Shown one piece after another: positions 1 to 64,000 of a stretch of DNA of 64,000 nucleotides (within the stretch, counting starts at the first letter, position 1; each line of letters starts with the position of its first letter). A program made the translations under genes and the position numbers. The notes beneath the pieces are model-generated. The model made no database searches. It was not told the DNA's origin and was given only the letters and a program-made list of their open reading frames with translations. Source of the DNA: Acidobacteriota bacterium (lineage in GTDB: Bacteria; Acidobacteriota; UBA6911); NCBI GenBank assembly GCA_963664705.1, contig OY761556.1, positions 5,728,001 through 5,792,000 of the forward strand, written 5' to 3'.

Positions 1-32
1 CAAAGCCGGATCAGCCGCCGGCTCCGAATGCT

Positions 33-1031
33 GTGCCCGAATTGGCAGCGAGTTACTGTGCGATCCCGAAAGATGACCGCGAGAAGCTTCCAAATACCGA
101 AGATGACCTCAATCGGTTGAGAGGCGCCGTCCGTGAATATCTTCAGCAAGTCAAGGATCTGGTAGATGCGCGGAATAACATCCTGTCAGGAACAAGGCAG
201 GTATTCGAGCCGGTAGAACTCGTGGGTAAGCTGGACGCGATGATCCTAACGCGGTTGAAGGGTCTGTTCCTGGGCTCGGAAAAAACCACGCCGTGGAATA
301 TCACGATTGACGTGGAACCGCCTGCCGGAGCGCCAGGAATGGTGGAGTTGCTCAAGATCGATCCCGAGAAGGGCGTTTGCGTTGACAACACGAGCCTAGC
401 ACCTATGTCTGATACTGCGCCGGAAAAGTTCCCGACACTGACGAATGCGCAATGCGTCAATGGGAAACCGGTCACGCTTAAGCTGGCATACTATCCCGCC
501 GCCGCCCAGCAACTCTTTAACGTGATGAAAACCCGCACAACCGTCCCCACTGATGAGCGGAGCTTCTATTACCGCATCCCGGCGCAAGTGACGGGAGAAG
601 TCTTCTACATGCAGGCGCTCGAAAAGAAAGGTGCCACAGAGAACGCCTTGCCCGTGGAAGTCTCTTATGGCAAGGCTGTATTAACGGTAGCGCAGTACGG
701 CGAGATCGCTTCCCTGCCGGCGAAACGCAACAGCAAAACCTTAAGCTATGACTTGGGGATGGTGGAAGCGACGGGCGCGCTGAAGAGCTTCAAGCTCGGT
801 GTGACCGGCGGAATCGACAGCGCCACCATAGACGCGTTCGCAGGAGCATCCAATGATCTGCTAGATGCACGTAATAAGGCCGAGAAAGCCTCCAAGGAAC
901 AGCGCCAAAAAGACGAAGAAGCGCAGAGTGAGCTGAACCAACTGAAGAAGCAGGCTGACATCCTTGATCAGCAAGACAAGATCTGCACTCTGCAAACCAA
1001 GTACGGGCTCCCTTGCACCACCAAACCGTGA
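33..1031 (+). CDS. Hypothetical protein with C-terminal coiled coil; probably 5'-truncated by the window edge
   Basis: 332-aa ORF whose frame stays open back to the window start; the C-terminus (KAEKASKEQRQKDEEAQSELNQLKKQ) looks coiled-coil; no family recognised. Confidence 0.7.
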   Translation: MPELAASYCAIPKDDREKLPNTEDDLNRLRGAVREYLQQVKDLVDARNNILSGTRQVFEPVELVGKLDAMILTRLKGLFLGSEKTTPWNITIDVEPPAGAPGMVELLKIDPEKGVCVDNTSLAPMSDTAPEKFPTLTNAQCVNGKPVTLKLAYYPAAAQQLFNVMKTRTTVPTDERSFYYRIPAQVTGEVFYMQALEKKGATENALPVEVSYGKAVLTVAQYGEIASLPAKRNSKTLSYDLGMVEATGALKSFKLGVTGGIDSATIDAFAGASNDLLDARNKAEKASKEQRQKDEEAQSELNQLKKQADILDQQDKICTLQTKYGLPCTTKP

Positions 1032-1040
1032 GGAAGTGAC

Positions 1041-2120
1041 ATGGCTGATACGAATGAATTGGCAGCCCGTCCGTTGGAGGGAAAAGCGACGGCGGATGTG
1101 CAACGGCGCTTCGAGCCGGACCTGCTGAGCTATCGTAGCGCTGCAGCTTTGGCTGCAGCGCTGGCGAACAAAGTGAAAGACAAGGTTGTCGGGCACGAGG
1201 TCGTCATCGCAGATATGGCGGTGCTCGTCGACTTTGCTAATTTGGAGGCTCTGTATGTTGAGCTGGACGAAATGGCAAATGACTTCACCGCACTTGCCGA
1301 TCTCGCCGATGCGGCAGTTCAGCGGCGTAGAGCGGCGACGCCGCCCACAAAAGGAGCGGTCGTTAGCCTGGAGACATTCGCGCCTTTAGTAGCGGTAACG
1401 GAGGCGACGCCCGCCTTAGCCGCGTTGTCGACCGGCGTTAGCACGGCGCTCGGACTAGTAAGCCTGTTCCGGCAAGATGTCGAATTCGGCGGACGCCAGA
1501 CGACCGTCGATCCCTTGACGTTTGAACTGGCGCTCGCGGGCGCCTTGATCGACAAGGGCGCGAAGCGTGTTGTTGCCGTGGATTTCGAAGTCGCGGCAGC
1601 GAGCAATTCTGCACAATCATTACGCGGCCGGCTGCATGCTGTACACACGGCGCGTGCCAAGGCGTGGACGGCCGTTGCACCGCTTGTCACCACCGTGGCG
1701 AAGTTCGAAGTGGAACTCGACCAAGCAAGCCGCGCAAAGAAGCAGGATGAGGTGAACCGGCTGACCGGAGATTTGGCGCAACTGCGACGCGAAGTGCAGC
1801 CGCTCGCCGATCCCATGTCGCGGCTGGATTCACGCTTGAGCGACCTGGAAAAGAAAGCTATGTCCGTAGACGAGAAAACGGGAATTTCATTGTTCGCACG
1901 CTGGATGAGAGCTGAAGCGATTCGGGAGCGAAACCCTATTTATTTGCATGCGACAGTGGCGTCTTCCGGCGGGGGATTTCAAGTAGCCCGCAGTCTCTGG
2001 CGCACCAAAGCAAAGGTGAAGTCCAGCGGAGGCGTCGTGGTGCGCTGGGCATTGCTTGCAACCAGCGGGGAGATTGCCAATGCCGGCATGCTGGATGCGA
2101 CTGAAGAGTTAGAGATGTAA
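1041..2120 (+). CDS. Hypothetical Ala-rich helical/coiled-coil protein
   Basis: 359-aa ORF with GAGGA RBS, 9 bp downstream of the previous gene (operon). Confidence 0.75.
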   Translation: MADTNELAARPLEGKATADVQRRFEPDLLSYRSAAALAAALANKVKDKVVGHEVVIADMAVLVDFANLEALYVELDEMANDFTALADLADAAVQRRRAATPPTKGAVVSLETFAPLVAVTEATPALAALSTGVSTALGLVSLFRQDVEFGGRQTTVDPLTFELALAGALIDKGAKRVVAVDFEVAAASNSAQSLRGRLHAVHTARAKAWTAVAPLVTTVAKFEVELDQASRAKKQDEVNRLTGDLAQLRREVQPLADPMSRLDSRLSDLEKKAMSVDEKTGISLFARWMRAEAIRERNPIYLHATVASSGGGFQVARSLWRTKAKVKSSGGVVVRWALLATSGEIANAGMLDATEELEM

Positions 2121-2426
2121 GCGGAGTCTTGACGAGATCGGCTGGCCGGGTGCGATATCATGCACGTAAGCGCTTGTAAATCATTGAGAGAGAAGGACAG
2201 GTCATTATCAAGGTGAGTTCATAACCCCAGGTTCAAATTTGAAATTTGTCCACAAAAGCGGCGCTAAAATGATGTCCATTACACCGGGTATTCAAGCCTA
2301 GTTTTTGCCAAAAGTCGGCAGTTTTGAAATTCAACAAAAGGATAGATTGTAAAATATCGTCAGTAGTCAGCGTATATGAATTCGATCCTGATGACATACC
2401 TGATTGCGGATGATTGCAGGAAACGG

Positions 2427-3317
2427 TCAGGCGCGCATCATGGCGTCTTGGATCTGCTTCGCATGCCAGGTTTCTCCAATACCGAATAATAAGGATGCCT
2501 CCGGGAAAGCAGTTTTGGCAAATGCAATTAAATCCTTGATGGAATCATTGGGTCCAGCACCACGGAGTATGTTGAAGACGCCCAATATGCGTTGTGTACT
2601 CGCAACCTGCAACACTCGATCATGGCTGAAGAAGGCTGTGTATTTTCCAAAAGGGATAAAGTGACCAATAATAGGTAACACGCCTAATGCGGGTAGTACC
2701 TCCTCGGTGAAATGAGAAATGCAGATTACTGGTAAAATTGCTGATGCATATTCAAACATCTCATTTAGAATCTCAAAGCGGCCGAGTAGGACAAGCAAAT
2801 CGGCGTAATCTGCTCCAATCATGAATGCATCAGCTAACGGCGCCATTTCAAACAAGCGTTTTGTAAAGCGCTCTTTGTTCAAGCATATAGAAGAAATTTC
2901 TCGTTGGGTTAATGAACATTGTAATGAGTGGCTTCCTGTCCAGCAATGCCGTCTTTCCGGCGCAAGCGGACTCTGGCAAATACGATCAACCATGTGCATC
3001 TTGCGTTCCATAATTGCTGAATACAAACGGTCCCTACTGTGTATAGCTTCGCGCCCTTCGATTTCAACCCCACAACCCCAACTCGGATTTGCCAGCACAA
3101 CGAGGCTTTTGCCGTAAGATGCACGCAATGTGCGAATTGCAGTGACCAATGGAGGATGGAATGAGAAATCGACGGCCTCGAAGCCGGCTTGAATGCTCGC
3201 CTCCAGAATCTTTAGGATTTCCGAATCATCATACATTCTGGAAGGCTCCACAGTCGGCAAAAATGGAACAAATGCATCGGTTCCAATTATGTTACGCGGA
3301 AGGTTAAGGCAGCCCAT
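2427..3317 (-). CDS. Hypothetical protein, probable TIM-barrel (aldo/keto-reductase-like N-terminus)
   Basis: 296 aa; GGAGG RBS; the N-terminus LPRNIIGTDAF...ILEASIQAGFEAVD resembles the start of AKR-like barrels; 10 bp after the HD gene. Confidence 0.6.
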   Translation of the reverse strand: MGCLNLPRNIIGTDAFVPFLPTVEPSRMYDDSEILKILEASIQAGFEAVDFSFHPPLVTAIRTLRASYGKSLVVLANPSWGCGVEIEGREAIHSRDRLYSAIMERKMHMVDRICQSPLAPERRHCWTGSHSLQCSLTQREISSICLNKERFTKRLFEMAPLADAFMIGADYADLLVLLGRFEILNEMFEYASAILPVICISHFTEEVLPALGVLPIIGHFIPFGKYTAFFSHDRVLQVASTQRILGVFNILRGAGPNDSIKDLIAFAKTAFPEASLLFGIGETWHAKQIQDAMMRA

Positions 3318-3327
3318 ACGGCCTCCA

Positions 3328-5514
3328 CTACTCTAATGAAACACTCATGCCTTGGATGCCAACAGAAAATTCGAAACGCTTTGGAAATGGAATACCCGAA
3401 AACGATAGTCGCTTCAAATTCTGGGCTTTACCGTGGGAAAATACGTCAAAGTTCCAATCATAAAAACTTTTGTCCGCGCTGTGAATATATTCAAACTTGC
3501 ATCTGATAGATTCATCATCGAGGACATTCCCTTCTACGGGACCAAAAAGCATGTCGCTAATCATTGTCTCGTAACCCTTTGGGCCGAGACATGTTCTGCC
3601 CCATTCCTGCATCTCGTCGCATAATATCAGTAACGCACCAAGTGGATTCTCAGTGAATCGAAGAGGAATCGCTGAACGATTTCCAGATATTGTATCAGTG
3701 GCAGATTCTAGGTTGTGAAGCAAGATTGCGCGGGCGGCTTCAAAGAGAATCTTCTCTTGAGTTACTGCCTTTCCGGTAGGCGGATATAATATTGAGGCTG
3801 TATCGAGGAGGTTGAGAGCACTAAGTGCACCGTGATCGTATAACAACTCAAGCGATGTATGTCCAAATCCTTTGTTGGCCAACTCAGCAGGAAAATAGCG
3901 CTGTAAGAGAACCCATATTTCGTTATTGTTGACAGGATTGTCATTAGGCCCGAGAGGAGGAGTTACAATCTTGCGTAGCCTCAATCCCAAAATTTTTCCG
4001 ATGGCATTCTCAACGGCGTCAAAGATACTAGTGGCTGAAGTCCCGAAATGAGTCGAGATTGCATTTAGCCGTGGCGCATGGTTTAGCGCAAACGATACTG
4101 GATAGCAGTGATCATGTAATAACGCGGTATAGGTCCAAGCAGCGTGTACCGCACCGTTCATATCTGGCCAATGTAAGGTATTAGCTACATGTTTCGAAAG
4201 TGGTACGCCATCTCTCATATTAAGTTGGAGAAGGACTAGACCCGCATAGAGCACATTAACGACATGGATATGATGATCTCTGTAACGCTTCGATGTGAAA
4301 TAGCTAAGTACATCGATATCTCGAGACTCATGGGTTAAATCGGCTGCCTTCGTAAAAACGTCATTTTTTGAAGTGGGGATGTGCTTTTTGGTTTCATTGA
4401 GCGCTGCGTCCTGCAATTCAAAATAGAGATCTCGATATTTGAGAGGTTCAGAGCCCACATCGTCGGGAATAGCCCTCTGCGGCATCTGGTAATGACTCCG
4501 CAGAAACTCCATGCATCTGGCAGAACTGAACTCGATGTACGATCCACGGGATTTATTATTCGCATGGGTTCGAGCAAGGCGAAAGGGTTCAAGGGCTCCA
4601 TGAACTGCCTCTGCAATAGCATATGTAAAAGACGGGTGATCAATGTCATCAGGAGTAAGTTGATGTGATTCTCTTATATCATGGGCACCAATTTTGAGTA
4701 TAGGATAGGAACTCAGTATGATGTCTATGAGTGCTTTACACAATGTGGGACCGCTGTGACGCTGAGACTTTGCCAAAGCCTCTTGAATGTCTTTTGCCGT
4801 TGCCGTAATAAGGATTGCTCCTGCACTGTCGTTAGTCATGTACTCTTGGCCATAAGTGTTGGGCACATTTGAAACAAATTTGTATTTCGGCGGGTGACGA
4901 TTGATAAAAGCCACAAGGGCATTGGATAGCTTGTATCTGTAATCGTGGCGCTCCCCAGATATAATGATATGGTCCTTTCCCTGTGACGTTCCTAGCATCG
5001 CAATTATTGCAGTGTTATGCATGGCCATCTCTTCAAAAATTTTGGCTCTCTTCCCCTCTTTGGCGAGAAAGGGTAATAGGGCTTCAACTATTAAAGCGAC
5101 GCGCTCAGGACCGCAGTCTAGGGCTGCGGATAATTCACTGACTAATGCCTTTGTACCTGATGGTGTTATTTGACCTGATGGAACAACGCGAGCAAGGCGA
5201 TCATAAAGTAATTCAAGTTCTGTGAGAAATGGAAGACAGGCTGTGTCTGTAGCGAGTTCTGCTCCGTCTTTTACCTCAAGCGTTATTCCGAGTTGCGATG
5301 CAAAGAATTGTTCAAAGAATAGTTTATACACCCGTGTATTCTTGGGAGACAATCCGCTTCTAGTCCCGTATTGCTGTCGCTCATTAAAAACAATCGTTAA
5401 AGATCCAGGTTTCCCCAAAAGAAGCTTTTTGATCTGCAGAAGTAGCGCAACATGCCCCAAATGAAGCTCATCGAGATCATTGCCGTTAACTGCCCAGAAA
5501 GAATAAACGTTCAT
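3328..5514 (-). CDS. Fusion of a class Ic aminoacyl-tRNA-synthetase-like (TyrRS/TrpRS) domain and an HD-superfamily phosphohydrolase
   Basis: HIGH-like ELHLGH; IISGERH and PNTYGQEYMTNDSAGAILITATAKDIQEAL align by eye with the GxDQ and KMSKS regions; C-terminal YRDHHIH, LLHD, DHG, LLHN and LCDEMQEWGR are HD motifs; ATG at 5514 chosen over TTG at 5556. Confidence 0.7.
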   Translation of the reverse strand: MNVYSFWAVNGNDLDELHLGHVALLLQIKKLLLGKPGSLTIVFNERQQYGTRSGLSPKNTRVYKLFFEQFFASQLGITLEVKDGAELATDTACLPFLTELELLYDRLARVVPSGQITPSGTKALVSELSAALDCGPERVALIVEALLPFLAKEGKRAKIFEEMAMHNTAIIAMLGTSQGKDHIIISGERHDYRYKLSNALVAFINRHPPKYKFVSNVPNTYGQEYMTNDSAGAILITATAKDIQEALAKSQRHSGPTLCKALIDIILSSYPILKIGAHDIRESHQLTPDDIDHPSFTYAIAEAVHGALEPFRLARTHANNKSRGSYIEFSSARCMEFLRSHYQMPQRAIPDDVGSEPLKYRDLYFELQDAALNETKKHIPTSKNDVFTKAADLTHESRDIDVLSYFTSKRYRDHHIHVVNVLYAGLVLLQLNMRDGVPLSKHVANTLHWPDMNGAVHAAWTYTALLHDHCYPVSFALNHAPRLNAISTHFGTSATSIFDAVENAIGKILGLRLRKIVTPPLGPNDNPVNNNEIWVLLQRYFPAELANKGFGHTSLELLYDHGALSALNLLDTASILYPPTGKAVTQEKILFEAARAILLHNLESATDTISGNRSAIPLRFTENPLGALLILCDEMQEWGRTCLGPKGYETMISDMLFGPVEGNVLDDESIRCKFEYIHSADKSFYDWNFDVFSHGKAQNLKRLSFSGIPFPKRFEFSVGIQGMSVSLE

Positions 5515-6042
5515 ATAGATTCGCTCCGTGTTCGTTCTAGCGCCAAACCTTCCCAAAGTCCGTTAAGTGTTTCTGTGTGATTTGGCGCAGGAGAGACTGC
5601 GTTGAGGGTTAGATGTCGGCACACCCCCTGCGCACTCAATCACGATGGTAATACGTGTAGAAAATACGATTTTCGGATGCCCGAGTATGCTCTGTTGTCA
5701 TTCCGGTAGCAAGTCCTAAATGGATAAAAAATAGATACCAATGGTTGCATTGAGAATGCATTAGGTCGCGCTGCGGCTTGCTGTTACGGGCGATAAGAAA
5801 TATCTAACCAGAATCGATTGGCACACGGTCTGGGTACGTTCGGCAAGACGAGACTCTCAGATATCCAGTAGTAAATTGAGATATAGGATGCAAATTTGAG
5901 AATTTTGAGCTCTAATGGATGATACAAAGTTCGCATTGTTTGCACGAACTAATTGCGATGAAATTTTGCTCAGTACAATATAAACCGAACCGCTCGACTA
6001 ACAAGATGCAGCTTTTGTTTACCCACTTCAAGGAGCTATAAA

Positions 6043-8469
6043 GTGTATAAAAGCACTTGGTTGGCGTGCCAACTTATGGACATTGTCTGCGGCTTGTCTA
6101 GGACTCAGGATCCGCACCCAGGTTACCACACAATCGCTCGGGAAATGGGGCGGTATTGGAAGTTACATCAGGTTTTCCTATTGGTCCGTCGTTTTTACTC
6201 GGGGTGGCGAAGGAATGAACTGAGTTTCTGGGTATACGCAGGCGGTGAAATACTTGAACGCTATCACGGGAATAGGCCCAGTGCGATTGTGGAAATCGCA
6301 TTGACCCAAAGTCATCTTCTAAGTCGACTTGATAGTGTGCAATTAGTGGGAATGAGGCTCGACGAGGACCCCTTTCTCAAGCAGCAATTGTATATGGCAT
6401 GTGCGCCAGCGGCCGATCTCACAGACGAAGTGCAGGGAATACGAATCGACGAACAAGGATATACCATTGGATTCCTGCTTGTCCCGAAAGGTGCTTCCAA
6501 CGTTCTGTTGACAGAGGATACAGAGATCCTTAAACGTTCAGTTAGGCTGGCTTTTGAAAGGACATCCAGCGCTTATGCGGAAAATGAACAGCTTTGCAAT
6601 TCCCTTTCGGCAATTGCTGGGCAACTCTTCAGAAACTGCAGCGATACATCTTCACTCGAATTTGGCAGCAGCCGCGAGCCAAGAAGTGATGACGTCCTCC
6701 AGGAATTCCTTGATTACACGCGTACTACGATGAAAGCGCAAAGGTGTGCGCTGTTTCTGGTGGATGAGCGAGAGAATAGTCTTACTTTGGAACGCATTTC
6801 CGAGCAAACTGATAGCGAAAACAAGCTCCATTACGAGGAGATACCGCATATACCTTCATATGATCTTGTGAATTACAGTTCAGAAAAGCGAGGACAAGGA
6901 GTGACTCCTTGGGTTCTCTACCGTAAGGAGCCATTCAATGCGCGTAGCTATGAAGAGTTGATAAGCAATTCCGAAGGCCATCATAAAGGAAATTGGGATG
7001 ATCTCATTTATGGCGGCAAAGACAAGGCGAGAAACGACTTCAAGTGTGTCTATATGACACCACTCCTTGCTGGCGCTAAGGCTATTGGCGTCCTTAAGTG
7101 CGAGAATCGCACGCTTGAGGCGCCCTATCCATTTTTCGATCAGACAGATGAGCGCCAAATCAATAGTTTGGCGGGCGTTCTTGTGAACCTTGTTGTATCT
7201 CAACGCATTGAACGCAGGCGCTACGACAGAGCCTTACCAGCCATATCTGAAATCCTTCTGAGGGATTTCGGTCAATCCCAATTGTTCAAAAGCCTTTTGA
7301 GTGAATGCCGCAGCCGGCTACACGCCGATCTCTGCTCGCTGTTCGTCACAAGCGGTGGCGATCTTGTTTTGCGCGCCATTGTGGGGTTGGACAAAGACAA
7401 AGAGGCACGCCTCCTTGACTTCCGGTATGAAAACTACCGGACTTCCGATGGACTTACGTGCTTGGTCCTCAGACAACACAAGTCATTTAATATGCGATCT
7501 TATAAAGATCTAGCTGATCGTGCAGAACGCAAAGGCCCGGGCAAGTGGGACGACATCGTCTATGATGGAAATGCAGCCGTGATGTTCAAATCGCTTTATT
7601 CTATTCCACTCCGGATTGGCGAGGAGGATGTTGGTGTATTGAAAGTTGAGAACAAGAACGTTGCGCCCTTTTACTTCACAGAGAGCGATGAGCGCCTATT
7701 TGATTTGATCGGACGGCTCATTGCGATCGGCGTCAAATATGATAACGAGGCTTATCTAGGACTTATGCTGCGGGCGGCCGAAATGGGATTCCTTGCCTCC
7801 GGAATTGCCCACGAATTCAACACATATTTGCAAAGTATTCAAGGTATCTCAGACGTGATTGGGTTGGATGCCGAGGGGAATATCCGTCGGCAAGTCAACA
7901 AATTATCGCGGCAGATCAAATTAGCGGCGAAGACGATTGATAATTTTCGTATGATTCGAGATCGCAAGCAAGAGGTGGAAACTTTTCCTATCGACCAACG
8001 TGTAGACGAGATTGTCAAGATCGTTGATGAACGTTTTCGAAACAACCAGATTGAGCTGGAATATCAGAAAAATCACTTCGAAGTCACGATGAATTCAAGC
8101 GAATTTCAGACCATACTCATCAACCTATTGCGCAATGCGCACGACGCTATTGTCGAAACGAAGCGTCCGGGCAAAGTATATTTGGCTGTCAGGGAGAGTG
8201 GAGAGGGCCGATTCATAATCGAAGTGGCTGATACCGGTACAGGATTTGACCGTGACAAGATGCAATATCTCGGTGCTCCTTATTATACAACCAAGAGTGC
8301 TGCCGGTGGGACGGGAATGGGGTTATTCTGGATCTACCGAATCGTGGAGCGAAATAGGGGTGAGATTGATCCTGTTGCGAATAATCAATTCGGAGGGGCG
8401 ACGATTCGAGTCACACTTCCCAAACACTGCGGGGCAAACGACCACGCAAATCCTGGAGGTAAGCGATGA
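6043..8469 (+). CDS. Soluble tandem-GAF sensor histidine kinase
   Basis: AAGGAG RBS; two homologous GAF domains; H-box IAHEFN, N-box NLLRNAHDA, G1 DTGTG, G2 GTGMGL; no transmembrane segment seen. Confidence 0.9.
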   Translation: MYKSTWLACQLMDIVCGLSRTQDPHPGYHTIAREMGRYWKLHQVFLLVRRFYSGWRRNELSFWVYAGGEILERYHGNRPSAIVEIALTQSHLLSRLDSVQLVGMRLDEDPFLKQQLYMACAPAADLTDEVQGIRIDEQGYTIGFLLVPKGASNVLLTEDTEILKRSVRLAFERTSSAYAENEQLCNSLSAIAGQLFRNCSDTSSLEFGSSREPRSDDVLQEFLDYTRTTMKAQRCALFLVDERENSLTLERISEQTDSENKLHYEEIPHIPSYDLVNYSSEKRGQGVTPWVLYRKEPFNARSYEELISNSEGHHKGNWDDLIYGGKDKARNDFKCVYMTPLLAGAKAIGVLKCENRTLEAPYPFFDQTDERQINSLAGVLVNLVVSQRIERRRYDRALPAISEILLRDFGQSQLFKSLLSECRSRLHADLCSLFVTSGGDLVLRAIVGLDKDKEARLLDFRYENYRTSDGLTCLVLRQHKSFNMRSYKDLADRAERKGPGKWDDIVYDGNAAVMFKSLYSIPLRIGEEDVGVLKVENKNVAPFYFTESDERLFDLIGRLIAIGVKYDNEAYLGLMLRAAEMGFLASGIAHEFNTYLQSIQGISDVIGLDAEGNIRRQVNKLSRQIKLAAKTIDNFRMIRDRKQEVETFPIDQRVDEIVKIVDERFRNNQIELEYQKNHFEVTMNSSEFQTILINLLRNAHDAIVETKRPGKVYLAVRESGEGRFIIEVADTGTGFDRDKMQYLGAPYYTTKSAAGGTGMGLFWIYRIVERNRGEIDPVANNQFGGATIRVTLPKHCGANDHANPGGKR

Positions 8470-10070
8470 GTGAATCGGCTCCCACAATCCTAATTGTCGA
8501 TGATGATGAGGTTATTCGAGATAGCTTTTGCGAGTATTTTTCCAGGCTTGGTTGGAGTGCCAATGGAGCAGCGGACGGGGAAGCCGCTCTTCAGTTATTG
8601 CGTACAAGAAATTGGATATGCGATTGCATTGTGCTCGACAAAAGGATGCCCAAAATGGACGGGCTGACCTTTCTGGAAACACTGCGACGAGAAGAAGCTC
8701 GAAATCCTCGTATACCAGTTATCGTTCTGAGTGCATATGTTGAAAAGGACGCCGACAAAGCAAGCTTCGAGGAGGGTGGCGTTGCTTTTGTGTTTGGGAA
8801 GCCGCAGCCTTGGGATCTTATGGAGGCCGCCGCTAATGCTATTACTTCCTCAAGAACCAAGGCTCAACAAGCGCAAGAGGTCGAGCATGCCATGTCAGTG
8901 CATGCGATCGACAAGGTAGTGCGCCAACATGAGGATCTTATTGAGGAATACTTTGAGACGAAGAGCAGTGAATGCAGCATGGCTTTCCACCAGATAGAAG
9001 AGCCGCTTCTTGTTGTGGCCAGACGATGGAATTCTTGGTATCCGAGTTTCTTTAACGTGGCCGGTGGAGCATACGCTATTGTATTTCCAAAATATAATGC
9101 AATGGATCCCAGAAATCGTGTTGTCCTTATCGACCCAGGATTTCGGTCGCTGGAGATCCTTTCCGGGATCGGGCTGTCGGTTCAGGATATGGAAACATGC
9201 GTAGTCACTCACAACCATCCTGATCACCTGGGAGGGGTATTTGAATACATCGCCTGCCGCAACCAAGCCGGTCTCCCAACGGCGTTTTCATGTAATCCTT
9301 CAACGAGACGGATACTTGGCGAATTGGCGAACAGGAACCTTATAGCAAGGGAATTGCCTGACCAAGGGAAGAAGGACATATTGTTGGATTCTTACCTCGA
9401 TTTCATGGGGAGATATCGGTCCCTTGAAGTTGGAGCTTTTGCAACGGATCACCATGAGATCGGTTGGGATGATGATGCCCGAGGTTTGATTCTCACAGCA
9501 AATTCAGGGGATGGTGACGGTGCACTCGGGTGGGATCATTCTTGTCGGGCGGTAATCTTGGGTGACACTGCATTCGTCCCCGTCAGTCCATCGAGAAACA
9601 TCCCTGCATTTTTCTACGGAGACGATAATACCAAAATTGCTGTCCTTCACATTGGTAGTTCCCAGCTAAAGCGGCGAGTTGGAGGACACCTGTATCTCAC
9701 GGGATTATTGCGGCTACTCGTTGCTCTTGCACAGGGCCTTGACGATCGAGATCACGATAGGAAAAATAAGCTTGTTGTACTCATTTCAGAATGGGGCTTG
9801 GAACATGCCACGGCCCAGCAAATAAAAGCGATCTGCCCGGCTGTCAGCGGCTTCGATGATTCAAGCGCTATTGTTGCGACGATATCAGTGCTGCGGAACG
9901 CTCTAAAAGACATGGGCTACGATCGTTTAACGATATTACCCGCCGATATCGGGCTCATGGTCGGCATGGAAAGCGGACAAATATATTTGAAGGACGGAAA
10001 TCGCTTCCAGACAAAGTCGCCAGATAAGGTAAGTTTCGTGCCCGGTCTCGATGGTTTGGAATATTCCTGA
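8466..10070 (+). CDS. Response regulator receiver domain fused to a metallo-beta-lactamase-fold hydrolase
   Basis: REC: ILIVDDD, VLDKRMPKMDG, LSA, GKP; MBL: LIDPG, THNHPDH (HxHxDH), DHHE, GDT; ATGA overlap with the kinase gene. Confidence 0.88.
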   Translation: MSESAPTILIVDDDEVIRDSFCEYFSRLGWSANGAADGEAALQLLRTRNWICDCIVLDKRMPKMDGLTFLETLRREEARNPRIPVIVLSAYVEKDADKASFEEGGVAFVFGKPQPWDLMEAAANAITSSRTKAQQAQEVEHAMSVHAIDKVVRQHEDLIEEYFETKSSECSMAFHQIEEPLLVVARRWNSWYPSFFNVAGGAYAIVFPKYNAMDPRNRVVLIDPGFRSLEILSGIGLSVQDMETCVVTHNHPDHLGGVFEYIACRNQAGLPTAFSCNPSTRRILGELANRNLIARELPDQGKKDILLDSYLDFMGRYRSLEVGAFATDHHEIGWDDDARGLILTANSGDGDGALGWDHSCRAVILGDTAFVPVSPSRNIPAFFYGDDNTKIAVLHIGSSQLKRRVGGHLYLTGLLRLLVALAQGLDDRDHDRKNKLVVLISEWGLEHATAQQIKAICPAVSGFDDSSAIVATISVLRNALKDMGYDRLTILPADIGLMVGMESGQIYLKDGNRFQTKSPDKVSFVPGLDGLEYS

Positions 10071-10437
10071 CAGCATGCCTCTCAGTGCATGTAGTTCGAG
10101 ATTATCTGTTTTATTCAGGCTTGGAGAGGTATCCAACTGCAAGTTTTGCGTTATTTTATCACTCAAATTTTGCGATATTAAAGCGGAACGGAGCAAAACT
10201 CAGCAGTGCAGGGCTGTTCGGAAAATAGACTTTTTGAAACATTTCCCTTGTAGCGAAAAAAATTTGCAGTTGTCCCGATCGTGGTTGGGTCCCCCTAAAC
10301 GGGAAGGGGCCCCAAGGGTCAGACCCTACTGGGGGGGGTGCGCCTGGGGTGCGGAAGTTGCAGAATTTTGCCGCTCTGTGCCGGGTTGTGCCGGGTAGAA
10401 GTCCTTTAAATTCAATGATGCCAATACTTGATTGAAA

Positions 10438-10483
10438 ACTGGCAGTCAGGAGGTCACGAGTTCGATCCTCGTCAGCTCCACCA
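10438..10483 (+). repeat. att site 1: 3' half of tRNA-Ala(GGC)
   Basis: ACTGGCAGTCAGGAGGTCACGAGTTCGATCCTCGTCAGCTCCACCA contains the GGC anticodon loop, T-arm GTTCGA and an acceptor strand with U70 and CCA; the 5' half is absent. Confidence 0.92.
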
Positions 10484-10570
10484 TCAACTCCTTGATTCCA
10501 CTACAACTTAGAGCCTTCGAGAAAATCCCGTTCATTAGCCAGTCCGTGCTTGGGGGTTATTTGGGGGTAA

Positions 10571-10870
10571 TCAGGCTGTTTTGTCAGCCTTTTCCGGTTC
10601 TGCCGCCAGCGCTTTCCCAAGCGCCTCGACAGCCGTTTGTTTGTGATCCGGTGATAGGTGCGTGTATCTGAGAGTCATTGAGATGCTCTTGTGTCGGAGG
10701 ATCTCTTTGACAGTGGCAAGATTCACTCCTGCCATTACGAGATAAGACGCGGCCGTGTGCCTCAGCGTGTGGAAGGTAACCCTCTCCAGTTTGGCGTTCG
10801 CGTGAACGTGGTGAACGCCCCGATTTTTACCGAAATATTTATCATTCAGGTAGACGATTCCGCTGCGTTT
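10571..10870 (-). pseudogene. C-terminal remnant of a tyrosine integrase
   Basis: FHTLRHTAAS...ILRHKSISMTLRYTH box II motifs; the N-terminal part is missing; 5' boundary approximate. Confidence 0.85.
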
Positions 10871-10930
10871 GCGTACTTGGAGTATGGAAGGACAATAAGA
10901 ATTGGTGCGGCAATTCGCGGGAGTTGACGA

Positions 10931-13900
10931 ATGCATCACACAGTCAGGAGATTCGGTGCGTTATTTTTTATTTTGATTGCGTCGCGCTTTGGCCATTCAT
11001 GGACCGGTAATTGGATCAGTGTGGGACTTACCAGTGACTCAGTGCGGGTTGTTGCCGTAGATCCGATGGATGCGCAGACTGTCTATGTGGGCACCACCCG
11101 CGGTCTTTTCAAGACCACCGACGGCGGAACCAACTGGAGCTCCAAAAGCGTCGGTTCAGGAGATGCGATCACGGGTTCACTGGCAATTGATCCGGTTGTC
11201 CCGCTGACGATCTATGCTGGCACCGACAAAGGACTGTTCAAGAGTATGGATGGCGGCGACAGCTGGCGTGCCCTTGCCGTCGGATCGCTGCCCAACTCCA
11301 CAGCGGAATGCTTGGCGATTGATCCGACCGACCATCGCACTGTATATGCCTATGCGTGGGGGGTGTACAAGAGTTCGGATGCTGGCGAAACCTGGATTTC
11401 ACTCAACCTTTATCCCTCGGTGAGAGTACTGGCAATCAACCCGGCGGATCCGAAGATTTTGTATGCAGGCACCTACTCAGGCGTTTACAAGAGCATTGAT
11501 GGAGGAGGGCATTGGAGTTTCCTATCTTCGACCGCGGGATACGATGCGATGGCCTTGTCCATCGACCCGGCCTCGCCCCAAACCATCTATGCCGCCTTTG
11601 GATCACGGGGAGTGTACAAGAGCACAGACGCGGGCAGTACATGGAATGGCGTTCCCATAATTTCTTACCCCGGCAGCAATTTGACGGCCTATTCGCTGGC
11701 GAGAGACCTGACATCTCCTTCAACCGTTTATGCCGGCACGGACTGGGGAGTAGTAAACGCGGATACGAAGAGTTTTCTAGGGAATCCCAACATGCTTCCG
11801 CGATACGTGGCTTCTCTGGCAATCGGTCCGGTAGGGACTGAAAGCATGTTTGTCGGTACCTCCGACACAGGATTATTTAGATTTACCACTGCATCGCTCC
11901 CATCATCGGAGGTCACGATCGCGACGAAACCGGAGGGTATCCGTTTTACCTTGGACGGGGTCGGGTTTATGAGCAGCCAGGTTCTTTCCTCTGTTATTGG
12001 AACAGGGCATTTTATTGGAACCGACTCGCCGCAAACCCTGAACGGGAGGCGATATCAGTTCTCGGGATGGAGTGACGGGGGCGCTATAACGCACACATTG
12101 ATCACGGGAGCGAGCGCAAAAACCTACACCGCAAACTTTACAGCCGAATATTGGCTGACGCTTCTCGCCGGGTCTTTCGGTTTCATAACCAAGAGCCCGA
12201 CGCCCGCAGATGGGTCCTCCTATTATGCTCCCGGAACTCAGGTGCTGTTGACTGCGGTTCCTATGGCCGGCTATGTCTTTGATGGATGGAGCGGTGATCT
12301 TACGGGATCGACCAATCCACAGTGGGTTACGATGTCGGCGCCGAAAACGATCAGCGCAAAATTTTCCCCGCTTAAAGCTGAAATTAAGATAAATACAAAT
12401 CCTCCAGGGCTGAGTTTTACGGTTGACGGTATAACGTATACCACCGCCCAGACTTTCTCCTGGGAGGTGGGCAGCACTCATTTACTGCGGACAACATCTC
12501 TGCAGGGAACGGGCGGGACGCGCTACGTATTTGGCGATTGGAGTGATGGGAAAAGTCTTGATCACGCGTTAATCGTTCCCTCGGTTTCGACGGCCTACAC
12601 AGCAAATTTTGGGACACAGTATCTACTTATGATGGAAGTCTTGCCAGCCGCAGCCGGGATCGTGAGCATAAGCCCTGCCTCTGCCGATGGGTATTACGAT
12701 GCACTGGCGCTGGTGCGTATGACTGCGACAGCGAACAGCGGCTACCTTTTTGCGGGGTGGAGGGGCGACCTTATCCAGAGTGCGAATCCGCTGGCGCTGA
12801 CGGTGTCTTCGCCTTTGAGTGTGAAGGCGAATTTTGCAGTGCTGAATCCGTCCGGGAGGCTGACAGTTGCCGCTGGGGGATCAGGTATTTCAGCCACTCC
12901 CGGGACGAGTTCGACGACGAGTAGCGGATATGCGCTTGTTTCGGTGGATTCAGGGAGTGTACCGTATGGGACGGCTGTCTTCCGGATGCAGCAAAATGGA
13001 ATCACCGTCAGCGAAGCGGGTGTTCCTGCATCACCTCCTACTACCGCAGCCCGTATTTTCGTGGATTACCGATCCGGTGTGAATGCCGTTCCATCGAATC
13101 CCAGTGTGGGTTCGGTGAATATCAACACTGGCATAGCCGTTATCAACTATGGTCCTGCGTCCGCAAGCATCCTGTACACACTACGGGATTCAAATGGGAT
13201 CGTTGTCGCGGAAGGGCATGGCCCGCTAGGATCCAGGCATAGATTCACGTGTTTCATTGATCAGCTGAGGGATGTGGCGGCTCCGGACTTTAGTCTTCCA
13301 TCCAATTTTGAGGTAGGTTCTCTGGAAATACGATCGGATCAACAGATATCGGTGCTTGCCGTACGGGAGACAGTGAACCAGAGAAACGAATCCTTGATCA
13401 CCACTACGCCTATCGCTGACCTGAACCGCATCGTGCCGGCCGGCCCGATATATTTTCCGCAATTTGCGGATGGTGAGGGATACACAACTTCAATAATTCT
13501 GTTGAATACTTCGAATCAGGTTGAGGCAGGAATACTGCAGATCAGGGACAGAGATGGGAATCCGGTAATAGTGAAACAGGCGGGAGGTGCCGCCGGCTCT
13601 GCATTCAGCTATACGATACCGTCTGGAGGGCTGTACCGATTTCAAAGCGATGGATCCTCGGAGACCATGAAAACCGGATGGATAAGTCTCGCCCCAACCG
13701 AAGGGACACAGTCTCCAATCGGATCGGGAGTGTTCAGCTATAATCCACAGGAGGTAATGGAATCGGAATCAGGGATTCCATCGGCCAACGCAACGACGCA
13801 CGCAAGGGTGTATGTGGATCTTTCAGGACATCACAATACCGGGATCGCGATTGCCAACATTTCAAGTGTTGGTTCCACTGTCGCCATAAAGGCTTATTTG

Positions 13901-14275
13901 GATGACGGGGTCACGGAGGCTGGGACGAGCCGGGAGCCTTTGTCATTATCAGCCCATGGATACAGAGCGGCTTTTGCAGACCAACTAGTCGACGGTTTGC
14001 CGGAAGGGTTCAGGGGAGTATTGGATATCAGTTCCATGCAGCCATTTGCGGCATTGACTGTGCGGTCGCTTACAAATGAGAGGGATGCATTATTGATGAC
14101 GACCTTTCCAGTCGCAGATCTGAGTCAGGCAGCCCCCTCACCTGTGGTGTTTCCGCAGATTGCCGATGGAGGCGGGTATTCGACACAGTTCATTTTTATA
14201 GGAACGATCAGTGCGGCGACAGCCACGCTGACTTACTATGACGGAACCGGATCACAAATCCAATTCGGCAACTGA
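10931..14275 (+). CDS. Large secreted protein: VPS10/BNR beta-propeller, InlB-B-like repeats and repeated C-terminal beta domains
   Basis: Signal peptide; repeated KSxDGGxxW Asp-box motifs; YxFxGWSGD repeats; duplicated YFPQFADGxGYxT segments. Confidence 0.8.
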   Translation: MHHTVRRFGALFFILIASRFGHSWTGNWISVGLTSDSVRVVAVDPMDAQTVYVGTTRGLFKTTDGGTNWSSKSVGSGDAITGSLAIDPVVPLTIYAGTDKGLFKSMDGGDSWRALAVGSLPNSTAECLAIDPTDHRTVYAYAWGVYKSSDAGETWISLNLYPSVRVLAINPADPKILYAGTYSGVYKSIDGGGHWSFLSSTAGYDAMALSIDPASPQTIYAAFGSRGVYKSTDAGSTWNGVPIISYPGSNLTAYSLARDLTSPSTVYAGTDWGVVNADTKSFLGNPNMLPRYVASLAIGPVGTESMFVGTSDTGLFRFTTASLPSSEVTIATKPEGIRFTLDGVGFMSSQVLSSVIGTGHFIGTDSPQTLNGRRYQFSGWSDGGAITHTLITGASAKTYTANFTAEYWLTLLAGSFGFITKSPTPADGSSYYAPGTQVLLTAVPMAGYVFDGWSGDLTGSTNPQWVTMSAPKTISAKFSPLKAEIKINTNPPGLSFTVDGITYTTAQTFSWEVGSTHLLRTTSLQGTGGTRYVFGDWSDGKSLDHALIVPSVSTAYTANFGTQYLLMMEVLPAAAGIVSISPASADGYYDALALVRMTATANSGYLFAGWRGDLIQSANPLALTVSSPLSVKANFAVLNPSGRLTVAAGGSGISATPGTSSTTSSGYALVSVDSGSVPYGTAVFRMQQNGITVSEAGVPASPPTTAARIFVDYRSGVNAVPSNPSVGSVNINTGIAVINYGPASASILYTLRDSNGIVVAEGHGPLGSRHRFTCFIDQLRDVAAPDFSLPSNFEVGSLEIRSDQQISVLAVRETVNQRNESLITTTPIADLNRIVPAGPIYFPQFADGEGYTTSIILLNTSNQVEAGILQIRDRDGNPVIVKQAGGAAGSAFSYTIPSGGLYRFQSDGSSETMKTGWISLAPTEGTQSPIGSGVFSYNPQEVMESESGIPSANATTHARVYVDLSGHHNTGIAIANISSVGSTVAIKAYLDDGVTEAGTSREPLSLSAHGYRAAFADQLVDGLPEGFRGVLDISSMQPFAALTVRSLTNERDALLMTTFPVADLSQAAPSPVVFPQIADGGGYSTQFIFIGTISAATATLTYYDGTGSQIQFGN

Positions 14276-14443
14276 TGTGAATCAGGCATGCCCTCAAATA
14301 GAAGTAATCCTTTCCGGCAGTTCCTTTCCCGGTACCTTTGTTCTTCCCTTTTTCTCGCAAATGGGTCTTCACTCAGCGCCAAGCAGCATCCATTGCTAGA
14401 ATAGCAATACCTGTCTGAGAATTTTATTCTGGAGTAATAGGAC

Positions 14444-14467
14444 AATACCCTCTTTAATACCCTCTTT
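14444..14467. repeat. 12-bp tandem repeat AATACCCTCTTT x2, just downstream of the Fic gene
   Basis: Read directly from the sequence. Confidence 0.7.
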
Positions 14468-14475
14468 ATAAGGTA

Positions 14476-15519
14476 TTACCTCTTTTTGCGCCACTCGGCT
14501 CCGGGCCCACGTCCAAGACATTCAACAACCCCCTTTTCCTTGAGGTTGCGAAGAGTTGTGCGAACCATGTCCCGGCTCACTCCGGGACAGGCGTCTTCAA
14601 GTTGGCTTAGCGAGAATGATCCGCGGAACTTGCCAATGGCCGCTTCGATCATCTGTGTTTTGGCTCCTCGCGGACTCCTGATTTGTTCGAGACGATTCTC
14701 AAATTCCTTGTATGCCGATTTGATGATGAAGAGAAGGTAATTGATGTATGGCCAGGGATCATGCTTCCCCTCATGCCAGCCATTAGAGCTTTGTTCGAGG
14801 GTTTCGTAGTATCGTTCCTTGTTTTCTTCTATCAGCCGCTCCATGCTGATGTAACGAGCCACATCGTATCCAAGGTGGTAGCACTGAAGGAGAAGTAAAA
14901 GACGAGAAACGCGGCCGTTTCCGTCACGGAATGGATGGATACAGAGAAAATCCAAATTGAATGCGGCTAGGGAGATCAGAGGATGGATGGATTTCTCCTC
15001 CAGGAACCGGGCGTAAAGTGAGATCAACTCCTTCATAAAGGGCATTGTCTGTTGTGGAGAAACGGTCTTGAAGCGGACTCTAACCCGGCCATCCGGGTAT
15101 TTCTCGATAATATCCCCTTCTTTTTGTTTTAGTTTCCCTGCATCACCGGTTCCACTCCTACATAATCGATGCAGATCAAGGATGCTTTTCATTGAAACGG
15201 GCAAATCGGCGGCACTTTCGTGAATCAGCCTGAGAGCGTCCCGATAGCCACGGACTTCCTCCTCATTGCGATCTTGAAGAGGTGGCTTCCCGAAAATGAT
15301 TGTGCCGACTCGCCGACGGTCAATTTCTATTCCCTCGATACGGTTTGAGGAGACTGCACTTTCAATCAACGCATGTTCCCGCAATGCTTGCAGTTTTTGT
15401 GGAGACTGCCGTACATACAAATCCTGTTTGCCGCGTGACTCTCCAAGATCGGCCAGGTACCATGCCGTCGCCGCTGGGATTGAAGCCAGTCCTGCATCGA
15501 AAATTTTCAGGGTGTTCAT
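14476..15519 (-). CDS. fic: Fic family protein with C-terminal winged helix
   Basis: Complete Fic motif HPFRDGNGRVSR; inhibitory-helix-like SNRIEG near the N-terminus. Confidence 0.92.
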   Translation of the reverse strand: MNTLKIFDAGLASIPAATAWYLADLGESRGKQDLYVRQSPQKLQALREHALIESAVSSNRIEGIEIDRRRVGTIIFGKPPLQDRNEEEVRGYRDALRLIHESAADLPVSMKSILDLHRLCRSGTGDAGKLKQKEGDIIEKYPDGRVRVRFKTVSPQQTMPFMKELISLYARFLEEKSIHPLISLAAFNLDFLCIHPFRDGNGRVSRLLLLLQCYHLGYDVARYISMERLIEENKERYYETLEQSSNGWHEGKHDPWPYINYLLFIIKSAYKEFENRLEQIRSPRGAKTQMIEAAIGKFRGSFSLSQLEDACPGVSRDMVRTTLRNLKEKGVVECLGRGPGAEWRKKR

Positions 15520-15870
15520 ATTTCGATTGTCTATATTTGTTATTTGTTGATATCAATGGCTCTATGGATAACAAATGGAATTTTACCTCATGCGGGGGAT
15601 CCGCGGCCTAGAATTATGTCCCACCTTGTTGGTTGATCTCATTGCCGGCTACTTATCTCGCTTTTCTCGCAGGGTGGGATGTCCATAAATTGCGTTGCGA
15701 ACAGAAAATAGCCGAAAAAACCTTGGGGGTTATTTGGGGGCAAATGGGAGGTAAAAACGGATTTTCATGGACTATGGGACATATCCAATATCCCAACGAC
15801 CGCCAATATCCACAAGGGTTTTCTCAAAATCATTGTGTTTTCATGATTTACGAAAAACCCCCTCACACGG

Positions 15871-15916
15871 ACTGGCAGTCAGGAGGTCACGAGTTCGATC
15901 CTCGTCAGCTCCACCA
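15871..15916 (+). repeat. att site 2: 3' half of tRNA-Ala(GGC)
   Basis: Identical to 10438-10483. Confidence 0.92.
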
Positions 15917-16008
15917 TTCATTTTATTAGACTTACGAATCCTACCCATAAGCCTAGAATCCCTTGGTGGCAACGTTTGGTGGCAAAAAGATGCGGTAAGT
16001 GTCATTGC

Positions 16009-17160
16009 CTAGCCCAAAACCGCTTCAGCGGTATCCGATTTGGTATCGAGTACGTCAACGTAATGAAGCCCTTCTTTGGGTATCCACTTGGCATAATAGC
16101 GTAGGGTTGTTGTGGGTTTTGTATGCCCTAGCTGTGCTGCTACGTAGGTAATGGGAGTACCTGAGGCAAGCAGGAGAGATGCAAACGAATGCCTTAGGTC
16201 ATACATACGGAAATGGCCTATCTTTGCTTTCTTGCAGATGCGGTGGAAGGCTCGTTTGGCGTTGTTCTTGTCGATGTAGGTTCCTGAGAGGGTAGGGAAT
16301 AGCATCTCAGGTTGAGGCTTGCCCTCCTTGAGGTACGTTGCCCGTATCTGTGCGATATGTGATCTAAGCAGGGCAATCATTTCAGGGGATAGATCAACGT
16401 CGCGTTTGAATCCGGTCTTGGTGTATGGCCTGATCTTACCGGAGATGAAGACCTTTTCGATTTGGACAGTTTTTATATCGAAGTGAATATCTTGAGGCGT
16501 CAGGGCAATAGCTTCGCTGGGACGCAATCCAGCTTTGCCCAGCATGGTCAGGAAAGCCCCATAGGGCTTCTCGTCCTTTGCCACAATTAGGAACTTGGTA
16601 AACTCCGCTTCGTTCATGGGGGTTATGTCACGTTCCCGCTGCTTGGTTTTGTGTCGCTTTTTCCTGAATAACATCAAGGCAGGGTTATTCTCGATAATCT
16701 CATCATCCTGAGCGTCGGTTAGCAGGGATGAGAGGACGGAGCGGATTAGACGTACTGTGTCCTTGGCGTAGATGTCACCCTTCTTGGAAATAAGGAACTT
16801 GATATGCCTTCGCTTCAGTTCCCGCACCTTGAAAGCACTGAGCTTCTTCCGCTGTATCTCGAATGGGAGGATGTGGGTTTCGAGTAGGTGCTTGTAGCTG
16901 GAGTGTGTTTGAGGTTCTAGCTGCTTCTCCATTGCTTTGATCCAAGCATCCGCGTACTCACCAAGTGCAACGTTGATGTTCCAGACGCCCGTGGTTTCAG
17001 GCTCTTTCTTGGCTTCCTCAACGCACTCAGCGAGCTTCTCAGATACTAGCTCCTTGCTTTCCGCTGATACCCTCCTTCGTTTGCCGTTGACATAATAGAC
17101 CGCCTCATAGGTTCTTCTGTCCTTTCTGGCTCTGGTCTTCCCGATTGTCACGGTTGCCAT
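16009..17160 (-). CDS. int: Tyrosine recombinase/integrase
   Basis: GLRPSEA, YDLRHSFAS, LGH and TTLRYY catalytic motifs; N-terminal arm-binding-like region; adjacent to att. Confidence 0.95.
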   Translation of the reverse strand: MATVTIGKTRARKDRRTYEAVYYVNGKRRRVSAESKELVSEKLAECVEEAKKEPETTGVWNINVALGEYADAWIKAMEKQLEPQTHSSYKHLLETHILPFEIQRKKLSAFKVRELKRRHIKFLISKKGDIYAKDTVRLIRSVLSSLLTDAQDDEIIENNPALMLFRKKRHKTKQRERDITPMNEAEFTKFLIVAKDEKPYGAFLTMLGKAGLRPSEAIALTPQDIHFDIKTVQIEKVFISGKIRPYTKTGFKRDVDLSPEMIALLRSHIAQIRATYLKEGKPQPEMLFPTLSGTYIDKNNAKRAFHRICKKAKIGHFRMYDLRHSFASLLLASGTPITYVAAQLGHTKPTTTLRYYAKWIPKEGLHYVDVLDTKSDTAEAVLG

Positions 17161-17187
17161 CTGTGTTCCCCTCCTTCTATCATTAGC

Positions 17188-17628
17188 TCAGCTCCTTTTC
17201 TGATTGTGCATCCTGACCACCAACCTAGCCAAAATCGCTATCGTCAGCGTAATTGGTCTCATCTGTCCTTCTCTTGGATCACCCCTTTCAATCCGTGCGT
17301 AGTGGTTTATGGTGATACCCAGACGTTGAGCAAACTCAGCCTGTGTCCATCCTGCAAGGTCACGGAGTTTACGAAGCTCAGCGTGATCCATAGGGGTGGA
17401 GTCGATGTAGGCTTCTGCCATGGCGGGAAGAGACAGGGCTAGATCCGCTACCCCCCGTTCCTTCTCCGCTATCAGGTGCTTGATGAAGTTCACTGCCATT
17501 TGGGACGGTTTACGGGTTCCGTTCTCCCACATAACCACTGCTAAACGGGTTATGCCCAGAGTGGATGCCAGTTCCCGCTGATTAAGCCCAAGTCTCATAC
17601 GCATGGATTTCATTTGTTCTGGGGTCAT
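17188..17628 (-). CDS. Transcriptional regulator with two tandem XRE-family HTH domains
   Basis: LNQRELASTLGITRLAVVMWENG and WTQAEFAQRLGITINHYARIERG; start set at MTPEQ. Confidence 0.85.
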   Translation of the reverse strand: MTPEQMKSMRMRLGLNQRELASTLGITRLAVVMWENGTRKPSQMAVNFIKHLIAEKERGVADLALSLPAMAEAYIDSTPMDHAELRKLRDLAGWTQAEFAQRLGITINHYARIERGDPREGQMRPITLTIAILARLVVRMHNQKRS

Positions 17629-17645
17629 GCGGGATAGATTACTAT

Positions 17646-17660
17646 GTATACATTGTATAC
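17646..17660. promoter_or_regulatory. Palindromic operator candidate GTATACATTGTATAC upstream of the XRE gene
   Basis: 7-bp inverted repeat around a 1-nt centre, directly upstream of the regulator. Confidence 0.45.
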
Positions 17661-17951
17661 TCAAGTAAAATCGTACGAAGGGAGTAGAATCTAGCCTAGG
17701 CTAACGGTAGATGGAATGGGGGAATGGTTCCTATATGCCTGATAATGGCACTAAGGAAGAGATAAGCAGGTAGGGATAATCGCCCCTAAAGGGGCGGAGA
17801 GGGGATTTTGTGACACAAGGCCGATATGCCTATAGGCTAGTAGATGATCGTGCCTCTAGGGGCTTCTGGGAGGGATAGAAGGTGCAATAAACATCAACCC
17901 CATCGGGATTCTTGACGTAAGAACATAGAACCTTATCTCTGGGGGTGTTCA

Positions 17952-18302
17952 ATGAAGGGTATAGCAACCATTGCGGTGTTCGTCCTGATGATCGTTGCCT
18001 GTGCAGTCTATGTATCCGCTCAACAACCTGACACAACGACCAAGGAATATCAAAAAGCTCGGGAAGCCTATGAAAGGCTGTTAGCCAAATATCAGAGCGG
18101 TGACAACCCCTATGTGGTGGGGAATGGCGTAAGAGCCCCCGTGACCACCGTGACCCTTTGCACAGGTCCAATCAAAGCAGAGGGTGGAATCCCAAAGTGC
18201 CAAGCGGTCCCAACGGTTTCTGGAACACTCCGTATAGTCATGCAGGACGGGACTGTGCAGGAGATTGATCTGGCAAAGGTCAAGGGGATGACGGTGCAAT
18301 GA
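17952..18302 (+). CDS. Small exported hypothetical protein
   Basis: Signal peptide ending AVYVSAQ; two Cys in the mature region; paralogous to 36482-36706. Confidence 0.75.
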   Translation: MKGIATIAVFVLMIVACAVYVSAQQPDTTTKEYQKAREAYERLLAKYQSGDNPYVVGNGVRAPVTTVTLCTGPIKAEGGIPKCQAVPTVSGTLRIVMQDGTVQEIDLAKVKGMTVQ

Positions 18303-18386
18303 ACGGGGTGGGTTCCTTTGCATTATCACGGTGGTTCCCTTTTATCCCGGCAAGCGTTGTCGGCAAGTGTCCAGAAAAGTACGTTT

Positions 18387-18701
18387 TTAGATGATCGTTT
18401 CCGGGGATGCTTGCAGGGTCCCATAAAGATCCTCAAAGTCCCCCCTCCGCATGATGACCAGATCCTCAGTACGTCTGTCTCCGGTGAGGTGAATGGATAA
18501 TATCGGGATCTTCCCCGGTGCAGCGTTCCGTTGAGCTTGGGCAAACCAGTTCTTTAGGGTCTTGGGGTAGTTGGCTTCAGACCTTTGCTTGCACTCGATA
18601 GAAAATATCGGATGCCTGCAATCCTCTGCTTCAAAGTGATTCCGCTTAGCCCCGATGGATGCCCATGAGAGTTCGTTCTTTTTCCATGTGGAGGTTGGCA
18701 C
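18387..18701 (-). CDS. PD-(D/E)XK nuclease, Holliday-junction-resolvase-like
   Basis: WKKNE...D...FSIECKQR...AQAQRNA...IPIL pattern typical of phage-encoded resolvase-like proteins. Confidence 0.65.
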   Translation of the reverse strand: MPTSTWKKNELSWASIGAKRNHFEAEDCRHPIFSIECKQRSEANYPKTLKNWFAQAQRNAAPGKIPILSIHLTGDRRTEDLVIMRRGDFEDLYGTLQASPETII

Positions 18702-19216
18702 TAGGCATTCTCCCCCGTGGCTTCCTCGGGTAGCTGCGTACCCATCCCAGCCCTACCCTCCTCCTCCGCGTCAGGGATCATCTCAAAGCACCCTGCTTTC
18801 ATAGCTTCCCGATAGAGGCTGGAGGGCATGTTGGCTATCAGGATATTCAAGGAATCCCCCTTGGGGCTATCCCCGCTAAACTCCCCGATTCCCTTTAGCA
18901 CCTGCACCCCCAGATTTCCCCGCTTGTAATTGTCGGTAGGGTCATCTAACCCCGCAGTAACCGCTACCACGGCTTTTCCCTTCAGTCTGTCCTTATACCC
19001 TGCTGTTCCCTGTGTTATCTCAGCCTGAGGGCATTCCTCCTTAAAGTCCCGTACAACACGGGCAATAGTTGCCCTGTGGACGTTATATTTTGCTGCAATT
19101 GCCTCTTGCGTCATCCCCCCACAGTAATCGGCTATAACGGCTTTCTTATCTGCTATTTGGAGTCTTTTGTACCCCTTCCGTCCATCCTTGGTTAGTTGCG
19201 TAGGGTAATCGGTCAT
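18701..19216 (-). CDS. HTH protein, candidate terminase small subunit
   Basis: HTH TQEAIAAKYNVHRATIARV followed by a helical region; lies downstream of ori as in satellites; start reset to MTDYP because the upstream extension is the iteron region. Confidence 0.5.
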   Translation of the reverse strand: MTDYPTQLTKDGRKGYKRLQIADKKAVIADYCGGMTQEAIAAKYNVHRATIARVVRDFKEECPQAEITQGTAGYKDRLKGKAVVAVTAGLDDPTDNYKRGNLGVQVLKGIGEFSGDSPKGDSLNILIANMPSSLYREAMKAGCFEMIPDAEEEGRAGMGTQLPEEATGENA

Positions 19217-19274
19217 ATTTGCTACTGTTCCTGTCTCCCCGCTGTAGGGGGTTGTATTGGTTTTAGGTGTATTT

Positions 19275-19445
19275 AGTAGACTAAGTAGTATCTTCTTTAT
19301 TATCAATAACTTAATAATAGACTTAAAGAAGAGAAAGAATAGACTACCAATAGACCGAATAGACCGGATTAGTGGTCTACTCAAGGTCTATTCAGCGGTC
19401 TATTGCTAAATCATTGAAAATAAATGGTATACTATTTAGTCTATT
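19275..19445. repeat. Iteron cluster, putative replication origin
   Basis: Five A(A/G)TAGAC copies followed by four inverted GTCTA(T/C)T copies in AT-rich DNA immediately downstream of the helicase gene. Confidence 0.75.
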
Positions 19446-19452
19446 GAAAAGA

Positions 19453-20607
19453 CTACTTAGGCCAGTCGTAGAATTTATCAGGGTGTTGGATTAGGAGTTT
19501 TGCTCCCTTAGCCTTCTGTAGGGCAGCAGTTATTGTAGCCTTTTGAAACATTTTTTTGCCGTTGCTTTTCTTTAATTCATCAACCTGACCGAAGCGGAAT
19601 CCAGCAGGGAAATACATTTTTACATAATCATAAACAGCCCTTTGCTGACTGCACCCTCCGTACAGATTATCGGCAATAAGATCTCCATCATCATGAACCT
19701 CAAAATTAAGACTCTCATCATCGTGCCTTAAAATTAATGGGGACACACCATTGCGACAAATCCCATTAACAACATAGAAGTGTTTGTCTATATCCTCTTG
19801 ACCCACCTTGGAGCGTTCCTCAGCAATCGCCATACGCTGTGGGATGAAATCCAATAATCTTCCATTTCCACGGATATGGTTTATGTAACTCTGAGGTTCG
19901 TGCAGCAAACTAGGCATATCATCCCAATTCATCTTTGTAACATGATGAAGCAGCAGGATAGATTTTATGCTAGTGTTTTTTTTGCAACACTTCTCTAATT
20001 CATTGACAAAGAATTTTATCTGCTCCTCATCTGTTTCCTTTTTTGTAAACACCCGTCCAAGGCAGTCCAAAATAACAACCTCTGGCTTGTATTTATCAAT
20101 GTAGTTGTTCAGGGTGGTAAATCCTTTATCATCACTTAGACTGAGGAACTTTAAGTCTCCATTGTCGGTGGCAGTGTATATGAAATTATCGTTCACTAAT
20201 TGTTGTTCTGAATTAGACAATTGGCTTCCAGTAAGCTGTTTTCCTAGCCTTGATTTGATTACAGCTATACCATTTTCACAATCAACAAATAGCACCTTGT
20301 ATGGCCTCTTGACTTTACGTCCTAAGATGTCCTTACCCGCTGCAATGTGAATTGCAAGCTGTATTGCCAAGAGGGTTTTTCCTATCCCTGGCCTTCCAGC
20401 TAGAATAGCGTTCTGACCTTCTGACAGGAGCCTATCCACAATAAATTCTGGATCGGGGATCTCCAAAGCCATTAGCTCAGAGAGGGTATAGGTTCCATTT
20501 TCAGGGTGTTGGGTTTTTTCTTTAGGTGTTGTTGCTACTGACTCAACCAACCTGAGACTTGATGCAGGGTAGGTACTAGCGGATTCGGTTGTAGCGGATG
20601 TTTCCAT
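19453..20607 (-). CDS. AAA_25/RepA-type (RecA-like) helicase
   Basis: Walker A AGRPGIGKT, VLFVDCE, Walker B VVILD, LLHH. Confidence 0.85.
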   Translation of the reverse strand: METSATTESASTYPASSLRLVESVATTPKEKTQHPENGTYTLSELMALEIPDPEFIVDRLLSEGQNAILAGRPGIGKTLLAIQLAIHIAAGKDILGRKVKRPYKVLFVDCENGIAVIKSRLGKQLTGSQLSNSEQQLVNDNFIYTATDNGDLKFLSLSDDKGFTTLNNYIDKYKPEVVILDCLGRVFTKKETDEEQIKFFVNELEKCCKKNTSIKSILLLHHVTKMNWDDMPSLLHEPQSYINHIRGNGRLLDFIPQRMAIAEERSKVGQEDIDKHFYVVNGICRNGVSPLILRHDDESLNFEVHDDGDLIADNLYGGCSQQRAVYDYVKMYFPAGFRFGQVDELKKSNGKKMFQKATITAALQKAKGAKLLIQHPDKFYDWPK

Positions 20608-20860
20608 TCAGTGTATTCTCCATATTCTCGTTAAGGGTTAAGCTGACAACTCTCCGCAAATGACGAAGGCTGTCAAACAGTGAAGAGGCGGAGCAACTCG
20701 CCCCGGATTCAAACTCAGTTAAAAGCTGTGGCCCTTGCCCCATTGGATCGGCAAAGACAAACACAACCCGGTTTCCTGTCCTCTCGCCACGGATGAAGTT
20801 CAACCTCCCCGTAGCCCGGAGGAAGCAGGAAAAATGTAGGTTTTCAGTCCTGTATTCCAC
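20576..20860 (-). CDS. Small DUF5659-like phage/satellite protein
   Basis: YRTENLHFSCFL...RVVFVF pattern; GGAG RBS; overlaps the helicase start. Confidence 0.6.
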   Translation of the reverse strand: MEYRTENLHFSCFLRATGRLNFIRGERTGNRVVFVFADPMGQGPQLLTEFESGASCSASSLFDSLRHLRRVVSLTLNENMENTLNGNIRYNRIR

Positions 20861-21187
20861 GTTCTACTCCTGTTAGTGGTTATGTTTGGATGGCTTAGCC
20901 AGACCATAGACCTTGCTAGGTTGACTAAGCGGATGTTTCCTTAGGGGATGGCTATGCGTCTAACCATTGGCCCCAAAAGGTTTACGGCAATTGTAAAGTT
21001 GTAGCTCTAACCAGGCTTTAACTATTGTTGTCTAATATGCGGTTTTTCTAAGAGGCTTGTCTTCAGAGGTTTATCTGTCATTCTCTTCTAAGTAGTCTGC
21101 AATTCTAACTATACTATCTTGATTGATTCGATTATCTATACGGGGTGGGGAGTGTTTGTCCTTGTCCACTCCACAAGGGGCAATCAT

Positions 21188-21233
21188 ACACTATATGTGG
21201 CATTAATGCAATGCAAATTACTACATGTTGTGG
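21188..21233. promoter_or_regulatory. Tandem NrdR-box-like operators
   Basis: ACACTATATGTGGCAT (21188-21203) and TTACTACATGTTGTGG (21218-21233), 30 bp apart, upstream of the replication operon. Confidence 0.5.
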
Positions 21234-21560
21234 TGTACATATGGTGAATATATTGCATTGTTGTCTCCAATCCGCAGCATAAGTCGTTTAACCATATTGT
21301 TTAACACAAATAGGGCTAAAACAAATCCCTGGATTTGCCTCGGAACGGAGAGGCTCCCAACGGGCCAGCATTATTTGTGATGATCCACCCCAGCAGGCAC
21401 GGCAGAGGGCCAAGAAGCACCCAAGGAGGGAGGCAGAGCATAAGCCCTGCCAGTCTCCATAATATTCTCGCATCCGGTAGACGTTCCCCCGCATTTTACG
21501 TTCTTGATGGTAGGGTGTGATGATTGCCATAGCATGGGGGTGGTGGTAGGCTCGGGGAAA

Positions 21561-21980
21561 ATGAAAATCGATGCTTTCTGTAAACCTAAAATCGTTGCCA
21601 GTCTCTTATCAGGCATGATCTATTTTGCGCTGATATGGATTCTAGCCATGACTACGATCTATCCCACGGGTTGGCATTTTAGAGCCATGTACGGGACAGG
21701 GATACTTTTCACTCTTTGTGCTAGTTCAGTTTCTAGGCTCTGGATTCGTAATCTCATAGTTTTATGCTTTGCTGGGGCTAGCGGCATTTTCATCGGAAAG
21801 GCATGGATTACCTACCGATGGTCAGATGTAGACCTCACATTTAAAGGAACAATTTGGATTGCATTAACCGATCTGGACGAATTAGATGCCGGGTTGTTTC
21901 TGGCTATGGTGATTGCTTGGCTTGTTACAAATCAGATCATCAAGTGGAAAAAAAGTCGTAAAATCCGTCACGGAGACTAG
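21561..21980 (+). CDS. Hypothetical 4-TM membrane protein (cargo)
   Basis: Four hydrophobic segments. Confidence 0.65.
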   Translation: MKIDAFCKPKIVASLLSGMIYFALIWILAMTTIYPTGWHFRAMYGTGILFTLCASSVSRLWIRNLIVLCFAGASGIFIGKAWITYRWSDVDLTFKGTIWIALTDLDELDAGLFLAMVIAWLVTNQIIKWKKSRKIRHGD

Positions 21981-22055
21981 AACCATGCTCCCCCTACTCC
22001 TTCTCGCCTTGCTCATGCCCGTTGGGGAGGGGTAGGCACAAACCCGTATGCTCTT

Positions 22056-22724
22056 GTGCAGGACAATATCCGGTTATTGATACTCTGTTCACGATTTTCG
22101 GATGTTTGTTTAACTGGAACGGGAATCTGCAAGTTTATGGATAGAAGAATAGTAACCACAGCATGTACTTGCTATTCATCCTCAGGGCAGGAAACAGAAA
22201 AATACGCGCCAGGTTGGTGCTACAACCCAGTCAGCATAGGGCGTAATAAGATACGCGAGCTATTGTTCCTGCTTTTCTTATGTTTCCCCCTTGGGGCAGT
22301 TGCACAATCAACAAATGGGTCGCCTGATTTGAGTGGTACTTGGAAACTGAATATTGGCAAAAGCAAACACATACGATTACGATCAGCCACCAAAGAGGAA
22401 ATAATTGCTCATCCTCCAGTCTATGAGATTCAGCAGTCAGGCGATTTTTTAGAACTCACTTTACGATGGGGTGGCCAAATATCAACGGCCAAGTACAATG
22501 TGGATGGCAAAGCCTATTTAACTTCAACTCCGGAATCCCGTGCATGGATGCGGGCCTATTGGAGCAAAAGGGGTTTCACTATTGAGGAAGAGCATTTTGC
22601 AATCCCCAAAAATCCCAAATGGATTCGTAGGATTACCCTATCCGATGATAGCCAGATGCTAATTGCAAGAACATCGATTGACCTATATGGAATTGAGGAG
22701 ATGCTTGTGTTTGATAAGCAGTGA
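22056..22724 (+). CDS. Exported beta-barrel-like hypothetical protein (cargo; true start probably downstream)
   Basis: Signal-like LLFLLFLCFPLGAVAQ followed by PDLSGTWKLN (lipocalin-like motif). Confidence 0.6.
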   Translation: MQDNIRLLILCSRFSDVCLTGTGICKFMDRRIVTTACTCYSSSGQETEKYAPGWCYNPVSIGRNKIRELLFLLFLCFPLGAVAQSTNGSPDLSGTWKLNIGKSKHIRLRSATKEEIIAHPPVYEIQQSGDFLELTLRWGGQISTAKYNVDGKAYLTSTPESRAWMRAYWSKRGFTIEEEHFAIPKNPKWIRRITLSDDSQMLIARTSIDLYGIEEMLVFDKQ

Positions 22725-22845
22725 AGTTCGCTATGATGGACAGATGGGATACAAGGTCTTGCCCTTACATTGCCAATCTTTCTCTGGTGGTAGTAGGCTC
22801 ACTCCTAATGGTTTAACGATCATCGTCATCAAGAGGTTAAGCCAG

Positions 22846-23337
22846 ATGCCCTCCAAAACACTGGCCATTGTCTTGGGCTTAGCGTTGGTGCTGGGTTGGG
22901 GTGCAGTGTATGTGAACGCTCAGGGACAGGAACAAGCACTAACTGTAGGTGATTTAATCAACAATCCATCGAAATATGCTTCTAAGATAGTCGTTGTCCG
23001 GGGCGAGCTAATTCCTGATTATCATGGAAAGGCTTTATGTGATAAGAAAGTGAGACCTTGTGTCTATATTACAAATACCCCAGATAGTATCTACCCCAAG
23101 CCTAATTTTGAAGTGGAGAAGGACAGTTTGTATTGGGACTATGAGCGTTTGGTGATGGAACAACTTGGGGGAAGAAACACGGAACTTATATTGACTCTCC
23201 GAGGACGATTCGATATTCCCCCTAAAGGATCTAATAGCCTAAAAGAACTTGTGCTTCAAAAGGTCATTGCTCTTGAGGTTCGTAAGAAACCCCCAGAAAT
23301 ACTTGCAGACCCTCCGGTATTCCGATTTGATAAGTGA
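22846..23337 (+). CDS. Exported OB-fold-like hypothetical protein (cargo)
   Basis: Signal peptide ending AVYVNAQ; LTVGDLINNPSKYASKIVVVRG. Confidence 0.65.
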   Translation: MPSKTLAIVLGLALVLGWGAVYVNAQGQEQALTVGDLINNPSKYASKIVVVRGELIPDYHGKALCDKKVRPCVYITNTPDSIYPKPNFEVEKDSLYWDYERLVMEQLGGRNTELILTLRGRFDIPPKGSNSLKELVLQKVIALEVRKKPPEILADPPVFRFDK

Positions 23338-23369
23338 AACTGCGAGGGGTTGTTCAGGTTTGAGTGGGG

Positions 23370-23840
23370 CTATTGCTCGGGTTTAGATTCGCTATTGGTT
23401 TGACAACCGCAAGTCTTGTGGTTGAACTGAAGAAGAAGGGTACGGTTTCTAGGTGCTTCTGTCTCGCTCAGTAGAACAAGCAACTTGCCTTCCGGTCCAT
23501 ATTTCAAATCGTAGTCATAATAGGCTATGATGCTACTATTTGCTCCGATAAATATAACGTACCTATCGTATCTCAACAAAACCTCTATGAAGACCTTCTT
23601 GTAGGCATATAGTTTTTCAGTACAAATCACCTTACAAAGGGCATTCTTGAGTTTTTCCACAGCAACCCCTTCTGGTAAGCTAATTGCACAGAAGACTTTG
23701 TCCCCCTCTTCACTACGGTCGATTTTGAGTAAACGGTACGAAACGTCCTGCGCTGAAGTAGGCTGATCCTGTCCAATCGCGTACGGGATAATGGCAAGCA
23801 CCACCCCAAGCACAAGCAGATGCGGGAAGCATATTCGCAT
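23370..23840 (-). CDS. Exported hypothetical protein (cargo)
   Basis: Signal MRICFPHLLVLGVVLAIIPYAIG. Confidence 0.6.
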   Translation of the reverse strand: MRICFPHLLVLGVVLAIIPYAIGQDQPTSAQDVSYRLLKIDRSEEGDKVFCAISLPEGVAVEKLKNALCKVICTEKLYAYKKVFIEVLLRYDRYVIFIGANSSIIAYYDYDLKYGPEGKLLVLLSETEAPRNRTLLLQFNHKTCGCQTNSESKPEQ

Positions 23841-23853
23841 AGTTATCCGTGCT

Positions 23854-24384
23854 TCATCGGAAGAGCCACTTTTCAGGGCCATTATCGGATATGAGGACGT
23901 TACCTTCAGCTTTCTTCCGCAGAGGTTTAGCAGGAGGAACCAGGGGGTCGGTTGGATAGGTTTTGCCATTGAACCTTAGTTCCGTTTCGTATCGCGTTCC
24001 AACCCCTCCGCTACGTACCCAAACCGTCAGGTTACGCCAACCATTCGATGACGTGTTGAGGACGCGAATGGGAAGATTCACGTATGGTAGTTCTGTGATG
24101 ATTCTATAAGACGAACCCTCAGGTTGAAGAATCAGCGTTGAACAACCTCCACTCCCACACCAACCCCCTCCAGTCAGATAAACGATAGCTTCTTCGTTGC
24201 CATCTCCATTTAGGTTAATCCATGCCTCTAGGTAAGTTGTATAATCAACGACTCTTCCAGCCCGCATTTTCACATAACCCTGAAGAAACCTTTTGAGGGA
24301 ACCTGAATCCTGTGCCACTGCCACGCTAGGCAGGATAAAAAGCATCAGGGTTATAAGAAGCAGATGCGGGAAGGGTTTGGGCAT
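23854..24384 (-). CDS. Exported hypothetical protein (cargo)
   Basis: Signal MPKPFPHLLL...AVAQ; NLNGDGNEE and WCGSGGC motifs. Confidence 0.7.
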   Translation of the reverse strand: MPKPFPHLLLITLMLFILPSVAVAQDSGSLKRFLQGYVKMRAGRVVDYTTYLEAWINLNGDGNEEAIVYLTGGGWCGSGGCSTLILQPEGSSYRIITELPYVNLPIRVLNTSSNGWRNLTVWVRSGGVGTRYETELRFNGKTYPTDPLVPPAKPLRKKAEGNVLISDNGPEKWLFR

Positions 24385-24398
24385 GATGCATTTCAAAC

Positions 24399-24839
24399 TC
24401 ATAGGCATCCCGATAGTTCCTTGTTCAGGGTTATCTCTTTCAGCAAGTCTTGGCCGCCTTCTTTGCTCATGGGTTGGCGTGGATAGGGTGCTGAAAAATG
24501 AAAAACCAAATACACAGTGTACTCGCTACAGTACCAAGGAGATTTTTCCTTCCCAAGTTCGATCAAAATGGCTGTTGATTGCTCGTCCATGCAACAATAG
24601 TTCTTTGTAAATCTGATACCCTTTGAATCAAGGTAATCTTCAACTTTATTGCGGGTCATCGGTGGTTTGAGGATCTTGGAGTAGTACTGAAGCTGTGATT
24701 CATAGGCTGCTTGATGTCCCTTGGGTATCGGTTCCACACCTTTTCTGGACGGTGAATAAAGCCAATAAAGGCTACTCAAGCCAATAACCACTAGCATTAA
24801 AAGCATGGATGCTATTGTGATTCTCTTCCGGTTGGTCAT
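24399..24839 (-). CDS. Membrane-anchored hypothetical protein (cargo)
   Basis: N-terminal TM helix; Cys-containing periplasmic domain. Confidence 0.65.
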   Translation of the reverse strand: MTNRKRITIASMLLMLVVIGLSSLYWLYSPSRKGVEPIPKGHQAAYESQLQYYSKILKPPMTRNKVEDYLDSKGIRFTKNYCCMDEQSTAILIELGKEKSPWYCSEYTVYLVFHFSAPYPRQPMSKEGGQDLLKEITLNKELSGCL

Positions 24840-24919
24840 TAGGGCTATCTTACCCCACTCCCATGCAGGGGCGTTTTGAAATCTTAGGTTGATTTAACTT
24901 ACTGCCTTATACTCAGATT

Positions 24920-25189
24920 ATGAAACCCTCCGACCTGATTCCACTAATCCTGTTTAGTGCCTTCTTCTATGTCTCAGGAGCGTTGCTCCTTTTTAGAACA
25001 AAATATTTTGTCGAAAAGGCAAGGCGTAGATACGAAAAAAGTGGGGTATTACTCAAGATAGCCCCGCAATCAAGAATTGTGCTGAAACCTTGGTATCCTC
25101 TCTTTCTTCGCTGTGCTGGTGTTTTCATTTGGCTATGGGCATTGATGGTTGATTGCTTTGTACTCTTCTACCATGCCTCCGGCACATAA
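24920..25189 (+). CDS. Small 2-TM membrane protein (cargo)
   Basis: 89 aa with two hydrophobic helices; TATACT box just upstream of the ATG. Confidence 0.6.
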   Translation: MKPSDLIPLILFSAFFYVSGALLLFRTKYFVEKARRRYEKSGVLLKIAPQSRIVLKPWYPLFLRCAGVFIWLWALMVDCFVLFYHASGT

Positions 25190-25487
25190 GGTGAGCCATG
25201 GCAGGAGTTTTAAAAAATTATTTCCTATCCACCCTACAGCCTTGCACTGACTTCAGCATGGGGGGGGGTGGTTCCACCGGGGGCTAGGAAAAGGATGCTT
25301 ACGGCAAAGCAAACAGAAAAGGCAATTAACCTTAGACCTGAGCCTTGCAGGATGGCTCACGGTACTGCCCGATTATGGTGGCAGTTTTGGTGGCAGTAAG
25401 CGTGAGGATTGAGTGATCCTCTGGGAAGGGGCTTCATTACAGGCTGATTTAATGCGAATACAAACCTGAAGCAGTCCAAAACGCACT

Positions 25488-25532
25488 CTGGCAGTCAGGA
25501 GGTCACGAGTTCGATCTTCGTCAGCTCCACCA
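25488..25532 (+). repeat. att site 3: 3' half of tRNA-Ala(GGC), one mismatch
   Basis: CTGGCAGTCAGGAGGTCACGAGTTCGATCtTCGTCAGCTCCACCA; followed by an IHF-consensus AATCAATAACTTA at 25537-25549. Confidence 0.9.
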
Positions 25533-26261
25533 ATAAAATCAATAACTTACGACGAATCCACAAATCCCCAAAGGTAACAAAAAGGTAGCAGCGTATGTCC
25601 AGCTAAGGCTGGGGTATTCAGTGGGAGTCTACCCCACCAGAGCAAAAGTCAGAGCTCTGTAGCTTGGATAGCCGGGCGGGAAGGAAACTGAACCCTGGAA
25701 GTCTATCGACAAAGCCATCCTTGGGATGGTGAGCGAGTCATTGGGCCGTAACGAAAGTGAACGCACAGGTGCCCCCGATACTTTATACCTCAGAGGCCGA
25801 GCTCCCGTTGTTAGGGCGAAGGCAGCATGGAACGCCGCCAACTGACCGATGCGGCGGGACACTCTGGCGGGGCGGTAGCGGCAGCACGATGACAAGGATG
25901 CACCGAGCAACTGGAGAAGCCCTCCTCATCCCGTCGCGAAATCGACGGAGCGAGAACCCGTATAACCGGCTAAACCGGGAAGTCGGGGGAAGGATGAGAG
26001 GGTGACGGAAGGGTCCGCAGTAGCGAAGAAGCGGAGTAATGTCCGTGGAGCGAAGGGGCCCTGCTGTTTGTACTGGCACCAACAATATGGGAGGCAAGGG
26101 TGAGATGACAAAGGCACCCAGCAGTTTGCAGGACCTGAGGCGGAGCCTATACGTGAAGGCGAAGGCGGAACCAACCTGGCGTTTCTGGGGACTTAACCAT
26201 GACCCGATTCCGTTGACACACTGAAAAGGGTGGAACATTCTAGTCCACCAGAGGGTGTGTC

Positions 26262-26555
26262 ATGGAAAAACAGCGAAGGAAGTACACGAAGGAATTCAAA
26301 ATCGAAGCAGTTCGTATGCTCACCGAGTCAAATATCACCATTGCACAGGCCAGCAGAGATTTGGGAATAAACGCAAACATGCTGACACGTTGGAAAAAGG
26401 AATTCGCAAACACCTCTCAAGCATTTCCGGGATCTGGGCATTTGAAACCAGAGGAGGAAGAACTCCGTCGCCTACGGCGCGAGAATGCCTTACTGCGTCA
26501 GGAGCGCGATATATTAAAAAAAGCGACGGCGTTCTTTGCCAAAGAATCCAAATGA
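26262..26555 (+). CDS. IS3 transposase OrfA
   Basis: [16 protein letters not shown] and leucine zipper; A7G -1 frameshift motif at about 26516-26523. Confidence 0.9.
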
Positions 26556-27415
26556 GGTATGGCTTCATTCAAGCGCATCGGCATGAATTTACGATATCGC
26601 TGATGTGTCGAGTGCTTGAAGTATCCAGAGCCGGATTCTACCTTTGGCTCAAGCGGCCCGAGAGCCCGAGGAATGCAGAGAACAGCCGATTATTACTAGC
26701 AATTCGGGCAATTCATCGGGCAAGCCGGGGCGCGTACGGAAGTCCCAGAATTCATGCGCAATTGCGGGCAGTGTCCAAATTACACAGCAGGAATCGTATT
26801 GCCAGGCTAATGCGCGAGAATAGGATCCAAGGCAAACAGAAACGGAAATTTAGAGTTACGACAGATTCAAAACATAATTTCCCGATATCTCCAAATGTGT
26901 TGAACCGGGAATTTGCGGTGAAAATGCCAAACAAAGCTTGGGTGGCGGATATCACATACATCCCAACAAAAGAAGGCTGGTTGTATCTGGCCGCGGTGAT
27001 GGATCTGTACTCAAGAAGGATCGTTGGCTGGGCCATGGGTAGCCGGATTTGTCGACATCTGGTTGAAAGAGCTCTGTGCATGGCTTTTTTCAAACGTAAC
27101 CCATCACCAGGTCTGCTCCATCATTCAGATCGAGGCAGCCAATACGCCAGCGGGGATTACCAGAAGTTATTGAAATCTAGCGGAGTTCTTTGCAGCATGA
27201 GCCGCAAAGGCAATTGCTGGGATAATGCTGTTATGGAAAGTTTCTTTGCCACGCTGAAAACAGAACTTATTTATCATCGAAATTACGAAACGAGAAAGGA
27301 GGCGCAATCAGATATTTTTGAGTATATCGAAGTGTTTTATAATCGACAGCGGCTTCACTCGGCTCTGGGCTATCGGAGCCCTGAAGCCTATGAGGAATCT
27401 GCCAAAGCCGCTTAA
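26552..27415 (+). CDS. IS3 transposase OrfB (DDE)
   Basis: [26 protein letters not shown]. Confidence 0.92.
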
Positions 27416-29087
27416 CTTCGTGTCAACAGTTTCGGGTCAACCCCAACTCTACGTCCATGTTTGCAAGAGGGATACGCTTAACGAAGCCTACCGGATGGCG
27501 AAAGAAAACGACGGGGCACCGGGGATAGACGGGGTTACGTTCGAAGCCATCGAGGAAAGCGGAGTGGCGAGGTACCTGGAGCAGATACGGGATGAACTGG
27601 TCTCAAACACATATCAGCCCCTGCGGGCACGGAAGAAGGAAATTCCTAAGGACGGGGGCAAGAAAGTCCGCGTTCTGTCAATTCCGGCTATTCGTGATCG
27701 TGTGGTTCAGGGAGCGCTAAAGCTCATCCTGGAGCCAATCTTCGAAGCTGATTTTCAATCGGGGTCGTATGGATATCGTCCGAAACGGACAGCGCATCAA
27801 GCGGTGAACCGAGTGGCACAAGCGATTGTGGAGGGCAAGACGCAAATCATTGACATTGACCTGCGGGCCTACTTCGATAACGTTCAGCACTATCTGCTGT
27901 TAGAGAAGGTGGCTCGGCGGGTACAGGATGATGAGGTCATGCATTTGCTCAAGATGATGCTGCAGGCGACTGGGGGAAAGGGCGTTCCGCAAGGCGGGGT
28001 GATATCGCCGTTGCTCAGTAACCTCTACCTCACAGAGGTAGATCGGATGCTGGGAAAGGCGATCGCCACCACGCGGCGTGGACAATACACCAACGTCCAA
28101 TATGCACGATTCGCGGACGATCTGGTGATCTTGATTGACGCTCATCCGCGGCATGACTGGCTGGTCAAGGCGGTAGAAAAGCGATTGCGGGAGGAGTTGG
28201 CGAAACTACAAGTGGAGATCAATGAGGACAAAAGCAGGATGGTCGATCTGGCGAAGGGGGAGAGTTTTTCATTCCTGGGTTTTGAATTTCGTCGCATTCG
28301 GAGCCGTAATGGGGTGTGGCGACCGTACTATGCGCCGAAGCTGAAGAAGCGGACCGCGCTGTTTGAGAAACTTCGGGAGATCTTCCGACGCAAGGTCAGC
28401 CAGCCCGTAGGAAAAGTGATTGAGATGATCAATCCGATTCTGCGAGGCTGGGTGAATTACTTTCGGATTGGCGATTCAAGTCGGTGTTTCTCAATGGTCA
28501 AGCAATGGGTAAATAAGAAGGTTCGGCGGCATCTGATGCGTGCCCGGGGACGAAAGGGAATGGGCTGGAAACGGTGGAGTAGGGAATGGCTATATACCAC
28601 CTTGGGACTGTTTGATGGTTACCGAGTGAGGCGGCCGTGGTACCCGAAAGCTGCTCCAACCCAACCCGTCACATAAACCTTGCGGCGAAGCAAACAGGAA
28701 AGCCTACTGCGGGAAATCCGCACGGTGGGTTTGATGCGGCGGGGATTGGAACCGGATCTACGGTTCGGTTAGTGAGGCACTCCCAGAGGAAACGGGGAGC
28801 AACGGATAGACTGAACCTACGGGGTACCGCGCCAGTCCTCGACCCTACCGCAAAGAAATCACGCTAAAGTGGTCTCAGCAATTTAGTTGGTTTGCGCATG
28901 AAAAGTTGACCAGTTTCTCGGCCTTTCCTCATTCAGTTCTCTACTTGCTTGTGAATTCAGACGAGATACCATAGTCCCCATTCTTCAGTGAGCATCTAGA
29001 TTACGCTCCCGGGGAAATTGGTGGAAATAAACTGGCACATTAGGTTAATGTCATAGGAATAGTGATGTCCTTGAAAGCAAACAATCG

Positions 29088-29693
29088 GTGCTAGCTAAGA
29101 GGGGATCAATTTCGAAGCCTTCGTCGCAGGAATTGACTTGTCTTTTATTGGCTTGGCGCGACGGAGAACAGGCAGCGCTTGAAAAACTGGCTCCAGTGGT
29201 ACACCAGGAACTCCGGCGACTCGCGCATGCCTACATGCGAGGAGAGCGCAAAGATCATACGCTGCAAATCACGGCCTTGATCAACGAGGCATATCTGTGG
29301 CTACTGGACCATAGAAGAATGGGATGGCAGAACCGGGCGCATTTTTTGCAATCTAAGCCCAGATGATGCGGCACATCCTCGTTGACTATGCTCGCTCGCG
29401 GCGATTCCTGAAGCGCGGCGGGCGGAGCCGAAAAGATCTCGCTGGATGAAAATTGCATCGCCACAGGCGAGCGTAATCCCGATCTGCTTGAACTGGACGA
29501 TGCGCTCAAAGCTCTTGCTGCCGTGGATGAACGGAAAGAGCAGGTTATGGAACTGGGCTACTTTGGCGGGCTGAGCGTGGAAGAGACGGCCGAGGTGCTC
29601 GGAGTATCGCCGGAAACTGTGATGCGCGGCTGGAAGCTGGCCAAAACCTGGCTAGCGCGACAAATGAGAAGCACTCCCAGGACAAACCCATAA
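29088..29693 (+). pseudogene. ECF sigma factor (kinase-associated type), frameshifted
   Basis: LLLAWRDGEQAALEKL...TALINEAY...NRAHF; then MMRHILVDYAR and LDDALKAL...GLSVEETAEVLGVS in other frames; lesions near 29345 and 29420. Confidence 0.8.
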
Positions 29694-32458
29694 TGACAGA
29701 TCGTTGGAAGGATATATCGGAACTGTATCATGCTGCGCTGGGACGGCCGGAGTGTGAGCGTGCGGCCTTTCTTGATGGGTGTGGGGAAGATGAAGAGGTG
29801 CGGCGGGAAGTTGCCTCTCTTCTGGCACATGAAAGCAAGGGCGAAGGCCTGCTGGAACGCCCGCCACTGCAGGTGGCGGCTAGGATTATGGCAAACGAGG
29901 GCCATGATCTTACTCAGCCTTCGGAGTTCACCGGGAATGCAAGGATGCTTCCGGGGCAAGTAGCGCCTGGGGAGATGCTGGGGCCGTACAAGATAGAAGA
30001 GCGGATTGGTCAGGGGGGCATGGGGGAGGTATGGAGAGCCAGCGATACGCGTTTGCGGCGCGATGTGGCGATCAAGACATCGCACGCACACTTCTCGGAT
30101 CGCTTCGAACGGGAAGCACACGCTATCGCGGCACTGAATCATCCGCACATTTGCGCTCTCTATGATGTTGGACCCAATTACCTGGTGATGGAGTTGCTGG
30201 AAGGGGACACGCTGAGAGAGCGGCTGAAGAAGGGTAAACTATCGATTGAGGAAACGCTCAAATGCGGGGCGCAGATTGCGGAGGCGCTGGCGGAGGCGCA
30301 TGAGAAGGGAGTGATCCACAGGGATCTGAAGCCTGGGAATGTGATGCTGACGAAGAATGGTGCAAAGGTTTTGGATTTTGGTCTTGCGAAGTCGACATCG
30401 GATGAATCTCTGACCACGTCCAACATTGTGATGGGGACGCCGGCCTATATGTCGCCGGAGCAGCGCGACGGTAGGGAATGCAGCGCGCGCACGGATCTGT
30501 TCGCGCTGGGGTTACTGCTTTACGAGATGGCTACGGGCAGGCAAATGGCGCCGGGAGTGATGTTGAAGAAGGAACAACTGCCGGACAGACTCATGCGGGT
30601 AATCGAGCGGTGCCTGGCAACCGAACCGGATGAGCGATGGCAATCGGCAAAGGAGGTGTCTGCCGAACTTGCGCGGGCCAGAGAAGAATCCATCGACCCT
30701 AAACAGCAGTTTCGCATTCAAGCCAGGCATGCGGTGGGAATCGCGGCTGTATTACTGCTGCTGATTGCAGGGGGTGTGTTCGTGTGGAAACGGGCGCAGC
30801 CCAAGCCGCTCACCGATCAGGATGTGCTGGTGCTGGCCGATTTCACCAACACTACCAGTGACCCGGTGTTCGATGGAGCGCTCCGCCAGGCGCTGGCATT
30901 CGAGCTGGAACAATCGCCATTTCTGAAGATCATGGACGACCAGCAGGTGAACCAGACGCTCCAACTGATGGGCCGTCCCGTCGGTCAGCGGATCACCAAC
31001 GATATCGCGCACGAGGTGTGTGTGCGGGAGGGGGAGAAAGCAACCATCGGAGGGTCAATCACTCTTTTTACCAAGACCTATCAGATTGCGCTGCAAGCCG
31101 TCAACTGCCAGACCGGCGCGACGCTGGCCCGGGAGCAAGTCGAAGCGGAAGACAAGGATCACGTAATCAAAGCAGTGGCGCAGGCAGCCAGGGGGATGCG
31201 AGCGAAGCTCGGTGAGTCTCTAAGCTCCATCCAGAAGACCGACCGGTTCAGGGGTAATGATGAAGTCTCTACCCAGTCCCTGGAAGCGCTCAAGGCATAC
31301 CAACTCGGAATGGATCTCGTTGGCCAGAATTCGCCCCGTGAGGCAATTCCGCATCTGCAGCGCGCAACCGAGTTGGATCCCAACTTCGCCTCTGCACACC
31401 TTTTCTTGGGTATCGTGTACAGTGACATCAACCAAGCAGCCCGGAGTAAAGAATCCTTCACCAAGGCATTCGCCTTGATCGACCGCGTCAGCGAGCGCGA
31501 ACGCTTCGTGATCTCGGGGGAGTACTACCAATTTGTGACCGGTGAATTGAATAAGGCTCTTGACTCCGCCCAGGTGCTCGTGCGCGCCTACCCACGCTTT
31601 TCAGCTGGGCACCACTTGTTGGCTACTATTTATTCGAAGCGTGGCGAGTCTGATAAGGCGCTGGAGCAACGCCTGGAGGAAGTCCGCCTGGAACCTCATG
31701 TTTTGTTGTTCCGGCTCCTTCTGATAAACGATTATTTGGCCCTCGGCCGCTTCGACGAAGCGAAGGCTGTGTCGGAGCGAGTGGTTGCACAAAAGCAGGA
31801 CAATCCTGCTGTTCACCTAGCTCTGCTGCGCATCGCGTACATGCAGGACGACCCTAGAGCGCAGGAAAAAGAGATTCAATGGTTTGTGGGCCGTCCGGAG
31901 GAATCTCAGGCTCTCACTGCGCGACTCCTCAACGCAATAGTGCACGGGCAGCGGCGCCAGGCGAAGGAAATCTCCCAGCATGGAGTAGAGCTGTTACGGC
32001 GGCAAGGTATCCCCATTCCCCAGTCGACCCTCGCATCGAACTTCGCATCAATCGATGCACTCGTTGGCGACTGCAAAGCGGCCCGCAAAGGGTGGCCAAA
32101 CTTGGGTCCGTGTCCGGATGCGATGGCTTTGCGGATTGCTCAGGAAAAGGCGGCAAAGAATCCACCCCAGAATCCAGAAACGTCGGAATTGCTCTACGAT
32201 CGAGGCTTCGCAGCCCTGACGACAGGCAATGCAACGGCGGCGGCGGTCGAGTTCCAGAAGATTGTTGATCATAAGGGCCGGAACTGGGGACCGTACTACT
32301 CGCCTGCCTATCTGGGCTTGGCTCGTGCCCAAACAATGGCGGGCGACACCGTCAAAGCCAAGCGCGCCTACGAGGACTTCCTCGTCCTGTGGAAAGACGC
32401 CGACAAAGATCTTCCATTTTACATCCAGGCCACCACGGAATTAGCGGAGCTGCACTAG
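29693..32458 (+). CDS. Membrane Ser/Thr protein kinase with C-terminal TPR region
   Basis: GQGGMGEV, VAIK, HRDLKPGN, DFG, GTPAYMSPE; one TM helix; TPR-like helices. Confidence 0.93.
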   Translation: MTDRWKDISELYHAALGRPECERAAFLDGCGEDEEVRREVASLLAHESKGEGLLERPPLQVAARIMANEGHDLTQPSEFTGNARMLPGQVAPGEMLGPYKIEERIGQGGMGEVWRASDTRLRRDVAIKTSHAHFSDRFEREAHAIAALNHPHICALYDVGPNYLVMELLEGDTLRERLKKGKLSIEETLKCGAQIAEALAEAHEKGVIHRDLKPGNVMLTKNGAKVLDFGLAKSTSDESLTTSNIVMGTPAYMSPEQRDGRECSARTDLFALGLLLYEMATGRQMAPGVMLKKEQLPDRLMRVIERCLATEPDERWQSAKEVSAELARAREESIDPKQQFRIQARHAVGIAAVLLLLIAGGVFVWKRAQPKPLTDQDVLVLADFTNTTSDPVFDGALRQALAFELEQSPFLKIMDDQQVNQTLQLMGRPVGQRITNDIAHEVCVREGEKATIGGSITLFTKTYQIALQAVNCQTGATLAREQVEAEDKDHVIKAVAQAARGMRAKLGESLSSIQKTDRFRGNDEVSTQSLEALKAYQLGMDLVGQNSPREAIPHLQRATELDPNFASAHLFLGIVYSDINQAARSKESFTKAFALIDRVSERERFVISGEYYQFVTGELNKALDSAQVLVRAYPRFSAGHHLLATIYSKRGESDKALEQRLEEVRLEPHVLLFRLLLINDYLALGRFDEAKAVSERVVAQKQDNPAVHLALLRIAYMQDDPRAQEKEIQWFVGRPEESQALTARLLNAIVHGQRRQAKEISQHGVELLRRQGIPIPQSTLASNFASIDALVGDCKAARKGWPNLGPCPDAMALRIAQEKAAKNPPQNPETSELLYDRGFAALTTGNATAAAVEFQKIVDHKGRNWGPYYSPAYLGLARAQTMAGDTVKAKRAYEDFLVLWKDADKDLPFYIQATTELAELH

Positions 32459-32789
32459 GTTTCCGATTGTTCTTTACTGAGCCGCTAAGCGCAGAGACCC
32501 ATATCCCGCAGAGATGAACTGTGTATTCCGCGATCGAATCCGGCATTACTAATCCCTGCATTGTCGATCTGGATGATTGGATTAGGCACGGCACGCTCCC
32601 GCCAGTCAACCTTGTACCTCCTCGCGGCTGACGACACCCTTGTCGCTTCAAGAACGCTATCTAGACCATGCTGCCTACGTTTCCCTTGATACCTAGGCCG
32701 CGCATGAACTCCAAGCCGAGCGACTGCTGCTGGAAATGGACGTACAGGCATATATCGCGGCAGCCATGCTGGCTAGCGTTCCGTAATGC

Positions 32790-33150
32790 GGAATTTGCTT
32801 TGTTACCCCTTAGATGGTTCTCTATGGCCACTTCATTCAGGGCGGCATAAGCTTTATGCCCGCACCGAGAACAGGAAATTTGTGGTTTTGCGCAGATACC
32901 AGCAACCCATTCGTTAAGGCATACGGGAGTGTATCCAGATATAGCTTTCTTTCTGTTCTCCCACCGTTTTGCATATACATCGTCCCGACCTTTGAAAAGA
33001 GTCACGTACAATCTGATTTTTTCAGACGCGTCCGAAGTATTGACAGTATTTGAATCGGAAAGCTTGCCGGTTCTTTCATCGGCAGTAATAATGTTGTGTT
33101 GCTCCGGTTCTGATTCCGGTGACTTGGAAATTACCTCCAGGACGAAAACA
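32790..33150 (-). pseudogene. N-terminal fragment of a primase-like (AEP-TOTE type)/DEAD-helicase gene
   Basis: KIRLYVTLFKGRDDVYAKRWE...GYTPVCLNEW...C..C...NHLRG followed by abrupt divergence; boundaries approximate. Confidence 0.65.
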
Positions 33151-33840
33151 TAACCGTGCAAAACATAGCTCAGTATCAAGAAAAACAGAAACCTGCTTTG
33201 TCCTGCAATCCTAACAGTTCCGATGGCGACTCTGGATTCAGACGAACTCTCTGCTTTAGAAAAGGTAACACAAAGGTAACAACCGCAATAAAAACTCCGG
33301 CAAATGTGGTCGCAGCTCAACGCTATTTTTTTGAAAACTCAGGCACGCGTTAAGCAGCCTTGTTGTATTCACCTCTAAGGCTGATGTTCTTTCCTCAAAC
33401 ACTGCCGGCATCCTCAAACAGTCAGACAGTTAGGATGATGGCCTGTTTCTCAGGTTTGCGTGAGAGCTTCTTCGCGGCTTATCCATACTGCTTAATAGTT
33501 GCGGCCGCCTAAGGGTGGAGAGGGATCCCAACATGCGACTTTTGTTTGGACTGACGCCCCCTGTCCAAACGGAATTGCGTGTCTCTTCATCCCGATACCC
33601 TGTACATGGTGACATGTATTGGGGCAAAATGGGTGTCTGCTTTCGGGATGGAAGGAACTACCTGTACATTGGTTTGGAGATGGGAGATAGGAATTCTGAA
33701 TACCCCTATAGTGCAACGCAGATTAGCTGCCTGCGGAAAATTCGAGCGGCGAGGTAAACGGCTCAATGCAGTCTGATCTGCGGCAGTATAGGGACAGCGG
33801 CGCAGCAACTTGCGCCTTGAATAAATATAAAGGGGGATAG

Positions 33841-35085
33841 ATGACGCGCAATTGCACACTAAGGTTGGCGACGCTGGCGGCGATTGTTATGCTGGGGGCC
33901 AGCATGACGGCCAGTGCCGAATGGGTCGCGACTTGGACCGCTTCACCGCATGCACCGCTGAGCACCGAGGGTGCCTTCGGGGCAGCTTCCTACGACAACG
34001 TCACGCTCAGCCAGATCCTGCGCGTCAGCGAAGGTGGCGAACGATTGCGTGTGCGCTTTACGAACCGCTACGGTCCTGCGCCGCTGATCATCGGCGCGGC
34101 ACGCGTGGTGCGCATCGACGATGCGGGCGAGGAAATCCCCCGCACTTCGCGCGGGCTGACCTTCGGCGGCGATGCCGCCGCCGTGATCCCGCGTGGTGCG
34201 CCGTTTGCCAGCGACACCGTGCAGCTTGCGGTGCCGGACCTGTCGCGCCTGAAGGTGGAGTTCTATCTGCCCAAGCCCACCGGCCCGTGTACCTGCCATC
34301 TCACGGGCGTCGATGAACTCGCGGTTTCGCCGCCGGGCAACTATGTCGGCAAGGCATTCACGCCTGCTTCGAAGGCGCAGTTCCGCGCATTCCTCAGTGT
34401 GGTTGAGATCGATTCGCCCCGGGCGCTGGGCACTATCGTGGCCTTCGGCGATTCGATTACCGATGGGGTGGGATCTACGGCTGGCGCCAACCGCCGCTGG
34501 CCGGACATCCTCGCCAACCGTCTGCAGGCCGCCGGCCGGCACTGGGCGGTGGCCAATGCGGCGATTAGCGGCAACCGGATACTCAGTCCCGGCATGGGCG
34601 AATCCGCGCTGGCTCGCTTCGACGAAGACGTGCTGAGCCTTCCCAACGTGAAGTACATCATCGTCTTCGAAGGCGTCAATGATATAGGCAACCGCTTCGG
34701 ACAGCGCGGTCCCAATCAGCCCAACATCCCCGGACTCGACCAGCCCGAGATCACCGTTGAGCAAATGATCGCTGGGTACCGGCAACTCATCGCCCGTGCG
34801 CATGACAAGGGCATTAAGGTGATCGGCTCGCCTATCGGGCCATACAAGGGCGCGTCCTACTGGTCCGAGGAAGGCGAGGCTGCGCGCCAGAAGATCAACG
34901 ACTGGATCCTGAAGGGCGGGGCATTCGACGGCACGGTGCGGCTCGACACGGCTTTCGCCGATCCATCCAATCCACTGCAGATGCGCGAGGGCTATCACAT
35001 GGGTGACCATCTGCACGGCAGCGATGCCGGGCTAAAGGCGGTCGGCGATTTCATCGACCTGTCGTTGTTCGGTGGCAGGAAATAG
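33841..35085 (+). CDS. Secreted SGNH/GDSL hydrolase
   Basis: Signal peptide, WVATW, FGDSITDG, EGVND, GDHLH. Confidence 0.92.
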   Translation: MTRNCTLRLATLAAIVMLGASMTASAEWVATWTASPHAPLSTEGAFGAASYDNVTLSQILRVSEGGERLRVRFTNRYGPAPLIIGAARVVRIDDAGEEIPRTSRGLTFGGDAAAVIPRGAPFASDTVQLAVPDLSRLKVEFYLPKPTGPCTCHLTGVDELAVSPPGNYVGKAFTPASKAQFRAFLSVVEIDSPRALGTIVAFGDSITDGVGSTAGANRRWPDILANRLQAAGRHWAVANAAISGNRILSPGMGESALARFDEDVLSLPNVKYIIVFEGVNDIGNRFGQRGPNQPNIPGLDQPEITVEQMIAGYRQLIARAHDKGIKVIGSPIGPYKGASYWSEEGEAARQKINDWILKGGAFDGTVRLDTAFADPSNPLQMREGYHMGDHLHGSDAGLKAVGDFIDLSLFGGRK

Positions 35086-35183
35086 CACGAGAGCTGTCCC
35101 GGCCACGGGTTGTGTGTAGCCAAAACTCCGTGAGACAGCAAAATCAGACAGTTAACGAGGGTTCCTGAATTGCCCGTTGTAAA

Positions 35184-35307
35184 CTCTGGGCTACCTTTTT
35201 TCAAAATCACCGGGAAGTCATCGCGGCCATGGACTTCTTCACCGTGCCAACCCTCGCGTTCCGAGTCTTGTACTGGTTCTTTGTTATCGAACATGCGCCG
35301 CCTCCGC
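35184..35307 (+). pseudogene. Fragment of an integrase-core transposase
   Basis: Translates NHREVIAAMDFFTVPTLAFRVLYWFFVIEH. Confidence 0.6.
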
Positions 35308-35633
35308 TGACTGATTATTGCCCTGTTCGCACTAATCAGTCTTACTTCTAATGAACAATCAACGCCTTACCCGAGGAGGCAGTATCGGGAACTCTTCCGA
35401 AGCGAAGGTCCTGTGTGAGCGACTGCCGAACGGAATTTTCATGGTGTGCCAGTTTTTTGAACTCATTCCGGCTTTGGTTAGTGGCGAAGGCATTTTATCT
35501 TTTTTGTTGTGGGGTTGGTTCAAGACGTGTAAAAACCGAGGAGGCGGGTGCCCGTTAAACGAATCGCTTCAACAGGTAAGAGGTCTTAGCCCGGATCACT
35601 ATCGGGAACAGCCCTTGGCGCAAGCAATCGGTT

Positions 35634-36395
35634 ATGGGGATAACCGTGGTAGTGTATAAAATCTTTGGAAAATTTCTTATGAGGTACTTTTCAATGTTAA
35701 AAATCTCCATGTTCACATTTTTGATCCCCGCAATATTCCTCATGGCTGTAGCGACCACGCTTCGGGCCGCGGATTCATCTCCACTCAGGGTCCTGTTTAT
35801 CGGCAACAGTCACACTATGGTCAACGATGTGCCCGAACTGTTTGCCCGGCTTGCAAAGCAGTCCGGCATTCAGGTCGAGAAACAAATGATAGCTGAAGGA
35901 GGTAAAACACTCGAATATCATGCCGGAACCGAGGTCGTAAAGGAGCACATTCTGCAGGGCAAGTATGACTGGATTGTGCTTCAGCACTGGGCTCATCCGT
36001 TCACCGAGGCTTATGCCAAGAGTATGGAAAATGGCAGCAGACAGCTCTTCGAAATGATAAAGCAGACAAGATCCAAGGTGGTCTTTTACAAGCCGTGGCC
36101 CAGGAAATCAACCGCGCCCGGCGAGTACCCGCTTATGTCTGCAACATATGCGCAACTGGCAAAGCAATACAATGCGGTTGTTGCCAATGTCGGGGACGTG
36201 TTCGAAAAGTACAGGGCATTGTATCCGGGCGAGATGATGTATGCCAATGACGGTGAGCACGCTTCCATGCTTACCTCAAATATCGCGGCCTATGTGATCC
36301 TGCGGACCATCACGGGAAACAAACCCATCTGCGTCACAGCAGAAGAAAAGAAGATTGAGGCCGCCTGTGATGCCTTCCTTTCCGATACAAAATAG
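35634..36395 (+). CDS. Secreted SGNH-family hydrolase (start probably downstream)
   Basis: VLFIGNSHT, WIVLQ, DGEH. Confidence 0.82.
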   Translation: MGITVVVYKIFGKFLMRYFSMLKISMFTFLIPAIFLMAVATTLRAADSSPLRVLFIGNSHTMVNDVPELFARLAKQSGIQVEKQMIAEGGKTLEYHAGTEVVKEHILQGKYDWIVLQHWAHPFTEAYAKSMENGSRQLFEMIKQTRSKVVFYKPWPRKSTAPGEYPLMSATYAQLAKQYNAVVANVGDVFEKYRALYPGEMMYANDGEHASMLTSNIAAYVILRTITGNKPICVTAEEKKIEAACDAFLSDTK

Positions 36396-36481
36396 GAAAG
36401 AGACGCAGGGGAAGTAGTGGCCAACCGGGTCAACTGTCGGAAACAGCCCTTCCCAAAAGTAATCTGTTTTACAAACCCCAT

Positions 36482-36706
36482 TTGACGGTTAACCCGCTTG
36501 GTATTTATGTCACGGGGAATGGCGTGAGAGTCCCTGGCGTGAAAGCCCCCGTGACACTTTGCATAGGGCCGATTATGGCAACGGACGGGACCGCGAAGTG
36601 TTTGTATCAGGCACTCCCCGCTTCGGGGAAGCTGAAGATTGAGATGCAGGATGGATCTATTCAAGAGATAGACTTGAAAAACGTGAAGCAGATGACGGTT
36701 GAGTGA
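36482..36706 (+). pseudogene. 5'-truncated paralogue of the satellite gene 17952-18302
   Basis: GNGVR..VTLCxGPI..IxMQDGxxQEIDLxxVKxMTV is shared. Confidence 0.75.
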
Positions 36707-36798
36707 TGGAGGTGGGACTCCCATGGATACTGCTTGCATTTCAGTGAAGCCATTCTGCACAATGGAAGAAATAGAGGGCTAAGTTAATCACAACCAAG

Positions 36799-37152
36799 GT
36801 GCAGCTAATGGGTTCACTGAATAGTCCCCCGATCTTATTTGCTACAGTCCTTTCGTCTTGCTTATTAATCCATTTCACCCTGAAGTGGCTGAGATTTCTG
36901 CGGGAAATACGGTTTAGGGCTACTCATGATGTTCCAGCTTTGATTACGGGGCTTTGGAAGCTGGTTGCCAGTTTCTTCGCGATTGGATTGTTGGACGGTT
37001 GGCTTGCATCGTATTTCTACAAGACCTACTACGGAATCCGGGGTGCATATCGTTTGGAAGTGCCGATTCCATGGGTTTGGCTGGTGGGGATATTGACCAT
37101 AGTAATTTTTTACGGGAGAGGGTTGTTAGATACGAAAAGGCTTCAATCCTGA
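36799..37152 (+). CDS. Hypothetical 3-TM membrane protein
   Basis: Three hydrophobic segments; lies inside the satellite relic. Confidence 0.55.
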   Translation: MQLMGSLNSPPILFATVLSSCLLIHFTLKWLRFLREIRFRATHDVPALITGLWKLVASFFAIGLLDGWLASYFYKTYYGIRGAYRLEVPIPWVWLVGILTIVIFYGRGLLDTKRLQS

Positions 37153-37236
37153 CTAAGTCCAATAAAGATACTCAAAGTCCCCTCTACGCATAATTACCAG
37201 ATTCTCCGCCCGCCTGTCCGCCCTTAGACGCATAGC

Positions 37237-37337
37237 TAATATCGGGATCTTCCCCGGAACTGCATTCCGCTGAGCTTGAGCAAGCCACTGCTTCAGGGTC
37301 TTGGGGTAGTTGGCTTCAGACCTTTGCTTGCACTCGA
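37237..37337 (-). pseudogene. Fragment of the satellite resolvase-like gene
   Basis: About 100 bp highly similar to 18498-18598. Confidence 0.85.
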
Positions 37338-37385
37338 CACTGCCACCGATAGACCGAACCTCCTGTAAAGAACTGTGAGTGCCTA

Positions 37386-37994
37386 ATGGTTAGTACTACT
37401 AATACTTGTCTACCGGAGTTTTCACGATACTCAATGCTTGACAGATTCCAAATGCCTGATATATTTAGCCCTTCTAACTATTGTGGAGTTCTCCCAATGT
37501 CATCTTCAGCTCGTGCAATTGCAAGCCAGTTCTGCGATCTCATGCCCGTGATCGAACGTACGGTTTCATCCGAGCTGCGGCGCGGCAGCCAATATGTAAC
37601 GCCGTCTCACCTTCAGTTGTTGACGGCACTGGTTCAAGGGCCCTCCTCTCTGAGCGGACTTTCTGAGGTCATGGCAGTAAGTCTGCCAACAATGTCTAAT
37701 TCGGTGACCACGTTTGTTGAGCGTGGCTGGGTCAAGCGCACACAGTCTGCGGATGACCGCCGCTATATCAAAGTTGAATTAACGGATAAGGGCTTGAAGG
37801 CGCTGGTAGATATTCGTAAGCGAGTCGAACTGCTCTTCACTACCCAGTTCGAACATCTGCCGCCAGCAAAACGAGACGAACTCAAGGTCGCGTTTAAGAT
37901 ACTCCAGGAAACTTTTCAGCCCAAGGTTGGCGAAGCTAACAATGGAAATATCATAAAAAAGAGAGGTTCCCAAAAGCGACCCGGTCTGCGCTAA
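37386..37994 (+). CDS. MarR family regulator (true start probably 37431 or 37497)
   Basis: SLPTMSNSVTTFVERGWVKR..DDRR..LTDKG. Confidence 0.88.
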   Translation: MVSTTNTCLPEFSRYSMLDRFQMPDIFSPSNYCGVLPMSSSARAIASQFCDLMPVIERTVSSELRRGSQYVTPSHLQLLTALVQGPSSLSGLSEVMAVSLPTMSNSVTTFVERGWVKRTQSADDRRYIKVELTDKGLKALVDIRKRVELLFTTQFEHLPPAKRDELKVAFKILQETFQPKVGEANNGNIIKKRGSQKRPGLR

Positions 37995-38475
37995 AGTTTA
38001 CCGGCCTGTCTCACCACGTAGAGAGCCTCAGCTGATCAGCAAAACGGTTCCCGCCCATTCGGAGTTCTTGCATAAGATGTCTCAAGGGACATTCTTCTCC
38101 CAGGTGCAACTCATCATTAAATCTTTCGCGCTCGCTGGAGCGCGTCTTGGCTTCATGCTGAATACGATGGATCTTGAGCAGAGGATTCACACAGAGGATT
38201 CATACGGTTGACACATTTAACATATTTTTGTTACAGTTGGCATACCTAATACTTAGCAGATATAAGTGTGTGCGAGATGCCTGTCGGCATTTTGTTCAGA
38301 AAGGAAAGTGCAGGCGTTCTGGCACTTCTTATGGTCTTTTCAAAACAAGTGCCCATTGAATCCTCAAACGTGGTAATTTGGGAAACAGCATGCCTCTTTT
38401 GTGGGCGATATGAATAATTCGCACAACTATGTGCATACTCGAAAAAGACAATCCGCAAGAAAATGAGGTTTTGTC

Positions 38476-40881
38476 ATGTTTGAACTAAAGCCAATCTCGC
38501 CGCGAGTGCAGAAGCTTCGAAACATTTATCGAGACACCATTCCAACTCTGGACGCAGAACGGGTCAAGATACTCACCGAATGTCTCCCCACAATTCGGAA
38601 TGAAGTGCCGATTATTGGACGTGCTAAAGCGCTCTACGAAATACTGTCCAAAATGACCATAAGGGTTGAACCCGGTGAGCTGCTCATCGGCAACATGGCA
38701 AAAACTTTTCGTGGTTGCTGCCTTTGGCCGGAATATGGCGGATTGGGTTGGCTTATAGAAGAGCTGGATAGTGGGGTATTTGACAAAAAGGGAACCAGAG
38801 ACGGGAAGATGTACCTGGAGGAGGAAGACAGGGAATATGTGCATTCCGTTCAGGATTTCTGGAGAGAGAATTGCCTTGCGACAAAGCTGTCTTCGGTACT
38901 ACCCCAGGAACTGGTCACCCTTGGAAATGCCGGTGTGGGTCTCGATGCTTTTTCAAACGGTGCCATTCCCAGCGGACATTTCAATGCAAATTACCGAAAA
39001 GCCATTGAAAAGGGCTTTGGAGCTATAAAGCGGGAAGCGGTTGAAAAACTCGATGGAATGCGTGGAAAAATTGGCGGTCAGGATGCTGAACAATATTTCT
39101 TTTATAAAGCGATAGTAATCAGCTGCGATTCCGCCATTCTTTATGCAAAGCGCTATGCAGAAAAGTGCCGTGCCTTAGCAGAAGGCATCATGGGCGCGTC
39201 GCGGCGAGCGGAGCTGCTCAAGATGACGGATTCTCTGGATTGGATCATGGAGAATCCCGCTCGAACATACCATGAAGCATTACAGGTGTGCCTGCTGTAT
39301 CAATACATATTATTAATCGAGGGCAACTTTCTAGGCATAACAATAGGCCGGCTTGATCAGCATGTGGGGGATTACTTACGGGCCGACCTTCAGGCAAACC
39401 GCATCAGCACGGATTATGCCCAGGAGCTGATGGACTGCTTTTTTATTAAAACGGCTGATCTTTTTTTCAGCGGCCCGTTAATGATTTCCCGTATTGCCGG
39501 CGCCTATTCCAATAACCTCAGAATAACAATCGGAGGGCGAAAACCTGACGGTAGCGATGCAACGAATGAAGCGACGTTTCTATGCCTGCAATCAGCGGCT
39601 CGTCTGAAGCTTCATGACCCAAACCTCTCATTGGGATTCCACAAGGATTCACCCAATGAGCTCCTGGAGGCAGGGATTGAAACATCCAAGATTGTGTATG
39701 GAATCCCCTGCATTGAAAACACGGATTTGATCATTGACATGCTCCACAAACGAGGACTCGCCATTGAGGATGCCCGCAATTACTGTGTTGTGGGCTGCAT
39801 CGAGTTGTCGGGATCAGGCTGTGAATGGTCCAATGTGAGTTCTCCCTTTTCCAAAGGGTTTCTGAATATCGTTAATGTTCTGATGCAGGCCATCAATAAC
39901 GGGATCAATCCCCAGAATGGGCAACGCGGGGGATTGCAGACCGGCTATCTGTATGCAATGGACAGTTTTGAACAGGTGCAACAAGCCTTTAAAACCCAAC
40001 TGGAATATTTCATGGATTGGCAGTTTTCCCTAAACAACCTAATGGAACATGTCGGGTTTAGGATGATGCCCGTTCCCATCGCTTCGGCCACAATGGATGG
40101 TTGCATGCAAAATGGACGGGATATGTTGCTCGGGGGAGCAAAATACAATTCAACAGGCGTTGCCATCCTTGGAATCGGCACCATTGTTGACTCCCTTGCT
40201 GCTATCAAATACATGATTTATGACAAAAAGCTGTGCACCGCAAGGGAACTCTACGACGCGGTGATGGCAAACTGGGAAGGTCATGAACATCTTCGTTCCC
40301 GCATAATCAATGAAGCTCCCCATTACGGAAACGGAGACGAGTATGCAGACGAACTTGCGACCTGGATGGCTGATCTATACACACACCGCGTAGATTCCTA
40401 TAAAGGTCCCAGAGGCGGGTACCGAGCTGGTATTTATTCTGCAGGAGCCCACCTGTTATATGGCTATCAGACATGGGCAACTCCGGACGGCCGCCGCAAC
40501 GGGCAGCCCATTTCGGATTCTGCGTCGCCTTCACAGGGAGTCGTTAGAAACGGGCCAACGGGCGTTGCGAGGTCGATATTGGCTCTGCATCCTTCTAATT
40601 TCAGCAATGGTCTGCAATTCAATATGAAATTCCACCCATCATCTTTCCAGAGTCAGGAAGGTACTGAAAAGATGAAACAGTTTATCTGGAGCTTTTTTCA
40701 GCAGGGTGGTATGCAGCTGCAATACAACATTGTTGATGCGGATACATTGAGACATGCCAAGGAAAATCCGGATGAGCATCGGGATTTAGTAGTCAGGGTC
40801 GCGGGTTTTTCAGCATATTTTGTTGAGCTGTACGAAGATCTGCAAAATGAAATCATAACCAGAAGTGAAGTGAGCCTATAG
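38476..40881 (+). CDS. Glycyl radical enzyme (PFL2/eliminase-like), substrate unknown
   Basis: GRLDQ, active-site loop VVGCIE, ATPDGR, glycyl motif RVAGFS; 801 aa. Confidence 0.93.
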   Translation: MFELKPISPRVQKLRNIYRDTIPTLDAERVKILTECLPTIRNEVPIIGRAKALYEILSKMTIRVEPGELLIGNMAKTFRGCCLWPEYGGLGWLIEELDSGVFDKKGTRDGKMYLEEEDREYVHSVQDFWRENCLATKLSSVLPQELVTLGNAGVGLDAFSNGAIPSGHFNANYRKAIEKGFGAIKREAVEKLDGMRGKIGGQDAEQYFFYKAIVISCDSAILYAKRYAEKCRALAEGIMGASRRAELLKMTDSLDWIMENPARTYHEALQVCLLYQYILLIEGNFLGITIGRLDQHVGDYLRADLQANRISTDYAQELMDCFFIKTADLFFSGPLMISRIAGAYSNNLRITIGGRKPDGSDATNEATFLCLQSAARLKLHDPNLSLGFHKDSPNELLEAGIETSKIVYGIPCIENTDLIIDMLHKRGLAIEDARNYCVVGCIELSGSGCEWSNVSSPFSKGFLNIVNVLMQAINNGINPQNGQRGGLQTGYLYAMDSFEQVQQAFKTQLEYFMDWQFSLNNLMEHVGFRMMPVPIASATMDGCMQNGRDMLLGGAKYNSTGVAILGIGTIVDSLAAIKYMIYDKKLCTARELYDAVMANWEGHEHLRSRIINEAPHYGNGDEYADELATWMADLYTHRVDSYKGPRGGYRAGIYSAGAHLLYGYQTWATPDGRRNGQPISDSASPSQGVVRNGPTGVARSILALHPSNFSNGLQFNMKFHPSSFQSQEGTEKMKQFIWSFFQQGGMQLQYNIVDADTLRHAKENPDEHRDLVVRVAGFSAYFVELYEDLQNEIITRSEVSL

Positions 40882-41072
40882 TTGGACGCTTAACAAATAA
40901 ACTTCGAAAAAGGGAATGCGCGTTTTCGGCGCTGAACCTGCTGGCGAGACCTCCCAAAGTCGCTGCGGAGTTTTCGGCTGACGGTCAGGTTGGATGAACG
41001 CTGCCCAATCCGTTCCTTCCCATTATGGTGATATGAGAGCTTTTGTAATTACTCAGAAATACATCGAAAGAG

Positions 41073-41852
41073 GTGCCCATGGCTGGAGAGAGGAGTACTC
41101 CAAAAGACAATAACGAGAAGAAGAAATTTTCACGACGTCATTTCGTGGTAGGCGGCGGCACGGCCATTGCCGGCGGAGCCATTGCAGTTCTGGCAACCGC
41201 AACTCCGGCTGCTGCGGCTACGGAAGACAAGGGAACCGTCGCGCTTTCAACCAAATATCTGGTTTATGATTCGAAACACTGTGCCGGCTGTTACGGCTGC
41301 ATGATCGCCTGCTCTATGTCCCATGATGGAGAAGTCAGTTTATCGCTGGCCCGACTTCAGATGCACCGGGCAGTTCTGAATGAATATCCTACGGACATTA
41401 CCATGCACGTGTGCAAGCAATGTCCCGATCCATCCTGCGTGAAATATTGCCCGACAGGCGCCTGTCACGTCAGCGCCGAAAACGGCGACATCCGAATGAT
41501 CGATGCCGAAAAATGCGTTGGCTGCCAGACTTGCATCAGAATGTGCCCGCAGACTCCTCATCGCACCGTTTGGAATCCCAAGACAAACAAATCGACGAAG
41601 TGCGATCTATGCACCAATACACCATATTTCAACAAGAAGGGTGGTGTTACGGGAACTCAGGCTTGCATCGAGGCCTGCCCCAAACAAGTTCTAAAAGTAG
41701 TAGACAAGCTTCCGTTGGAAACTGGTGGCTACGAAGTGAATCTGGCGCCCGCTCCCAAACCTAAGATGGGCGGCTTCGGTGCTCCTCGAGCCGGTGGCCC
41801 TGGAGCTAAATCTGCAACCCCACAACAGGTACCGACAGAGCCCAAACATTAG
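41073..41852 (+). CDS. Tat-signal 4x[4Fe-4S] ferredoxin subunit (YdhY/DmsB-like)
   Basis: SRRHFV Tat motif; CxxCxxCxxxC clusters. Confidence 0.88.
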   Translation: MPMAGERSTPKDNNEKKKFSRRHFVVGGGTAIAGGAIAVLATATPAAAATEDKGTVALSTKYLVYDSKHCAGCYGCMIACSMSHDGEVSLSLARLQMHRAVLNEYPTDITMHVCKQCPDPSCVKYCPTGACHVSAENGDIRMIDAEKCVGCQTCIRMCPQTPHRTVWNPKTNKSTKCDLCTNTPYFNKKGGVTGTQACIEACPKQVLKVVDKLPLETGGYEVNLAPAPKPKMGGFGAPRAGGPGAKSATPQQVPTEPKH

Positions 41853-41866
41853 AGGAGGAGGAGAGT

Positions 41867-43915
41867 ATGGCGACACCAGGATTCGGTGGAAAGATTTTAT
41901 TAGTCGATCTTACAACCAAAGAAATCAAAAGGCTGGAAACGGATCAATATGCAATGTACGGAGGTGGGCACGGCACCTCCACCGCCCTGTTCTGGGAATA
42001 CAGCGTAGTTCCGGGGAAATGGAACCTTGATGACGCATTCAATCCCCTGAATATGGTTTTTTTGATGACCGGCGCCGTATCGGGAACTGGAATTCCTTTT
42101 GCCTCCAGGACAAGCGTCTCGGGCATGTCTCCGCAGTGCTATCCAATCCAGTGGTGGTGTCACAGCAACTTTGGCGGCACATTTGCCATGATGCTTAAAT
42201 TAGCGGGCTGGGATGGCGTGGCAGTCATCGGAAGAGCAGAGTCTCCGGTATATATCAATATTGTTGATGACAAAGTCACGCTCGAAGACGCCAGAGATTT
42301 GTGGGGCATGACGACCTGGAAGTGCCAGGAGGAGATCTGGAAGAGATCCGGCGTGCGCTACGGAATGGACTGGCAGCTGTTGGATGGAGGCTATACGCTG
42401 CAACGGCCCGCAATTGTCACCATCGGAGCCGCCGGTGAGAACATGACGCGAGTTGCGTCGCTCGTACATGGCGGCGGGAGCGGCGCGGGGCAAGGCGGAT
42501 TTGGCGGTGTTTTTGGATCTAAGAACCTGAAAGCAGTGTCGGTCGTGGGCTCCGGCAGCATCAAAATAGCCAATCCCAAAGCGTTGGTCGATGCCAAGGA
42601 AAAATATCATAAGGGCGGTGGCGGTTTTAGCGTCAATCTTTTCGGCGGCGCGAATGATGTTGCCTCATGTTGCGCGGGATGCGGCATGGGTAGCAGAATG
42701 TGCCACAACCGAAACCGGTCTTTCAGCGCGGATTCCGACGATTGCGCGGAATCGACCTGGTTCACCATCTCCAAAGAACAGTCCAAGGGAGTAGAGCTCC
42801 CGAAAGATATCAATCAGAAAGGGACAGATATCATTCAGCAGTTCGGAATCAACGGAATGGAAACCTGTTTCCAGGGTCACACGTCATTTCCGACTTCTCA
42901 CAACAAGGACTTCCCTATCCAGCCGAGTATCCCTGCCTATTCAGCACTGGGCTGGTACATGATGAAGATGTATGAAATGAAAGTCATTGGTCCCGGCACC
43001 AAGTTCGATACCGCGCCTCTCCCAATGGATAAGTTCCCAAGTCAGGAATTCATGGAAATGTATGGACGCGCGATCGCAAACCGCGAAGGTTTTGGCAAGC
43101 TCCTGGGGGAAGGAACCGCCCGCCTTGTTGAAGCACTAGGTAGAAAGGAAGACTTTAGTACACTGGCCCGGCAAACGATGTGGGGATTTATGGATCACTG
43201 GTCCATGCCTAATGTCGAATGGGCTTACGGCAATCTGTTCGATTCCAGGGATATCAACAGCCATGATATTTCCTGGGGGCGGGGCGATGCGGAACAGGCG
43301 GTCAAAAGCTATGCGGCCGGAACTCTCAGGAACGAACCGCTTTGGTTCGATTACACCTGGCAGGGGGATCAGGCTTATAAAACCGGAGTCTATTCCAGAT
43401 ACAAAGCCGAATGGGTTGCCTGGCACATGCATTACTGGAATTATTACAAAGAATCGGTCGGCTTCTGCGACTGGGGTTATTGCAACCTTAGTGCCAACGG
43501 GCGCACTCCTACCGCCGAACCAACCTATCTCAATGCAATCACCGGAAGAAATCACTCTTTCAATGACGGTTTGGAAATCGGCCGGCGCGCCTGGAATGTA
43601 AAACGGGCGATTTTTGTAATGCAGGGCAGGCACAAGAAAATGGAGAATTTCACTCCATATTATTACATGCCCGGCGCCTCCTATTGCGGCTATTACACGG
43701 ATCAGCCCCTACTCAAAGGCGACAAATGGGAAATTCAAAGCTGCAGGGAACTATACTTCACAAGAGAAGGAGTCGATCAGTTCAAGACCCATTTCTATAA
43801 TGTCGAGGGCTGGGATCCGGATTCAGGCTATCCCAAACGCAAAACTCTCGAGGATCTCGACATCAAACAAGTCGCCGATTTCCTGCAGTCCAAAAACAAA
43901 CTCGGTAAGGCATAA
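41867..43915 (+). CDS. Aldehyde ferredoxin oxidoreductase (AOR/YdhV) family W/Mo-pterin enzyme
   Basis: GKILLVDLT, SNFGG..LKLAGWDG, IGAAGE, FGSKNLKA, GWD..GYPKRKTL. Confidence 0.9.
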   Translation: MATPGFGGKILLVDLTTKEIKRLETDQYAMYGGGHGTSTALFWEYSVVPGKWNLDDAFNPLNMVFLMTGAVSGTGIPFASRTSVSGMSPQCYPIQWWCHSNFGGTFAMMLKLAGWDGVAVIGRAESPVYINIVDDKVTLEDARDLWGMTTWKCQEEIWKRSGVRYGMDWQLLDGGYTLQRPAIVTIGAAGENMTRVASLVHGGGSGAGQGGFGGVFGSKNLKAVSVVGSGSIKIANPKALVDAKEKYHKGGGGFSVNLFGGANDVASCCAGCGMGSRMCHNRNRSFSADSDDCAESTWFTISKEQSKGVELPKDINQKGTDIIQQFGINGMETCFQGHTSFPTSHNKDFPIQPSIPAYSALGWYMMKMYEMKVIGPGTKFDTAPLPMDKFPSQEFMEMYGRAIANREGFGKLLGEGTARLVEALGRKEDFSTLARQTMWGFMDHWSMPNVEWAYGNLFDSRDINSHDISWGRGDAEQAVKSYAAGTLRNEPLWFDYTWQGDQAYKTGVYSRYKAEWVAWHMHYWNYYKESVGFCDWGYCNLSANGRTPTAEPTYLNAITGRNHSFNDGLEIGRRAWNVKRAIFVMQGRHKKMENFTPYYYMPGASYCGYYTDQPLLKGDKWEIQSCRELYFTREGVDQFKTHFYNVEGWDPDSGYPKRKTLEDLDIKQVADFLQSKNKLGKA

Positions 43916-44148
43916 GTACTGCCTGGGGTTTAATCGGGAGCCCCTGCTCACTTGCGCCAAAATAGCCCAGCCTATCAAGGCTGGGCTCGCAGCTTCCAGG
44001 TAGACGTGCGCATTTCTATTGACCGATGGAGGCCTAAGCGCGGAGTCTGTGAGGATGAACAGGAGGTTCCTGGGCGCCATGCCCGTCAAAAAAGATACGC
44101 TACTATCCGGTTATGGAAAGAATTAGAGCCTGGCAAGCTTGGTGCGGG

Positions 44149-44724
44149 TTACTCCGCCCCGATTATCAAATCCTGCAGTTTCCGCTTAGGCACGTGATGT
44201 ATGGACTGCGCATCCCTGTAGTACTTGATGTCTCCGGAAGGGCCTATGTCCTCCAGCACCACTTTTTCCGCAGGCACGCCCAGAGCAATCACCAAAAGGA
44301 TGTCCATGGTTTCCGGGATTTTCAGTTCAGTGCGTAACCTGTCCCGCTGCACATTGCCTATGAAACATCCTCCCAGTCCCCTTTCGGCAGCACCCAGCAG
44401 AATACTCTGACCGGCTATGCCATGGTCGCAGAAGAAATTATCGGCGATGCTCTTGTCGCCCAGTATGATTATGTAGGCGGCAGGCCGCTCCCCCTCGCTG
44501 GGTCCGCCCCAATCTTTAAGGTATCCGGCCCAGCCCAGACAAGGGAAGATCGCACTGTTTTTCTCCGCCGCAGTAGACAGGAAGTATTTTAGTGACTGGC
44601 GGTTGGCCGCGGAGGCGGAAAGCCGGGCCAGGTTCACCAGATCTTTCAAGATTTCCAACGAAACCGGCACTTCTTGTTTGAACCTCCTGTAACTACGGTT
44701 TTTCGTAACAAGATCCAACAGCAT
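44149..44724 (-). CDS. Nitroreductase family protein
   Basis: RSYRRF, SASAANRQ, GLGGCFIG, VPKR. Confidence 0.9.
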   Translation of the reverse strand: MLLDLVTKNRSYRRFKQEVPVSLEILKDLVNLARLSASAANRQSLKYFLSTAAEKNSAIFPCLGWAGYLKDWGGPSEGERPAAYIIILGDKSIADNFFCDHGIAGQSILLGAAERGLGGCFIGNVQRDRLRTELKIPETMDILLVIALGVPAEKVVLEDIGPSGDIKYYRDAQSIHHVPKRKLQDLIIGAE

Positions 44725-45093
44725 GTATTGCTCCTTAAGAAGGCTATATGTTTTTTAAGACCCTCCGCCGATTGTGAGTGGGAAGGGCTCATTTCAATAG
44801 GTATTTTGATACCAATGATGCTGGAACAACAGAACATAATCTCCAGAAGCGATCTGGAACATTTGGTCCCTCGGTTCCTCACGGACGTTCCAGGGTAAGA
44901 TAGCCTATTTTACAGCCTTCTGTTCGGCTCCCCGGCAACGGGTTCCATTATTCGGTGGTTGCGTGCGCCAAATAGCTGGCTCCTTCGCCGCGCATACAGT
45001 AAAATCCGCCATCGATGCCAGCCGGTTCGAACAGTCGGCAGATGCTAGTCTGCAGGAGACGACTGTTGTCATTGCCGGAGCTGTGTCGAAAGC

Positions 45094-46461
45094 TTGAGAT
45101 TGGAAAAAGTCATGCTGCCTGGGAACCGGGAGTCCGCCGCGGCGAGCCGGGATGCAGGATCATCCCCGCTGTCGGGTAAAATGAAACATAACGCCTTCGA
45201 AGCCTTCCGATATCGCGATTACCGGTTGCTCTGGATAGGGAATCTTTGCCAGACCATTGCCATCTGGATTCAAATGACCACCATGAGTTGGCTTGCCTAT
45301 GATCTGACGGGCTCGGGCGGCACCCTCGGTTTGGTGAACGGGATTCGCATAATCCCCAATCTTTTCGTCACGCCGATCGCTGGGGTTACCGTAGACCGCT
45401 TCAATAGAAACAGAATCATTGCGGTCAGCCAATTCTCCCTATTTTTATTTACGTTTCTCATGGCCGTCGACATTTACCTCGGCCATCTTCATGTCTCCCA
45501 TTTGTTTGTCTTTGCTCTGATCTCCGGTATTGCCAATTCTTTCAACATGCCGGCACGGCAGACTTTCGTGTTCGACCTCGTCCCGGCGCATATCGTTCCG
45601 AACGCAATTGCTTTGGACAATATCGCGATGAGCTCGTCACGGACAATAGCTTCGCTTGGAGCAGGCGCGCTGATTGTTGCTTTTGGGCCCGGCAACAACT
45701 TCCTCATCCAGGCTTGTATGTATCTGGCAATTATGACTACTGTCTTATCGATAAGGACCAAGCGACGCCCGCAGGCCACGCATCGCCGTCACTTCTTTAA
45801 GGAAATGGCCGAGGGTTTCCGGTACGGGATCCGGAATCCGAATGCACGGTTGCTCATGCTCATGATGATTATCAACCCCATGCTTCTGGTCCCTCTGCAT
45901 ATGGCGCTGCTGCCCATTTTTGCAACCAAGGTGTTGGCCGGCAATGCCGGGACGCTGGGCTGGTTGATGGGTTCACTCGGAGCGGGAGGACTTATCGGCG
46001 GCATATTGACGGCATCGCTGGGCAGCGTCGACCGGCGTGGCCTCGTCCAAATAATTTCACTGCTCGTGCATAGCCTGGCTCATGCACTATTTTGCGTGGT
46101 GGCATATTGGACGCATCAGCTTTGGCTCGCGCTCCCCTTCCTCGTCCTGGCCGGCACCATGGAAAGCCTTCACCTCACAACGAATCAAACCGTACTTCAG
46201 CTCCTCGCCCCCGATCACCTCCGTGGACGGCTGACGAGCGTCTTGCAATTAGTTCTGTTGATCAATCCGATTGGAATTTTCGCTGCCGGGGCACTTGCGG
46301 ATCATTTCGGGGCACTCGCCGTGGGCATAGCGTTCAGCATCTCCGCTCTTTTCATGACAATAGGCATTTTCCTCTTCTCCTCGCGGATGCGGGATCTTCG
46401 CCTCAGCGAACTCAGCGAACTCGGCCGGCAAGGCCTCGACCTAGCTCAGCCAGGACGATGA
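45094..46461 (+). CDS. MFS transporter (start probably near 45181)
   Basis: About 12 TM helices; GVTVDRFNR motif A. Confidence 0.9.
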   Translation: MRLEKVMLPGNRESAAASRDAGSSPLSGKMKHNAFEAFRYRDYRLLWIGNLCQTIAIWIQMTTMSWLAYDLTGSGGTLGLVNGIRIIPNLFVTPIAGVTVDRFNRNRIIAVSQFSLFLFTFLMAVDIYLGHLHVSHLFVFALISGIANSFNMPARQTFVFDLVPAHIVPNAIALDNIAMSSSRTIASLGAGALIVAFGPGNNFLIQACMYLAIMTTVLSIRTKRRPQATHRRHFFKEMAEGFRYGIRNPNARLLMLMMIINPMLLVPLHMALLPIFATKVLAGNAGTLGWLMGSLGAGGLIGGILTASLGSVDRRGLVQIISLLVHSLAHALFCVVAYWTHQLWLALPFLVLAGTMESLHLTTNQTVLQLLAPDHLRGRLTSVLQLVLLINPIGIFAAGALADHFGALAVGIAFSISALFMTIGIFLFSSRMRDLRLSELSELGRQGLDLAQPGR

Positions 46462-46711
46462 AAAGAGCTGCTTTGCCCCGATTCACGAAAAGTGTTTCCA
46501 GAAAAAAGTTAAATGTTCTTAGTGATTCTGGCCCCTGATCCGAGATGAATCTGAGTATGCACAGCATTGCTTGCGAGCTGTCGATTTTCAGGCTGAGGGA
46601 AGCGGTAATCTTCGCAAGCATGGTGGAGAAATTCATGCCCTCATATGGCAAAATTTCTATCTTAAATTACTGACAAAATGATGAAGAGGAGCCCTTCGCA
46701 AAAGGAGGCAT

Positions 46712-48151
46712 ATGGAATACCGTAAGAATCGCCGCACAAAGAATCCGTTTTATTCGCTTCTTTTTCTGCTTTTGCTGATCATCCTTCTGAATCCGATGAA
46801 ATCGCAAGGCCAAACCGGCAGGAATCCGGATGTTCTCCATCAACTCAGTAGTTCCCTTGAAACTGTTACACGAAAAATTTCTCCGGCAGTTGTTCAGGTA
46901 AATGTAACACGCTATGCGGTGGTTGAAAATGAAGGGCGGAGTGCCTCGGCAGTATTAGGTCGGCAGCAGGTTACCGGATCGGGAGTTGTCATAGATTCGG
47001 AAGGGTACATCATTACGAATGCGCATGTGGTAGCGAATGCACAGAGAATCCAAGTCCGGTTGCCTGCGAAGGATGATAGCGGATCTCCTGCCTCAGTAAT
47101 GAAATCCAGAGCCCAAGCCATAAATGCGACTATTATCGGCATGGATAAACAAATCGACATTGCTCTTCTCAAAGCCGAAGCTACCGGCCTCTCGACGCTA
47201 TCATTTGCAAAATATGATCAGATCCGGCAAGGCCAGCTGGTTCTTGCGCTGGGCAGTCCTCAAGGACTGGAAAACACAATTACAATGGGAGTCATCAGTT
47301 CTGTCGCCCGGCAACCCCTCGGCAGCAATCCCCTTGTCTACATCCAGACGGATGCCCCGATCAATCCCGGCAACAGTGGCGGACCGCTGGTCGATGTCGA
47401 CGGCAACGTTGTGGGATTGAACACCTTCATTTTCAGCCAGAGTGGCGGGAGTGAAGGCATCGGATTCGCAATCCCGAGTTCAATCGTCGATCATGCGTAT
47501 CAACAAATCAGAAAATTTGGTCACGTCAATCGGAAGGTAGCGGGAGTTTCCGTCCAGCCGATTACTCCCACGTTGGCCATGGCCCTGAACTTACAGCAGG
47601 ACCATGGAATCATGGTCGCTGATGTCCTGCCCGATGGGCCTGCCGAGACTGCGGGACTGAAAATCCAGGACATTATCGTATCGGCGGATGACAAGCCCAT
47701 GGAGTCGATGGCAGAGTTTGAGACATTTCTCCTGCTGTATGATTCGCCAAAAATGAAAATGAAGGTCCTTCGGGAGGGCAAACAGGTTTTATTCGAGATC
47801 CCCGTCATTGAAAGGCGGAACGAAGAAGATCAGTTGAAAGATCTTGTTAATCAGAAGAACCTGGTTCCGCAACTCGGGATAGTGGGCGTAACGATAGATG
47901 AGAAAATCGCCAAGGTTAAGGAAGATCTTCGCATTGAAAGCGGCGTCCTTATTGCAGCTTTGGCTGAGTCTGCCGAGGCGCACGAAATTGAACTTGAGGC
48001 CGGCGATGTTATTCACTCGATCAATGGTTCTCCAATCCAAAATGTTACCGGGTTGCGTGATGCACTGAACCGTATCAAAACAGGCTCCCCAGTTGCCTTA
48101 CAGATAGAAAGAGACGGACAGCTTCAGTTCCTGGATTTCGAGATGTGGTAA
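46712..48151 (+). CDS. HtrA/DegP-family serine protease with two PDZ domains
   Basis: TNAHVV, DIALL, INPGNSGG. Confidence 0.93.
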   Translation: MEYRKNRRTKNPFYSLLFLLLLIILLNPMKSQGQTGRNPDVLHQLSSSLETVTRKISPAVVQVNVTRYAVVENEGRSASAVLGRQQVTGSGVVIDSEGYIITNAHVVANAQRIQVRLPAKDDSGSPASVMKSRAQAINATIIGMDKQIDIALLKAEATGLSTLSFAKYDQIRQGQLVLALGSPQGLENTITMGVISSVARQPLGSNPLVYIQTDAPINPGNSGGPLVDVDGNVVGLNTFIFSQSGGSEGIGFAIPSSIVDHAYQQIRKFGHVNRKVAGVSVQPITPTLAMALNLQQDHGIMVADVLPDGPAETAGLKIQDIIVSADDKPMESMAEFETFLLLYDSPKMKMKVLREGKQVLFEIPVIERRNEEDQLKDLVNQKNLVPQLGIVGVTIDEKIAKVKEDLRIESGVLIAALAESAEAHEIELEAGDVIHSINGSPIQNVTGLRDALNRIKTGSPVALQIERDGQLQFLDFEMW

Positions 48152-48618
48152 GGGATGCAGACCCAGACTGCGTCTTCATGACTCGTAAAACCAGGTACCA
48201 TTGTCGGTTGGTACCGAGCTGGTTTTCGCTTGTTCTGGCGATTGCGGTCTCCGAAAAAAAATCCGGGTAGGTCAAAAATTACGACGGAGATTCGAAATCC
48301 GATCGGAAAATGGCCGAGGAAGGCGCGAGTTGAGGTGCTCCAGGAATTCACGCGGAGCTTCTCAAGTGGGGCTTTGATCTACCGGAGCGTAGTCCCGCTA
48401 TCTTCGCCGCACATCTCCTTCCGGCCAGGCTCGCAGACTTTGTGCCACTTTTCTTCGCAACTATCGAGAGGTTATAGCGGCCATGGAGTTTCTCAACAGT
48501 GGGATCCCGCCTGGCCTGCATGTCAACAATTCTACTTTGCAATTCCTCACATGTTCACATCAATTACGACTCAAATTTCACTGCGCGGAATATTGGCGAC
48601 GGACAAAGCTATCAAATA

Positions 48619-50640
48619 TCATATTCCCAGCTTGCCTCTGGCAGCCATGGTATCTGCCATCTTTTTCATGCCGAAATCTTCCAAGGTCTTTCTGGTCGGC
48701 CAACCGTGGACAGTATCCCAGCCCTCCAATTTGTAGAAGTGGGTCTTAAATTCCTCTACGCCACCCTTGTCCAGATATATATCCGGCAGGTTGTCCCAAT
48801 GCCATTTGCCATCTTCGTACACCGGGACTCCACCAAAAGCGGCCATCCCAGCGGCTCCGGGCCTGTACATGTACGGGAAGAACACTTCTTGCTCCCGGCT
48901 TAGGCCCGCCATAGTTCGAATTGCCCGCTCCAGGGTCCAGATCTTCCTGCCAGTTTCCATGGTATCCGCAAAAGAAATTTTGCTGCCGGTAACAGCCCGA
49001 TAATAGCGCATCTCCATGTCGGGAGTGACCGTGTTCAGTCGCGGCAGGAAAAATTCACAGAAAGCCATGGATTCGTTCCAGAAACTTGCATAATGCCTGG
49101 TCCAAGCCACCTCCTTGGCTTTATGCTCGGAATAGATGCCCGTTTTTCTGGCTTCGTCTCCTTTCCAGGCGTAGTTGAACATGAAGATATCATTATAAGG
49201 AATGACCCTTGCGGAAAGCCGTTCCAAAACCTTCTCAATGGGAGTGCCATCCCGGGAAGTCCCGACGGCCGAGCTGAACCCATGCCAACTGGGATCTCCT
49301 GCTCCGAGCAGGTAGTTATAAGCCCATTCAACGTACGGCATGGTCCAATGCCCTGTGGCTCCCCAGGCCGGGAACCGCAAGGCGCCGGACTCCATGTCCT
49401 GTTCCAGCCGCCCCCATTTCTTGGCCGCTTCGCAGACGCCTTCGGCTATGGCGTCGCCGATTCCTTCTCGCCGGGCTATGGCATCAAGGAACGCTTCGCG
49501 GAAGACCAATTCTCCCCATTGGTCCATGGGCAGCGGAGCCGATTCGATCTGCTTTCCCGGACCCAGCACGCCCTGCTCATAGAGGTAACGCAGATACCAG
49601 CCGATTCCTGTTTCCATCGGCACTTTTTTGTGGAAGAACTCCGGCGCATTGGGAACGTCCGACACGAACGCTCCTAAAAAATGAGCCGCCCAGGAACTGG
49701 CTCCGTATTTCATCAATGCTCCTGCAGCACGGTCTGCAGCCTCCGTTCCACGATCGCCCAGCCACAACTGACTGGTGCACATGGTTTCGCCGCCATATAA
49801 GGTGTTGCGTCGACGGTCGGCACGGAGGCAGGAATTACAGGAACCATCCCCGGGTACTGCGGCACCAAATTGTCCTGTCGTTATCGGAGTCTGCATATCG
49901 GCCAATCTGGCGTCCAGGACGCCCTTGGGATCCGCCATCTTCACATTGCCGGTCCCCGTCACGCTGATGGCCTTCAAATTCTTCGCCCCAAAGATCGCGC
50001 CGTAGCCGCTAACGAGGCTGCTGCAGCCGCTGCCGTGAATCAAGGCTGCCAAACTGGACTTGGTCTCTCCAATTGGGCCGATGCAAACGATCTGAGGTCT
50101 GGCCGTTGTATAGGCGTTCCCAATCTGCTGCCATTCATCACCGAAGCGAGTCCTTCCGGCAACCATGGATTCAATCCGGTTCTGAGTTGTCCAGGTATCC
50201 AAGCCCCAGAGCTCCTTCGCTTCCTCGATTTTGACTTGGTCGTTGATGATATTGATCCATACCGGCCTTTCCGCCCGGCCTTCCACTACCACGCCATCCC
50301 ACCCCGCCAACTTCAACATGGTGGCAAAACGGCCGCCAAAATTGCCGCGGTGGAATTCCCGAGTTGGAAAGGTTTCCGGACAGATGCCGCAGACACTGGT
50401 TCTGCCGGCTCCGGGAACGCCCGTAGCCGCCAATCGACCCGCCATGATAGGAAGGACATGGCGCGGATCGTAGGGATCCTTCAAATCCCATTCGCCCGGG
50501 GCGACCGCGAGATCCCAGAAGATGGCTGCGCCCATACCATAGCCGCCGCCGTATTCCTCGTATTTTGCGGTGTCGATTGTGCTGATTTCTTTTGTTGTCA
50601 GATTGACTCGTGCAATTTTACCTGTGAATCCATTGGCCAT
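48619..50640 (-). CDS. Second AOR/YdhV-family oxidoreductase
   Basis: Paralogue of 41867-43915 (NFGG..LKLAGWDG, FGAKNLKA, HWTMPYVEWAY). Confidence 0.9.
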   Translation of the reverse strand: MANGFTGKIARVNLTTKEISTIDTAKYEEYGGGYGMGAAIFWDLAVAPGEWDLKDPYDPRHVLPIMAGRLAATGVPGAGRTSVCGICPETFPTREFHRGNFGGRFATMLKLAGWDGVVVEGRAERPVWINIINDQVKIEEAKELWGLDTWTTQNRIESMVAGRTRFGDEWQQIGNAYTTARPQIVCIGPIGETKSSLAALIHGSGCSSLVSGYGAIFGAKNLKAISVTGTGNVKMADPKGVLDARLADMQTPITTGQFGAAVPGDGSCNSCLRADRRRNTLYGGETMCTSQLWLGDRGTEAADRAAGALMKYGASSWAAHFLGAFVSDVPNAPEFFHKKVPMETGIGWYLRYLYEQGVLGPGKQIESAPLPMDQWGELVFREAFLDAIARREGIGDAIAEGVCEAAKKWGRLEQDMESGALRFPAWGATGHWTMPYVEWAYNYLLGAGDPSWHGFSSAVGTSRDGTPIEKVLERLSARVIPYNDIFMFNYAWKGDEARKTGIYSEHKAKEVAWTRHYASFWNESMAFCEFFLPRLNTVTPDMEMRYYRAVTGSKISFADTMETGRKIWTLERAIRTMAGLSREQEVFFPYMYRPGAAGMAAFGGVPVYEDGKWHWDNLPDIYLDKGGVEEFKTHFYKLEGWDTVHGWPTRKTLEDFGMKKMADTMAARGKLGI

Positions 50641-50655
50641 ATCTATTCTCCTTCC

Positions 50656-51405
50656 TTAGGACTTTGACGCCGGTGGTTCTTTGGCGGTTGGGGTTCCCGG
50701 CTTACGAGACGGCGTCTTCGGCATCGGAGGAGCCAGATTGACGTCGTACCCGGATACATCCTCCTGCGGAGGAGCTTCATGGACAATTTTGAGCGCCTTG
50801 GCTGGACAGCACGTAACACATGCGGGTTCCCCATCGGGGCCCCCCTTTTTGCTCCAGAAAGGCGCGTCGATGCATAGGTCGCACTTGGAAGATTTGTTCT
50901 TGTAGGGATTCCAGACCGTCCGATGAGGCCGTTGAGGGCAGAACTGGATGCACCGCTTGCAGCCGATGCACTTGGCCTGATCGATGACCCGGACATTACC
51001 GTGTTCGGTATCAACATGAGCGGCGCCGGTCGGACAATTCTGGACGCAGAGCGGTGATATGCATTGACGGCAGGCTGCCATAACGACGTCGAGTGGGTAC
51101 TTGGTGAACGATGGAGCATCCCGGACAATCTGAATTCGGGACAGGGCAGGATTCGCTTCTCCTTGATGCGTCATGGAACATGCAAACATACAGCTTTGGC
51201 AACCCCAGCATAGACGACTGTCATAAACGATGTAGCCGGTGGATGCAGGATACGTTGCTTTCGTATCAGCAGGGAATGCCGTCGTTGCTGAAACTCCCGG
51301 AACGCCAACTGCAAGCGCTCCTCCAGCCAGAGCTGCGCCACTACCGACTAGAAACTCACGCCTGTGCACTCTCTTTTTGCTGTCGGCCTTTTCTGATTCA
51401 GCCAT
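50656..51405 (-). CDS. Second Tat-signal 4Fe-4S ferredoxin subunit
   Basis: HRREFL Tat motif; Cys clusters; paralogue of 41073-41852. Confidence 0.88.
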   Translation of the reverse strand: MAESEKADSKKRVHRREFLVGSGAALAGGALAVGVPGVSATTAFPADTKATYPASTGYIVYDSRLCWGCQSCMFACSMTHQGEANPALSRIQIVRDAPSFTKYPLDVVMAACRQCISPLCVQNCPTGAAHVDTEHGNVRVIDQAKCIGCKRCIQFCPQRPHRTVWNPYKNKSSKCDLCIDAPFWSKKGGPDGEPACVTCCPAKALKIVHEAPPQEDVSGYDVNLAPPMPKTPSRKPGTPTAKEPPASKS

Positions 51406-51898
51406 TGGGCATTCTCCTCATCAGTGTGATTTTATCTTGGTTATTAAGCCCACATCTTCTCGCTACTGTGTGCAGATCATTGGGCTCGCAACTGCTTTAA
51501 TGCTCCATTTTGCCATTTATTGGAAACACCAGGCTCGATCCCGGCCATTACATGAGTCGCATCTTTCGCAACTTTGCCCCATGGATACGCTTCATCCAAT
51601 GTGCTTGAAGCAAGCCCGCCATCGTGGATCAAGGCCGTTCGCAATCGTGCTCCAGATTCAAGCCGAAGGTGTAGCTCATGACCACTGAGTCGTTGATTAA
51701 ATCCTTTGGAATTCCTCCGGCAATATTATATATTGCCGCTGTTCCCAGCCTTTTTACCACAATCTGAGTGATCCTCTACCGATAAATTCTCAGAGAAGAA
51801 TTCTTACTTTCCTGCGATGATGCAGTAAAACCCGGGCTCGCGGATCTCCGCTATCATCCGCGTACAAATGGGGAAGCGACAGATTTTCAAATACCCGG

Positions 51899-52167
51899 TT
51901 GATTTTAAGGAACAGAATGGCGCACGCCAGAACGACTCGTTTGTTTCCATCAATAAATGCACGGTTGCGGACAAGGTGAAACAGGTAGGCGGCTGCTATT
52001 TCAGGAGGGAATTCGTGGAAATATTGGCTGCCGAAACCCGCTTGCGGCATTGCCAGCGCTGCTTCCAACAGACCCGCATCTCATAACCCCCGCGTACCTC
52101 CATATCGTTGAATTAGTTCCTTGTGCAGTGCCAGAACGTCCTCCAGGGTGAGAAAGGCAATTTCCAT
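51899..52167 (-). pseudogene. doc: Doc (death-on-curing) toxin pseudogene
   Basis: FLTLEDVLALH...GL*DAGLLEAAL...RAFIDGNKR: internal stop and catalytic His lost. Confidence 0.8.
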
Positions 52168-52169
52168 AA

Positions 52170-52350
52170 GGCCTCACTCTGCGGTTTTTTTTCAGAGCAT
52201 TTCCGAACTCATGGTGAATCTCGTCAATATCAGAACGAACCATTTTCCGACGGCGGTTGCTGGAAACTCGGGCGATGATCAGGCAGCGTCCGTCGAATGC
52301 AATCGTCAGCGGCGTGGTCTCAACGCCCATTGTTCTAGGATAGGTTTATT
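52170..52350 (-). pseudogene. AbrB-type antitoxin remnant upstream of doc
   Basis: PILEQWALRPR/ETTPLTIAFDGRCLII...HHEFGNALKK, frameshifted. Confidence 0.55.
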
Positions 52351-52589
52351 AACTCCAAAAAGGCGGTATTTGTGGGTCGCAGCTTTCTATTGGATACCGT
52401 GCCGGCAATGCCTTTACGATGCCATTTGAAACGATTGATCAATCTTACCTGATTGACCATGCTCTATCTGCGCCCATCCAAATGGTAGCCGCGTTCTTGG
52501 ATCTATGACGGAAAGTCCAGTTTGGATGAGGCTTTGGCCAACGAGTCCATGCCGTTGTTCGTCTTTCAAAGTTTGTCTCTGTCATTGTG

Positions 52590-54398
52590 TTATGCCGGCA
52601 GGCCAATGCGGCGACAGAAATGGGCAACGCGTGGGTCTGAGCGCATGGGATCGAACGGCGGAAATGCCTGCAAACCGATCATTAACCAATCGCGCTGTTC
52701 GTAGCCTTGCTCCAGGTATCGAAACGCTTCATCTCTTTCTCCGAGGAGATAATAAACAAGCGACAAAATGAGCGGACTCACACCAGGTCCTTCTTTGACC
52801 TCGAGAGCTTCACGCAAAGTTTTCCGCGCCTGTTCATTCCTTCCGGCAAGCGCGTGGATCCAGGCCACGAGCTCCGGCCTCATGCCAACTTGAGCAAACT
52901 CTGCGAGAGCTTCTTCGTATCTCGACTGAAGAGCGTATATGTGAGCGAGACCAACATGAGCCGGAAAGCAATTCGGATCAAGCTCGAGCACCTTATGCAA
53001 TTGCCTAATGGCTTCATCGTATTGGCGTGCATTAAACATGGCGAAAGCCAGGTCATAATTGGCATTGCCCGAAAACGGGTCCAACTCCCGTGCATGCCGA
53101 GCCTCCACAAGGGCTTGCTCGCATCGCCCCATGAGCGATAGGAATTCTGAATATGCGCGGTGCACATTGCTCGATCCGGGCTCCAAATTGATGGCGCGGA
53201 GGAAGCCCGCGTCGGCGCCTGCCCAGTCCCAATCGTTTAAGGCTTTAATGATTGCCAGGGAAGTGTGAGCGTTGGCGAGGTCGGGGTCCAGTTCAATAGC
53301 GCGATGTGCAGCTTCTCTTGCCTGGAGGGCTAACTTCCTCGGTAAACCCTGGTAGAAAGCTTGAAAAACAAAAGTGTCGGCAATGCCGGCGTAAGCTGGT
53401 GCGTAAAGCGGGTCCTCTTCCGCGGCTTGTTGGAAATGCGCAAGGGCCTTCTCATGATCGTACGGGTTTGCCCGATTCAGGTAGTAGCGACCCTTGAGAT
53501 AAAGCTCGTAAGCTTGCGGCGCAACCGTGCGTGTTGCGGCTGCCCGCGCAGGGGTGAGTTGGACGTGAACGCGCATAGCGATCATCTGTGCCACCTCGCG
53601 CTGGAGGGCGAGGATGCTGCTCATTTCACGTTCATAGCTTTGTGCCCAGATATGGGTTTGATCGCTGGCCTGGATGAGTTGGGCGGTGATCCGTACCCTA
53701 CCGTCGGCGCGCCGCATGCTCCCCTCAACAATATATTCGACGCCCAGATCTCGCCCGATTTCCTTAATGCTCTTGCTTGTCGCCTTGTATCTCATCATGG
53801 AGGTGCGGGCAATAACGCCCAGGCGCGCCGGATTCAAGCCGGCGAGCTGAGTTATCAGCTCTTCCGTCATGCCATCCACGAAGAATTCTTCTTCGGCAAT
53901 GCCAGTCAGATTTATCAGGGGCAGGACTGCCAGCATCAGCTTTCTCATGGCCGGAGCGGCATCGACAGAAGGTACGCTGCGAAGCTGCTGTACCGGCGCA
54001 ATGAAGCGGTATCCGCGGCGTGGAACCGTTTGAATATATTTTGGATTTTCCGCAGAGTCGCCGATCGCCTCACGAAGTTTGTTGATCGCGGTGTTGAGGC
54101 CGTGATCGAAATCTACAAACGTGTCCGCCTGCCAGAGGTTCTGCCGCAACACATCACGCGTGACCATGTCGCCGGGTCTTTCCAGAAGGAGAACCAAAAT
54201 TTGTAAAGGTTTATCCTGGATCCTGACCAGTGTCCCGCGCTTTCTCAACTCGCCGGTGCGAGCATCAAACTCGAACACTCCGAAGCGGGATACCAGCGAT
54301 GGCCCGTCAACATTGCGCACAGGCGTCTCCTTGATTTTGCGGAGTTTACCATCATCCCGAAGACAAGCCAAGCACTGCGCAAACATCCTATGCGCCAC
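52590..54398 (-). CDS. wHTH (OmpR/CadC-type)-TolB-like-TPR transcriptional regulator
   Basis: RFGVFEFD..IQTVPRRGYRF; LAVLPLINL; TPR repeats; start uncertain (probably near 54320). Confidence 0.9.
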   Translation of the reverse strand: MAHRMFAQCLACLRDDGKLRKIKETPVRNVDGPSLVSRFGVFEFDARTGELRKRGTLVRIQDKPLQILVLLLERPGDMVTRDVLRQNLWQADTFVDFDHGLNTAINKLREAIGDSAENPKYIQTVPRRGYRFIAPVQQLRSVPSVDAAPAMRKLMLAVLPLINLTGIAEEEFFVDGMTEELITQLAGLNPARLGVIARTSMMRYKATSKSIKEIGRDLGVEYIVEGSMRRADGRVRITAQLIQASDQTHIWAQSYEREMSSILALQREVAQMIAMRVHVQLTPARAAATRTVAPQAYELYLKGRYYLNRANPYDHEKALAHFQQAAEEDPLYAPAYAGIADTFVFQAFYQGLPRKLALQAREAAHRAIELDPDLANAHTSLAIIKALNDWDWAGADAGFLRAINLEPGSSNVHRAYSEFLSLMGRCEQALVEARHARELDPFSGNANYDLAFAMFNARQYDEAIRQLHKVLELDPNCFPAHVGLAHIYALQSRYEEALAEFAQVGMRPELVAWIHALAGRNEQARKTLREALEVKEGPGVSPLILSLVYYLLGERDEAFRYLEQGYEQRDWLMIGLQAFPPFDPMRSDPRVAHFCRRIGLPA

Positions 54399-54560
54399 AA
54401 ACTGACAAAATGCAAATAGTTAGCGGGTGACAAAAAGTTGAGCGACAGGTGATAAGCGGTGTATTGAAAATTTGAATAGAATGAGCAAGATTGAAGCTGA
54501 ATCGGAGCCGCCCAACTTAGGGGGCGCATATACATCATCAAACATACGAGAAGGAGGCAT

Positions 54561-55403
54561 GTGGTGAAATTGAGCAAATCAATGAATGGCATGTGGGTGT
54601 GCTTTCTGATTGCGGTTGTCTTTAATGGCCTCCTGTCGGCCGCGACTGTCGATGGCATCCAAATACATTCGTCGGTCAGCGGCAAAGGACCGAAAACAAT
54701 CATTCTGGTACACGGCTGGACATGCGATGAAACCACCTGGCAATCACAGGTTTCCGCACTTGCGGGGGATTTCCAAGTCATCACCCTGGATTTGCCCGGG
54801 CACGGACGCAGCGGCTCGCCCAAAGACGGCAAGTTTTCTGTGGATTTATTTGCTCGCGCTATCGAGGCCGTCCGGAGCGAAGCAAAGGCCGATCGGGTTG
54901 CGCTGGCAGGGCACAGCATGGGCACTCCGGTGGTCATTCAATACGCGCGGCTGTACCCACAGCACACGGTTGCCCTGGTTCTTGTAGACGGGCTGGTTTC
55001 GGCGCCCCCCCAATCTCTCGTTACCTCTATGGCGGATCAATTCACGGGGCCGGACGGGTTGAAGGCGCGCGAAGGTATGATTCGAAGCATGTTTTCAGCC
55101 ACCACCTCTCCGGACATACAGAAGCATATTTTATCAATGATGTTGAGAGCGCCAGTGGCAACAGCGGTAGGTGCGCTGAAAGCAGCGCTGGATCCCGCCA
55201 TTTGGAAGGAGGATGTGTTCAATATTCCTGTTCTTGGAGTTTTTGCGGATTCGCCCTCGGCTGATGCCGGCGCGTCGATGAAATCCCGTTTCCCACAGCT
55301 GGAATACCACATGATTCCAGGCGCGGGTCATTTCCTGATGCTGGAAAAGGCGGAGGAGTTCAATCGCCTGCTTAAAGCTTTCCTCGTAAAACAAGCATTC
55401 TGA
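54561..55403 (+). CDS. Secreted alpha/beta hydrolase
   Basis: VHGW, DLPGHG, GHSMG, GHF. Confidence 0.9.
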   Translation: MVKLSKSMNGMWVCFLIAVVFNGLLSAATVDGIQIHSSVSGKGPKTIILVHGWTCDETTWQSQVSALAGDFQVITLDLPGHGRSGSPKDGKFSVDLFARAIEAVRSEAKADRVALAGHSMGTPVVIQYARLYPQHTVALVLVDGLVSAPPQSLVTSMADQFTGPDGLKAREGMIRSMFSATTSPDIQKHILSMMLRAPVATAVGALKAALDPAIWKEDVFNIPVLGVFADSPSADAGASMKSRFPQLEYHMIPGAGHFLMLEKAEEFNRLLKAFLVKQAF

Positions 55404-55471
55404 TTTCAACTCCATGGCACAGAATGTATCACCTGTTTTTCGCACGAATTGGCATGAAAGGCAGAAAAGTC

Positions 55472-56131
55472 ATGAAACTGCAGCGACTGGGAGGATACTC
55501 GGCAATCGCATCCGTAATTGGGGTGGCGGTTTATATTGCACTTGTCATCTCGGGAATCAATATAGATCTGAGCGAGCCGGCTAAGTTCATTGCTGCCGTA
55601 TCGGCCACGCCCGTCAGTTTTTATGCACTTTGCGTGTTACAGATTGTTCGCTTCACTCTTTGGCAGATCATGTTTATTGCACTTTACGAACGCGTGCAAA
55701 ACAAATCGACTCCACTTGCCCGAGCGTCTCTGATGGCTGCATCAACCAGCATCGCAGTTTTGATTACGGTTGCTATCCTGTATTTCAACACCATCCGAAT
55801 TGTTCTTCAGCAAAGGATTCCAATGCAGGATTTTGCAGCTTATGGGGCTATTGATGCAATCGCCGGCGGATTGATTCTTGCGACCGCTCACTTTTTGGGC
55901 TGGGCTTTTCTGCTGATGGGATGTGCAATCATAAGAGCGTGCGCTTTTTCAGCCATTCTAGGCTGGTTGTTTGCCATAACGGGTCTCTTTGGAATAATGG
56001 CTTTCATTTATCTGCCATTGGCGTCCGTTTTCCTTCTGATGGTTTGTGTGGTTTCTTCCTGGGTTGGAGCCGCAATGCTTCGGAAGAAGAAGCCCCAATC
56101 CGTCTTGGAGGAAGTTGCGGTTTCGAAATGA
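55472..56131 (+). CDS. Multi-pass membrane protein (DUF4386-like)
   Basis: Six TM segments; starts MKLQRLGGY. Confidence 0.7.
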   Translation: MKLQRLGGYSAIASVIGVAVYIALVISGINIDLSEPAKFIAAVSATPVSFYALCVLQIVRFTLWQIMFIALYERVQNKSTPLARASLMAASTSIAVLITVAILYFNTIRIVLQQRIPMQDFAAYGAIDAIAGGLILATAHFLGWAFLLMGCAIIRACAFSAILGWLFAITGLFGIMAFIYLPLASVFLLMVCVVSSWVGAAMLRKKKPQSVLEEVAVSK

Positions 56132-56155
56132 GCCGACTTCTGTTCGCCACGTTTG

Positions 56156-56222
56156 AACCCGCAAAGACCGCAAAGGCTGCGAAGAAAGAATTTCTTAGCG
56201 GTCTCCGGGGGCCTTCGTGGTT
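56156..56222. repeat. REP-like imperfect inverted repeat
   Basis: AACCCGCAAAGACCGCAAAG...CTTAGCGGTCT..CTTCGTGGTT in the intergenic region. Confidence 0.45.
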
Positions 56223-56546
56223 AGTCAGGCAGATTTCGGAAAATGCATGCGTCGCACAAACTTTCCTACCCCGGGGATAAACCTCACAAAATCAAACGAA
56301 GGCAGCGCTTTTAGGATGACGAGACCGCTGTCCCGCTCATTAAAGGCTCTTTCGAACCATGCAAAAGCCTGAATCAGGCGCCCCAGCTGAGGGCCAGGAT
56401 GGCCATGGCGTAGTTTGATTTGCCATCCCGTTACTTGCCTTATTAAGGATGGTTCTGTGGATGACTTTGCCACGCCTAAGCCAAGGCCACTGGACAATTC
56501 AAACGGGTTCGAAACAAAACAGGCCTTTTACAGACAGGGGGGATCT

Positions 56547-56729
56547 ATGAAGCTTCAGAGACTCGGAGGATATGCTGCTTTTGCTTCTATTTGTGCCTGT
56601 CTGGCGGCTGTTCCTATATACATCTCATACTGGACCATTTTGGACTGTTTCGAAATAACTGATTGGTTTACTTTGCACTTCATAAACACATCCAGAACAG
56701 AGTGTCTTGGCTTACCCGCATACCGGTGA
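56547..56729 (+). pseudogene. Truncated duplicate of the 55472 membrane protein
   Basis: MKLQRLGGYAAFAS start, then diverges. Confidence 0.6.
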
Positions 56730-56762
56730 TTATGGCATCGACCGGCACCATTGCTTGTTGAT

Positions 56763-56791
56763 CATCATCGAATCATCATCGAAACGTCATG
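56763..56791. promoter_or_regulatory. 11-bp-periodic direct-repeat operator, copy 1
   Basis: CATCATCGAATCATCATCGAAACGTCATG; 28/29 identical to 62308-62336. Confidence 0.7.
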
Positions 56792-56856
56792 CAGCGGCGG
56801 GACAATTGCCGCATCATATCTCGGCAAAGGGATAAGAAATCGCTTTGGAGGGGCAT

Positions 56857-58413
56857 ATGAGGGTATTGGAAATTGTCTTTCTCGCTTTAACCGTGGCTGC
56901 GCTCATCGGGTTGCTGAAGGACAACGCGGGTAAGTCGCGCGTCTTTTCCGTGATTTTGGGGTGCACCTTCCTGGCGCTCATGCTGCATCTAATAATTGAA
57001 GGTTGGCGCTGGCAGGTGGTTCCTGGATACGGTGCGGGCGCAGCAATCCTGATCATTTCGGCGAAGAGGATGTTTCGGAAGCACGATGCCGACGACCAGC
57101 GGCGAAAATGGTTCCGAACAGCGCTGAAGTTTCTACTCTCGGGCACAGCAATGATCCTGGTGCTGATTTCTGGGATTCTTTCCTGGGCCTTCCCGGTTTT
57201 TAAATTGCCGGATCCGACGGGACCCTATCGGGTCGGCCAATCGCAGTGGTTTCTGTTGGACAAATCACGCGAAGAAACACAGACAGTTGAACCTGGCGAT
57301 TGCCGCGAACTTTCGGTCCTGAGCTGGTATCCAGCCGAAGCTACGGGTATGACCAAGATGGCAGAATATTTTCCCAAAGGCATAGCCAAAGCTATCCTCG
57401 CCGACTCACATGCATCGAGCCTGCTTGGATTAGCACGCCTTCGGGAAACCGGTGTGGGATTCTTTTTTGACTATATGCGTCTTGTTCACACCCATGCATA
57501 TCCAAATGCGGCCGTCTCACCAAAGCACCCCCCATATCCGGTGCTTGTTTTTTCGCATGGTTACGGTGCTCTCCCTGCACAAAATACCGTATTGATGGAA
57601 GAACTGGCCAGCCATGGTTACGCCGTTTTCAGTATCGGACACACTTATGAATCCCTGGTAGAAATTTTTCCTGATGGGCGAAAAATCCGATACTCACCCA
57701 GGTTTAGTGTTGATTCAGTGATTTCCAAGCTGGGAAACGAGATAGAAAAAAGCAAAGTGGATGATTTGGCGGCATTGATCGCGATCTTCAAGAGATACAA
57801 CACAACGAAAGCTTTCGAGAGTATCCCCATTTGGTTGGCGGATACCCGGTTTGTTATCGATTGGCTGGAAGAGAAGAATGCCAAAGACCCCGAGAGCCCT
57901 TTTTACGGGCGGCTCGATTTAACCAAGCTGGGTGTTTTGGGAATGTCATACGGGGGATCCACCGCCTGCCAGATTGCCTTTGAGGACCAGCGTGTAAAAG
58001 CCGTCATCAATATGGACGGCGGCACGCCGCTTGGAGATTCGATCGACTATTCGTTCGACATCCCCGTCATGTTTATGAAATCCGAACCACCACTAACGGT
58101 ACTTGCAGGAACTCATCGAAAGATGATCGAGTACATGATGGGGAGAACCCACAATGCTTTCTATAGCATTTTCGTCAGCGGAGCGCGGCATCTCAATTTT
58201 ACCGATATTTCCATATTCTCACCCGTTTTGAAATATACAAGCGAGAAAATTGGCAACATTGATGGCGATAAGATGTTGAATATTATGAACTGCTACATTG
58301 TTGCATTCTTTGACAAACATCTAAAGGGAATCGATTCACCGCTTCTCAACGGTCCTTCAGCGGACTTCCCGGAAGTAATATTTAAGGCACGGATTCCACA
58401 TACCTCCGACTAA
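56857..58413 (+). CDS. Membrane-anchored PAF-acetylhydrolase-like alpha/beta hydrolase
   Basis: LPDPTGPYRVG, FSHGYG, EELASHGY, GMSYGG, HLNFTD. Confidence 0.88.
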   Translation: MRVLEIVFLALTVAALIGLLKDNAGKSRVFSVILGCTFLALMLHLIIEGWRWQVVPGYGAGAAILIISAKRMFRKHDADDQRRKWFRTALKFLLSGTAMILVLISGILSWAFPVFKLPDPTGPYRVGQSQWFLLDKSREETQTVEPGDCRELSVLSWYPAEATGMTKMAEYFPKGIAKAILADSHASSLLGLARLRETGVGFFFDYMRLVHTHAYPNAAVSPKHPPYPVLVFSHGYGALPAQNTVLMEELASHGYAVFSIGHTYESLVEIFPDGRKIRYSPRFSVDSVISKLGNEIEKSKVDDLAALIAIFKRYNTTKAFESIPIWLADTRFVIDWLEEKNAKDPESPFYGRLDLTKLGVLGMSYGGSTACQIAFEDQRVKAVINMDGGTPLGDSIDYSFDIPVMFMKSEPPLTVLAGTHRKMIEYMMGRTHNAFYSIFVSGARHLNFTDISIFSPVLKYTSEKIGNIDGDKMLNIMNCYIVAFFDKHLKGIDSPLLNGPSADFPEVIFKARIPHTSD

Positions 58414-58435
58414 CTCCCAGAGGAGAGACGCGATC

Positions 58436-59368
58436 ATGAAGTATTTGAAATGGATCATGGCGGTTTTGGCAGTCCTAATAATTGCTATAGCGGTGTATCC
58501 ATTCTTCGTGCGCGACACCGAGACCATCGTGTTGGACGATGCTGCAAGGGCATCGATGCCGAACGAATCCTTCGTGAAACTGTCGGACGGGTACACCCAT
58601 TACCAATGGGGCGGCCCTAAGGACGGCCCGACTGTGGTGTTGGTACATGGCGCCGGAGCTCCCTATTTTATGTGGGAATATCAGTTCGGCGCGCTGGTGC
58701 AGGCCGGCTTTCACGTCCTCCGCTATGACCTCTTCGGACGAGGCTTGTCGGATCGGCCGAGCGTGTACACGGCAGACCTTTACGATCGGCAATTGCTTGA
58801 ACTACTCGATTCGCAGGGCATTAAAGCGCCCGTAGATTTGGCCGGCATATCGATGGGCGGCGCTATCACGGTTCGGTTCATCGATCGTCATCCCGAGCGT
58901 GTGAGGAAATTCGCCCTCTTTGGAGTGGGATCCTCCGGGCATCTTCCGCTGTATATGCGAATTCTCAGTTTGCCGCTCGTTGGCGAGTGGGTTATGAAAG
59001 GCTTTCTTGAAAAGGCGATTAAATCAAATAGTCAGAGCGTTATGCGCGATCCCGACAAATCTCGGGAATATATGCAGAAAATACTACAGCAAATGCAGTA
59101 CAAAGGAACCAGGCGTGCGCTCCTGGAAACACTGCGGGACGGCTTTGGCGGATTGATGCCGCTCTACGAGCGTGTTGGCAAGAGCGGCAAGCCAGGCATC
59201 CTGTTCTCGGGAACCGAGGATCTCCTGGTGCCATTTGCGGAGCACGCTCAGGTGCAGGCGGCCATTCCGTCTATCGAGTTTCACGCCGTCCAAGGTGCAG
59301 GCCATGACAGCATTTTTGAGGCGCCCGACGCTGTAAATCCGCTGCTGATCGAATTTTTGAAACGGTAA
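58436..59368 (+). CDS. Alpha/beta hydrolase
   Basis: VHG, YDLFGRGLSDRP, GISMGG, GH. Confidence 0.9.
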   Translation: MKYLKWIMAVLAVLIIAIAVYPFFVRDTETIVLDDAARASMPNESFVKLSDGYTHYQWGGPKDGPTVVLVHGAGAPYFMWEYQFGALVQAGFHVLRYDLFGRGLSDRPSVYTADLYDRQLLELLDSQGIKAPVDLAGISMGGAITVRFIDRHPERVRKFALFGVGSSGHLPLYMRILSLPLVGEWVMKGFLEKAIKSNSQSVMRDPDKSREYMQKILQQMQYKGTRRALLETLRDGFGGLMPLYERVGKSGKPGILFSGTEDLLVPFAEHAQVQAAIPSIEFHAVQGAGHDSIFEAPDAVNPLLIEFLKR

Positions 59369-59483
59369 TCATATTTTGTTGCATACCTGGCCTCGTGCTG
59401 CTGCATCAATCATGAGTGGTATCATGTTCATTCCGGATACCGATTGTTAACAAAAAGCGCTTTTGGCCGAAACAGGGGACCGT

Positions 59484-60210
59484 CATGTCTGATTTCAGCA
59501 AGTCGCGGTGGTCGGATAACAGTTACTCCCAAGAGTATCGCGAGCACGCAGACGGTTACATTCCGGAGCGACGAAATCTGATCGGTATCACGAAATCTCT
59601 TTATAGACACTTTGTCAGGGGAAATCAGCCACGTCGGATACTTGATCTTGGCTGCGGCGATGGCCTAATGGTGGAAGAGCTGCTCAAGATGGACGATAGC
59701 GTGGATGCCACGTTGGTGGATGGCTCGCACGAAATGCTCCAGGCTGCAGGCATTCGGCTGGCTCGATTTGAAAATGTGCATCGGATCCAAGCAAGCTTCC
59801 AGGATTTACTGGTGCAGGATCCATTGCCAAAAGCTTTCAGCTTTGTTTTGTCCTCTTTAGCAATTCATCACCTTGCTATGACGGAAAAGGAGGCGATGTT
59901 TGAATACATATATCGCCATCTTGATTCCGGAGGCTTTTTTCTAATCATTGATGTGGTCCTTGCGCCGACTGACGATTTGGAACAATGGAACATGGTGCTC
60001 TGGCGGGAGTGGATTGACACGTATATCGCCGGTTCACAAAAGGAAGCTCTTCTCAGCGTGCCGCGGAAGTATAAAGAAAACCTGGATAATACGCCAGACT
60101 CATTGATGATGCAGTTGCAGGCATTGGAGAAAATTGGTTTTAGGAACGTGGATTGCTATTACAAGTACGGTGTTTTTGCGATGTTTGGCGGAAGCAAAGC
60201 AGAAGAGTGA
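59484..60210 (+). CDS. Class I SAM-dependent methyltransferase
   Basis: ILDLGCGDG, SSLAIHH. Confidence 0.88.
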
Positions 60211-60491
60211 AGCTCTTTCATATTGTTGAATCTCACACTGCCAACAGGTGGCGGCCGAATTAGTATCCGGGGCGATGCACTCCGGTGAAGCTCCAAAAAT
60301 ATTCGCCAATTATAAGATTCTGAAATATGAAGAGCCGGTGGAACGTGGAGACTGGGCGAACCGGAAAACGCAGCCGTTGATCCGGCTGGTGGCGACGCAC
60401 TGAAAAGCCCGGATAATCACTTCAGGGCGCGTCCGGTTGCTTGGAATGAACTGGCCGATTTCTCATCATTTGTTCGCTACATCTGGATGGC

Positions 60492-62249
60492 CTATGGAAT
60501 TCCGATGCGCTGCACCAGATCTTGGAATCGCGGATCCGACCTTAACGGATCAAACCATTCCCATGTCTTCAACAAGACCATGCGACCGTCGTGTTCTTTA
60601 TAAGATTTCTCAAGACATTTGATCGCGTTGTCGACATCGCCGAGTCGTGCGTAATTCCTGGCGCGGAAGAATTGCTGCTCGCCTTCGCGGCGTCCTCTTT
60701 TTGTTCCATCTACCGGGAGATCTCCCATGGCTCCGAGGTGCATATCCAAAGCCCAACGATAATAGCCGGCAACCCCTCCTTCCCGAAATTCACGCCGGGC
60801 TGCGGTCGCCCCACTGTTTGTGAATAGACCGGCCTTCTCATACTCCGCGATCATCTCTTCGATCCTGCCTTGCGCTTCATGTATACGAGCGAGAATGTAA
60901 TGCGTCCGCGGAAAGGCTGGGAAAAGATCGAGCGCTCGCGAGGCATAATCCATTGCCTGGGAATAATCTCTGATCCAATAACAAATCTCTTCTGCCACAC
61001 TAAGGTAAGCTAGATTGACTGGATCAAGTTCGATTGCACATCGCAACGCCTCCCGTGCTTTTTCGGTGTCCAGTTCCGTAGCAGCCAGGCATGCACGATA
61101 TAGCTGGATCAGAGCAGAGTTGGGTTGAAGACGCAGGGCCCGATCCAAAGCTTGCTCGGTTCCACGCCAATTCCAATCATGGAAGAGAAGTACCATTGCC
61201 GCCGCGCCATGCGCTTCGGCGAGTGTCTGGTCCAGAAGTAAAGCCCGTTCCGCCGCCTTCCCGGCCATGACGAGAAACTGTCGTTGCGTATCGACGCTGT
61301 AGTTATTGCCGGCCGGTATCCCGCGTACCCCATATGCCCAGGCAAGGGCAGAATGAACCTCGGCGAACAGGGGATCTCCGGCGATAGCCTGTTCGAAACA
61401 GCTGATCGCCCTGTCAACATCCGGCGGGGTGAATTTATTCAGAAAATACGTGCCCTTCAAGTAAGCTTCGAGGACTGGTGGTGCGACGCGATAATTCTTA
61501 TCGAGTCTCTTCGTTTCCTCCGGCGTGACGACGGCGTGAATCTCGCGGGCAATCCCTTGGGCGAGTTCGGAATGCAGCGCAAGAACATCTCCAAGGTCAC
61601 GATCGTAGATTTCAGCCCAAAGATGCTCGTCTGTGGCCGCATAAACCAGCTGCGCGCTGACGCGTACGCGCTCATTCGCCACTAGCACTGTCCCTTCAAC
61701 AACTGCGTCCACTCTCAACTCTCGGGCAATCTGAGGCGCCTTTTTCGCCGAATGCTTGTAGGTCATCGCCGATGTTCTCGAGATCACCTTGAGGGCGCCA
61801 ATCTTGGCAAGAGCGGAAATCAGCGATTCCGTCATCCCATCGGCAAAATATTCTAGCTGGGGATCCCCCGTAATGTTGGTGAGCGGAAGAACCGCCAGGG
61901 AGCGAATCGCCCGCGAAGAGGCCGCTGAAGCTTCTACGCGCTCGACCGGTGCAACCAGCCGATACCCCCATCCCCGGAGTGCGGCGACATACCGGGGATT
62001 CTCGCTCGGGTCGCCAAGCGCTTCCCTCAGAACGCGGACGCGCTGTGATAAAGCTTCATCATTGACGAATTCATCCGGCCAGACGGTCTCGAGGAGTTCC
62101 TGACGGCTTACAAAATTGGGAGCGCGCTGCGCCAGTGCCGACAGCAGACGAAAAGTACGCGGCGACAGGTTTAGAGTTTTGTCGTCGCGGGCGACACTCC
62201 CATTATTAGTATCGACGGTCAAGTCGCCAATTTGATATCGTTCGCCCAT
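60492..62249 (-). CDS. wHTH-TolB-like-TPR transcriptional regulator
   Basis: YVAALRGWGYRL; SLAVLPL; TPR repeats; paralogue of 52590-54398. Confidence 0.9.
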   Translation of the reverse strand: MGERYQIGDLTVDTNNGSVARDDKTLNLSPRTFRLLSALAQRAPNFVSRQELLETVWPDEFVNDEALSQRVRVLREALGDPSENPRYVAALRGWGYRLVAPVERVEASAASSRAIRSLAVLPLTNITGDPQLEYFADGMTESLISALAKIGALKVISRTSAMTYKHSAKKAPQIARELRVDAVVEGTVLVANERVRVSAQLVYAATDEHLWAEIYDRDLGDVLALHSELAQGIAREIHAVVTPEETKRLDKNYRVAPPVLEAYLKGTYFLNKFTPPDVDRAISCFEQAIAGDPLFAEVHSALAWAYGVRGIPAGNNYSVDTQRQFLVMAGKAAERALLLDQTLAEAHGAAAMVLLFHDWNWRGTEQALDRALRLQPNSALIQLYRACLAATELDTEKAREALRCAIELDPVNLAYLSVAEEICYWIRDYSQAMDYASRALDLFPAFPRTHYILARIHEAQGRIEEMIAEYEKAGLFTNSGATAARREFREGGVAGYYRWALDMHLGAMGDLPVDGTKRGRREGEQQFFRARNYARLGDVDNAIKCLEKSYKEHDGRMVLLKTWEWFDPLRSDPRFQDLVQRIGIP

Positions 62250-62307
62250 AGCCGGCCTTTTCAAAACTTGAACAAGCGGTATTGGGGAATTCCTGCTCTC
62301 AATAAAG

Positions 62308-62336
62308 CATCATTGAATCATCATCGAAACGTCATG
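62308..62336. promoter_or_regulatory. 11-bp-periodic direct-repeat operator, copy 2
   Basis: CATCATTGAATCATCATCGAAACGTCATG between the regulator and the divergent hydrolase. Confidence 0.7.
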
Positions 62337-62427
62337 TATCTCCGAGCAAAATATCGCATTGTTGATTGGTAAAGGAAGAGAAAAAAAGAGATTGCAAAAA
62401 GGTCAATCAAATCCATAGGAGAGACAT

Positions 62428-63367
62428 CATGCAGGAGTATCTGAAATGGATCCTGGCGTCTTTGGCAGTCCTGATAGCGGCTGTGGCCGTGTATCCGTTC
62501 CTCGTTCGCGATAGCGAGACCCTCGTATTGGATGATGTGGCGCGCGCATCGATGCCAAATGAATCCTTCGCGAAGCTGTCGGACGGGTACACCCATTACC
62601 AATGTGGTGGCCCCAAGGACGGCCCTACCGTCGTACTGATCCATGGCGCTGCAACACCCCTATTTATTTGGGATTATCAGTTCGGCGCGCTGGCGCAGGC
62701 TGGCTTTCATGTCCTCCGTTATGACCTCTTCGGACGAGGTTTATCGGATCGTCCAAGCGCGTACACGGCGGACCTTTACGATCGGCAATTACTGGAATTG
62801 CTCGATTCGCAGGGCATCACAACGCCCGTGGATTTGGCTGGATTATCGTTGGGTGGCGTGGTCACGATACAGTTCATCGATCGTCATCCTGAGCGCGTAA
62901 GGAAATTCGCGCTCTTTGGCGTAGGCTTCTTTAAGGGATATCCGCTGTCCATGCGAATTCTCAGTTTGCCCGTCATAGGCGAGTGGCTGATAAAGGGCTT
63001 TGGGGAGAGAGCGATGAAATCAAATGTTTCAAGCCTGATGAGCAATCCCGAAAAAGCACGGGAATATATGCAGAAAATGTCACAGCAAATGAGATATAAA
63101 GGATTCAAAAAAGCGCTCCTGGCAATATTACGGGACAACTCGCTGGGAGATTTGAGGCCGGCCTACGAACGCGTTGGCAAGAGCGGCAAGCCGGGCATAC
63201 TGTTCATGGGTACTGAGGATCACCTGGCGTCATTTGCACAGCACACTCAGTTGCAGGCGGTCATTCCGTCTCTTGAATTTCACGCCGTTGAAGGTGCCGG
63301 CCATGACGCGGTTTTTGAGGCGCCCGAGGCGGTGAATCCGCCGCTAATCGAATTTCTGAAACGCTGA
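62428..63367 (+). CDS. Alpha/beta hydrolase, close paralogue of 58436-59368
   Basis: AGGAG RBS; long identical stretches; GLSLGG. Confidence 0.9.
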
Positions 63368-63481
63368 TCTTGATCCTTATCCTATTGATTGCGCGAGCCC
63401 GCGGGAAAATCCCTAAAGAAAACGCAAAAAGCCGACGTAATAGCTCTCATAAACCAATCGATTCGGAAGGGGAGATCAGCT

Positions 63482-63880
63482 ATGTGGATTGAGGCAGCTT
63501 GTTTCGGGTCTTATGTTCTTGCTGCGACGGTAGGACTCATTAGATTTTCGCGTCTCAGGAATTTTCTGGCACAAACTCCGTGCATTTTGAACGAGTCTCG
63601 TATCGCGCAATATAGAAAACTTACTCGAAATCAGATCGGCCTTCTATATACCGGGACTGCATTTCTGCTGGCTGGAATATTGACAGGCGCCGTTACAATG
63701 ATACGACATGGCGTCAGCGGACTTATCGCCATGGTCCTGGTAAACGGGATGGTACTGGGAATAGGATTTCGGCTGCGGAGCCTCGAAAAGAAGGTGCGCG
63801 GCATACCGTCCGGATCAGATAGCCTAAGCGTGGAATACCAGCGTGTTACTGAGACTTGGGCAAAAAATATGCTCTCCTAA
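63482..63880 (+). CDS. Hypothetical membrane protein
   Basis: GGGGAG RBS; three hydrophobic segments. Confidence 0.6.
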   Translation: MWIEAACFGSYVLAATVGLIRFSRLRNFLAQTPCILNESRIAQYRKLTRNQIGLLYTGTAFLLAGILTGAVTMIRHGVSGLIAMVLVNGMVLGIGFRLRSLEKKVRGIPSGSDSLSVEYQRVTETWAKNMLS

Positions 63881-63947
63881 CATTTCGAAAAGATCACTGC
63901 TTGCCGGCTATTGCTTTTAAAAAAAGGCAACAAAATATCTGTGGCTG

Positions 63948-63975
63948 TAGTGAACAGCAGTGAACAGTAGTGAAA
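63948..63975. repeat. 10-bp tandem repeat (AGTGAACAG x2 plus a partial copy), possible operator
   Basis: TAGTGAACAGCAGTGAACAGTAGTGAAA. Confidence 0.5.
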
Positions 63976-64000
63976 CAACAAAATGCGTCAATAGCCAGTT

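Follow-up and report, generated by a model that had tools for sequence, protein, structure and literature searches.

Several described systems combine domains of the kinds found at the locus studied here. HD phosphohydrolases that carry sensors, such as the class I cyclic-nucleotide phosphodiesterases (PDEs), RegA, YhaM, and the C-domain of PPX/GppA, are among the closest. Sensor-bearing PDEs of the HD type have a GAF-GAF-PDE arrangement in PDE2/5/10 and a REC-PDE arrangement in Dictyostelium RegA. RelA/SpoT and GlnD carry a domain of the nucleotidyl-transfer type and an HD hydrolase on one chain, as does P0002, the protein of main interest below; their synthetase folds are unrelated to that of P0002. 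The closest known relatives of its aminoacyl-tRNA synthetase (aaRS)-like domain include the class Ic TyrRS and TrpRS enzymes of archaeal/eukaryal type (PF00579; e.g., PDB 2cya and 2yy5). Apyc1, an anti-Pycsar PDE of the metallo-β-lactamase (MBL) fold (PF23023; PDB 7u2r), cleaves cyclic mononucleotides. Detocs is a two-component defense system with an enzyme-bearing regulator, in which effector swapping occurs; according to the available part of the preprint, its authors' detection rule requires the DtcA kinase, the lone receiver DtcB, and the REC-effector protein DtcC together (bioRxiv 10.1101/2023.01.24.525353).

The locus lies in a window of 64,000 nucleotides, which is the whole stretch of DNA analyzed (Acidobacteriota bacterium, lineage UBA6911; assembly GCA_963664705.1, contig OY761556.1, positions 5,728,001 to 5,792,000). 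Four real open reading frames at 2427..10070 form two divergent, tightly coupled gene pairs. One pair encodes an undescribed TyrRS-like-HD fusion (P0002) and a TIM-barrel protein (P0001), and is conserved in related loci; the other encodes a GAF-GAF histidine kinase (P0003) translationally coupled to a REC-MBL response regulator (P0004). Unlike the HD-type PDEs, P0002 has an extra C-terminal α/β subdomain with the motif DExQEWxR, and its input is an aaRS-like domain. P0004 has Apyc1 as its nearest solved sequence and an intact HxHxDH motif, but it is host-encoded and receiver-fused, its score is far under the cut-off of the Apyc1 family, and only about 70 residues align. As far as the available part of the preprint describes Detocs, the second pair resembles it in having a histidine kinase, a regulator with an enzymatic, not a DNA-binding, output, and a location in a defense island, whereas the sensor here is GAF-GAF instead of TPR and the effector MBL instead of PNP. 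No lone-receiver (DtcB) ORF was found in 2000–10600, and no Dtc model was among the PADLOC matches at E ≤ 0.1.

Results

Layout of the locus and gene models

An initial annotation, made from the sequence alone, had described two divergent coupled pairs sharing an intergenic region of about 500 bp, in DNA more AT-rich than the first 2 kb of the window. Both observations held (Table 1). The P0002 stop and the P0001 start are separated by 10 bp, and the kinase and regulator genes share an ATGA overlap of 4 bp. The ORF of P0002 was called from a TTG codon; because GGAG is located 9 nt upstream of the ATG at 5514 and the homologues begin at this position, this ATG is likely to be the true start, giving a predicted protein of 728 aa. 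The intergenic region measures 528 bp from this ATG and 486 bp from the TTG. The GTG start of P0003 is preceded by AAGGAG at 7 nt. GC content is 0.470 for 2427–10070, compared with 0.572 for 1–2120 and 0.532 for the genome, and GC3 is 0.41–0.50 across the four genes versus 0.64–0.66 in the two genes upstream. The two pairs differ slightly in GC3 (0.41–0.46 vs. 0.48–0.50).

A scan of 2000–11000 detected no riboswitch, T-box, or other Rfam family in the 528-bp region, which had a fold z-score of −0.49. Promoter-like sites were at chance level in a promoter/terminator scan, and a repeat search found no meaningful repeats around the four genes. Sequencing runs X5, X6, and X1 yielded nothing but this same sequence, X5 with identical low-depth fragments over the whole 12 kb and X6 with none; these runs are no test of modularity or expression.

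Table 1 Features of the two gene pairs and the adjoining att site (window coordinates)
Feature	Position	Strand	Remarks
P0001, TIM-barrel protein	2427..3317	-	296 aa; conserved partner of the aaRS-like/HD gene
P0002, ORF as called	3328..5556	-	742 aa; TTG start
P0002, TyrRS/TrpRS-fold (class Ic aaRS-like) domain, residues 1-324	4543..5514	-	HLGH kept; GxDQ replaced by GERH; KMSKS degenerate (YMTNDS)
P0002, enlarged HD-type phosphohydrolase domain, residues 325-728 and stop	3328..4542	-	C-terminal α/β subdomain; motifs RDHxxH, HDH, DHG, AIxxH, DExQEWxR
Divergent intergenic region	5515..6042	.	528 bp; GC 0.439
P0003, soluble histidine kinase	6043..8469	+	808 aa; GAF aa 216-381 and 413-563; HisKA ~aa 582-637 (His 590); HATPase aa 686-794
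P0004, response regulator	8466..10070	+	534 aa; REC aa 8-120 (Asp58); metallo-β-lactamase-fold domain (HNHPDH at aa 249)
att repeat, 3'-terminal 44 nt of tRNA-Ala(GGC)	10440..10483	+	Same 44-mer within the genome's tRNA-Ala(GGC) gene
Tyrosine recombinase remnant, C-terminal 122 aa only	10571..10939	-	Start of next islet; Pfam Phage_integrase E 1e-13, profile positions 114-170 of 172 only

The TyrRS-like domain of P0002

Structure prediction and a fold search bore out the class I aaRS fold that had been proposed, here in the N-terminal part of P0002. As in class Ic aaRS enzymes, a Rossmann-fold catalytic domain with CP1 is followed by a C-terminal helical domain. HLGH at aa 18–21 aligns to HVGH of the genome's own TyrRS. 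The motifs for adenylate chemistry are lost: in the same alignment YMTNDS is opposite KFGKTAS, and GERH is opposite GSDQ. Among 28 long family members, HxGH is retained in 15 and lost in 13. PF00579 did not match P0002; three of the 28 relatives matched it, all below the cut-off (best E 0.0057), and a PF00579 search of the genome returned three other genes, P0002 not among them. In a BFVD search, only giant-virus TyrRS/TrpRS proteins matched. With a pI of 7.2 the domain is neutral, and its counterparts in many relatives are acidic.

Because GxDQ is changed to GxRH and KMSKS is degenerate but HLGH is kept, we predict that this domain serves as a sensor or feeder that binds an anionic nucleotide-type ligand and possibly has adenylylating activity. 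The suggestion that it synthesizes a signal was not sustained, since GxDQ and KMSKS are lost and no synthesizing enzyme was identified.

The HD-type domain of P0002 and its family

Structure prediction and fold search also confirmed an HD fold, and together with the HD motif this upheld the assignment of a phosphohydrolase domain. Residues H414/H417, H467-D468, H561, H600, and D633 are invariant across 28 sequences; they represent the HD metal ligands and the extra His of binuclear sites. PF01966 (HD) did not match P0002. Four relatives matched it weakly: P0113 scored 24.2 bits, while P0128, P0146, and P0155 fell short of the cut-off. The matches of the domain to PDE-type folds were equal in quality to its match to YhaM. 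The HD domain is predicted to be the catalytic output of P0002 and to cleave a phosphoester bond of a signal that is, or derives from, a nucleotide.

The HD-like family comprises about 245 clusters at 50% identity and has no existing model. In the 129 members scanned, the domain was fused to REC in eight and to GAF domains in one; some relatives have a fused RyR sensor domain, and single relatives are fused to a MobA-like NTP transferase or a methyltransferase. Genes for TIR proteins adjoin some members. Distant relatives were found in rSAM-SPASM plus DUF2284 operons at four loci and beside DeoRC/PRTase genes at two, and the HD-like gene at related locus L016 adjoins a PRTase gene. Pfam HD-CE (PF24391), which Atlas suggested at 0.90, was rejected when no family member matched it; a search for "HD-CE" in the open-access literature returned only unrelated papers.

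The TIM-barrel partner P0001

The (β/α)8 barrel assigned to P0001 was likewise found by structure prediction and fold search; it is of the aldo-keto reductase (AKR) type, with the AKRs as its nearest relatives. No Pfam family matched it, PF00248 included. The AKR tetrad is Asp-Tyr-Lys-His; a four-sequence alignment, read by eye and not from a structural superposition, has an invariant Asn77 at the expected place of the Lys. At related locus L011 a single reading frame joins the barrel to a MoaA-like radical SAM domain (CxxxCxxC; MoaA E 4e-26, below the cut-off). A complex prediction for P0002 (1–712) with P0001 (9–296) scored 0.00, which argues neither for nor against binding. We predict that the metabolite handled by P0002 is also the target of the barrel.

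The GAF kinase and the REC-MBL regulator

Pfam identified two GAF domains, HisKA, and HATPase in P0003, with kinase-core matches from NCBIfam, and REC plus Lactamase_B in P0004 (PF00753, 33.4 bits vs. a cut-off of 22.7). The pair is therefore, as the initial annotation had it, a soluble tandem-GAF kinase with a REC-MBL regulator, in which the kinase His and the HxHxDH motif are both present; Pfam detected no DNA-binding domain, in agreement with its claim that the output is not DNA binding. By domains, residues, and adjacency the pair is a two-component system, having an H-box and HATPase, the receiver Asp and Lys, and overlapping genes. In an alignment of 30 P0004 sequences, D58, K112, H249, H251, D253, H254, H329, D367, and H447 were invariant.

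The GAF domains had been described as NKFDE-type, and N(K/R)...F...DE strings are present in both, as ENK...F.F...DE in GAF-B and ENR...FF...DE in GAF-A; their PDB sequence matches to the GAF domains of PDE10A and PDE2A were insignificant (E 0.26–1). For the MBL part of P0004, Apyc1 (7u2r) was the best solved sequence relative, with E 1.3e-4 over 70 aa only. PF23023 scored P0004 at 17.9 bits, below its cut-off of 50, and is a precomputed match on most members of the REC-MBL family. This MBL part occurs in at least 95 other clusters, mostly REC-MBL proteins of 500–580 aa; searches of viral contigs gave nothing useful for REC-MBL.

The genomic island

The att 44-mer begins 370 bp beyond the regulator stop and matches the final 44 nt of the tRNA-Ala(GGC) gene exactly. 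Five copies in a single orientation are present in the genome and delimit tandem segments of 89.0, 13.5, 51.6, and 5.4 kb, and the four genes are the final 8 kb of the 51.6-kb segment. That segment has a GC content of 0.478 and carries genes for an integrase, a type I R-M system, and GmrSD-like, AbiLi/AriA-like, Hhe/PDC-S37, and BrxHI-like proteins. The view that the genes are island cargo next to a tRNA-Ala att repeat was thus correct, and the island proved to be a dense defense island. It has the marks of a tRNA-integrated element: a tRNA 3' end in direct repeat, an integrase gene, atypical GC content, absence from relatives, and defense cargo. ARAGORN found no whole tRNA in the window, consistent with an att fragment; a sub-threshold tmRNA-like Rfam match on the fragment was rejected, being explained by its tRNA-Ala identity and shape.

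P0002 was found in none of the 40 relatives searched, 24 of them of the same genus. A search of the phylum with whole P0004 was weak, with three REC-dominated candidates scored per genome, and was repeated with the MBL part alone, which was found in none of 400 other genomes. Neither P0002 nor the MBL part of P0004 had a tblastn match in the plasmid collection.

Relatives and co-occurrence

P0002 has three close relatives among 5.8 billion clusters. A P0001 homologue is directly downstream of the P0002 homologue at three of four related loci (L011, L012, and L013); at the fourth, L002, there is no adjacent P0001 homologue, and a search of the rest of that genome found none. At 16 related loci, of which only L002 and L011 carry upstream sequence able to show the kinase and REC-MBL genes, no P0003 or P0004 homologue was found (E ≤ 1e-3), barring one stray REC match in L003. 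The 808 bp upstream at L011 contain only small ORFs on the same strand. Neighbors of the P0002 homologue at L002 include beta-RFAP-synthase-like, U32, methyltransferase, and HemN-like genes; a link between P0001 and these U32 genes was considered and rejected, as the TrhP/UbiU-like matches were weak and the genes are probably unrelated neighbors. The neighborhood comparison thus favored one part of the proposal, the association of P0002 with P0001, and went against the other, no kinase or REC-MBL pair having been found at the related loci that were readable.

P0001 and P0002 had nothing in Pfam, NCBIfam, PADLOC, or PHROGs, in keeping with the statement that this is not a named system. In PADLOC-DB v2.0.0, P0001 had no match, P0002 had noise (E 0.026), and P0003 and P0004 had only generic matches at the level of HATPase and REC. 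Searches of an open-access library turned up neither a TyrRS-like-HD fusion nor a bacterial REC-MBL phosphodiesterase regulator. The undescribed module is the TyrRS-like-HD plus TIM-barrel pair; the phosphorelay belongs to a much larger family.

Discussion

Our preferred reading, to which we give somewhat less than an even chance, is that two separate two-gene modules are neighbors on a tRNA-Ala defense island, probably with no obligate four-gene system, and that both serve phage defense or its regulation, a role that the island context makes likely. The TyrRS-like-HD protein and its TIM barrel are likely a ligand-controlled nucleotide-cleaving module. In this module the aaRS-like domain would bind, and possibly adenylylate, an anionic nucleotide-type ligand, acting as a sensor or a feeder; the binuclear HD domain would then cleave a nucleotide-type phosphoester, and the TIM barrel would work on the same metabolite. 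In the second module the GAF domains would bind a small molecule, most likely a cyclic nucleotide; this would drive phosphotransfer to Asp58, and the phosphorylated REC domain would activate the MBL domain as an Apyc1-like phosphodiesterase.

The initial annotation joined all four genes in one conserved, self-contained conflict circuit, with a signal made by the aaRS-like domain, degraded by the HD domain, sensed by the GAF domains, and relayed by the kinase to a REC-MBL effector. This we consider unlikely. The genes are adjacent and divergent around a common region, they are more AT-rich than their surroundings, come from outside the lineage, and lie in a defense island, and enzyme-bearing regulators have a precedent in Detocs, as described in the available part of its preprint (bioRxiv 10.1101/2023.01.24.525353). 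The REC and GAF fusions among the scanned HD-like relatives show that control of this domain by a phosphorelay or by GAF domains recurs, and because of them a weaker link between the modules survives. Against these points, no co-occurrence of the homologues was seen at the related loci, and since the pairs were not seen together elsewhere, a four-gene system is unproven. The two families differ greatly in size, P0004 comes with an output domain of its own, P0002 has no receiver, and REC and GAF are promiscuous domains. In addition, the loss of GxDQ and KMSKS, and of the HIGH motif in nearly half of the long relatives, makes it hard to see the aaRS-like domain as a conserved synthetase. We regard as very unlikely a further version, a new immune module in which the aaRS fold produces or detects a nucleotide signal, adenylylated or aminoacylated, without a known cyclase; on this island the module would have recruited the GAF-kinase/REC-MBL pair as its sensing and signal-clearing arm, giving a four-gene defense circuit of an undescribed type.

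Two other readings concern the first pair. It could be a small biosynthetic or modification pathway that builds or tailors a nucleoside-like metabolite or cofactor, sometimes with radical SAM chemistry, as suggested by the fusion of the barrel to a MoaA-like domain at L011, the similarity of the barrel to AKRs, the rSAM-SPASM and DeoRC/PRTase surroundings of distant HD-like relatives, the fusions to MobA-like and methyltransferase domains, and the gene neighbors at L002. The last may be unrelated housekeeping genes, however, and the pair is in a defense island with no further biosynthetic genes. Its orthogroup is extremely rare and patchy, which is the pattern of conflict genes, and the REC, GAF, and RyR fusions and TIR neighbors of the HD-like family suggest signaling or conflict; we therefore judge a biosynthetic role quite unlikely. 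Least probable, and very doubtful, is a tRNA target, with the TyrRS-like domain docking tRNA and the HD domain trimming or cleaving its 3' end, for abortive-infection toxicity or for repair or surveillance. The predicted model keeps a helical anticodon-binding region, but the N-terminal domain is neutral and in many relatives acidic, the PDE-type fold matches are no worse than that to YhaM, and fusions of the HD-like domain to GAF, RyR, and REC fit a small-molecule substrate better.

If the two-module reading is correct, a class I aaRS fold would have become the sensor or feeder domain of an HD enzyme that cleaves nucleotides, within the toolkit that passes between bacteria on defense islands. 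The GAF-kinase/REC-MBL pair could be a bacterial counterpart to phosphorelay-controlled cyclic-nucleotide phosphodiesterases and would be relevant to the resetting of Pycsar-type signals. The immediate value is a rare, well-defined, and expressible two-gene module with a predicted function. With its REC, GAF, RyR, and aaRS-like inputs and its occasional TIR neighbors, the HD-like family is a candidate for a general output or signal-clearing domain of nucleotide immunity; one distant relative was found on viral contigs (locus L022).

Anatomy of the region and its integration array

The initial annotation had described two divergent gene pairs in AT-rich DNA ending near a tRNA-Ala repeat, and each of these observations was borne out by the open reading frames (ORFs), the GC content, and a 44-nt match to tRNA-Ala(GGC). 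The minus-strand pair encodes a TyrRS-like/HD fusion (P0002) and a TIM-barrel protein (P0001), with 10 bp between the P0002 stop and the P0001 start; the plus-strand pair encodes a GAF-GAF histidine kinase (P0003) and a REC-MBL regulator (P0004), whose ATG overlaps the P0003 stop by 4 bp. A 528-bp spacer separates the pairs. Translation of P0002 most likely starts at the ATG at 5514, giving 728 aa, because a GGAG lies 9 nt upstream and three close homologs begin at the same place. The GC content of 2427–10070 was 0.470, compared with 0.572 for 1–2120 and 0.532 for the whole genome.

The repeat is an exact copy of the final 44 nt of the genome's own tRNA-Ala(GGC) gene and lies 370 bp beyond P0004. 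Five copies of this 44-mer, all in one orientation, are present in the genome and bound four tandem segments of 89.0, 13.5, 51.6, and 5.4 kb; this array of ~160 kb is the product of successive integrations at a single tRNA-Ala(GGC) gene. P0001–P0004 occupy the final 8 kb of the 51.6-kb segment (GC 0.478). Elsewhere in that segment, Pfam and PADLOC identified a tyrosine integrase, a SocA/Panacea-like protein, a BrxHI-like DEAD helicase, endonuclease V, an Mrr-like nuclease, a complete type I restriction-modification system in which a PDC-S02 gene is embedded, a GmrSD-like type IV enzyme, and an AbiLi/AriA-like ATPase. The 51.6-kb segment also contains an Hhe/PDC-S37 gene, located 8 kb before the window begins, and the next islet (5.4 kb), flanked by the final two att repeats, contains a SoFic-like gene. 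Of the 41 proteins scanned, none was recognized as a cyclase, CD-NTase, or TIR protein. A search for P0002 found it in none of 40 relatives, including 24 of the same genus, and a search for the MBL part of P0004 found it in none of 400 additional genomes from the phylum. The four genes are cargo foreign to the lineage, housed in a defense island; both this context and the anatomy of the region were established directly.

Coordinates of genes and other features (window positions unless a contig or locus is named)
Feature	Position	Strand	Description
P0001	2427-3317	-	296-aa ORF
P0002	3328-5556	-	742 aa as longest ORF
P0003	6043-8469	+	808-aa ORF
P0004	8466-10070	+	534-aa ORF
G-rich stretch	10280-10400		low complexity, GGGG/CCCC runs
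att repeat	10440-10483		44-nt tRNA-Ala(GGC) copy
Propeller-repeat protein	10931-14275	+	1114 aa; BNR/Sortilin-type repeats and InlB B-repeat (Flg_new_2) domains
SoFic-like gene	14476-15519	-	Fic domain; PADLOC SoFic, E 5e-35
Reverse transcriptase	27318-28676	+	generic RT model, E 2e-68
PD-T4-6-like gene	29693-32458	+	921-aa Ser/Thr kinase
Hhe/PDC-S37	G000:C1:5713889-5719060 region (L019:13889-19060)	-	1723-aa helicase-nuclease; DUF4011/AAA_11/AAA_12/MTES_1575 (Pfam/PADLOC)
att array	G000:C1:5584226-5743916		reaches window position 15916

The TyrRS-like/HD protein and its family

P0002 had no match in Pfam, NCBIfam, PADLOC, PHROG, or PDB sequences, and no description of a TyrRS-like/HD fusion was found in the open-access literature searched. 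An AlphaFold model built from a 28-sequence alignment had a pLDDT of 86.8. Profile-profile comparison with the genome's three PF00579 enzymes gave a probability of 85.5% (E 5.8e-6) and aligned HLGH with HIGH, GERH with GSDQ, and YMTNDS with the KMSKS-type loop KFGKTAS. Of the 28 long forms, 15 retained HxGH and the other 13 had HxAD, HxGQ, or HxGK in its place; the first His of this motif and an (R/K)H motif were near-invariant. The N-terminal part is thus a divergent class Ic aaRS paralog with altered adenylate-chemistry motifs. We rejected a working synthetase as the probable identity of P0002, although the pocket is conserved.

Close relatives of P0002 were extremely rare: a search of 5.8 billion clusters gave 3, and one of 1.84 billion representatives gave 4 proteins at E≤1e-30, counting the query. 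The HD-like domain alone had 245 relatives at E≤1e-3. Among 150 listed HD-like relatives, another 25, chosen by a length of at least 650 aa and a W...H motif, had a TyrRS-like N-terminus and were alignable end to end. A Pfam scan covered 129 of the 150, those under 380 aa and three more being excluded for size. It revealed an N-terminal REC domain in eight (P0024, P0025, P0029, P0041, P0042, P0043, P0060, P0075), a C-terminal RyR domain in nine (P0087, P0099, P0110, P0111, P0119, P0121, P0125, P0131, P0138), and three to four GAF domains (P0058), a MobA-like NTP transferase (P0074), or a methyltransferase (P0059) in one each. The HD-like domain is therefore the constant part of the family and the input domain the variable part. 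The folds and the modularity of the input domains were themselves shown by the analysis.

Neighborhoods of relatives

Genome and metagenome scans yielded 16 related loci. In three (L011, L012, L013), a P0001 homolog (38–43% identity) lay immediately downstream of the P0002 homolog, which directly established conservation of the pair. In L011, a metagenomic locus, this TIM barrel is fused in frame (3003–5066) to a MoaA-like radical SAM domain (CNFNCVFC) whose best match was MoaA (E 4e-26, below cut-off), viperin-family models being weaker; an HNH-AP2 endonuclease gene follows the fusion. At L002, with a P0002 homolog of 39% identity, no P0001 homolog was present in the available flanks (10 kb on the upstream side, 2 kb on the downstream side). 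None was found elsewhere in that genome either, because the query alignment matched there through its radical SAM portion only.

Four loci (L003, L004, L006, L007) encode proteins of ~580 aa with an HD-like domain and a C-terminal RyR domain, and in two (L004, L007) their genes adjoin those for TIR-WD40 or TIR-LRR proteins, an arrangement suggestive of a Thoeris-like signal link. A recent report (PMC13232231) describes binding or cleavage of cADPR immune signals by RyR domains. A conserved three-gene operon of rSAM-SPASM, HD-like (530–567 aa), and DUF2284 metal-binding proteins was found in four gut Firmicutes MAG loci (L005, L008, L009, L010). A DeoRC-like gene is immediately upstream of the HD-like gene in L015 and L016, and in L016 a PRTase gene follows it.

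The phosphorelay pair and the four-gene question

P0003 contains two GAF domains, HisKA (His590), and HATPase. Both GAFs have N(K/R)...F...DE strings, and PDB sequence matches to PDE GAFs were insignificant. In P0004, receiver residues Asp58 and Lys112 were invariant, as were HxHxDH and further ligands of the MBL domain. The closest solved sequence was Apyc1 (7u2r; E 1.3e-4, 70 aa aligned); the PF23023 score was far under the family cut-off. The REC-MBL architecture forms a sizeable family, occurring in at least 95 other clusters, with identity up to 63%. P0003/P0004 is a two-component system whose output is enzymatic, and in this way of working it resembles Detocs, a defensive two-component system (bioRxiv 10.1101/2023.01.24.525353). 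Membership was rejected, however, because the pair has no lone receiver, TPR sensor, or PADLOC Dtc match.

The initial annotation had proposed that all four genes form one nucleotide-signaling circuit, but co-occurrence did not hold up in the related loci covered: at E≤1e-3, no P0003 or P0004 homolog other than one stray REC match was present beside P0002 relatives in the 16 loci, two of which had informative upstream sequence, and the 808 bp upstream in L011 contained only small ORFs on the same strand. The phosphorelay was thus absent from those loci that could be read. We consider the single circuit unlikely, while still giving it some weight because REC and GAF control of the same HD-like domain recurs elsewhere. 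With two separate modules, P0002 would be a sensor plus HD effector, or a feeder plus hydrolase, for a nucleotide-type molecule, with P0001 probably acting on this metabolite too. In the second module, the GAF kinase would respond to a cyclic nucleotide and switch on P0004 as an Apyc1-like phosphodiesterase. Both modules would serve defense or its regulation.

Other features of the window

The G-rich stretch just upstream of the att repeat falls within a 115-aa ORF without a family match, and the propeller-repeat gene abuts an integrase remnant. The reverse transcriptase scored with both DRT and group-II-intron-type models, and the PD-T4-6-like gene adjoins it; both lie past the array, and therefore defense-type genes extend beyond it.
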